DNA of 63,155 nt, counting the filler, from Reclinomonas americana ATCC 50394 (taxonomy: Eukaryota): the NCBI GenBank assembly GCA_048213135.1. It is 19 parts of 19 records of this genome, joined end to end, with 100 filler letters (N's around TTAATTAATTAA, not from the genome) between each part and the next. Parts side by side here need not be neighbours in the genome. Positions count along the whole stretch, not along the records: positions 31,932 to 33,969 come from AFZH01021480.1; positions 34,070 to 36,103 come from AFZH01021481.1; positions 36,204 to 37,635 come from AFZH01021482.1; positions 37,736 to 39,926 come from AFZH01021483.1; 15 more parts are not named here. One strand, given 5' to 3'. Made by a program: the position numbers and the translations under genes. Below are positions 1 through 63,155 of the stretch, in pieces (the stretch's first letter is position 1; each line of letters starts with the position of its first letter). The notes under the pieces were generated by a model. The model was not told the DNA's origin. It ran no database searches and was given only the letters and a program-made list of their open reading frames with translations.

Positions 1-14800: not shown

Positions 14801-16526
14801 CGAGAAGGGCGGGAATGAGAGCGACAAGGGAGGGAATGAGAGAGAAAGGGGGGAATGAGAGAGAAAGGGGAGGAATGAGAGAGAAAGGGAGGAGAGGGAA
14901 CTTAAGAGGGCGAAAGGGAGAGGGAAGAGAGGTGGGCTCCATGTGAGTGCATGCATGAGAGAGAGAGCAATGTCAACATGAGTTGCGCACAGGGAATCAC
15001 TCTCCCAACAACGAAACTCGTCGTGAACGACAGCGTCGATCCAGCCACAACGGTCGAATCCGACAGCACAGTCACCGCACGGAAATAGTTGACGGATCCT
15101 GGCGTCAGCTGCGAAAGTGTATCACTGATGCTGGCGGTTGTGCCGGACGCATTCGTCGACGGGCCGGCAGTGATGCGGCACTCTCCAGGCTGAAGCGTGA
15201 TCAATCGAATTGTGTTGCCAGCTCCAGGAGCACCAGAAAACTCTGATGAACACGACTCAGAGTGAGTGGAACAGTAGCTATCAGCAGAAACCGAATCTCA
15301 AACTCACCAGTCACATAAAGTAAATTGCCTTGTGCCAGATACATGCCAAACTGTAAAAGTGAAGCACATTAGTGACACACTCTGCAACACACTATAAGGC
15401 AACCAGGCGCTGTGCGCAAGGTCACAATTCCCAAAGATTCGCACGCAATCGACGGAGGAGAGAGAACAAATATACCCTCGCTCCCCACGACACATGGCTC
15501 TCCTCACACTTCACACGCACCGGTAATGAAACAACAGCATCCATCAACGGTCCATCCACAGACGACGCACCGAGCGCAGGCACTGTGAGAGCCGAAACGA
15601 CCATGGTTGCGAGATCAAGTTGCTTAATTCCAAGTCCCTGATCAGCGATGTACAGAATCCGTCGCACTTCGTCGAGATACAGCGTGCGTGGATTCAGGAA
15701 CTTGGCAGTTGCAGCGGGGCCCACAGTGTACCCCTGCGTGTCTTGGCCGACAAGATTGCCAAGTTGCATCGGACTCGCCGCCAAGTCCAGCTGTCGAATT
15801 TTACGTCCGCTCAGCGACCCCACGTATAGCTTGTTGACTGATAGATCGAGTGCCAGTCCCGCGGGTTGGTTGAATGTTGGCGTCGTGGTTGAGCAGTCGC
15901 CGTCGGCAGCGCCAGCAATACCGTATTGACCACAAATCAACGTGAGGGACAAGCCATCCGCGTTCACACGCCTGTGACCGGTAGCAAACAGGGGTCAGGG
16001 GTCAGTAGACGCAAATGACAAACAAGCGGAAAACAATGTGGAAGAAGACCACCACAAACAGGAAAGCCACAACAAAGGCAGTTCAACCTGGTACTTTCTG
16101 ACATTATTCTAGCAACTCGGGTGACACATGAAATACACACTTAACTTTTTCCCTCAATAACACCATGCTCACTTCCCACCTGCCACTCTCACCTTACGGT
16201 ATGCTGGTCGAACTCGGAAAAGTAAAGCACCTGGTTGCCCGCATCGTACGCCACACTATAGATGAAGTCTGGAGCCGGTGTCGCACTGCTACTCGTGACC
16301 AGTGATGTCGTGTGCCCATTCGACGATACTCGTCGAACGGCGTTATTGAACGCCTGCAATAACAGGTGGGTAAGCGCGCGGAGATGCAGACGGCAAATAC
16401 TCAACAACCAAGCAGATGTGACGACAACAAGGAGAATTTCAAGTCCGAAAGCGACACGATGCAAGGCCACGGGAGGATGACAAGACATGAACGAAGAGTG
16501 TACATCGTAAATATAGATGTGTGTGC

Positions 16527-16564
<38 letters not shown>

Positions 16565-19500
16565 CAAGCCCATTGTCTCACGCACGTCAGCAACGAAAAG
16601 TGTGCTCGACTCTAGATCAATAGCGAGGCCTCGTGGACTGCACAGGCGCACAAAACAATATCAACATCATGTCAGACACACAACCTAACAATGACCACAA
16701 TCGCAGAAACAAAATCCACACGAACCTGCTGAATCGCGCCGTAGACGCCGCACCATCCACCAATGCTCCGGTTGCTCCACACACACCAGCAAATGTCGAA
16801 ACCATGCCCGATGACACGTCGATGAATCGAATGCAGTTATTGCTGCGCGAGAGCAACGACACGCATTGGAAGGAAGGAGAGNNNNNNNNNNNNNNNNNNN
16901 NNNNNNNNNNNNNNNNNNNNNNNNNTTAATTAATTAANNNNNNNNNNNNNNNNNNNNNNNNNNNNNNNNNNNNNNNNNNNNGAGAGAGAGAGAGAGAGAC
17001 AGTTTTCAGTGAGACATTGATTGCTGCCTCGTCGGTGCAAGAAGTAGCACGTGCACGTAACCCTGCGTCCGCGAGGAACATGTTGCCCTCGGAGTCGCCA
17101 ATAATGGCCTGCAGTGCCAACACAACACGACACATCACAAGTATCAGGAGAAAAAGCTTACAAACACATGCCACGATGCAGTTAGCAGTCGCGACGAAAC
17201 TCGCGGATCGTTGAACAGCGCGCTCGCAAGCGCACCATTGGTTGTTCCAGGAGTGTTGGGGGTACCAGCATACGTCGTCACCGAAGACGCTGTCGTGAAA
17301 TCGCTGCTCGATCGTGCCAACTCGAAGTAGTTGCTGCTCGTCGCACCCGAGTTGTTCGTAATCGACCCATTCACCGTCGCCGTGTATGTCGCCACTGCAG
17401 TCGCCGCGCTGCTCGTCGCAAGTGCAGCTGTCGCATTCACGAGATAAGGGGGGGAGAGAGAGAGATTCAATCATCGACAAGCGACAACAGGCAAACTGCA
17501 TCCAGCACACCCAACAAACCGTTGCCAACGACAAGCGATGTTGTTCCGACACGCTCCGCCGTACCTGTACCTCCATACAAGTAGCTAGATACACGCCCGA
17601 ACAACACAAGACAACACACAACATCAACAACAGTAATCTGTCAGATAAACACACTAGCTACTGCGCACTCCACAATTCTCTCTCACTCTCCCTCTTCTGC
17701 ACACACTTCCCCATACACACACGCTAAATCACACACACACTCCACTCTCCCCCCTCCTTTCTTCATCCTCGTCTTCTCCTTCCCCGCGCCCTCCTCTCTC
17801 TCTCTCTATTCTCTTCTCCTTGACAGCCACGCACCACACAGAGTACAGTCCATCCGTCAGTGCCGTCGACGGGCTCGGCGTCTGCACTGTTTTCGTCGTC
17901 CCGTCACTCGACACCGACACATGCGTCAGCGCCGTCGCACTGCCGCTGCACGTTGCCCCCGACTCCACCTGCACCACGTCGCTCGCCACCAAGTTCACGC
18001 CAGTCACCACAATCTGCACACCGCTCGTCGTCGCGGCAATCGACGTCGGCGAGAACCCCGTTGTCAACCCGCCAGACGCTGCACACCCCAAAACCAGGAG
18101 GTGAGCGCTGCAATTCAACAAGCAAATATACAAGCTCCCGGGGGACGCACTTTTGAACGACAGCGTCGTCCCATTCAGCACCGTCGAGTCGGAGAGCACA
18201 GTCACGGCACGGTAATAGTACGTCGCTCCGCTGTTGAGCTGCGAGACAGCCTTGGATATCGATGCAGCAGAGACAGCTCCAGTCGTGCTCGGCGATGCCG
18301 TAATCCGCACAGATGACGGTTGCAGTTTGATGAGATGCACCACACTCGCGTTGAAATCTACACATGCAAAGAATGTCAGACGCAAGACATTTCCAGCTGA
18401 ACGCTCACCCATTCCCTCCACTCTCCGACACACCGGTTACATACAACCAATTGCCATTGACGACAATGCCAAACTGCACAAACGGAAGCGTGTCAGTCCG
18501 TTCCTTTGGACTCACCGAAATACAACGCGGCTGCAATAATGATTACTCACGGCATAACTAAATCGCGCATTCACCAGTGGCCCGTGAACACTACCAGTCC
18601 CCTTGATAATGGTAGAGACGCTCATACTCGACAGGTCGAGCTGGCGAACTCTTCCAAAGCCATTTTCGCCAATGTACAGCACACTGCTGTTGACGTCGAG
18701 GCACAAGGATATTGGCCTGTCGAATGTTGCACTGAGCGCAGCCCCGTCCGCTGATCCAGACGCCCCAGTACCCGCGATAGTTGTCACTTGGTTCGAAGTC
18801 AAATTGATTTGTCGAATAACCTTGCTGGTACCAGAGCCAATGTACAGCACATTGCGTGCCTGATCGACGGCAATCGAAGATGGCTGATTGAATGTAGCCG
18901 TCGTCAAACAGTCACCATTGGTGGCGCCGCTCATATTGTGCTGTCCGCAGAACAGAATCGCGCCAGTTCCGTCACTCTTGATGCGACTGCATGCACCGAG
19001 TCAGAGTCCATAGACAACACGCAAACGAATTGTTCAAAACGTACCGAATGGTGTGAGTGTTGAACGAGGTAAAGTACACGTATTGCGACGACGAATCGTA
19101 GGCGACATTAAACGCGCTGTCGATCGCAGGCGAGCCATTCAAGTTGGTGCTGTTGTCCACTAAAGTCGAAGTCGTCCGATCTGAGGTCACTTTACGCACC
19201 GCGTTGTTGTCGGCCTGTGTGGTAGTGGCGATCGGCAGGGAGAACGCAGAGGCGGGGAGGAAGGAAGAAGAAAAGGAACAAGAACAAGAAAGAGAGCAAG
19301 TGCAAAATGAAGAAGAAGAAGCAGAAGCAGAAGACAAGAAGCAAGTGGAAACCAGCAGGGGGAAAGGAAAGAAGAAGAACAAAAACAGGAAGAACAAAAA
19401 GAAGAAGAAAAGAAAAGAAAAGAAAAGACGACAGCGGACAAGGGTGAGGAAGAGAGAAAGAGAGCGAAGGAGGACGAGGAGGAGAGGAAACATGAAGAAT

Positions 19501-19799
19501 CGATCACACAGTCTTCAGACCCGTGAAGCACGCACTCATAGAAGCACAACAAACACAACGGAAACGCGACAGCATGCGGAATCAACACAAAAACGCATCA
19601 TTCAACAAGAATTGAGGCAGAGGGAAACATGAAGACTGAACGGAAGCCAAACTCAGAGATCAAGCCTTACGAAATGAAACGCACATCACCAACATACAGC
19701 GTCGTCGTCTGCCGATCCATGTCCAACCCCACAGGACTGTGTGTCACAGAACCGTGTCAACATTATACTCGTAACGAAGTGGAAACTCTCACACTCACA

Positions 19800-19837
<38 letters not shown>

Positions 19838-21324
19838 CCACACCACACAAGAGCTGATCAACGCAACTTGAAGAAACGCGCCACAGACGGCCCACCATTC
19901 ACATAGTCGGACGGCTGGCCACAGCCGCCAGTGTATGTCGACACATCTCCCGAGTGAATGTCGACGAATCGAATGCATTGATTGCTGCGCGCAAGCACAC
20001 ACCAGAGTCAATCCATAACGACGTGACAGTGGTGCCGCACACAGACGTCGACGCAACTTGTAGTCGGCGATATACAAATTGCCACGTGCATCCGACGCCA
20101 TTCCCTAATCCGACCGACAAGTGAGTTTTACAACTCATGCACAGTATGACGCAGGGGATCAACCACTCAACAAGTGGACCATTGAACATCGCATGTAGTC
20201 GATCATCGTTCTTGAAGTCGTTTGTGCCAAAGCTGCCAGCAAAGGTGCTGACCACCGACGCCGTCGAGAAGTCCCCGCTGCCGACGGCCAGCTCAAAGTA
20301 GTTGTTGCTGGCCGACGCAGAAACGTTAATGACCAGACCATTCAGTGTCGCAGTGAGGGTCGACACTGCTGACGCGGCGTTTGTCGTCGCCGACGAATCT
20401 AGTACGCGCAACAGCATGTCAGCCTCGGCACGTCTGATTTGCTGACAACGAACAGAACCAGACCTCCTACGACAACAAGTGACGAGCCAATTTGCCAGGG
20501 CGTACCCGCCCCGTCGTACAGGTAGCTATGATCGCAAAGAAGGAAATGTCATTACACAAAACATGCTCATCACATGACACGTAATCGCAAAGGAAAAAAA
20601 ACAAACGCACCACACAAGATATGATCCCGCCGCCAGATTGCCATCGCCAGTCAACGCAGTCAGCCTGCGCGCTCCAGACGACCCACTCACGTTATCACTC
20701 GTCATGGTGTACGTCGTCGTGCCACTCGTACACGATCCGCCAGCCACCAATTGCACAACATCACTCGTCGTCAATGCTCGCCCAGTCACAGTCACCGTCT
20801 GTCCCGCCGCATTTGCAAGGATTAATCCGGCAGTATATGACTCTGCCTGTTTGTCTGTGATGCGATTACAGTCAAGAAAATGAGCTTCCACCAAAAATAA
20901 TACGAAGCCACGCGGCGACAATGACAAAGATCAGCACGTAACACACAGTCATGGTGCCCGGCAACTGCACATACGACCCTTGGTTGTTGTATTTGTAGCT
21001 GTTGTGCATCATCACGTGAGATAAGCAAACAGAATCAACGAGGATACATAGAACGTTTTCATGCACACAACCACACTCACCACAGCACATACGACCCGGC
21101 CGGTGTCAGATTCGTATCAAGAATAATACCAAGCATTAGCCGAAATCCGGGAAACAGTCCATTATATTGCAACGACACCCCATGTGACGTCGCTCCGTCA
21201 CATGAAGCACCAAGCACCAGACGAGCACCGTCGGAATTATCAAGACCGCGTCCAGTCACAGACAGCCGCACTCCAAACGTCTCCGCCACGATCGAATCCG
21301 GCGAGAACGACTCCGCGAGTTTGT
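165..21324 (-). CDS. Giant multi-exon repetitive extracellular-type protein: Cys-containing Ig/IPT-like domains plus 7 FN3-like domains each with an inserted 6-bladed NHL beta-propeller (partial at both ends, spans gaps; could be >1 tandem gene)
   Basis: GT-AG exons splice into recurring modules. Ig-like: 'SFSPxSIxAxTSGxxVTVTGRxLxxxDxVxLVxGxxC...GSYxVC-Y'. FN3 N-half: 'ATTNAASAVSTLTATLNG...NNYFELA'. NHL blades: 'TIAGTGxxGSADGxALSAxFxxPxxLxLD...LYIG'. FN3 C-half: 'SQLNSGxTYYYRAVTVLSDSTVLNGxTLSFT'. A higher-order unit recurs with about 6.8 kb offset (21324 vs 14488). Confidence 0.85.
945..1040. repeat. (CA)n microsatellite, intronic
   Basis: Near-perfect CA run. Confidence 0.95.
1299..1411. 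repeat. (CT)n/(CTGT)n compound microsatellite, intronic
   Basis: Read directly from the sequence. Confidence 0.9.
3198..3297. other. Artificial assembly gap spacer (first of 18)
   Basis: N-run + TTAATTAATTAA (stop in all six frames) + N-run, 100 nt. The others start at 6865, 8859, 10763, 14607, 16882, 21453, 22846, 26925, 31832, 33970, 36104, 37636, 39927, 45408, 48459, 56241 and 59839. DNA-PKcs stays collinear across two of them. Confidence 0.97.
13240..14600 (-). repeat. Recent intragenic segmental duplicate of about 20100-21450, with exons and introns near-identical
   Basis: Introns such as 'gcaacagcatgtcag(t/c)ctcggcacgtctgatttgctgacaacgaacagaacc' and 'gagataagcaaac(g/a)gaatcaacgaggatacata' are shared between the two copies. 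Confidence 0.9.
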
Positions 21325-21552
21325 CTGCAGAAGAGCGACACACAGGTAAGAACATCGCAAACGCCTTGTTGTTCCCCTTGGTTCACGCGCAGCAAAACAA
21401 TTACATAGAATTCTCACAGCATCTCTCGCACAGCGAATACGGAAAATGACTGNNNNNNNNNNNNNNNNNNNNNNNNNNNNNNNNNNNNNNNNNNNNTTAA
21501 TTAATTAANNNNNNNNNNNNNNNNNNNNNNNNNNNNNNNNNNNNNNNNNNNN

Positions 21553-24500
21553 CCTTTGACTGGCTTCCCGACATGATCGAAGGCGACAATGACGAAGACC
21601 GTCTCAAGAACATGGCCGAGTTGCGACATGTGTGGCGCTGAATGTTCCTTCTTGTTCTCTTTTCTCACCTCCCTTACAGCCTCGAGGGCAAGAACCGCGA
21701 GCAGACCCTGCAGATGCAGCGTGCCGCCGAGCTGGAGAAGCAGCGTCAGCAGGAAGAAATCATGCGACAGATTGAGCGTGCTCGCAACAAGGTGCGCCAA
21801 AGTGTAGCAGTGGAATCCTTCCATCCCTGGTTATTATCTCAGAACTGTTTCACCCCTGTCGCTTCATCGCCTCTTACTTCATCTTTTCCCTCACTTTCAG
21901 ACTGTGTAGTTCTTACTCACTGCCCCCTCCTTGTGCTTCCACCTTGTGCTCACCCCTTGTGCTCACCCCTTGTGCTTCCCCCTTGTGCTTCCCCCCTTGT
22001 TCTTCCCCCTTGTGCTTTTCCCTTGTGCTTCCCCCTTGTGCTTTTCCCTTGTGTTTTCCGTTGTGCTTTCCCCTTTGTGCTCCCGTCCTCCTTCCTCTGT
22101 TGTGCTTCCCCCTTCTCCTTCCCCCTTGTGCTTCCCCCTTGTGCTTCCCCCTTATGCTTCCCCCTATGCTTCCCCCTTCTCCTTCCCCCTTGTGCTTTTC
22201 CCTTGTGCTTCCCCCGGTGCTTCCCTCTTCTCCTTCTCCTTCTCCTTCCCCCTTTGTGCTTCCTCCTTGTACTCCCTCCTTGTGCTTCCCCGTCTCCTTC
22301 CCCCCTCTCCTTCACCCCTTCTCCTTTCCCTTCTCCTCCCCCCTTCCCCTTCTCCTTCCACCTTACTCCCTCCCCTCACATTGTACTCGGTAGGGCGAGG
22401 AGCGCATGGAGGAAATCGTTCTCCAACTCAATCAAGTCCACGACGAGCAAATGGAGGAAATGCGCACGTTGGTGCGTCCCCTCCCCCCACACCTCCCTTC
22501 CTCTCATCCCGCGTCTCAACTCCCCGCCTGCAGTTCGACAGTAAGCTGCGGGAGATGGAGGCATCGCTGCAAGAAAAGAGCGATCTGATTGAGGTTCTGG
22601 AGCGTGTGCGAGATGAGCAGGAGGAAAACCTGCAGCGCCGTCTGGAGGAGGTGATTTTCTTGCTTTCCCTCTCCGGACTGTAGCTTGTCTGACTCCGCAT
22701 GTCAACGCTGACAGTGCAAGGCAACGCAAGCCGACACCATCTCGCGCTTGCAAGATAGCGTGCATGATCTGCGACGCGAACTCGACGAGGCGTACCTGAA
22801 GGAGATCGGTTCGTTGTCCATGTCTCTCCCCGTTCGCTCGTCTATNNNNNNNNNNNNNNNNNNNNNNNNNNNNNNNNNNNNNNNNNNNNTTAATTAATTA
22901 ANNNNNNNNNNNNNNNNNNNNNNNNNNNNNNNNNNNNNNNNNNNNTTTACTGTTGTTGCTGTGTGTCGGCTCTTTCCCTCCGCGTCTGTGCTCTGGTTCT
23001 CATTCTTGTTCGCTCAAGGGCAAACGATTCGTGGCTCCTTTCTGTCGTTGATTTCCCCCAGTGTCGTTTTCTTTCCTCTTTGCTTTCCTCTCCCTTTTTT
23101 CTCACTCACTTTTCTCTCTCTCATTCTTCCTCTCTCTTCCTCTCCCCCTTTCCCCTCTTTCCTTCCTGTCTTCGTTTCCTCTCTCTCTCTTCCTCTCTTC
23201 TTCCTCTCTCTCTCTCTCTCTTGCTTCCGTGTCCTCGCTCCCTTTCCTCTCCCTTCCTCTCCCCCTTCCTCTCCCCCTTCCTCTCCCCCCTTTTCTCTCT
23301 CACCTTTCTCTCTTCTCCCTTCCTCTCCCCCTTTCCTCTCTCTCTCTCTTTCCTCTCTCCCCTTTCTCTTTTCTCACTTGTCCCTTGTACCAGACGGACA
23401 AGATCCTCAGCATCCTGCAAAGCGTCGAATCACACATGACGGCGCTGCATCACGGTGTCAGTGAACTGCACGAGGCGGCGAATCTCTTCGCGGAGCTCGA
23501 TTCTGCCAAGCAACCGCCGCAGGAAGATGACGAGCAGGAACAGCAGCTACAACAACAGCCACAGCAAGATCAGGACGAGGAGGCGGCAACGGAGCTCGAC
23601 GAAGCCACGGATGCATTTAGTGAGACTCGTCAGCCGCACTTGCAAGTGGAACGCTCCTCGGACGGCGGCGACGGCACCGTTGATCCGTCAGTGTCGGCAT
23701 CGGGTGGAGCCTCCTCGCGTAGCGCGTCGGCGTTGCGTCACCAGGAGCAACGTGGATGGAGTGCTCGTGGAGACTCTGATGCACCGTCGGTCGACGCGTC
23801 GCCCATGGTGGTTGGTGCAGAAGTTGCCGCACCCCCGGCAGCGCGTCCAGCCGCCGCTGCCACCACCGCCGCCACCGCTACTGCCGCTGCCGGCGGCGCA
23901 GGAACGGCGGCAGCAGGTGGACGCAAGCCCAAGCCGTCACGAGGTTCGAGCCAGAAGAGTCTGCAGTCACAGTCCTCTGCCGGCTCCATGGGCACGCTGC
24001 GTCGTGCCAACAGCGGCGGCAGTGTGGGCGGCCGTGATCGCGAGGCGGCTGCGGGTAAGAAGCGAGCAGGCGCGGGCAAGAAGGAGAGCAGTGCAGCGGC
24101 ACGCCCGACCACCGAGGCCGAGGCCAGCCGTCGTCGGCAGCGCATTCTTGCCGACACGCTGCAGGCGAAACGAGAGTTGCGTGTTGGTGTGCGGCTTGAA
24201 GCGGCAATGAGTTGTACAATTGCTAGTCTAACTTCCTCTTCTCTTCTTCTGCAGGTTCATTGCCGATCTCGGCAGTTTGGCGGCGAAGATTCGCCTGCTC
24301 GGCACGCAGGTGGAGGAGTTGTACCGACGGCCGGCGGTGGCAGCCTCGATCGACTTGGACCAAGAGTTGGCCGACGACGGTTACTTTGATTATCCGTTCC
24401 CGCACGAATTCGTTGCGTGTGCAGTCGCGGTGTGGAGGGCCGCCGTTGCTGCTGCAGCCTACTCAGAATGCTTCCCCGTGGTGCACAGGTGCCGACACAA

Positions 24501-27500
24501 GTCACGCAGCAACCACGAGCACGCGGCGGAACGCCAGCACAAGAAACTCGCACGGGATCTCGGCCGCCGTCACGCAGTGGTGGTGGTTTGACAGCGCCGC
24601 CCCAGGACGAAGCATTCAATGTGCTGAGCCGCTCGTTTGCCATTGTGAGTGCGACACGGCAGCGCGTCCTCCGTTGGTTACTCCATATTCTCACTTCCCT
24701 TGTCGCTCACGCAGAGTGCACGCGATCTGGCGAGCATTTTGACGTCGTCCATGCCGCAAGGCGAACCGGCGTCATATCCGTCCTGGTTCTGGAACACGGT
24801 GCAAGGAATGCCGGCGAATCGTCAGCCCGCCCCCCCGCCCGATGTGCGTGTGCTTTCCACGCTTTTCTGTTGTGTGCAGTCGTGTGGCTCACCTTGTTTC
24901 CCCCCGCTACAGGGTCACTTGTATGGTGTACACCCGCACGCAGTGCGACGCACGCTGGCTGCGCCGAGTGAGCGTGCGATGGACTTGATGCGTCAGCTGC
25001 AAGAGTATGGTGTATTGCGTGATGTGGACGAGCTGGTTCACAACAGCACCAGCAGTATCGTGAATGGGCGTTTCACACGCATGCCGGGTGTGGTCAGTCG
25101 GTCACCCTCGCCGCCTGTGAGACGGTGCGTGGGGAGGGGGTGGAAGGGAGAAAGAGGGTTGTTTGTAAGTCAGAGAGTACGCTTGTGCGTGGGGCATTGA
25201 GTCGTTCGAGTTCTCTCGATTTGCTTAAACCCGCAAAATAGCAGACAGGAACAGAGAAAAAAGGCAGGATGAGAAGAGAAAGAGAAAACTGAGTTGTCAT
25301 ATGAGAGAGTGGGGACATGCGTGGGCGGGCCAAGGAAGTGCGCCGTGGTGAGCAAGTCTGACATAAAATGTGTGTGTAGAGCGTATGCCACACCTGAACC
25401 GGAACCAGATCGTGAAGTTGCGTCTCCACCCCCGTTCTGCTCTGCCTGCTTCCGCTTTTCACTCAGTGCACATCCTCATGCAGTCCGCCCCCATCCGCAT
25501 CACTCGCATGGTGGCTCCGGAATCCGAGCTCTCGCGCTTCCGTGCCATGCCCATGTCGGGTGCACCAGCAGCTTCGGCAGCCGCGAATGCAGACCAGAAT
25601 CAATCGTTCACCGGTGCGTTTCCGAGGTGGAACAGAGTGTTTTCATTCTTTCTCTCTCTCCCTGCCACCGTATTCTCGATTGCTTCTGCAGTCCTCTTTC
25701 ATCCCAGCTCACCCTCATCATCCATATTCCTTGTCCTGGTCACCCGCCATCCATCACTGTTTATGTTCTCCCCTCTTGCTGCCTCCTTCTCTTCATCAAT
25801 TGTTCTTTCTCCTCCTGTCTCCTCTGTCAACCTCTTTATCTCATGTGCTCTTTTCTTTCTCCTTCTCCCCCATCTCCCCTTCTCTCCCCCCTTTACTCGC
25901 CTCCTTCCCCCTTCTCCCCTTCTCTCCCCTCTTTCCCCCTCTTTCCCCTTCTCTCCCCCTCTTTCCCCCTCTTTCCCCCTCTTTCCCCCTCTTTCCCCCT
26001 CTTTCCCCCTTTCCCCCTCCGTCCCCCTTCTCCTCCCCACCTCACCCTTTCCTCCTTCCGCGCAGTGTTCGACGCTCCCGACACCCTCCTCGACAGCATC
26101 CTCATGGACTACTCGAATCAAACCGGCGGCATCAACGACAGCAGTCACGCCATGGGTGCCGTCGACTTGTCGCAGGTGGTGTGGCCGTCGCCGCTCGGAC
26201 TACCACCGGTGGGATCTCGCCAGGTTGGCGGTGGCAAGGAGACGCCCTCGCCCTCTCCGCTGGCCTCCCGCTTGGCCGCCAATCTACGCACACCTGCCAC
26301 TGTGCCATCGCCCTGGTCGGCGTCGACCTCACAATCGCACCTGGCGGTACTGCCCGGCAACATGCATCCACTGCCGCTGCCGCTGGTGCCTTCATCTGCC
26401 ATCGGTGACATGGTGCCGGGGATGGGGAGTGCGGGAGGTGGTGGTGGTGGTGGTACGAACAGTGGTGCGGGCAGTGCGGCGGCTTCGGCCTCGCGCAACC
26501 AGGGCGGAGCTGGAGGCCTGCAACCGCTGGCCGGCGCCGCAGGTGGGAACACGTCGGTGGAACTGGCGCAGTTGCGCAAACGGCTGCGCAAGAGCGAGTT
26601 GGCCCGCGAGTTGGCCGCCTCGCGGTCGTCGGGGTTGGACGAGCTGGAAGACGGCGGCGATCCGCGCCTGCACGAGCTGCATTTCAAGCAAATGATCGAG
26701 CACAAGATGCGTGCCGGTCCGAGTGGAGCCATTCCGTCGCTCTCCCACGTACACGACATGGCCGTCGTGTCTGTAACCGAGAAGCGGCATCAGCGTGCTA
26801 CTTCCAGTGGCCAGCCGGCGGCGCCGTTCGGTATGCAACAGCGGCCAGTGCTTACGCGCGGTGGATCCGACCCGAACAGTTCCGTCAAAAAATATTCCCC
26901 CTCTCTTTCTTCTTTGCACTGAACNNNNNNNNNNNNNNNNNNNNNNNNNNNNNNNNNNNNNNNNNNNNTTAATTAATTAANNNNNNNNNNNNNNNNNNNN
27001 NNNNNNNNNNNNNNNNNNNNNNNNTTGGCCGACCGCACTCACGCGGGTCCTCGCCGACGCCCAATTCGATTCCGCAAGTGCGCGGCTCGTCGGCCAATCG
27101 CCGACCAATGCCCACGCGAGGTATCACAAGTCGTGCAGCACACAGTGATGATAGTGCTTCTGATGCTCATGATACTGATGCTCGTGCTGATGCAGCTGGC
27201 TCGACTCCGCCGACAACTCCGCCATTGCCGGTCGCCTCCTCCTCGCAACAGGGGTTCCAGGATTCAGACAGTGTGGCCAGCTCCAACTTGGCTGTGCTGC
27301 CGCCACTCAGCGACATGGCTATGCGCTCCACGTTCTCACGGTGAGCTGGCGGGAAATGAGAGAAAGAGAGGAGGAGAGAAACAGAGAGGGGTGGACATGG
27401 CGGGGTTTGCGTCTCGATGCGAACATGAGTGTGTGAGGACAGATAGAGAGAACTCAAGAGCGAGAGAGAGATAGGCAGAGATGAGTGAGTGAGTGAGAGA

Positions 27501-27696
27501 GAGAGAGAGAGAGTGAGTGTGGGAGAGCATCATGGTTGATTTTGTTGTCGGTATTGATGGTTTGGTGGGCAGGTTTGTTGCAAGACAGCGCATCACCTCG
27601 GCCAAGTTCTCCGATGGCTCAACAGTGGTTCGACGTGGTGGTGGTGGAGGAGGAGGAGGAGGGGCCTCGCAGTTGCCGAGTGCGTTGGACAGATAA
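21553..27696 (+). CDS. Multi-exon coiled-coil, low-complexity protein of unknown function (5' end in a gap; 27025-27696 may be the same gene or a separate one)
   Basis: Spliced exons read 'LEGKNREQTLQMQRAAELEKQRQQEEIMRQIERARNK', 'FDSKLREMEASLQEKSDLIEVLERVRDEQEENLQRRLEE', 'QAKREFIADLGSLAAKIRLLGTQVEELY' and 'VELAQLRKRLRKSELARELA'. The putative last exon ends SQLPSALDR* at 27696. Confidence 0.65.
21920..22330 (+). repeat. Intronic minisatellite, about 12-14-nt unit CCCCTTGTGCTT(C)
   Basis: Many degenerate tandem copies. Confidence 0.9.
25915..26015 (+). repeat. Intronic 10-nt tandem repeat CTCTTTCCCC
   Basis: Read directly from the sequence. Confidence 0.9.
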
Positions 27697-27767
27697 TGAA
27701 TGTTTGTGTTGTAGTTGATCCGTGTTTATTTTCTCGCACACTCCCTCTCTTCGCATGTCTCTCGCGC

Positions 27768-27813
<46 letters not shown>

Positions 27814-28762
27814 ACGACATAGGGGGGAACACCTCGTTGTCTGGCAGGCCGTGTGTTCGAGTTAGGGAAACCGGGTCGTGGGCGGTTTCTCTCACTCCCC
27901 CTCTCGCTTTTCGCGGCCACGCAGTGCGCGTCGCAAACACGTACACATCCATGACGTCATGAGGCGTGGGTGTGCGACACCCAAGAAGCGTCAACAACAA
28001 TGCATGCAATGAATGGGTGTGTGTGCGTGACAGAATCCGATAATGAGATTCTTACCGCGCTCCCCCGCATACGGCAAATGTTGGTGTACCCAGCTTGTCG
28101 CGCACTCGTTGCATGCACATGCGCAAAAGAGACGAGCGCGTGACGGGCAAAGGAGAAAGCGAGGTCGGAGTAAAAGCAACAAACGGAGTTTGCTAACCAT
28201 TCGCACCCGTTATGGAAAGCCAAACAATCTCTCATTGTTTTTTCTCATTGTGCGCGTCGGGACGACGAACAACGCACGCACATTCACAGAAGAGACAAGC
28301 GCGAGCCGCATTCCATAGCACACACACGAACGTGAGTGGGGGGAGGGAGGGCGTGAGAAGCGGGTGTGAGACAGCGAACACTGGGACACGAGAGAGGAGC
28401 GTTCGTGTCCGGAAAAGCAAGTCCTCCCTCATTCCTTTTGCGCGTGTTGGGAGACGAGCGTCCGCAGTCCAGGTTTATTTACACGCTCACGCACACACGC
28501 ACACGCATCACACACGCACGCACGCATTCCAAGATGCACACGCACACAGCATTTACTGCGCAGAAAAGCCAAAGAGAAATGCACACACTGTTGGCAGAGA
28601 AGTGTGTGTGTGACTCGTTCTATATTGATGGTGATGATGATTCTCATTTTCTCGGTTGCTTTCTCTCTCTCCCCGCGCGTGCAGGCGTGGAGAGGCAAGG
28701 AAAGAGTGAATCTTGCCCGCCACTCCTCCCCACCACACACACACACGGCCCCTTCCCAGCGC

Positions 28763-30136
28763 ATGTCGGACGCTCTCCTCGTTGCGTGTGGTGTTCGGGT
28801 CGCTTTTCACCTCTCACTATTTACTGACGGGCGCGCTTCATCATGCACACCTCCGGCTGTTGTAGATGCTAAGTAAAGCGGCGGCCAATGCCGACCCTGC
28901 ACAGCAGCAGCAGCAACAACAACAACAGCAACAACAGGCGGCCATGATGGCGTTCCAGGTGCGCACCCCACAACTCCGTTCGGCGCCCACACTGCTTCTT
29001 CTTCATGCTCACTCTCTCTCTCTCTCTCTCGTGTAGCAACACCGATTCGATCCTATGATGATGATGATGGCGGGAGGTGGCGTCGCGCCCTCTGCTCAGC
29101 AGCAGCAGCAGCAACAGGCGGCCGCATTCATGTCTCTGACACAACAACAGCCTTCCACAAACAGGAATTCACCGCCGGCAAACCCAACCACCTCGGCCAT
29201 GATTGCCGCACAACTGCTCGCCGCACAGCAGCAACAGCAGCAGCAGGCGCCACAGCAGGTGCAGCCTGCGCCGCAGTTTGGAAATGGTGTGTTGTGGGGA
29301 CAAGAAAAAATCGCATCTGTGTGCCCGTTTTCGATATTCTTTTACTCGATCGTCACGGTGTCACGTCTCCTTTTTCTTCTTTTCTTTTCTCATTCCTCGG
29401 CGTGTTGTGCACCGTGTGGCACATTGTGCGTGTACTGCAATGGGGTTTTTTCTCTTTTTTTCCAATTGTTCTGTCGTCTGGAATGATATTCGAACGCCGG
29501 GCGGGGTTATCCTCTCTCTTTCTCTTGCTTCTCCTTCCTTCATTGTGTGGGGTGCGTGTTCGGGGCAAGCTTGTCCTTGAATGCACCATTGCTGACTCTC
29601 CTTTCACACCACACACAGGCGTGTTCGCTCCCCCGCAAGCCTCGTCGGCAGTTGCGGCCGCAGCAGCTGCAGCAGCAGCAGCGTCGCAACAGCAGCAGCA
29701 ACAACAACAACAAGCGGGGGCGGCTTCGTTGTACATGGGCGGCGACATGAGCGTTTCGCCCTTTGCCCAAACGCGCTCGCCCTTGTACGCACAACACCTG
29801 CAACAGCAGCAGCAGCATCAGCAGCAAATGTTCCAGCGACAGCAGCAAGAGTACCAGGCGAGTGCGGCGCGGCGCGCGTCGGCCGAGAGCGCAGCCGCGC
29901 GTGTGTTGCCGCCACTGCCCATGCTTGGTCTCTTTGCGGATCCCTCTCATCAGCAGCAGCAACAGCAACAACAACCACAACAACAGCAGCAGCAGCAGCC
30001 GTCATCGCCCACTCTGCGTCTCAGTCTGTCCTCCATCACCTCCTCCTCCTCGTCGTCATCGTCATCGTCGTCGTCGGCGCCCGCCAGTACCGCCTCAGTG
30101 ATTGCCGCTCTCGGCTCCCCATCGTCGATGATGTCA

Positions 30137-30167
<31 letters not shown>

Positions 30168-31048
30168 TTCTTCTTCAACAGCATCAGCAGTACCAGTTGA
30201 TGCAACAGCAACATCAGCAGCACCAAATGGACATGTCTGCTGCTGCTGCTGCTGGCAATGGTGGTGGTGGCAATGTGCTCGCACAGTACGGCATTCCCAT
30301 GCTGCACCTGCCGAGCATCACACCCATGGCCGCTCCCTACGCCGGACACATGACGTCGTCGACGCCGCTGCTGGGTGGCGGCGACAGCAAGCTCGGCTTG
30401 TTGCACATGCAGTCGCCACCGGCGGCAATTGCAGTGGCCGCGGGTGGTCAGACGGGCCACACGCCAAAACGCGGTCGCGCGGTCGGCATTGATGGCGAGA
30501 CGGCGGGCAGCATGCTGGCACCCACCAAGATGCTGGCCAATCCCACCGACGCAGGCGTGACTCCCAAGAAGCAGAAGCCGTCGGCGGCGGCCGAGATCGA
30601 CTTCACCACACTCTCCACCGACGAGCTGCGCCTGGTCGAGCAGGGTGGTGAGTGGAAGGAGAGGGGGGCGATGAAAAGAGTGGCAGAGGAGAAGCGCTCA
30701 CTTTTCTCTTTCTCGTCTCGCAGTGGCACTGGTGCAGCGGCGCTTTGTTCGTGACCTCCCCGAGCATTTGCGAGAGGCATTTGAGGACGGCAAATCTAGC
30801 GGTCGTTCGCCCAGCATCCGTGGCAGTCGCGACGACTATGTGTTGCGACTCGGCGCGAGTGGCAAGCCAATTCTGCCGCACATGCGTCGGCCGTCGCGTC
30901 GACTGGGTTCGTGTGTGTGTGTGCGCGCGCGAGAGAGGGTTCCCATGCAGCGCACTGACTTTATGTATGCGGGGAAAAAACAGTGCTTCAAATGCTGTCG
31001 CGGGAGCTGGAGGTGCACCTGACGCAGCAAGACCGAGTGTGGAAGGCA
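28763..31048 (+). CDS. PolyQ/Ala/Ser-rich protein with a more ordered C-terminal region, possible transcriptional regulator (3' end not seen)
   Basis: MSDALL|MLSKAAANADPAQQQ... Exons 28763-28780, 28866-28958, 29037-29286, 29619-30647, 30724-30906 and 30984-31048 join in frame through GT-AG introns. Basic NLS-like motifs TPKRGR and TPKKQK. Confidence 0.7.
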
Positions 31049-31299
31049 GTTGCGTGGCTGGGATGCATGGAGCGAAGGAGTGCCTGAGCGGGAGTCTCTC
31101 TCTCCTTTCACGTCTCTTTCCATTGTTTATGTCATTTCGGCTCTCTTACCGTCTCGTATTCTTCCATTTGTCTCGAATTTCAACGCGGTTTGTCTTTCTT
31201 CTTCCTGCCTCTTTCGCTCTCCCTGTGCTTCGAAAGTGCGTTATCTTGGCCCCTGCGTTGGCTGTTCACGCCAACCGCAGTTCTTTCATCTCGCCTCCC

Positions 31300-31679
31300 C
31301 TCTCGCTCCGTCGTCTCTCCTGACCAGATACGCGACATTTGTCGTCTCCTTTCCTGTGCAAGTTCCGTACTCTCCCTCGCGTCTTTGTTCTCGCCTCTCG
31401 CTCTCTTCTCTTTCGTCTCTTGATCGGTGTACGACACTGGTCATCTCCTGCTTCTTTTGCCGGTTCCAAACTATCCCTCGCGTCATTGTTCTCGCCTCGC
31501 GTTTCGCTCTCTTCCTTCTCTCTTGACTAGATGCGTGAGATTTTCGTCTCCGGTTTCGTATCCATCTTTGCCTGTCGGCTTTGTTCTCACCTCTTGTCTC
31601 GATCTCTTTCGTGGATGCGTGACATCATTCGTCTCCTGCTTCTTGTGCCGGCTCCGTACTCTCCCTCGCATATTTGATC

Positions 31680-31722
<43 letters not shown>

Positions 31723-31790
31723 CGTCTCTCCTGAACCGGAAGCACAACACCGGTCGTCTTCCGTTTTCCTTTGCGAATTCCACACCTTTG
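31300..31790 (+). repeat. Degenerate tandem repeat of about 100 nt (4-5 copies), intronic
   Basis: Recurring 'tcgtctctcctga..aga..cg.gaca...tcgtctcctgcttct.gtgccggttccgtactctccctcgc'. Confidence 0.7.
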
Positions 31791-31945
31791 TTCTCGCTTC
31801 TCTCTCTGCGTCCCCCCTCTTCCTCACGCCGNNNNNNNNNNNNNNNNNNNNNNNNNNNNNNNNNNNNNNNNNNNNTTAATTAATTAANNNNNNNNNNNNN
31901 NNNNNNNNNNNNNNNNNNNNNNNNNNNNNNNTCTCTCTCCTCCTT

Positions 31946-32001
<56 letters not shown>

Positions 32002-32583
32002 CTCCCCCTCCTGCTATCCGTTTCGTACGCATTTTCTTTGTCCTGTTGTTCTTGGAAATGCATCACTCTTTGTTCAACTCACCTGTCTGTCTTGTTACAA
32101 TTCCTCACTTCTATTGCCTTCTTGTATCCTCCGCCTGTCATTCCACTTCCATCCGATCTGCACACTCCTTCTTCTCTCTGTCGTCTGTCATTTACACAAA
32201 CCCTCAATTCATCCTGGTGCATAGTGTTACCGTGCATCCTGCGGCTGTCATTGCATCTTCCCATCCGGTCTTCTTACACACTCGTTTCCTTCACGCCGCC
32301 GTCTGCCTAATACTGAGTTCTTTTTCCTGCCCCTCGTATGTGCCTCATATCCATTGCCGTCTGCACTCTTTACTCGCGAGGCTCCGTCTCCCTGGTTTAC
32401 ACCTCATTCTTTTCTCTGGCTGCTCGTCTTCCATGTTCTCTTTCTCCCTACCTTAACTCCTATTTCTTTTTTTCTCTCCTTTCCCTTCCTCTCTACCCCT
32501 CTCACATCCTCCCCCTCTCTCCTCCCTTTCCCTCTTTCCTCCCTTCCCCCCTTCCACCTTCCCCTCTCACCCCTTTTCTGCAG

Positions 32584-35500
32584 GCGGCTCACCGGCAACC
32601 GGCAGCTCTCTGGTGCTGGCCAGTGGCGGCGCTGCTCGCCTCACGGCACCATCCACATCGACGACGCCAGTGACAATACACAACAGTCTGAGTGTGGCCG
32701 GCACCGAGTTCCGTCTGGGTTTGGGCACGAGCGCGGCCGATGCGGCCACCGCGCGAGCCATGATTGTGAGCAGTCGCCAGTTGAACATTAATCCGTTGCG
32801 TCAAGATTGTTTGTTGTTGCTGTTGTTGCCTTACATGTCATGTCCTCGAAGAGCTCACTGCGCGCGCTCCAGATTCTCTGACTTTTCGCAAGTCGGCATT
32901 GGTCAGACTGCGGTGCGCATTTACGAGACGCCATCGCCACTCAATTGCACCATGGTGGTGCGTGGCGGCATCTCGGCGAGTCTCGGGTCACCGTCGGACA
33001 TTATCGATGGTGGTTTTACGGTTGGCACGGGATCCGGCACTGGCATGTACACGCCCATTGGTTGCGTCCCGCCATTGCTTCTCTCTCCCTCGTTTTTAGT
33101 CTCACCGCCGCCTCTTCATTGACGCCCCGTAGGTTCCGAGGATTTGGTCTTCTACATCAAGGGGCGTGTGCGCATGCGTATTCGCGACCAGGGCGGCGTC
33201 GACTACATTGGCGCCGCGCTTTCGTACGAATTCAACTCGTTCAAATTCGGCAGTCCACAGCGTCTGGCCATGTCGGCGGACGGCATCGACTCCAACACGC
33301 TGAGCAGCGACAATGCACTCCATTTCAATCCTGCCAACGAGTTTGCCGACGGCATTACCATTGGGTGTGTGCCATTTCTCTTTTTCCAAGCCATCCTTTC
33401 GTTCTCTTGTGACTGCTGATGAACTGACTTGCTTGGTTCGGTTGGGAAAATCAGATGGCCATCACTGTCGCTGGTCTCGACGGCCGGCATCAGCTCTCTG
33501 ACGGTTAATGGTGGCGTGCGTGCGCGAGTTGGTCTCCCTCCTCCCCTCGGCGCGCACTATGATGTCGGCTTTGGATTCATGACCGATCTCCCAACCGGCG
33601 TTTATGTCGACAGTTTCGTGCTCGGGTGCACGCTGCAGCTCGCAACAAAATCTCTCGTGTGCTGACACTCTTCTCGTGCGATAGGTGCGACAGTGGGTGA
33701 CCTCGTTGGTGTCTCGTCGGGCGTGGAAGTACTGCGCTTCACCACTGTGTCGGGAGAACCCAGTGTGCAATTCAATTCTCGCACGCTACTCACTGGCGAC
33801 TCCATGTCCAACTTGCACATGGCCGACGGCTTTTCCAACCTTTACTTTTCCTCCGATCGTGTGGTGCGTGCGTACATAGTGAGAAGCCGTCAAGATTACA
33901 ATGTCATGACTCGCACAACAGATCGTGAGCGGCACTTCTGGCTTTGTGGGCGTCGGCGTGTCCACCCCGNNNNNNNNNNNNNNNNNNNNNNNNNNNNNNN
34001 NNNNNNNNNNNNNTTAATTAATTAANNNNNNNNNNNNNNNNNNNNNNNNNNNNNNNNNNNNNNNNNNNNGTCTCTGTTCAACATGCCGCTCATCGAGCTG
34101 GTGTCTCCATCGTCGGTGCGATTGGCGTACGGATGTGACGACATTTTCTTCCGCGATACGGCAGTCTTGACCAAGGCCGGGCGGCTGGGGGTGGGGGTGA
34201 TGAGTCCCCGTGCTCGCGTTCACAGTGCAGGAGGCGTGCAATCTGCTCGCGGCCTGCCAAACAGCGCCTCGCTCTCCGATGTCGGTTTCGCCTTTAATCA
34301 GCTAGCCTCCACGGGTCTCTTTGCGAGCGGTGAGAAGCGCCTGTGAAGGCTCTTGTTCCTTAGCATCGTCTCTTGCATTCGCTCAACGGGGAGTCTTGCG
34401 CAGCCACCGACCCTGTGAGCCTGGTTGTGATGCTCAGTGGGACGACACGAGTTTCCATTCCGGATATCAGTCTTGGTCCACTGACGCTTGTCGGCAACAC
34501 GTTGATCGACGGCACAACCCTCTTTTTGGATTCTCAGGCATTCGGCCAGTCGGAAGACTCAAAGGCCAGATTACGCGTGGGTGGTGGATACTCAGAGGTG
34601 GTGTGGAAGGACGACCGAATGGTTTGTTGCTGTCTGTGGTGTGGTGCGCGCGCACTTACATCGTCGCCCTCCCTTACATGCCTGATGTCGGCTGGCGCAG
34701 ATTCTGACGCGAAACAAGCACTATTTGGGTGTGGGTGTATTGTCACCGGCTGGCACCATCCACTCGGCGGGTTCCGTGCGCGCTGCATTCGGCACACCAT
34801 CTGTGGCGTCCTCCAATGTCGGCTTTGCATTCGAATCGACTGGAAACACCGGCTTGTTTGCCTACGGTTTGTCACCTGACCACTCATGTGCACATTTATT
34901 TCCTCGAGTGTTTCTAATTTTTTGTGTGCATGTTCTCCACTATCAGGGAGCCCCGTGAATCTGCACCTGGCTGTCAACTCAGCCTCGCGTATTCAAATAC
35001 CGGACTTGGCGTCGCCAGTGATTGTGCATGGTGATTTGTCAGTTGACGGCAACTCCTTGAGGTTGGGAACGGCCGGTTCCGGGAATCCGCTTGCGCTGCA
35101 GTACCGATCGATAGACGGCCAGCTGCTGGTCAACCCCACCTTGGATGCACCGTTGGGTATTGTGTTTGGCCAGGATCACATGCGATTGGACACGAGTGGC
35201 ACCGGTCGACTCGGAGTTGGACTTGGCGGAGGTGTTGGCCTTGCACCACAGGTTACGTACGTGTTCTGTTGATGTATGTGTCTTGCGGGAAGAAGGAAGA
35301 GGGGGAGGGGAGCAAAGGGACAGAAGTAAGCAAGCGAAGGGTGGGGTTTTCATGTTGCTGTGCGGTCTCCAGTGAGTCGCCTTTTGGCTTCTCAGCTGTT
35401 ATCCTCCAATGCACCATTCACGTCTCTCGTCATTCCTTTAGTGTCACATCTCTTCGTTTCTGTCATCCCATTCCTTGTTACTTTGCTCAATTTCTTTGTC

Positions 35501-38500
35501 GTAGTCACCACTCACTCGTTCTCCTTCTCCCTTCTCTCTCCCTTCGCCTCTCCCCCTTTGCTCTTCCCCCTTTGCTCTTCCCCCTTTGCTCTTCCCCCTT
35601 TGCTCTTCCCCCTTTGCTCATCCCCCTTCGCTCTTCCCCCTTCGCTCTTCCCCCTTCGCTCTTCCCCCTTTGCTCTTCCCCCTTTGCTCTTCCCCTTTGC
35701 TCTTCCCCCCTTTGCTCATCCCCCTGTGTTCATCCCCCTTCACTCTTCCCCTTTGCTCATCCCCCTGTGCTCTTCCCTCTTCACTACCATTCACTCATTC
35801 TCCTCCCTGCGATCTCTTCTCTCTTCCCTCTATCCGCTCTTCCCCCCCTTCGCCACAGTCCACCATCCACTCTGGCGGCGGTGTTCGCGCGAGTAAGGGA
35901 CTTGGGTCGAACGATTCAAGCGACGTTGGCTTTGCTTTTGCTGGCGACGGCAACACGGGCATGTTTGCTGACGGAGGTAAGTAGCCCTGCAGTCTCTCTC
36001 CTCTTGGACATTCTCAAGCACACGTTTCCGTTTGCGCGCAGGTGACAACACATCAGGCAGCTCTCTAGCATTGTCGGCCGACGGAAGGGTCCGATTGCGC
36101 ATTNNNNNNNNNNNNNNNNNNNNNNNNNNNNNNNNNNNNNNNNNNNNTTAATTAATTAANNNNNNNNNNNNNNNNNNNNNNNNNNNNNNNNNNNNNNNNN
36201 NNNCTACAGGTGCTCCCTCTCTCCCTCCCTCCCTTCTCCCCCACTCCTCCGCTCTCCACTCATCTGTGCGCTTGGCAGGCACTGGCGTCTCTGGGAGCTC
36301 CTTGGTTCTGCAAGTCGACGGCGTCTCTCGCATTCAAGTGCCTCCCGTTGGCGGCGCCGTGTCCATCAGTGGCGATGTCTCGATTGCGTCAACTCGACTG
36401 TCGTTGGGCACACCAGCTCGAGTGGTGTTGCAGACACAAGACGCTCTTGGTCTTTTGTCTCTCAATCCCGGTTCGTCGACGCCTCATTGCTTCGAATGCC
36501 CCCTTGCAGCAACCACACTGATTGCCTGTGTTGTTCTGTGATAAAAATCGCGCAGGCAATGCGTTCGAGAATGGCATCGTGTTTGGCGACAACCAGATGA
36601 TTTTGAGTTCGACAGGCACTGGTCGTCTTGGAGTCGGCAGTGCTCTGGCGCTGGCGCCGGAGGCCACGCTGCATTCGGCAGGAGGTTTGTGCGTGCGAGG
36701 GAGAGAGCCGTGTTGTGAATCAGTTGTTTACTTGCGCGGGCGTAGGTGTACGAGCGGCCAAGGGTCTCTCTGGTGGCAACAGCGGCGATGTGGGCTTTGC
36801 GTTTGCCAAGGACGGCGACACTGGCTTGTTTGCATCTGGAGGTTGTGTTTTTTTTCTTTCTCACCATTCCTTTGCGTGTGCGCGTGGTGTCTCACACGAT
36901 TGCGCTCTTTGATAGGCACAAGTTCTGACACCAGCTCCCTCTCGCTGGTCATTGACGGATCGCAGCGCCTGCTGATTCCCAGCGACACGAGTGCCTCTGT
37001 GGCGCTCTCCCAGTCGCTCCTGGTTGGCGGCGGCTCGGTTGCCGTGGGCACCAGCAACCGCGTCGCTCTGTCGTACAATTCTGCCACTGATATTCTGGGC
37101 ATTAACTCCTCGCTGGCGTTCACTGGCGGCGTGGCGTTCGGCGGCAGCCAAATGTTCCTGCGCACCTCTGATGGTCGCTTGGCAGTGGGGTCATCGTTGC
37201 GTTTGTGTTGCCCGACTCCGACGTCTCATTTCCCACTCTCATCAGTCTCCCGCCATCAGTCTCGGAAACAACCCACTGGCCACAATTCATGCGGCTGGCG
37301 GTGTGCGCGCGGCGAAGGGTGTGATTCCTGCGTCAAACAGCGGAGACGCAGGGTACGCCTTTGACAGCGATGGGGATACTGGTCTGTTTGCCGTGGGTGG
37401 GACGACCGCCAATGGCAGTGACATGGTGCTGGCGGTGGACGGAGTTGCACGCATCCAAATGCCCAACTCACTCGCCAGCAACGTAATTATCACTGGTGGT
37501 GGCTTGTCGATTCTCGGCTCTTCGCTGCAGTTGGGCGCGGGAGGACGCTCGCCGCTGTTTTTCGATTCGGCAACCGATGTACTGCACATCAATTTCGGCG
37601 CGGCCTACACTGGTGGCGTCAATGTGGCCGGAGGANNNNNNNNNNNNNNNNNNNNNNNNNNNNNNNNNNNNNNNNNNNNTTAATTAATTAANNNNNNNNN
37701 NNNNNNNNNNNNNNNNNNNNNNNNNNNNNNNNNNNTTTCTCGTTCGGCGCGTACGGTGATAGCGGCCTGTACATGACTGGTGCGTCTGCTGTTCCAGTGC
37801 GATCTCTGGACGCCCCCTTTCAGTTTTTCACTCACCTCTGTATCGTGTTGTTTTAGCCGCGGCGTCAGTGGGCGATTTGGTGATGAGCATTGGTGGAGTT
37901 AGCCGGCTGCGTATACCGGCGGATTCGTTGCTGCCAGTCACGGTGTTTGGCACGCTAGACGTACAGCAAAACAGCGTGCGCGTGGGTGGAGTATCTCTGG
38001 CCGGCACAGTCGGCTCTGTAATTCGCCTTGGTAGCGATGCTTCGCAAGTCTTCCTCGGGCCGGATGCGTTGGTGTGTGTTGTCGAGAAATTCGCTGTTGA
38101 GTCCTTGTTCGTTGGGTGACACGGTTGCCATTTTTTTACAGATGGTTGCCTCTACGGGTTTGGTCGGTATTGGCACAAGTGCGCCAGGCACTCAGCTGCA
38201 CGTGCTGGGTGGTGTGCGTGCGGGACGTGGGGCGACAGCATCCAACGCCGGCTTTTCGTTTGACGGAGCCGCGGGCACTGGCATGTTCTCAACATCAGCG
38301 ACGAACAACTTGTCGCTCACGGTGGATTCGACCACCCGCTTGTTCATTCCAACCAGTGTCATTGATGCTATCGCCCTGACTGGTTCGCTGTCGGTGTCGG
38401 GGTCGGCCATCAGCCTTGCTGGCGCTCCCCTCGCTACTATTGGGCTGGCATCATCGGTGTCCTTTGTCCCATCTGCCATCGGAGACATTACGTGGCGCGC

Positions 38501-39926
38501 AAATTCTCCGACGTTGGCCATGGTCCTTTCCAGCTCTGGTCGGCTGGGTATTGGTATTGGGGCGCCTGTCACTCGCTTGCATGTTGCCGGCGGCGTTCAA
38601 GTGGCACAGGGTGACCCGGCTGGCGGCAGCCTCGATGTTGGTGTATCGTTCCAGGGTCCAAGTGGCGCCACTGGTCTGTTCTCCCCTGTGACTACGGCCG
38701 CCGACTTGGCGCTGCGTGTGAACGGTGTAAATCGGCTCTATGTGCCCAGCCTTGCCGCTACAGCTGTCACCGTCACTGGTGATGTGGCAATCACTGGCTC
38801 CACAATCACTCTCGGTACTGCGCCGCTGGCATCGTTCGCTGCATCTGTGCTCGTTATCGGCGGTGGTACCCAGGAGATGCGCTGGGGCGCCACGCCGACT
38901 CGCATGACTCTTCTCAGCGGTGGAGCTCTTGGAGTGGGCACCAGCGCACCACGTGGCCGTCTCGAAGTAGCTGGCGGCGTGCGTGCAAGCCGTGGCATTC
39001 CAGCCTCCACTGCCGACGACTTTGGTTTTTCGTTTGAGAGCTTCGGTTCTACTGGACTGTTCTGCGACTCTGTGAGTGGGACATCGTGCAACCTCGTGGT
39101 GCAAGTTGGTGGAACTCCGCGGATCACCGTGCCCGCAACATCACCCTCAACCATTAGCATGACGGGCAATCTCGCCATCTCTGAGACCACTGTATCCCTG
39201 GCCTCGAGCGCGGTACTCGAGGCGCTTAGTACAGCGCCGAATGCTGGTGGTCTCCGCGTTGGAGGTGGCTTCACGGGCAACATACTCGTGGCGAGTCGTG
39301 CCGTGTTCACTGGCGCAGGCTGGCTCGGTGTAGGTACGCTGGCCCCTGAAGCGTCGCTGCACACAGTCGGCGGCGTGCGAGCCGGCAAGGGTTCGCCGCC
39401 CGTTGCCGGCAATAGTGGAAATGTGGGATACTCGTTTACTGGTGACGGTGACACTGGCATGTTTGCCAGCACCAGCGCCGGCGTTGGTACCAGCTTGATG
39501 TTCCTCATCGACAATGTGTCGAAACTGCGAATCGACGCCTTTGCCAGCACGGTGCTCAGCATGGCCGGTGATGTCGATGTGGCCTCTCCGGGATCGAAGC
39601 TGTCCGTCAACTCGAAGAGTGCACTGGAACTCGAATTCGGTACGCAGCTGACCATTGGTCGTGAGTTTGCTGCGGCGGTCGTCGCCGCCAGCAGCGTGTC
39701 AATCGGTCAACTGGGTATGACGTCGACCCAGACGGTTATTGTCAGCTGCGTATATGCTGCATTTCGCTCGTCATCTCTTTCACGTCGTGTATTCACGTAC
39801 TGTATCGTGCAGACGCGACCACAAGTGTCTCTGTCAATACTGCTGTCGTCCGAGTCGGGAGCGCCGCCGGGCAAGTGCTGCGTCTCACTCCTGGAGTGCC
39901 GTTCGTCGTCGACCTGGATGCCGTGG
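32584..39926 (+). CDS. Multi-exon Gly/Val/Ser-rich beta-fibre protein with >=12 tail-fibre-like repeats (partial at both ends)
   Basis: Repeat of about 120 aa: 'GRLGVGxxxPxAxLHxAGGVRAxKGxP...SxDVGFxFxxDGDTGLFA...LxLxVDGxxRLxIP'. Visible in ORF 38028-39974 and in spliced exons at 34170, 34700, 35200, 36620 and 37170. Introns are GT-AG. Confidence 0.85.
35550..35775 (+). repeat. Intronic 14-nt minisatellite CCCCTTTGCTCTTC
   Basis: Tandem near-perfect copies. Confidence 0.92.
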
Positions 39927-40026
39927 NNNNNNNNNNNNNNNNNNNNNNNNNNNNNNNNNNNNNNNNNNNNTTAATTAATTAANNNNNNNNNNNNNNNNNN
40001 NNNNNNNNNNNNNNNNNNNNNNNNNN

Positions 40027-40932
40027 ATCGCTGGGTCAGCGTCAGTGGTATCGTCCGCGACTTGCAGGATGCGACTTTCGAGTGCGATGTGTCGATCATC
40101 TTGTTGCTGGATTGCTGTCGCAGCTGGATGCCACCTCCGCGGTTTGCTTGTGTGGAGTGTACCTCTCGGCTGCTTCTTCACCGCCCTGATGACATGCGCT
40201 TGCACGCAGCAATGTGGTGCCACGTTCTGGCTCCATGGGTGTCACGCTCGTGCAGTTGAGCAGCCAGATGTCGCCTCAATTTGTCGATGGCTGTGTCATC
40301 GGCTACGCCACGTCGAATGGCAGGTCTGTAATAATGCCGCCGCGCAACTCTGAAGACAAAGGCTCGTGTGCGTTTGCTATCGTGGTTGTATTGCAGCAGT
40401 ACTCACTGTCAGTGCAGGGTTCATTCTCGTACCATTGTACACTGAGGCGTTGGAGGAGGAACTGCGTCGCGGAGGCGAGATTCACACAATCTTGGTGGCT
40501 GTGAGCAGAGCTGTTCGACGGCGTGCTGTTGCTCACTGCAGCCAGGAGATTGAGAAGATGCGAGTTCTACAGCAATCACTTCAGGAGCTGCGGGAAAAGG
40601 CTTTTGATGAGATTGAGTGTGAGCGTCTGGATGACAAGCTGGTGGACGTGAGCCGCTACGTCGAAGAACTGGAACAAGGTGGTCACGAATTATTTCAGAC
40701 CCCATGCTTTTCGTCGTCTCTCAGCGACTTGCTCGTGCTGGTGAGTAACGTACTCACTGCCGTTGATGTGATTGCGACTAACATGGATGTCCGGATCCCA
40801 GCCACCTGTTCCGCGAAGTCCACCGACATCTGTGCCGCCACCGACATCTGTACCGTCTCCGGCAACTTTCATGGACGTAGAGTGACTGCGTGGCTTGATG
40901 CGGTGGCTCAGACCAGCACAGCGTATACGTAA
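40027..40932 (+). CDS. Caspase-family (peptidase C14, paracaspase/bacterial-type) protein, C-terminal part
   Basis: Spliced frame gives 'IVRDLQDATFECDVSIILLLDCCRSW' (catalytic DxCR at 40110-40121), 'GCVIGYATSNGRSV', 'LYTEALEEELRRGGEIHTILVAVSRAV' and 'QTPCFSSSLSDLLVL'. These match the C14 p20 end and the p10 motifs. The His motif would lie in the gap. Confidence 0.75.
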
Positions 40933-41240
40933 AGTGAGAAGGCTGCATTGAACCCGGGTGCGGCACGGCAGTTCTACATTGTTCTCCATTGTGTAAGGCA
41001 TCCCTGTTAATCTCAAGCTGTACATGTGGCAGCTTTGCTGTTGTTTCTTGCAAACTGCATGCATGGTCGGAGAAATACCAACATTCTCTCTCTTCCACTT
41101 CTCTCCTCGCGTTCCTCCCTCACCACACTGCTCTTTTCGCCTACACACTCACCAAGCCACTGCTCTCGAAACGTCTTTTCAACCATTCCATGCAGTCTGC
41201 GGAGTCCTCTCCGAAGGGGGTCATTGTCTCTCCAATCATC

Positions 41241-41350
41241 ATGCAACGCACTACTCTCCTCGTGCTCTCCCTCGCGCTCATCCTCGCATGCGCCGCGCAC
41301 CAAGCCGCCTCGGCCGCGCCCTCCAAGCCCGTGTGGCCAACGAACTTTAG
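41241..41350 (+). CDS. First exon of a secreted protein (signal peptide); remainder not seen
   Basis: MQRTTLLVLSLALILACAAHQAASAAPSKPVWPTNF followed by a GTGAAT donor. Classic n/h/c signal peptide. Confidence 0.7.
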
Positions 41351-41446
41351 GTGAATGAAAGCAAGAGAGAGAGAAAGAGAGAGAGAGACTGTGTGAGGCA
41401 TGTTGCTGAAGAGCACTGTCTTTGTTTGTGTCTCTCTCTTGGTGAG

Positions 41447-41516
41447 CGTGTGTGTGTGTGTGTTGTGTGTTCGTGTGTGTGTGTTCGTGTGTGTGTGAGA
41501 GAGTGAGCTGTGTGTG

Positions 41517-41606
<90 letters not shown>
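41447..41606. repeat. (TG)n microsatellite, probable mis-join point
   Basis: Long TG run between the signal-peptide exon and a mid-protein DNA-PKcs exon. Confidence 0.9.
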
Positions 41607-41611
41607 ACCAG

Positions 41612-44600
41612 TTGCAATCGCACTACGTCAGCAAGATTGGCATTCTGCAGCTGCTCGAGGCGCTGTATACGACTGTCGACCACGAAGACATCAAATCGAC
41701 CGTCAACAAGGCCTACATGCGCGACAATCCAGCAGCCAAGGGCACCGAGCTCACCGGTGCCGTTGCGTTTATTGTTCCCTTCTTCTTCCATGGTGTGTGT
41801 ACGCACCGGTCGCTAACCCACGCCGCAGATCATGAAAAAGATGCTGGAGACGCTGGGCGAACGAGTTCCCTTTGCCGAGGTGGAACTGGTCGGCCACGTG
41901 CTCGAGCACAAGGTGTGTTCCATCATCCGCTGTCGGCTTTAGTGTGTCGGCGACTCTGACTGCGCAGTGGCACAGTTCAAGTGCGCCGCCTACAACGCCC
42001 TCGCTGCGTGCATCTGCACACAAACAAAGCCGCAGCTGTACGAGGCCACCGTCCTCAAACCCGATCACTTTGACGAGATTGTGGATCCGCAGGAGGCGTA
42101 CCACTTTGAGGTGCGGCGTGCTCACTGCGAGTGTACGATTGCCTCTGCTGACAATGTGTCTGTTAGGCCGAAACGGACTTTGCGTACACACGCAAGTCGG
42201 TGGCCTCGCTGAAGGAACGACTGCCGGACGACCTGCGCGACACGCGCGAGTACTTGTCATTTGAGTACTTCAAGGGCACCATGACGCAGGATGCAAACGC
42301 GTTCTTCGCTCACTCGTCTCTTTCCGTCGACCCCGAGGGCTCGCTGAAGGGCATGTTTGTGGTCAACAAGATGGCGCACGCCACCGTGTTTCGTTTGCTT
42401 CCCCTCGCCTACGTGTGCATGAACGGGCTTGAGTACTGATTCGTGTCACGCAGTACCGAGTCAGGCGACACGCAAGTGATTGAGGGCTTTGAGGAGAAGC
42501 TCGAAATGGACCCCGTCAACCTCAATCCGTCAATGTTCTCGGTGCTGCGCAGCATCGACCGCATGGCGGTCATTACCAAGGATGAGCCTCGGTGCGGCCC
42601 ACTGTCGACCTGTGTGCGCAATGCTTCGTCTGTATCTTCGCCCTCACGGATTGCATGCATGTCTGTGCAGTACCGACGTGCTGCCAAAATGGCAAGCTGG
42701 TCTCTTCCAGAAGATGCGCGACGAGGAGACGCACCAGAATGTCAAGCTGTTCATCGCAAAGGTGTGTCGGTGTGGGTCTCCATCCACTGCTAACCACTGC
42801 TGACGACGTGCTGCAGCTGATTCTCTTGCGGTCGGCCGTATTTGCGCCGTATGCCGGCGACTGGATGGGCCCGCTCGCCGCAGTGGCCACCTCGGATGCG
42901 TTTGGCACGGTCTGCATTGCTCGCCTTTTGTGCGGTTGGCACGCACATGTCCCAGCTCACTCTGTGTACTCGCACAGGGCCTGCACTACTTCAAACGCGA
43001 TGTCGCTCTCCAGTTGCTGGAGTGGAGTGCCGATGTTCCGCGCAATTCGACAACGGCGCGCCTCCTGAGTGCCTTTGTGCAAAACCTCATGCGCAACTGC
43101 GTGCATCTGCGTTACCAGGTGCTCATCGCCAACATCAACATTATTCGGTTCATGGTGGAGCGCTGGTCCGAAGTGCTGTCTGTCAATACGGCGGTGTGTG
43201 CATATGTGTGCATGGCGACGTGGCGGAAGCATGATGTACTCACACAGTCACACGCGACGACAGTTGCTCTCGACCTTGCTCCAACCAGACGCCGCCATGC
43301 CAGCAGCCGACGAGCGGCAAACGCGTGTCACTGGTCTCCACTTGCTGGCGGTGTGTGTGTATCGCATGTGGCCTTTGTTCCTGTCATCTTCATCGTTGGT
43401 CTCACCATGATGCAGATCTATCTGGCCAACGACATTCCGGTGTTTGATGTGCTCGCCGACTCGCCGGACGCGTTTCAAGTGTTCCTCGATGTGGTTTCGT
43501 GGCGCCAGAATGCTCCGTGTCGCTCGCTTGTCGTTTGCCGCTGACCGTCGACTCCACAGGTGGCACGCAATGTGGCGCACTTGCAAAAGCGCGTGTACGA
43601 GCCGGCGGCTGAGGTGTGCGGTCTGCTGATTGAGCATTTGCACAAGCTGGCGGGTGTGTGAACGACATTGTGTTGTTCCCAATTGATTGCCACACACCCA
43701 CATCCTCGATGCACTGTGCTGCAGCCTTCGACATGGCGACGCACTTGTCGCAGCGCGTGACTGCATTCGTACGGGAGGCGTATCAGAAGAGCGATTACTC
43801 GCGCTTCCTCAACCAGCTCAACAAGATCAGTCTGCACTCGCCGCGCATGCTGGAGGCATTTGTGACGCAAGTGCAAGACACGGTGCCGAAGTTGCACGGC
43901 AGCTACCGGTGCGTCGTGCCGATCGTCATCATCGTTCTTCCCACAGTTTTGTTGTTGCTCACCACTCTGTTTCGTGCACAGAGGCATTGCGCTGGCGATT
44001 TTGTCTCGTCGCGCCGACCAGATTCCCAACATGTACCTGTATCTGCAGCCAAATCTGGAGCGCTTCTTGGTGCTGCACGATCCCGACACGCAACAATCGG
44101 TGCTGCGCGTACTCCTCGCGTTGTTGCGGGTGAGTGCGGGCGTGGAGAAGAGTGAGTGATACAGAAAAGCTCACTCGCGATGCAGGTGGCCACGCTCGAC
44201 GACCTGACGCACATGTTGCGTGTGCTCGATCGGTGCACGGCCGACCGGGATGTGTTCCTGTTGCGTTTCATTTGTGCTTGCTTGTGAAGGTGCAGTATTG
44301 ACTGTTGCTTGCGAATACCAGTGTCCAATTCGACGAACCCACACGCCTGCTCTTGTGCGATGTGTTCATCTGGCTGCATGACAATCGGCGTGACTTGCCT
44401 CCCGATCTGCGTCAGACGGTGCACAATAATCTGTTGCGTGCCACTCCTCTGCTTTCCGCCCCCAAGTCCTTTCATCGTTCATTCTCACAGTCGTGCATGG
44501 TTAGTTTGCGTGCATTGGCCGACGACGGCTCCGAGAAAGTGCGCGATCGCGCGTTTGCGTTTTGGGACAACCCCGAGCGCCTGTCACCGGCCATCAACGA

Positions 44601-47600
44601 GAGGACACAGCAGGTGTTTGAGAAGTTGTACTCGTCCGACTCGTCCCCAGTGTGGCTGCGCATGTCGGCGGCATTGCTGCTGTCGCTGCCGAGAACGGCG
44701 CCCGACTACACCGAGAAGACCGTCTTCAACAAGGGTGCGGTGACGGCGAAGAACCTTGGGATCGATATTTGAGCATGCAGTCGCTTACTTTGTTGTTGGG
44801 GGTGCCGCAGAGCCACTGTTCCAGTGCGAGTTCCGCGAGTACAACATTAGCATTTCCGACGAGACGCGCACGTCGACTCTGCGCCCGCTATTTGGCGGCG
44901 GCAGCTTTGTGGGTGTCGACGCACATGCGGTGTGTGATGCACACATGGTTAGATGTCAGGAGCACAGGCTCATTGCTCGCTCGCACAGGGTGGTGGTGCA
45001 TCGCAGAATCTAGGCGATATTGGCATGCTTCTGGCCACTCCACAGTCGGTGCGGCTGTCAGTGCATGTGTGCATTGACGTGTCGTCACACGCACGCAGTA
45101 CTCACTGTGTATGCTGAGTGCAGGCGACTCAAGGTGGCACCAATTCGTATGGCATGTCCTTCTCCATGACCAGTCTGCTGATCGAGCCAAACAAGCGAGG
45201 TGTGAACGACACGCAGAGAGTGCTTGCTGTCGACTTGTCAATCAATTCTTGCGCCCCTCGCAGTGTCGCCATTTGCCCGATCGGCGGCGGCCGCTGAAGC
45301 GAGCCGTGCTGCTGGCGCCTCTCCGTCCATGGGTCCTCCGGGAGCTGCGCCGTCGTCGGCACTCAATGCCACTCTGCCGGAGGGCTTTGCGCGGCAGCAG
45401 CGCTCGGNNNNNNNNNNNNNNNNNNNNNNNNNNNNNNNNNNNNNNNNNNNNTTAATTAATTAANNNNNNNNNNNNNNNNNNNNNNNNNNNNNNNNNNNNN
45501 NNNNNNNAGGCAGAACTGGGATGGGGAGGCATTGTGCATCACTCACTCGATTCGTTGTGTTGCAGGTGGCGGTGGTGCGCCAGTATCGCTCCGGCGAGTT
45601 GCCCGACATTCAGATTTCGATGCGCGATCTTGTCGAGCCACTGCTGGTACTGGTGATGCGGTGAGTTGGTCGTCGCGCGTCGTCGGAAGTCTTGCGGGAC
45701 TCGCATTCACTCACCATGTGTATGTTACAGCGACACGTCGGTGGCCCGCTTCCTGTTGACGATGATGTTCCAGAAGGTGGTGGACGTGGTTCGCGGCAGT
45801 AATCGACTGGGCGTCGAGCGCTATTACGAGCTCGTGTCGGCGGTGCAGAGCGTCATCTCCTCCAAGATGCTGACCTCGGGCGAGGTACGAAGGCCTCCAA
45901 ATCTCGTTCATCTTTTCGTCACTCACCTGTCCCCGTTTGTGCGCAGCTCAATGCACAGCTGGTGGCCTTTGTGCACTCGCTGTGCCTGGCTGTGGAGGAA
46001 CTGGAAGTGGATCCAGTCAAGGTCGCCGACTCGTCGACGAGGACGACCAACTTCCACCTTGGTTTGTGATAGAGGGGGAGAGCATTCCTCCACTCTGTTG
46101 GACCATCCTCATCCATCTTCTCCTCTCCCATCCTCTCACGCACCACAGGCGTGCTTCTTCTCGAGAATCGGTACGCCCGTGGCTTGGAGGAGTTGGAGCG
46201 TGTTCGATCTGCCCCACCGCCCAAGAAGCGCGCTCGTGGCAGCGACCCGACGTTGCGTCACGTGTGTGTGTTGATGTGAACGCGAACAAAACAACTCACT
46301 GCTCCACAGTCGTCGTGCACTGGCACAAGCGCCTTCGCTCGGATCGATGCTGTCCGAGTCACCGACTCTCGCTTCCTCGGGCACACTGACGGAGGAGGAC
46401 CTGCAGCGCAGCAAGCTGATCGCCGATGCGGCCGAGCACTTGGATGAGGCTGTGCTGTGGCGCAAGGTTATGAGGCACTCTCTCACACAGCCACTGCTGC
46501 GTATCGCTTACCGTGTGTTTTTGGCAGCTGTCTGAACTGTACAACCACCTTGGCAATGAGGACGTTGTCACGCACATTTACAAGAGTCACGTGGCCGCCG
46601 AGTCACAGGAGGCTCAGGTGGCCCTCGACTTTTTCTTTGCCAGCGAGTACAACGAGTCGCGGGAGCAGTTTGCAGCGTTGCGTGGCCAGTGTGGTGCGTG
46701 TTACGAATGCATGATGCTGACAAGAGAGGGGTTGGAAACAGAGCACTGGAGAGGGAGGATCCTGCCTCGCCCAATGCGGCCATTTGGAAATCGTTGCGTG
46801 CATGACGTGTTAATGGTGGCCTGTTGCACGTGATCCACTCACATACCCCTATCGTGCGGCAGCATGTGGAGATCGTGCTGTGCGAGGCTGGGCGACTGGG
46901 ACCAGATTGCCGACGACTGGGTGGCAGCGTCATCCGGCGGTCAGCAGCTGCGGCAACTGTTTGATGACAGCGCCCCCATCCCGCTGGCCGAAGCGGTGCA
47001 GTCGATTGTGCGCGCCGAGGGACACGACGATGTGATGCAACGGTGCGCACGACGGAACAAATTGCATGCTGCGGCAGCTCGCTGACTCTGTGCATGGGGC
47101 AGATTGCTGGACTTGGCCAATCGCGATCCGCAGTGCCGACAGAAACTCGAGGATGTCAGCAGTCGCGATCTTGCCCTGTTTATCATCAAGCAAGGCAGTC
47201 GCGAACAGCAGGCGATTGAATATGTTCGCAAGTTGCGTCACCAACGAATGTGTTTTGTTTTGTGCACTCCATCCACTCGATTGCTCATGTTGCGGTGGTT
47301 GGCAGATTTGAGCAGGGCTTCTTGGAGGACTGGACTCTGCTGCCGACGCTGAATGAGCGTGGCCGCATTTCACTGCTGCAATCGGTGCAAGAGGCGGTGG
47401 AAGTCGATGAGTACTTGTCGTTGTTCCGCGTGCATGAGATCACAAAGCCGGCAGAACGCGCGTCGTTGGTTCGTCGTCTGCTTGCACGATGGCACAATCG
47501 CTTCCCCTCTCGCTCCCTTGACTCTACATCGGTGTGGGCCTCGGTGCTGTCGACGCGTGTCCTCTTGCTCGAGCGCCTCTCGGCCAAGATCGAGACATTT

Positions 47601-50176
47601 GTTGGTGACGCCGAGGGCGCTGTCGCCGCAAATCTGGACGACAGCGGCGTCGCGGCGGATGGCGAGGAGCCCGTCGATCTGGTCGGCGATCTGCAAGATT
47701 TGTGCGAGGCGGAAATTGTGCATGCGCGGCTGGAGACGGCCGACGCTGCGTTGCAGCAAGGGAATGCGGAGCTTGCCGCCACCGTGTGCAACGAAGTCAA
47801 AAAGGTATGGCTGTTTGTGTTGGTGGAAATAATTGTGGGTTCTCCCATGCCAATCCTCGCCGATTGCAGCAACGTTCGTTCGCGACGGTGCGACGCACCT
47901 ATCCGTTCCTGGTTAGCGCCATTCGCCACTCCACCATTCAGGCACTCAAGTTCGACGGTCCCAGTGTGGAGGAGGCCTCGTTGCGTGCTATTCGCTTTCT
48001 CTGTGCTGCTTCTTCAGCATGAGCTCACTGCCTCTGGGCGATAGATCGCGCTTCAAGAATTTGCGTCTGGTGGCCTCGACCTTGGAGAAGACGGTCGACA
48101 CGGAAGCGCTTCGCGAGCCGCGGACACACGTCGCGTACTTGACGTTGTATGCGTCGACCATGAAGTTTCGTTTCACACCACTATCGGGGAGTTTTTGCAC
48201 GTGCGCTTACCTGCGTGGCGCCTGCAGCACCTATGCCGAGCAAGTGGGAACCCTGGACGATGACATCAGGCCAGATGTGGAGCGCGAGATCAAGGCTGCG
48301 GTGCCGGCGGCATCGGACCTCCGACTGAAGGCACAGCAAATGTACCAGCAGGCCGTGACGGAGCTCGGCGAATTGTTGACCGGCAAGAATCCGAGTTGCG
48401 ATGGATAGCGCGCACTGTTGCTGTTAGTGGTCGCGTTTACTCACCTCACACCGCAGGCNNNNNNNNNNNNNNNNNNNNNNNNNNNNNNNNNNNNNNNNNN
48501 NNTTAATTAATTAANNNNNNNNNNNNNNNNNNNNNNNNNNNNNNNNNNNNNNNNNNNNCGACTGGCTGCCGACTACCCGCAGGCCATGTACTACCCGCTG
48601 CGCATCTCCGAGGAGGCCATCAACGCCACACGACACTGTTCGCGCGAGGTGAAGACCGCCTTTGCCGAGATGATGGAACTGACGGAGATGCCGCAGCTGG
48701 CCATTTTCACCCGTGGCCTCTCGCGCCTCGACAACCCCGAGCTGAGGTGAGACATGCGCTGGTGAAGGCGAATGTGGTGGCAGCTCACGCAACATGGCGC
48801 AGGTGGAAGCACATTTGGGTACCGGCCATTACCGACTGCCTGGCAAATGGCAAGGGAGCAGAGCAGGTGACGATGGAGACGCACTCCGCTCATGTCCATT
48901 CCTCTCCTCTCCTTCTCATCGCATATTTTTGCATCAGTTGCGCCGTATTTTCGACGAGGCGCGCCGCGACTGCCTCGTGCGCGATGGAGAGGATCCGGGG
49001 TTCATCAACGACCAGTTTGCCGAAAAGATCGGTGTCGAGATTCTGCAGGTGACTATTGATTCGCCAAGATTGCTGGTGGTTGTCGTCACTGACCGATGGT
49101 GTATATATATATGTAAGACCACTGGCGATCACGGACAACGACTGAAAGCCGATACTGCACGGCGTGTGGCGGAGATCTTTGAGCATGTGGACCCGGCGGC
49201 ACGGGCGCTCTTTATCGATCCGTCCGGTCGTCTCGGTCCATTGTATCAAGGTTGCGTGTATTTCTCTGGGCGACAGAATCTGTGTATTCCATCCATAACT
49301 CTGTGAGGGCGCGTGCGCAGGTCACCTCAAGATGCGCGACTTTAGTCACGCGCTGGCCAAGTACCAGGCGCGCATCGGTGAGCCGACAGTCGACATGCCG
49401 GGCCAGTACACTGGCGACGCGGCGCCGCAACCCGACGAACTCGTCAAGGTGTGCGGGAACTGGCGAGTATGGAGAAAAGACTGCACTCTCTCACTGCTGT
49501 GCGTGTGAGGGTAGATTATCTGCTTCGGGCAGTTTGTGCGACTGCTGCCGTCCATTCGCAAGCCGAAGCGCATCACGGTGTTTGGCAGTGATCAGCGCGA
49601 GTATCGGTTCCTTGTCAAGGGTGGAGAAGATTTGAGGCAGGATCAGCGGATCAGTGAGGTGGGTAGGAGGGGGAAGGGGGTAGGAGGGGGGAGGAGGGGA
49701 GGGAGGATAAGTAGGGAAGGGAGTTTATTCTGGTTTGTTGTGTTGTGTTGTGTTGTTGTTGCTGGTTGTGTTGCGAAGGGAGTAGAAGATATGCAAAGAG
49801 CCGAACAGAAGGAGATTGCTTGTCGGTGTTTTCTTGTTGTTGCTGCCATTCGTCCTTTGCTGTCGCTGCTGGTGGTGTGGTGAAGAGCAGATAAATGGGA
49901 GCAGCAGACCTAAGAGTGTTTGTTGTCAGCGTAGACCCTGATGTTGGCATTCATACGTTGTGATGAAGAGAGCAGAAGATGACCTAAGAGAAACACGTTT
50001 GCTGTCGATGTTGTTCCTGTTGTTGTTATCTTGTACGTTGCTGCAGTTGTTCATGGTGGTTGTAATGGAGTGAGCTGAAGAAGAGATTGAAGTTTCGATG
50101 TTGGTTTGATGTGCCATGCTTGTTAACAGTCGGCATCGGCGTTGCTGCTGCTGCTGTTGTTGTTGTTGTTGTTGGG

Positions 50177-50238
<62 letters not shown>

Positions 50239-50241
50239 GGG

Positions 50242-50273
<32 letters not shown>

Positions 50274-52177
50274 ATTGTTGTAGTAGTAGTCGTCGTGCCT
50301 CTCTGTGACTTGCTCTCAGTGCATGTGTTTCGTTGTCATCGCTGCTGTTGTCCTTGTTGACAGCGACGTTGTCTACCCTCTGGCGACTGACATTCAGTGA
50401 CATTCATGTTGCTGTTGTGCCACCCGGCTGACTTGATCGCTCACGCAGTTGTTCCGCACGATGAACGCCATCTACAATCGAGTGGCCGACACGCAGAAGC
50501 GCAGCGCCAGCATCATGTGCTACCAGATCATTCCCATGTCGACGGTTTGTCAGCAGTGCTCCAATTGATATGGTTTCCACGCGCGTGCGTGACCACCTCC
50601 CTTTTCTATTTGATGCACAGCGCGTGGGCATCATTGAGTGGGTGGACAACACAGAACCCATCCAGTCGCTGATGGAGTCGATCAAGGGTGTTCGCGGTTG
50701 CGTACCCCCCGCCGCAAAATCGCGCACACCACGCACTGCTCTCACTGCTGCGCAGAGGCAACCGGTCTGGCAAATCAGGTCGACCAGAAGGAGATGGGCA
50801 ACGCTGGTCCCGCCTACATGTCCAAGGCGCTGCCGTCGTTCGATGCCACCATGCTGACGAAGCACCAGACAGAGCGCGACTTCTATCCTCGGTTTGTTGG
50901 GGAGACTCCTGCAGATGCATATGTGAGGCGCGCGCTAAACGCATGCACCACGCAGCGACATTATTGTGCAAGCTTTGCGGCAGCGGTCGTCATCCCCCGA
51001 GGCCTTTTTCGTGTTGCGACAGCGATTCATCGACTCGCTGGCCGTTCTGACCATTTCTGGGTATGTGGTCGGTTTGGGTGATCGCCATTTGGACAACTTG
51101 CTGGTGCACACCAAGGTCAGTTTTGCCAGCGCGTTGTGATACAATCAAAACAAAACTGTTGGTGCTGATGTGGTGGTTGACGCCAGAGTGCGCGACTGAT
51201 GCCCATCGACTTTGGCCATGCTTTCGGGTCGGCAACAGAGGTGTTGCCGGTGCCGGAGATTGTCCCGGTTCGCCTGACCAACCAGTTTGTGCGGTACGTG
51301 GTGGTGAAGGGCGATTATTCTTGCTTCGCAATGTTGTCACCGATTCTCTCTCTCTTGCAAACACAATCAGTGTGTGCGAACCGGTGGGCATTGATGGCAC
51401 TCTCAAACCGATCATGGTGCGCTGCATGCAAGCGCTGCGCGCCCACCGCCACGTGCTGCTGCGCATTCTGGAACTCTTTGTTCAGGAGCCGCTGCTCGAT
51501 TGGCTGCAGCATGCGGAGAAGGTTCTGTTGCGAAAGACTCTCGTTTGTCGCCAGCATGGAGCTCACATCCTTCTTGCAGGTTCATCAACGGCGCATCGCA
51601 GCAGTCAAGGACGCTGGAGGCCGAGCGGAGGAGCAAGCAGAGGATGAGGTGGAGGATGAGGAGGACATGGATGTGGATGACCGACCGGAAAGGTTTGAAG
51701 GGAGGAGGAGAGGGAGAGAGGGAGAGAGGGAAAGGGAAAGTGTCGGAGCGACTGACGTCACCGACTCATTGCAGCGGAGCGGCGTGGTTTGCGCGTCGGC
51801 GAGTGGAGATTGCGCGACGAAAGCTGCTGCTCTACAATCCCGCTCACTTGTTGATGGAGGAAGTCGAGGCCAATCGTCACGTGCAGGCGTGGAGCCGCAA
51901 CGTGACCAAGACGGCGGCCGCCAGACTCAAGCATCACAACATTATCGAGGCCTACCGCGATGTGCGTATATTTATGGCGATATAACGATTCGGCACACTG
52001 ACTGGTGTGTGACGTCTCTTGCAGCTGGTGCTGGGCGAGCGAAGTGGCAACTCGGACAGGAGTCGGTTCCCGCAAGTGTGTCACTCGGTCGAGGAGCAAG
52101 TGCACTGCCTCGTCGATCTGGCCACGGATCCACTCGTGCTGGGTCGCATGTGGGGCGGCTGGCGCGCGTGGTTGTAG
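41612..52177 (+). CDS. PRKDC: DNA-dependent protein kinase catalytic subunit, C-terminal half (multi-exon, two gaps)
   Basis: Family motifs 'GTELT', 'CAAYN', 'YRSGELPDIQI', 'YPQAMYYP', 'KPKRITVFGSDQREYRFLVKGGEDLRQDQRI', 'GDRHLDN', 'IDFGHAFGSATEVLPVPEIVPVRLT' and FATC 'QVHCLVDLATDPLVLGRMWGGWRAWL*'. Confidence 0.95.
50157..50281. repeat. (GTT)n trinucleotide microsatellite in a PRKDC kinase-domain intron
   Basis: Read directly from the sequence. Confidence 0.95.
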
Positions 52178-52232
52178 CGACGAGAAGAGCAATGCATTCT
52201 CGTGCCATTTGTTGTTGATGAATGTTGAGAGT

Positions 52233-55200
52233 TTAGAGTTTGGCCATAGGCCATGCTGTGAAGCCTTCTTTCACTGCGGTGGCGAGGGTCGGTGGGAGCT
52301 GTCGCGTGGGGAAGGGTGATATGAGAGAAGTGGATCACAGAGAGGGTGTGGGGGAAGGGAGCAATGGAGGACCAGCCAAAGAGTGAGAAGGAAAAACTTT
52401 CGCATCCAAGCGAGTGATGGAGAGAGAAGGATCACGAGACAAGGACAGAACGTGCACTGAGACGCAAGGAACGACAAGGAGATAGAAAGAGAAGAAGGAG
52501 CAGGAGTAAGAGACAAGGAGAGCACTAAGAAGTAGGATGAACAGAGGATAAGAGACACTTGAACTCTCTGGAAGAGAGGAATTGAGAGGAAGGACAGAGG
52601 GGGAAAGAAAGCAGCAGACGTGGAAGCACGATGATCGCCAAGGAGAAGTAAAACAGAACGCGCTCGCACTCCCAGGAAGAGAGAAATGAGAAAGCACTGA
52701 AGCAGAAAAGCAGATGCGCTTGAACTCCAAGGAACAGAGGGAGGACAGCAGACGTGGAAGCATGATGATCGCCAAGGAGAAGTAAAACTGAACGCGCTCG
52801 CACTCCCAGGAAGAGAGAAGGGGGACATGCGCTTGAACTCGAACGACAACAGAGAGGACAGCAGACGTGGGAGGATGATCATCGCCAAGGAAAAGTAAAA
52901 CAGAACTCGCTCGCACTCCCAGGAAGAGAGAATGAGATGATACAGAAGTAGAGTTGAACGACAGCAGAACAACTCGCGCTCAGACGCGTCGATAACATCA
53001 TAACAGTTGCACCAACTCACCTTGCTGCTCAGCCGCTGCATTGCCGTGTCCCGCAGCAAACGCGACGTAGTCGTCATGCGCGGGGACTTCAACGTCCATG
53101 CGGACCGCACGCGCTCATCTGGTTGGTTGAAATCGTGGAGCGGCATGACATCTGCAACGTACTGCAATTAGGGAAAAAAAGTAACTGAAAATGCACATCC
53201 ACTGGTGATCGCACCGCGCGGGTCACGGAGGAAGCGCACGAGCACAGGAGCCAGGTAGTAGAATGGCAACGAGAGGCCCATTTCCGGTAGCGGCTGCTCA
53301 TAGAAGTTGACGCGGTGCGAGATGAGAGCGAGTGGACGACCGGTGCCTGCAACCAGTAGACCACCGCTGCATCCACTGTGCGCACGGTGTTGAGACACAA
53401 AATAAGAGGGTTGAGACAGACAGACAAACACACCTAAAAGTCCCGGCAGTTGTGTGCAGCACAACCGGTCGCGGCTCCGGTCCTTCGCTCTGCACCACAG
53501 AACTGAGAACTCCAACAGTGGCCGACAGCGAGAGATCTGTACCAAAAGGCGAAGACGTGAGGCGCGGAGGTGGGGAAGTGGGGAAAGAAGGAATAGACAC
53601 CTGCGCCGGGACCGTACACGGGATAGCCGAGAGAGTACACGGTGGCGCCGATGAGTGGGGCAAGCGACTGCGGTTCGACAAACTCTCCCATATCCACAAA
53701 CGGGCACCCATCGACATTGTCGCACTTGAGCAGCGCCACATCGGCCTGCAGAACACAATCGGCAACAACGGACACGAGAGAGGAAATGCAGTGTGAAGCG
53801 CCACGCAACTCCACCGCTGTCGGCGACAAAAATGACTTGGGCTTCGCGCCAAAACGCACGCTGGTTGTTGACAGTGAACCGCACGTGCACGCTGTGGAGT
53901 GGCGAAGGGTGAGCGAGCGCCTCGCTGCAAAGGGTGGTGGATAAAGCGATGGAAACTGCAGAACTGCAAGGCCGGAGTCCAGTGCGCGAGGACATGCCGA
54001 TTGGTGAGCAGATCTGGGGTCGAGAGGTTAACAACACGCGCAGAGAGACATCACACCAGAAAAACAAGAAAGACGCACAGCCGTCGGCAGATATCACCAC
54101 GCCGGAAGCCCACTTGGATTCTGCGTCAATGAGGACCACGAATGACATGGAAGCCTCCTGTGTCCACACAGGTGAGTGCTGGAATCCAACGGCACCAGGA
54201 AAAAGAACGAGATGAGCGTAACCACAGCAGAAGGTATCGAGCTCTTGACAGGCACAGACGAGGAGGAAGGGGACGATTCGGCCACGGTGGCCAACGCCGT
54301 GGCCAGTGGTGGTATGGCATCGGCCAGCATGCGGCGGCGAGCAGCAAAGCTCAATGTGCGTCCAAAGCCAAACTGCGTTGTGTGGCGCGAGTCAAGGCAG
54401 CAGTGACAAGTCGAGAAAACTAAGATAACGGAGGAGTGTGCTTGAAACAAAAAAGGATATACATCGAGAAACGTCGGCGCCAGGAGCTGGAGTAACACGA
54501 GAGAAAGTGAGCATCATTTGAGGACCTCGGCCTTCCTCGCCAACTGACGCAACACCAAGAAAGCTGGCGTCGGTGGCCGAGAAAATGGGGGCGCCCTCCA
54601 TGCCGGGCATAGCACGAATGTCGATCAGCAAGAGACGCGAGTCCACCACGTTGGACACCACGCCTTGCGACACCGAATTGGCCAGCAGCGATGGGCAGAA
54701 CATGGACATGGGCGAGCCGATGGCAAACACGGGCGAGGCGACGCCAATGGACTCGCCGCTGGCCGCAAAGGCCACACGATGCGCCCGCTCCCACACCTCG
54801 CGTGTCTCCTCGGACAACTTGTGCGGTGGCAGGCGGAGGCGCAGCAGGGCGCACTGTGTGTCGGGTTTCTCCTTGTTGAAGCGGAATTGGGAGAGCGCCA
54901 GGGACATCTGAAAAGGGGATAAAGAGGGAAGGGAAGATGAGGGGAGAGTGAGGAGCAAAGAGTGGAACACAGGTTGCGAGATAGTAGATAGTATGCAAGG
55001 GAAAGGGGGTGGAGTTAGGAAGACGAATGATCACACAGCACAGAAGAAGAGTGTTCCTGATTGGGCGAGAAGAGAAAGAAGAAAGGATTGAAGGCGAACA
55101 CAAACAGTCAAGCGCAGAACTGAATACAGTTTACGAATGAGAATGCAAGAGAACGAGGGTAGCGTGGCACAGAGCAAGGGGGACGAATGGCCAGACAGCA

Positions 55201-55832
55201 CAGATTAGTGTCACAATGGACGAGAGGAGGAAGATGAAAGGATTGAAAGACAACACAAACAAGTCAAGTACAAGAAATGAACACAGTTTACGAATGAGAA
55301 TGAGAACGAGGGCAGTGTGGCACAGAGTACGGGAGACGAATGGCCACAGCACAGACAAGAGAGTGCAGGAGAGGAGGGATCATGAGAGGAGGCGGGAAGA
55401 CGAACGGCAATGCGAAAGAGAATGCAACAGATAAAACGACACAGAGAAAGGGGAACGAATGACATAGTAGAGTAGGACTGATTCTGTGACGGCGACTGGA
55501 GAGACCGTGAGAGAGCACGAGAGAGAGACAAAGAAGATGATGAAAAGACGCGACAGAGAGCACGCGTCTCCTCCCTCGACCACCGCACCTCCTCCAACGA
55601 GACCATCTCCACAAAGTCGACGAGCATCGCCATGTGCTCGCCATCGGGTCGCGTAAACGTTGCCGACACCGAGGCTCCACTGAGCAGGGCCAGCGGAATG
55701 CGATCCAACGTGTACCTCCCCAGTGCAGCCGCCCGCAGGAACGGGCGCACTGCTGAGGCGCCCGCCAAGATCAGCCCGTCGCGAGGATCAATGAGGATGC
55801 CTGAGGCGCTGAAGGAGGCCGATGATTGGGCT
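52233..55832 (-). CDS. TYSND1: Peroxisomal leader-peptide-processing serine protease (Tysnd1/Deg15 family); 5' end in a gap
   Basis: Degenerate N-terminal trypsin-like domain: 'SASGILIDP', 'IGSP...NSVSQGVVSN..LLLIDIRAMPGMEGAP'. Active domain: 'WASGVVISADGYLLTNRHV', 'DVALLK', 'HSGCSGG'. The last exon, 52233-52298, reads LPPTLATAVKEGFTAWPMAKL*, giving a PTS1 (AKL). Confidence 0.88.
52611..52932. repeat. Tandem repeat of about 115-135 nt (3 copies) in the last TYSND1 intron
   Basis: Core 'gcagacgtggaagca.gatgatcgccaaggagaagtaaaacagaacgcgctcgcactcccaggaagagagaa' occurs three times. Confidence 0.9.
55126..55352. repeat. Direct duplication (two copies, about 155 nt apart), intronic
   Basis: 'acagtttacgaatgagaatg...gaacgagggxagxgtggcacagag...gacgaatggcca.agcacaga' occurs twice. 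Confidence 0.75.
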
Positions 55833-56118
55833 CTGCGTGTGAACGGGGGAGTGAGAGGGAGGACTGGAAAGAGGAATGAAGGAGAGCGCGTAACTGTGGC
55901 AAGTGAACAGTGTGCTGCACGGCGCTCTTGTCCACCTGCATGACGGGGGTGAGGGAGAGAGGGAGGGAGGGAGGGGGAGAGAGTGAGAGAGACAGGGAAA
56001 GAGGGTGAAAGAGTGAGAGAGATGAGAGTTGAGACTGACGAGATGAGAAGGGACTGCGGGAGGGAGGGAGTATGAGCGAGTGAGTGGAGAGATACAGCGA
56101 GAGAGAGAGAGGGAGGGA

Positions 56119-56240
<122 letters not shown>

Positions 56241-56445
56241 NNNNNNNNNNNNNNNNNNNNNNNNNNNNNNNNNNNNNNNNNNNNTTAATTAATTAANNNN
56301 NNNNNNNNNNNNNNNNNNNNNNNNNNNNNNNNNNNNNNNNTCCTCTCTCTCTCTCTCTCCCTCCTCCCTCCTCTCTCTCTCTCTCTCTCTCTCTCCCTCT
56401 CTCCCCCTCTCTCACCTCATCTCATCTCCTCATTCTCCCCCACAG

Positions 56446-57662
56446 GCCGGCGCCAATGTGGCGACCACCGACTCGTACCAAGTTGCGCAGTTGTTGCGCT
56501 CGTCAACAAGCTTTTCTCCGCTCATCGCTGTCATCAGGTCAGCGAGGAGACTTTTGTGCAGCGACAGGGCGACGGCGACCGTGCACGTGCACGTAAGGAG
56601 GCTATCGCTGCTGCGAAACGCAGTGTGGAGCTGGCTGTGGCGGCACGTGAGACCTGTCGTGCAACGTGTCACCAGCAAATGTGGGGTGCATGCATCTCCC
56701 TCTCTCCCTCTCTCCCGCTCTCGCTGCGTGTCACCACCCTTCTGAAATCGTCGTGCGTAGTGGCTGGGTCGGTCAGCTCGTATGGTGGATGTGACGGCAA
56801 AGGCGGCGAGTTTGTGGGCAACTACGGCAGTGACGTGACGATGGAAACCCTGATTGAGTTCCATCGTGCGCGAGTGCGACCGCTGATGGAGGCCGGTGCC
56901 GACTACATTGCCTTTGAGTCGTTGCGTTGCGACGTGGCGGCGGCTTGTCGACGCTGGCGTGTCCTCATTCCCAACCTATTCGCAGAGGTGTGCTTTGGTG
57001 CCGAAAAAAAAAGGTTGATTCATGAGTGTTGCTGATTGTGTCTGCTTGGCGGCAAAGTGCCGAGTGGATTGGAGGCGAAAGCGTTGCGGGTTGCGTGCCA
57101 TGCGTCCGCTGCGAATAACGACATTTGTGCTGACATCGTGCGCAGCGCTTGATCGAGACCGACGGTGTGGTGTGCACGGTGGCCTTCACTTGTAGCGACG
57201 AGGCACACTTGTGCGACGGTACTCCATTCGTCGAGGCCGTGCGGGAGATGCGCGAATGCTCGCCGGAGCGGCTCCTGGCCTTTGGCATCAACTGGTACGT
57301 GGGAACGCACGCACGCACGCTGCGTGTAGAAGACCAAGTATGACTGACTTGTCGACAGCACAAATCCCAGTTTTCTCCCGGCCCTCTTGCGCTGTGCGGC
57401 CGCCGAACTTGTCGATTCGCCGCACACGCTCCTCGTGTATCCCAACACGGGCGAAACGTGGCTCGGCGTCGCGCAGCAGTGGGGCAGCGGTGGCGACAGT
57501 GGGTGTGCGTGGGCGACTTCCGACTTGAACGCCGCGATTGCACAGTCGGTGCGCGAATGGTTCGAGGCCTCTGGCGGTCGCTGTCGCGTGTTTGGGACGT
57601 GTTGTCGCACTGGGCCACGGCACACGGCCGCCGTGCGAGCGGCTGTGGATGCACTACTGTGA
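56446..57662 (+). CDS. Homocysteine S-methyltransferase (MmuM/HMT family); 5' end in a gap
   Basis: 'AGANVATTDSYQ', 'VAGSVSSYG..GEFVGNYG', 'FHRARVRPLMEAGADYIAFESVPSGLEA', 'GINC', 'LVYPNTGETW' and Zn-binding 'GTCCRTGP'. Confidence 0.92.
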
Positions 57663-57687
57663 TTCTGATGTACGTCGAGTTCTTCAC

Positions 57688-58554
57688 TTAATGCCTGACG
57701 ATGAGACACCGGCCGTCGATCGTGGTCCCACCATTGATGAGTGCAACGATCGTGCAGATGAAACAGAAAGTCGAGAAGAGGAAGAAGAAGCAGAAGAAGA
57801 TGCGAGGCATGAGAAGGTTCTTCTTGATCCACGACGGAGTGTAGAGGTTGACGTCGAATTGCAGCCTGTGGTCCAGTTGCATGGTGGCCAGCAGCGCACT
57901 GAAGTGCTCCTTCCCGTGCGCGGTGGCCGCCAGCACATCTTCGCGCCGGTGCTCCCAGTCCACGGTGACCACGGTGTTGTTGAAGTTGCCGAACAGAGTG
58001 TGAGCAAAGTACTCGGGCACCTTGATGGACAGGCGCACGTCTTGCAGTGGGTGCGGCGACAAGGTGATAAACAGGGCAAAGTAGAACGAGTAGGCCGTCA
58101 TGCAGCCAAAGAGAATCGCGGCGATGTTGCACGGCAAGTCAATGGACGACAAGCCGGTCAGTTGCAGCACCGAGGCAAATGTGCCGAGAATCGACACGAC
58201 GAAGGCACCGTAGGTCACCACTGCCTCCAAGAAGCGGAGACAGCCGTTGCAGGAGGTGGGAAAGGGCGCGGTTCTGAAGCGCGGCATGGCCGGCCAGCCG
58301 AACCGCCGCCTCTCGTCATCGGAGAAGCGCGATTCAATCGAGCGCAGCAGCTTCACGGCGTACTCGTGGCGGAAGCGCATTTCCCACCACTTGTAGTGCA
58401 CCACCACGCTGGTGTCACGCACTGTGAGCTTGGAGGCCTCGCGTGTGTGGACGCCTGCTTGCACGTGTGGTGCTGCTGGTGGTGGGCGCACAGCAACGGT
58501 GGCCGGTGGCGGCTTGTTGCTTGTTGGTGGCAGCAGGTGCTTGGTCTCTGACAT
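57688..58554 (-). CDS. Membrane protein of unknown family (about 3-4 hydrophobic segments); may have upstream exons
   Basis: Intact 288-aa ORF with coding-like GC3 bias. Hydrophobic stretches 'AVVTYGAFVVSILGTFASVLQL', 'IAAILFGCMTAYSFYFALFITL' and 'IFFCFFFLFSTFCFICTIVALING'. Confidence 0.75.
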   Translation of the reverse strand: MSETKHLLPPTSNKPPPATVAVRPPPAAPHVQAGVHTREASKLTVRDTSVVVHYKWWEMRFRHEYAVKLLRSIESRFSDDERRRFGWPAMPRFRTAPFPTSCNGCLRFLEAVVTYGAFVVSILGTFASVLQLTGLSSIDLPCNIAAILFGCMTAYSFYFALFITLSPHPLQDVRLSIKVPEYFAHTLFGNFNNTVVTVDWEHRREDVLAATAHGKEHFSALLATMQLDHRLQFDVNLYTPSWIKKNLLMPRIFFCFFFLFSTFCFICTIVALINGGTTIDGRCLIVRH

Positions 58555-59477
58555 ACGGGCGGGTGGGGAGCTGCATGGATTGCACGGTTATATGATGGAA
58601 AGTTGTGTGAGAGGGAGAGGTGGTCGCATGCGCTAACCTGTGCTCGCAGCGGGTGGAAAGGGGGACGGAGGAGCAGGAGACAATAAGATCCGGACGATAG
58701 CAGGAAAACACGGCGCCGCTGCGTGATCGCAGACTCTTGTCCAGACCCAAAAAAGGCAGAGCCTGAGAGTGTACGCTGCAAGAGCTGCACACAAGATCTC
58801 CACGCTGTTTGTGTTGCCTTTCCGTGCGTACTTCGCGATCGCTATCGGAAACGGCCGTCGCCTCCGATATCGCTGCGCATGCTGCCATGGTGCTGCCCTG
58901 CAGCTGCTCATGTGCACTGCTGTACTCTGTGAAGTTGTCCATCATCATCCGCATCAGCAAGGAGAGGGAGAGCAAAAGACAGATCAAAAACAAAGAAAGA
59001 GACATGCATTGCAATTGCAGTCATGGAGAACAATCGCAGTTGACGATCGCGATGCACCCAAGCTTGCCCACTTCTCTGACATCCCTTCGTTCCCTTCGTC
59101 CCCACCACACTCCTCCTCCTCCCTTCACACAACGACTTGTCACCTTTCCGTCTTGCTGTTCGGATCCGGATCTCTCTCTCTCTTTCTCTTCGCTTGTTGC
59201 ATCGATCGCACAGCGCGTGCGTGCGTGTGTGTGCGCAGCCACAACAAAGACACACACAGATGGCCTCTCGACCTCCACCACCACCACGCCCTCACTTAAC
59301 GCCAAGTAAAGCTTCAAGCATCGTTTCGCGACGTCGCGCGAGAGGGAGCCGCCAAAGCCGGCCGCCCAAGAGGACACCATGTTCGATATTTCTCTGCAGT
59401 GCAGTGTGTGGGCGCACGAGTGTAGCTTGCTGTGCCCCGCTGTGGTCCACACACACACACACACACTCACAGACACC

Positions 59478-60957
59478 ATGCAACGCACCAACTCTGGCTC
59501 ATTACCCCACCCCAACAATGCCTCGAACACGACGACCTCCTTTGCCGCCACTCGTGCTCGCCGCGCCAACACGCCCTCCTCCTCGGCAGTGAGAGGCGTC
59601 TTCAGTGAGGAGCTCACAGTGGACGTCATGCCTGCTGCCACGCAGCTGCCCAATGAGGTGAACAGTAGTGGAACGGTGACTGGAGTGAGGCCTCAAAGGG
59701 ACCCATTGTTGCGTGAGAGTGTGGGAGGGAGAGAGAGAGAGAGAGGAGGGAGAGAGAGTGTGTGTGTGTGTGAGAGAGAGAGGAGGGAGGAGGAGGGAGG
59801 AGGAGGGAGGTGGGAGAGTGTATGTGACGTGTGTCTTCNNNNNNNNNNNNNNNNNNNNNNNNNNNNNNNNNNNNNNNNNNNNTTAATTAATTAANNNNNN
59901 NNNNNNNNNNNNNNNNNNNNNNNNNNNNNNNNNNNNNNGTTCCTTCCCCCTGTTCCTTCCCCCTGTTCCTTCCCCCTTCTCCTTCCCCCTTCTCCTTCCC
60001 CCTTTCTCCTTCCCCCTTTCTCGTTCCCCCTGTTCCTTCCCCCTGTTCCATCCCCCTTCTCACCCTCCCTTGCCCCACTTCACAGTCGGCCGCCTGCTGC
60101 GGAAGCTACCTCTTCCGCATCGCCTGCTTCTTCCCCTGTCTACCATGCCTGTGCACCGACGCAGCAAGGTACGACCATCCCGTCACGCTATTGTATTATC
60201 ACCTCGCTCACCCTTCTTTCTCTCCGCAGTTTCGCCATTTCTCTTGCCCTTCCCCCACAACCCTTGTCCTTTAATCCTCACCCCTCCCACCCCTCCCAGC
60301 CATCCGCTTCAAGCAACGACAAGAGCGTCGACGACTGGAGTGGAGGGAAAAGATGCACTACCGTGGTGCCTCGTATCGCAGCATGTCGAGCACGCCGCGA
60401 TCCGAATCTCCCAACAGCTCACCAACCTCCAGTGCACACTCGGTCATGAAGCGATGTTTCGTGCCTCCCCCCGTTCTTCTTCTTCATATAATCCACCCTG
60501 CTAACCTGTCCCCTCCTGAAGCCTCGAGCAACCTAATGGGCTCCATGCGACCGCAATCAGCGTCGCCTTCGACTCACAAACCGCCATCGCCACCACGCCG
60601 GTCCGGATCGCCCGCGGCCAGTGCTCGTGATCGCCCTCCATCGCCACCGATTCAGCTGATGACTCCGCCCACCCCACCGACCCCGGTGATGGTCTCCACC
60701 GCCGTGACACCGACCACCAACAATCACGGCTGGTTGATCGAAGGCCGTCCGGCTTATGCGTCAATATACGGGCCCGCCAGTCGGCGCTCTTCGGTGTCGT
60801 CCATCAGCAGCGAGGCTCCGCCCACGGTACGCAGGAGGCGATGATTGTGTTTCTTTTCGCGCTGCGCACTCACTTTCTCTTTCTGTTCCGTGCGGCAGCC
60901 GGTATTATTGCGTGGCAATTTTGCGACTCCGGTCGACAGGTGACCTCCCGCCGGTAA
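59478..60957 (+). CDS. Ser/Pro/Thr-rich, probably disordered protein (multi-exon, spans a gap)
   Basis: Exons 'MQRTNSGSLPHP...QLPNE', 'SMSSTPRSESPNSSPTSS', 'MRPQSASPSTHKPPSPPRR...EAPPT' and a last exon VTSRR* at 60940-60957, all with GT-AG boundaries. Confidence 0.55.
59939..60060 (+). repeat. 13-nt minisatellite CCCCTGTTCCTTC, intronic
   Basis: Read directly from the sequence. Confidence 0.85.
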
Positions 60958-61051
60958 TTGAGGGGAGGGAAAAGAAGAATAGGAGACACGGCGTGCTCTG
61001 AACAATTTTGGTGCATTACACAATTAATGAAACAACAACAACAACAACTCG

Positions 61052-62268
61052 CTACCGATGCTGCGCCGCCTTGTCCTCGGCTAATATGTGACCCATGGCG
61101 AGTCCAAGGGCACCCAGCACTGCCATGGGGGCATCCACTTCGCGATCCAATTCCGCCTTTTCGGCGCTCACCATCCACCGGCGATAACTGTGTGCGGGTA
61201 AAGAGTGAGAGATGTGGTTGCAGGGAGAGCAGCACTGACGCGTGAAACCTGTCGCTGGTCATGAGGCGCACCACGGCGCGACTGGCTCTGTGCAGAGAGA
61301 AGGCGTCAGCACACAGGGCGGTCAGTGACAGCGCCACTCTCCAACCGCAACTCGGCAAATGTGTCCGGCCCCACATGCCCAGACTCGACTGCGTCCAGCA
61401 CGTTCTGCCGGATCTGCCCGGGAATGTCTGTGCACAACAAATGGTCAGCAGGGCGGGAGCTTCCACGAAAAGGTGGTGGAGAGAAAGCGCACTGATTTCA
61501 AGCGGTGAATCGTGGTTAAAGTACTGCACGCCAGCCGATGTGAGAATCAGGAAACCGGCGACGAGAGTGCATAGCAAACCTTGTCACACATGACGCGCGC
61601 CTCCTGGAGCTGCTGCTCAGGCGGTAACGCTGATCGACACAACGAGAAACTGAGTCGCCTGCTCGTCGACAGCATATCAACTGCTACAGACCTTCATATT
61701 TGCGCTCGTCCTGCACAAAGTACAGGTTCTCCACGGAGAACTCGCGCTGCAGGAAGCGCTCAAAGTACTTCAGTGCCACCGGCGACTCGAGAATCGTGTC
61801 CATGGTGTTGAGCAGCTTGTCATTCAGCGAACTGCGTGACTAGAGTATGAGCCTGGAAAAGAGAACATACATAAAAACGATTGAGGGGCCGCAACTGGCG
61901 GCTGTGCTCGGCAATGAGGGCCGTCCACGTATGCTGGTCGCGTGCCAGAGCCAGGTATAATGGCCACCTGGAGGGAGAGAGAGAAGATGAGGATGAAAGG
62001 GTTGTTGTGCAAGAGACTGAAAATCATACTCACACGCCGCAAATGAGCAGGCAGAAAAAGTTGGTCAGCAGCGTGCCAATGTACATGGCAAGTGTGATGT
62101 ACTTTCTGCTTGGCACACACAAAGTCAAACACGGGTGGCCATGGCGGCGAAGGCGAGGGAAGGGATGACGCAACAGAAACTGCGCACAGAACAATGATAC
62201 AACGAGTCAGCAACAGTTGATGGAAGTACTCGCCTCTGTCAGCCACCATACTCGCTTGCAGTATGCAA
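61052..62268 (-). CDS. Transmembrane RGS-domain protein (7TM-RGS-like), C-terminal part
   Basis: Hand splicing gives a TM segment 'KYITLAMYIGTLLTNFFCLLICGVWPLYLAL', then an RGS box 'MDTILESPVALKYFERFLQREFSVENLYFVQDERKYEALPPEQQLQEARVMCDKYFNHDSPLEINIPGQIRQNVLDAVESGHVGPDTFAEASRAVVRLMTSDSYRRWMVS'. Stop codon at 61052-61054. Confidence 0.88.
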
Positions 62269-62639
62269 CTATTGTTTTGTGCGAGACGACTTCACTTCGC
62301 GCTCTCATCGTTATCATTTTTGCTCGTATCTCGTCTCTCTCTTGCGTTCTCTCCCTCGTTGGCAGTTTCACTCGCCTGCATCATGTCTGCCATTGTACAT
62401 GCGCCATTGTACATGCACTCTCGCAACCAAAAACACACTTCCTACTCGCTCCCTTCTCCCTCCCTCTCCTCTTTCTCTTTCAATAACTCGGCTGGTAATG
62501 CTCCTCAACTCCGAAAAGCCAGCAAAAATGACTCTTCTCCTCTCGGAACTCCTCTATTGCTCTCTCTAAACGCTCTCTATCCCTAATGCGATAGCACGTT
62601 GTGTTGCTCCTGAACTCCTAAATGGTTCTCAAGCAGGAC

Positions 62640-63075
62640 TCCTCTCTCGCTTGATATCCCTCAGCTCTCTGCTCTTTCTCCACAATCACTCTGTTTCTCG
62701 TTCTCTCTTTCTCTATCTAGATCTCTCCTGCCGTTCGGTTGCCTGTGCTCCCAAACTCCTCAGCTTCTCAAACAAAAGAACACCTTTCCGTCTCTCAATA
62801 TCCCTCAGCTCTCTCCTCTTTCTCCATAATCACTCTGTTTCTGTCCTTTTCCGCTCGTTACTCTCTATCTCTCCTCCCGTTCGGTTGCTACCGCTCGAAT
62901 TCTTCAGAGCGTCTCAAACAAAAGAACTCAGCTCTCTCTCTCTCTCTCTCAAAATCCCTTCGCTCGCTCCTCTTTCTCAACAATCACTCTGTTTCTGTCC
63001 ATTTCCGCTCGTTACTCTCTATCTCTCCTGCCGTTTGGTTGCTACCGCTCGATTTCTTCATTGCTCCTCAAACCT
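62640..63075. repeat. Degenerate tandem repeat of about 145-150 nt (3 copies)
   Basis: 'aatcactctgtttct...ctctatctctcct.ccgtt.ggttgc...ctcaaac' near 62683, 62828 and 62981. Confidence 0.85.
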
Positions 63076-63155
63076 CTAGCCGCCATCGACGCGCGCGCAG
63101 ACTTGACCGCGTTGGTGCGTCAGGTTTCTCATTTTTCTGTCGGTCTGTCTCTCTT

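Follow-up and report, generated by a model that had tools for sequence, protein, structure and literature searches.

Phages, predatory bacteria and protist-infecting viruses are known to use trimeric beta-helical fibres with a G-V/I-G..P...L loop motif as attachment devices. Peptidase_S74 (Pfam PF13884) is a C-terminal intramolecular chaperone with a Ser-Lys dyad (S-D-x3-K), which cleaves itself off after trimerization. S74-terminated phage tail fibres have shaft repeats with a G-x-V/I-G-I/V-G..P...L-H-V motif, and phage tail-fibre ORFs that follow baseplate or tape-measure genes carry the block G-V-R-x-x-K-G..G-Y-x-F..D-G-D-T-G-x-F/Y; both elements are shared by the gene described here. In Bdellovibrio bacteriovorus, the mosaic adhesive trimeric (MAT) fibres Bd2133, Bd3182 and Bd1334 are described, in the excerpted text of the paper, as trimeric shafts of intertwined beta-helices, with modules of ~95–135 residues and recurring capping loops of the pattern V-G-G/N-pi-x-x-P-x-x-x-L (Caulton et al. 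2024, PMC10769870). Very long, modular fibres of phage or bacterial ancestry, often S74-ended and some with BppL_N, are also found in eukaryotic genomic DNA as genes of polinton-like viruses (PLVs) and giant viruses (excerpts of PMC12220804 and PMC13620141). A precedent for a phage tailspike-derived trimerizing element in a cellular eukaryotic protein is provided by MYRF and MrfA, transcription factors that are tethered to the membrane and carry an S74-type domain (PMC3828593, in excerpt), and the capping-loop motif has been reported also to match MyRF (Caulton et al. 2024, PMC10769870, in excerpt). In a literature search, viral fibres in protist genomes were found to have been described and no spliced cellular gene of this type was encountered, although one may still be in print.

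The locus analysed here lies in a 63,155-nt stretch of DNA from Reclinomonas americana ATCC 50394 (the window), where positions 32584-39926 on the plus strand hold a fibre-repeat gene with many introns and at least 15 tandem units of ~128 residues. MAT proteins, as far as the excerpted account goes, are bacterial, intronless and ~1,000 residues long, with a signal peptide, a conserved beta-rich N-terminal domain of ~130 residues and a tip or S74 end, whereas this gene is spliced, runs to at least 1,679 codons and has been sequenced without either end; its units are near-regular and add a G-G-V-R-A..G..G-F-S-F..D-G-D-T-G-x-F block that MAT chains match weakly. Phage tail-fibre genes are intronless and lie in a tail/baseplate module, and they usually carry the block once or a few times, or in a ~70-residue unit; here there are 16 GT-AG introns and a DNA-PKcs neighbour, and the longer unit is present in at least 15 copies. 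The PLV and giant-virus fibres are viral genes inside elements of 14-40 kb, unlike this spliced gene without viral neighbours in the window, and the excerpted accounts mention neither the repeat nor introns (PMC12220804; PMC13620141). MYRF, according to its excerpted description, combines one S74 (ICA) region with an Ndt80-type DNA-binding domain and a transmembrane helix and has no long shaft array (PMC3828593); no Ndt80-like or S74 domain was found in the sequenced part of the fibre gene (Pfam, S74 HMM).

Structure of the fibre gene

All coordinates refer to the plus strand. The 5' boundary, 32584, is the base immediately 3' of a CAG acceptor and the 3' boundary, 39926, is the final base ahead of a 100-nt linker, exactly the limits proposed by an earlier sequence-only reading of the window. 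The gene is spread over four contigs with 100-nt linkers between them, and neither of its ends is closed, there being an intron plus a gap on its 5' side and a gap on its 3' side; the linker at 39927-40026 covers the 3' end, and others interrupt the gene at 31832-31931, 33970-34069, 36104-36203 and 37636-37735. Splicing out of 16 introns leaves stop-free frames in all four contigs (338, 376, 355 and 610 codons, at least 1,679 in total), with both termini absent.

Contig 1 (coding block 32584-33969, 338 codons, units 1-4) contains exons at 32584-32794, 32873-33060, 33133-33364, 33455-33612, 33685-33863 and 33922-33969; unit 1 is represented by its C-terminal half, unit 4 is truncated by the gap, and the junctions 32794/32873 and 33612/33685, picked among enumerated GT-AG options, are the least certain. 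Contig 2 (34070-36103, 376 codons, units 5-7, the last truncated by the gap) has exons at 34070-34329, 34404-34621, 34701-34866, 34947-35251, 35859-35976 and 36042-36103, and contig 3 (36279-37635, 355 codons, units 8-10, with the start of unit 8 in the gap) has them at 36279-36470, 36556-36684, 36746-36841, 36916-37189 and 37260-37635. Contig 4 (37736-39714, 610 codons) carries unit 11 and four intronless units on exons 37736-37779, 37857-38071 and 38142-39714 or further. These four units are complete: unit 12 at 38145-38522 (profile E 5e-43), unit 13 at 38526-38909 (6e-45), and units 14 (38910-39305) and 15 (39306-39725), which form the first and second halves of the piece used for the trimer model. 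The 3' stretch at 39715-39926 can be read in two ways, as a 98-nt GT-AG intron (39715-39812) with a fibre-like exon downstream that enters the gap, or as read-through.

The interruptions behave as introns, in that they have predicted GT-AG ends and leave open frames and contiguous profile matches once removed; one unit, for example, matches profile positions 1-126 with a score of 142 after splicing, whilst its unspliced pieces score 55 and 22. All 16 complete introns start with GT and end in CAG (11) or TAG (5), and 15 are 58-90 nt in length. Seven share profile position 53/54 and phase 1, after T-G-x-F/Y-x-x: 33061-33132 (position ~54, 72 nt), 33613-33684 (53/54, 72 nt), 34330-34403 (53/54, 74 nt), 34867-34946 (53/54, 80 nt), 35977-36041 (54, 65 nt), 36842-36915 (54, 74 nt) and 37780-37856 (53/54, 77 nt). 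Two introns cut by gaps appear to lie at the same position and phase, and this recurrent intron is absent from unit 10 and the four 3' units. The pyrimidine-rich stretch at 31932-32583, which ends in CAG, would be the downstream portion of an intron that begins in the gap or further upstream, with its junction at the recurrent position in phase 1. The remaining short introns are at 32795-32872 (78 nt, phase 2, following an L-N-I-N-P motif; read-through in an open frame is also possible), 33365-33454 (90 nt, phase 2), 33864-33921 (58 nt, phase 0), 34622-34700 (79 nt, phase 0, position 125/126), 36471-36555 (85 nt, phase 1, following L-N-P), 36685-36745 (61 nt, phase 1, position 22/23), 37190-37259 (70 nt, phase 2, position 9/10) and 38072-38141 (70 nt, phase 0, separating units 11 and 12). 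The longest intron (35252-35858, 607 nt, phase 0, position 15/16) contains, at 35551-35781, 16.6 tandem copies of a 14-nt sequence.

The repeat unit and its relatives

When a profile HMM built from the four intronless repeats (38145-39725) was run against the six-frame translation of the whole window, 16 coding pieces were detected at E<1e-3, all on the plus strand and extending from 32595 to 39725. There was no match outside the fibre region (best E=1.3), and the one minus-strand row within it had an E-value of 1.9. In the spliced sequence a profile of this kind recovered 15 units, 13 at i-E<=4.2e-7, one at 7.9e-10 and one, a 12-residue stub at a contig end, at 0.24; the earlier estimate of at least 12 repeats of about 120 residues was therefore borne out, the unit being ~128 residues. 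Two repeat alignments also gave a consensus with all three motif blocks named in that reading, namely G-x-L-G-V-G..P...L-H-V-x-G-G-V-R-A..G, G-F-S-F....T-G-L-F and L-x-L-x-V-D-G..R-L..P. The first ~75 residues of the unit, which run from a G-x-L-G-V-G..P...L-H-V loop through G-G-V-R-A..G and G-F/Y-S/A-F..D-G-D-T-G-L/M-F to a strand ending in R-L/I-x-I/V-P, are the stretch homologous to the shaft module of phage tail fibres, S74-terminated giants and bacterial MAT fibres. The last ~50 residues form an extension that is complete only in eukaryote-like relatives.

Relatives of the repeat are numerous, with 14,944 representative proteins matching the profile at E<=1e-3, of which 39 reach E<=1e-30. 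Peptidase_S74 was identified by Pfam in 6 of the 18 top matches (BppL_N and Gp34_trimer occur in one each, and the top match P0008 combines BppL_N with S74), and an HMM built from six Pfam-confirmed S74 ends placed such an end in 52 of the best 150 of the 14,944. The association of the repeats with S74 thus holds in the relatives; in the window itself no S74 domain was found in six frames (S74 HMM best E=2), and the gap at 39927 takes in the gene's 3' end. Amongst phage proteins, the PHROG tail-fibre families concerned are 18345, 9942 and 2097, with matches at 5.8e-12 and 3.2e-8, and the motif is present in seven viral contigs; in two of these (L002 and L004) the ORF with the motif is a PHROG tail fibre directly after the baseplate hub and wedge genes, and in another (L005) it follows the tape-measure gene. 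A tblastn search of 50,697 phage records returned nothing at 1e-3. All four PDB profile matches are Bdellovibrio MAT fibres (8ond, 8ojn, 8oml and 8on4; best 2.2e-6, over the loop motif), which are the only solved relatives by sequence, and in the Bd2133 chain a G-x-V/L-G-I/V-G..P...L-H/E-V stretch recurs at spacings near 113 and 72 residues. On these comparisons the homology of the repeats to phage tail-fibre and bacterial fibre shafts is real, as had been suggested from motif recognition, and the repeats are not confined to a eukaryotic family.

Predicted trimer

The two-unit piece (272 residues, units 14 and 15) was modelled in three copies alongside three controls, and the trimer reached a median ipSAE of 0.81 compared with 0.00 for the best control; in the calibration of the ipSAE mark, which used two copies and not three, 21 of 30 solved one-chain pairs but none of 23 single chains attained it. 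Partner pLDDT was at least 73, runs agreed in at least 88% of contacts, and the contacts spanned all 272 residues, including same-residue contacts (40-40, 174-174 and 184-184) of the kind that a three-fold axis predicts. The repeats therefore do model as an intertwined trimer, as the sequence-only reading had anticipated, although the score may stem from the model's memory of solved fibres; a custom repeat alignment was not fed in. The AlphaFold2 monomer was poor (mean pLDDT 55.3); with it, Foldseek returned nothing significant (best E 1.6) and neither did VIA, whose best hit (Z 4.5) was the Bd3182 fibre, tied with unrelated chains. The likeness to MAT fibres, as the latter are described in the excerpted paper, lies in the loop sequence match to the four chains and in the trimer model; the loop would map onto the solved structures, and the tied fold-search hit is weakly consistent with this.

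The arrangement suggested by the model is that three chains intertwine round a three-fold axis to give a beta-helical fibre, in which each unit would form one helical module opened by the G-V/I-G..P...L loop. On the scale of the Bd3182 module, which rises 60 A over 135 residues, a rod in the order of 90 nm would result from 15 units, and the missing 3' end may encode a tip, possibly with an S74 chaperone. The candidate role is that of an adhesive fibre outside the cell or on its surface; any signal peptide, anchor, tip or S74 domain would have to be encoded in the gaps that take in the two ends of the gene.

Origin and alternative explanations

Taken together, it is reasonably probable that this is a cellular, spliced eukaryotic gene encoding a trimeric beta-helical fibre of tail-fibre ancestry. 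Its origin could instead lie in an endogenized virus of eukaryotes (polinton-like or giant virus), the gene being a viral host-attachment fibre and not a host gene. Integrated protist PLVs carry modular fibres of up to 3.9 k residues that end in S74, some with BppL_N, as described in part of PMC12220804, a combination also seen in P0008, and chaperone of endosialidase is listed among adhesion genes of giant-virus islands in the excerpt of PMC13620141. Among full-length relatives, the best are S74-terminated giants with 1.2-7.5 k residues, look-alikes in the atlas carry viral labels (a lead only), and the fibre contigs hold no gene besides this one and are tied to host genes by fixed 100-nt linkers alone. 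Against this, the units of the S74 giants are mostly ~70 residues compared with ~128 here, the P0008 scan of viral contigs gave no relative, and no phage family or viral hallmark (capsid, packaging ATPase or integrase) was found by Pfam among 65 window ORFs, which yielded DNA-PKcs domains, FAT, PI3/PI4 kinase and weak TIG and Trypsin_2 matches. The neighbours of the gene are DNA-PKcs and low-complexity eukaryotic ORFs, and the downstream DNA-PKcs gene has short GT-AG introns of the same kind as the fibre gene, which is eukaryotic in structure; GC3 is also similar (0.60-0.63 in the fibre exons, 0.60-0.73 in the neighbours), and amplification after intron gain implies long residence in a spliced genome. 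We consider a viral gene unlikely. The context itself would be an artefact if the four contigs were mis-scaffolded or came from a different eukaryote in the sample, the gene remaining real: every join is a fixed 100-nt linker, and the DNA-PKcs gene lacks its N-terminal half, which means that the join at 39927-40026 either conceals much sequence or is wrong. But four consecutive contigs give one gene in matching orientation and reading order, and intron style, pyrimidine-rich introns, TC microsatellites and GC3 fit the rest of the window, making such an error very unlikely.

The fibre gene might also have been transferred once and since decayed to a relic without a functional product, for which the degenerate units 1-3 of contig 1 (branch lengths of 3.6 in the repeat tree) and the weak donors or possible read-through at two junctions could be cited. 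With 1,679 codons stop-free after splicing across four contigs, motif columns conserved from unit to unit, nine units at E<=1e-22 against the profile and a confident trimer from the two modelled units, decay appears quite unlikely. Convergence, by which glycine- and small-residue-rich beta repeats would have arisen independently in eukaryotes, could account for a composition rich in G, S, A, T and V, for the lack of any Pfam or NCBIfam family assigned to the protein (including the 532-residue exon and the other exon-bearing ORFs) and for single-repeat matches that mostly span just 25-75 positions. It is highly improbable given profile E-values down to 1e-115, identities of up to 61% over 33 residues with a viral tail-fibre ORF, an S74-bearing protein that is 53% identical across the motif, and the recurrence of the three blocks in the same order in phage, bacterial and eukaryote-like proteins.

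For a cellular gene of tail-fibre ancestry, the lineage would have acquired the shaft module, with a phage, a bacterium or a eukaryotic virus as the source, an intron would have been gained after the T-G-x-F motif, and the intron-bearing unit would then have been amplified in tandem. That 7 of 16 introns share one profile position and phase indicates that the unit was amplified after gaining that intron, in support of the earlier proposal that a fibre module was amplified and intronized; the repeat phylogeny is poorly resolved (2 of 27 branches well supported). Eight of the best 150 relatives are eukaryotic-looking fragments with the full unit; in four of the eight, similarity stops at profile position 54-55, shortly ahead of the protein end, and two (P0019 and P0103) have an unaligned insert there. 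The intron position seems to be common to these fragmentary relatives from other sources, which would make this an old domestication and not a recent insertion. It is tentatively suggested that a protist lineage possesses its own family of spliced genes whose ancestors were receptor-binding fibres, either of phages or of viruses of that lineage, and in which the shaft module was lengthened to ~128 residues, acquired an intron and was then amplified to rods of at least 15 modules.

Implications

The fibre could serve as a cell-surface adhesin for prey or substrate; alternatively, it could compete with viral fibres for their receptors or act as a decoy for these. If the proposed ancestry is true, the gene would show clearly how a eukaryote has appropriated and remodelled an adhesion module of viral or bacterial descent, as a second example next to MYRF with its single S74 domain, and a tandem amplification whose timing can be set against intron gain adds to the case. 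It would also give a concrete protein to seek in the surface fibres, hairs and extrusive organelles of protists, for which the intronless 1.6-kb exon (38142-39714) is suited to expression and structure work.

A spliced array of fibre units

The fibre gene (32584–39926, plus strand) extends over four contigs of the window (31932–33969, 34070–36103, 36204–37635 and 37736–39926). Its longest open stretch, an exon at 38142–39737, encodes 532 residues arranged as four head-to-tail units of ~128 residues. A hidden Markov model (HMM) built from these four intronless units was used to search all stop-to-stop fragments in six frames of the whole window: 16 pieces were found at E<1e-3, all on the plus strand within 32595–39725, and the best row outside this interval had E=1.3, so the repeat is real, confined to a single locus and far beyond chance. 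Antisense ORFs on the minus strand at 38451–39706 were rejected, as they have no profile or family support.

Exon borders were set by coordinate and checked by translation. Removal of 16 predicted introns leaves no stops in any of the four contigs, giving 338, 376, 355 and 610 codons, respectively (1,679 in total); this intron count excludes an ambiguous 3′ junction near 39715, and the junctions 32794/32873 and 33612/33685, picked among enumerated GT-AG options, are less sure. All 16 predicted introns start with GT, ending in CAG in 11 and TAG in five; 15 are 58–90 nt long and one is 607 nt, and pyrimidines make up 65% of the sense strand in predicted introns versus 52% in exons. The 607-nt predicted intron holds a 14-nt tandem repeat at 35551–35781 (16.6 copies, 88% match). 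On the predicted spliced products the profile recognizes 15 units, where the sequence-only reading had counted at least 12 repeats; the three motif blocks it described are present in the consensus of both alignments of repeat units (A1 and A2). One unit is matched over profile positions 1–126 with a score of 142 after predicted splicing, compared with 55 and 22 for its unspliced pieces. Splicing, which like expression is predicted, restores contiguous profile matches, and the predicted introns rule out prokaryotic contamination, as had already been argued. Base 32584 is directly preceded by a CAG acceptor at the end of a pyrimidine-rich stretch that reaches back to a gap, whilst base 39926 directly adjoins the gap on the 3′ side, so that neither end of the gene is present. 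Taken from the predicted gene structure, what these data show is a spliced eukaryotic gene of at least 15 units.

Relatives of the fibre unit

Pfam and NCBIfam place the 532-residue exon in no family, and tblastn of the exon against a phage collection returned nothing at 1e-3. Six PHROG families do match the exon, three of them annotated as tail fibre (best 5.8e-12 and 3.2e-8). Seven viral contigs from IMG/VR encode the G-V-R..K-G..G-Y-x-F..D-G-D-T-G block at 40–65% identity; in pairwise BLASTP, one comparison gave 61% identity across 33 residues (E 3e-8) and another 29% across 89 residues (E 6e-9). In two of these viral contigs (L002 and L004) the fibre-like ORF, itself a PHROG tail fibre, directly follows baseplate hub and wedge genes, and in a third (L005) it follows a tape-measure gene and one further large ORF. 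Atlas look-alikes are labelled viral and are taken as leads only.

A protein homologue search with the exon gave four matches at near lengths and none at longer ones; with the word filter saturated (8000 candidates), this counts as weak evidence. The profile search of 1.84 billion representative proteins yielded 14,944 matches at E<=1e-3, 2,004 at E<=1e-10 and 39 at E<=1e-30. The best are giants of 1.2–7.5 k residues in which as many as 52 stretches match, and most giant relatives carry a shorter unit of ~70 residues. By eye, five of these proteins (P0007, P0008, P0010, P0012 and P0017) share a short N-terminal stretch, F-x-D...G-D-x-L/I, followed by ~70-residue units, and some also have hexapeptide or bactofilin-like beta-helix segments (P0012). 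Pfam finds a C-terminal Peptidase_S74 intramolecular chaperone (S74) in six of 18 top matches, one of which also carries BppL_N, and Gp34_trimer in one of the 18. An HMM built from the six S74 ends detects S74 in 52 of the best 150 of the 14,944 profile matches, and also in P0003 from the exon homologue search, so that the expected link between such motifs and S74 holds in the relatives; on the window it found nothing (best E=2), the 3′ end of the fibre gene being outside the sequenced part. The pattern of alignment A3 gave 598 matches in metagenome contigs, none of them confirmed. Used as a query for related loci, the exon recovered two short contigs at 38% identity; P0008 found no relative in viral contigs, and P0013 found in genome contigs one weak, uninformative Chitinophaga MAG locus with 26% identity outside the repeat.

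Similarity to MAT fibres and a modelled trimer

The solved structures matched by sequence are Bdellovibrio mosaic adhesive trimeric (MAT) fibres alone, being two of two matches with a single protein and four of four with the profile. With a best value of 2.2e-6 for MAT chains, alongside 5.8e-12 for PHROG tail-fibre families, the likeness to phage and bacterial fibres recognized from motifs is borne out by searches. The aligned MAT stretch, G-x-V/L-G-I/V-G..P...L-H/E-V, recurs three times in the Bd2133 chain. MAT proteins are described as trimeric intertwined beta-helices with modules of ~95–135 residues and recurring capping loops, ending in an S74 chaperone or other tips (Caulton et al. 2024, PMC10769870), and the MAT capping loop probably corresponds to the motif aligned here. 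As judged by profile comparison, the first ~75 residues of each unit are homologous to the shaft module of phage tail, S74-terminated and MAT fibres. The fibre-gene product would work in the manner of a MAT fibre or of the shaft in a phage tail fibre but is assigned to neither family, since the defining ends (S74 or tip, and N-terminal domain) lie outside the sequenced part and the viral genomic context that defines phage tail fibres is absent from its window.

When units 14–15 were modelled as a trimer (3 x 272 residues), ipSAE values of 0.74, 0.81 and 0.81 were obtained, and the median of 0.81, where the best of three controls reached 0.00, agrees with the trimeric fibre that had been put forward for modelling. 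Partner pLDDT did not fall below 73, and 88% or more of the contacts were common to the runs. In calibration, which was made on two copies rather than three, 21 of 30 solved one-chain pairs and none of 23 single chains attained the mark used; the trimer result may mirror solved fibres already known to the model, and the gene's own alignment was not in the input. More than 1,000 contacts run along the whole chain, including same-residue contacts between copies, a pattern that fits an intertwined three-fold fibre, and the model thus supports a trimer of the fibre-gene product. The AlphaFold2 monomer of two units is all-beta and poor (mean pLDDT 55.3, pTM 0.31), as expected of an obligate trimer. 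Foldseek of this monomer against the PDB gave no match at E<=1e-3, its top rows being phage tail fibres at a non-significant E of 1.6–5. A wide fold search with VIA gave no chain at Z>=5; the Bd3182 fibre ranked first (Z 4.5, rmsd 3.8, 59 aligned) but was tied with unrelated chains.

A recurrent intron and eukaryote-like relatives

Profile position 53/54, directly after T-G-L/M-F-x-x, is the site of seven of the 16 predicted introns, all in phase 1, and apparently of two gap-cut introns (ends 32583 and 36278) in the same phase; the remaining nine of the 16 are scattered in position and phase. The recurrent intron is absent from unit 10 and from the last four units. On the simplest reading of the predicted structure, tandem duplication, within a spliced genome, began from a unit that already held this intron; the 3′ units would then have lost it or descend from a copy that had none. 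In a tree of 30 repeat units, from which units with fewer than ~55 profile positions were omitted, only two of 27 inner branches are well supported, so neither the donor nor the order of duplication is readable from it; the separation of the bacterial/phage-like units (93/91) and a cluster of three intronless units (85/91) both fall short of the mark.

Among the best 150 of the 14,944 matches, eight (P0019, P0038, P0040, P0041, P0047, P0103, P0106 and P0127) contain the 128-residue unit in full, with its L-x-I-N-P..F..G-V-x-F-G tail. All eight stop in, or are broken by, pyrimidine-coded junk, as expected where a prokaryote-style gene caller enters introns. In four of them similarity ends at profile position 54–55, shortly before the protein end, and P0019 and P0103 have an unaligned insert there, which fits a shared intron position in relatives from other sources. 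Judging by these protein matches, the fibre family has probably become established in one or more eukaryotic lineages.

Scaffold and neighbouring genes

Nineteen contigs make up the window, a draft scaffold in which 18 identical linkers of 100 nt (e.g. 3198–3297, 31832–31931 and 39927–40026) connect each contig to the next; every linker consists of 44 N, a 12-nt six-frame stop and 44 N. As all gaps are the same linker, gap sizes are not given by the linkers and contig order depends on the scaffolding used. Downstream lies a DNA-PKcs gene (41507–52215, plus strand) with CC3, CC5, FAT and PI3/PI4-kinase matches, and with short GT-AG introns of like kind and similar GC3 to the fibre gene. Its domains begin with CC3 at ~41.5 kb and its N-terminal half is missing between the fibre gene and that point, so that, unless the contigs are in the wrong order, the linker at 39927–40026 must conceal the fibre 3′ end together with roughly half of DNA-PKcs.

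Upstream, a long ORF at 28877–30754 (plus strand) with poly-Q, poly-S and poly-A runs and a weak SR-25 match (E 0.0034) is probably a separate gene for a low-complexity nuclear protein. A second large repetitive gene occupies 1–21450 on the minus strand, with near-identical ORF sets every ~6.5 kb (e.g. 2205–2804, 8907–9515 and 15425–15994; another set is 4098–4628, 11563–12072 and 18515–19000). By eye its repeats resemble NHL or beta-propeller-type blades and IPT/TIG-like modules; Pfam gives a weak TIG match alone (E 0.0049, at 106–582). A weak Trypsin_2 (trypsin-like peptidase) match, under the Pfam cut-off, lies at 54395–55030 on the minus strand (E 3.2e-4). TC and CA microsatellites are common across the whole window, and Rfam and tRNA scans of it gave no match.

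Origin and likely role of the fibre

The module is spread very widely through prokaryotes and viruses but has just a handful of eukaryote-like matches, which suggests that it was transferred into eukaryotes. The main rival is that the locus is an endogenized fibre gene of a polinton-like virus (PLV) or giant virus: such elements in protist genomes are described as encoding fibres that end in S74 and reach 3.9 k residues, in some cases with BppL_N (PMC12220804, PMC13620141). The fibre gene, however, has 16 host-like predicted introns, amplification after intron gain and host-like GC3, and no viral hallmark family occurs among 65 window ORFs, all of which speak against a viral element; a PLV or giant virus is nonetheless plausible as donor of the module. 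A relic gene is less likely for a locus that reads through all four contigs once spliced in silico, as is convergence for units whose three blocks recur in one order in phage, bacterial and eukaryote-like proteins. Mis-scaffolding is also less likely, as four consecutive contigs carry the gene in one orientation; the scaffold is weak at one point, the join at 39927.

The literature searched describes viral fibres in protist genomes but no spliced cellular gene made from this shaft module. MYRF provides a precedent with a single S74 domain, whereas the fibre gene is an array of shaft modules. In the transferred and amplified gene favoured here, each unit would be one beta-helical module, and three chains would form a rod with a length of the order of 90 nm (15 units of ~60 Å, scaled from Bd3182). 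The missing 3′ end would carry a tip and perhaps an S74 chaperone, and the product may serve Reclinomonas americana as an extracellular or surface adhesive fibre.
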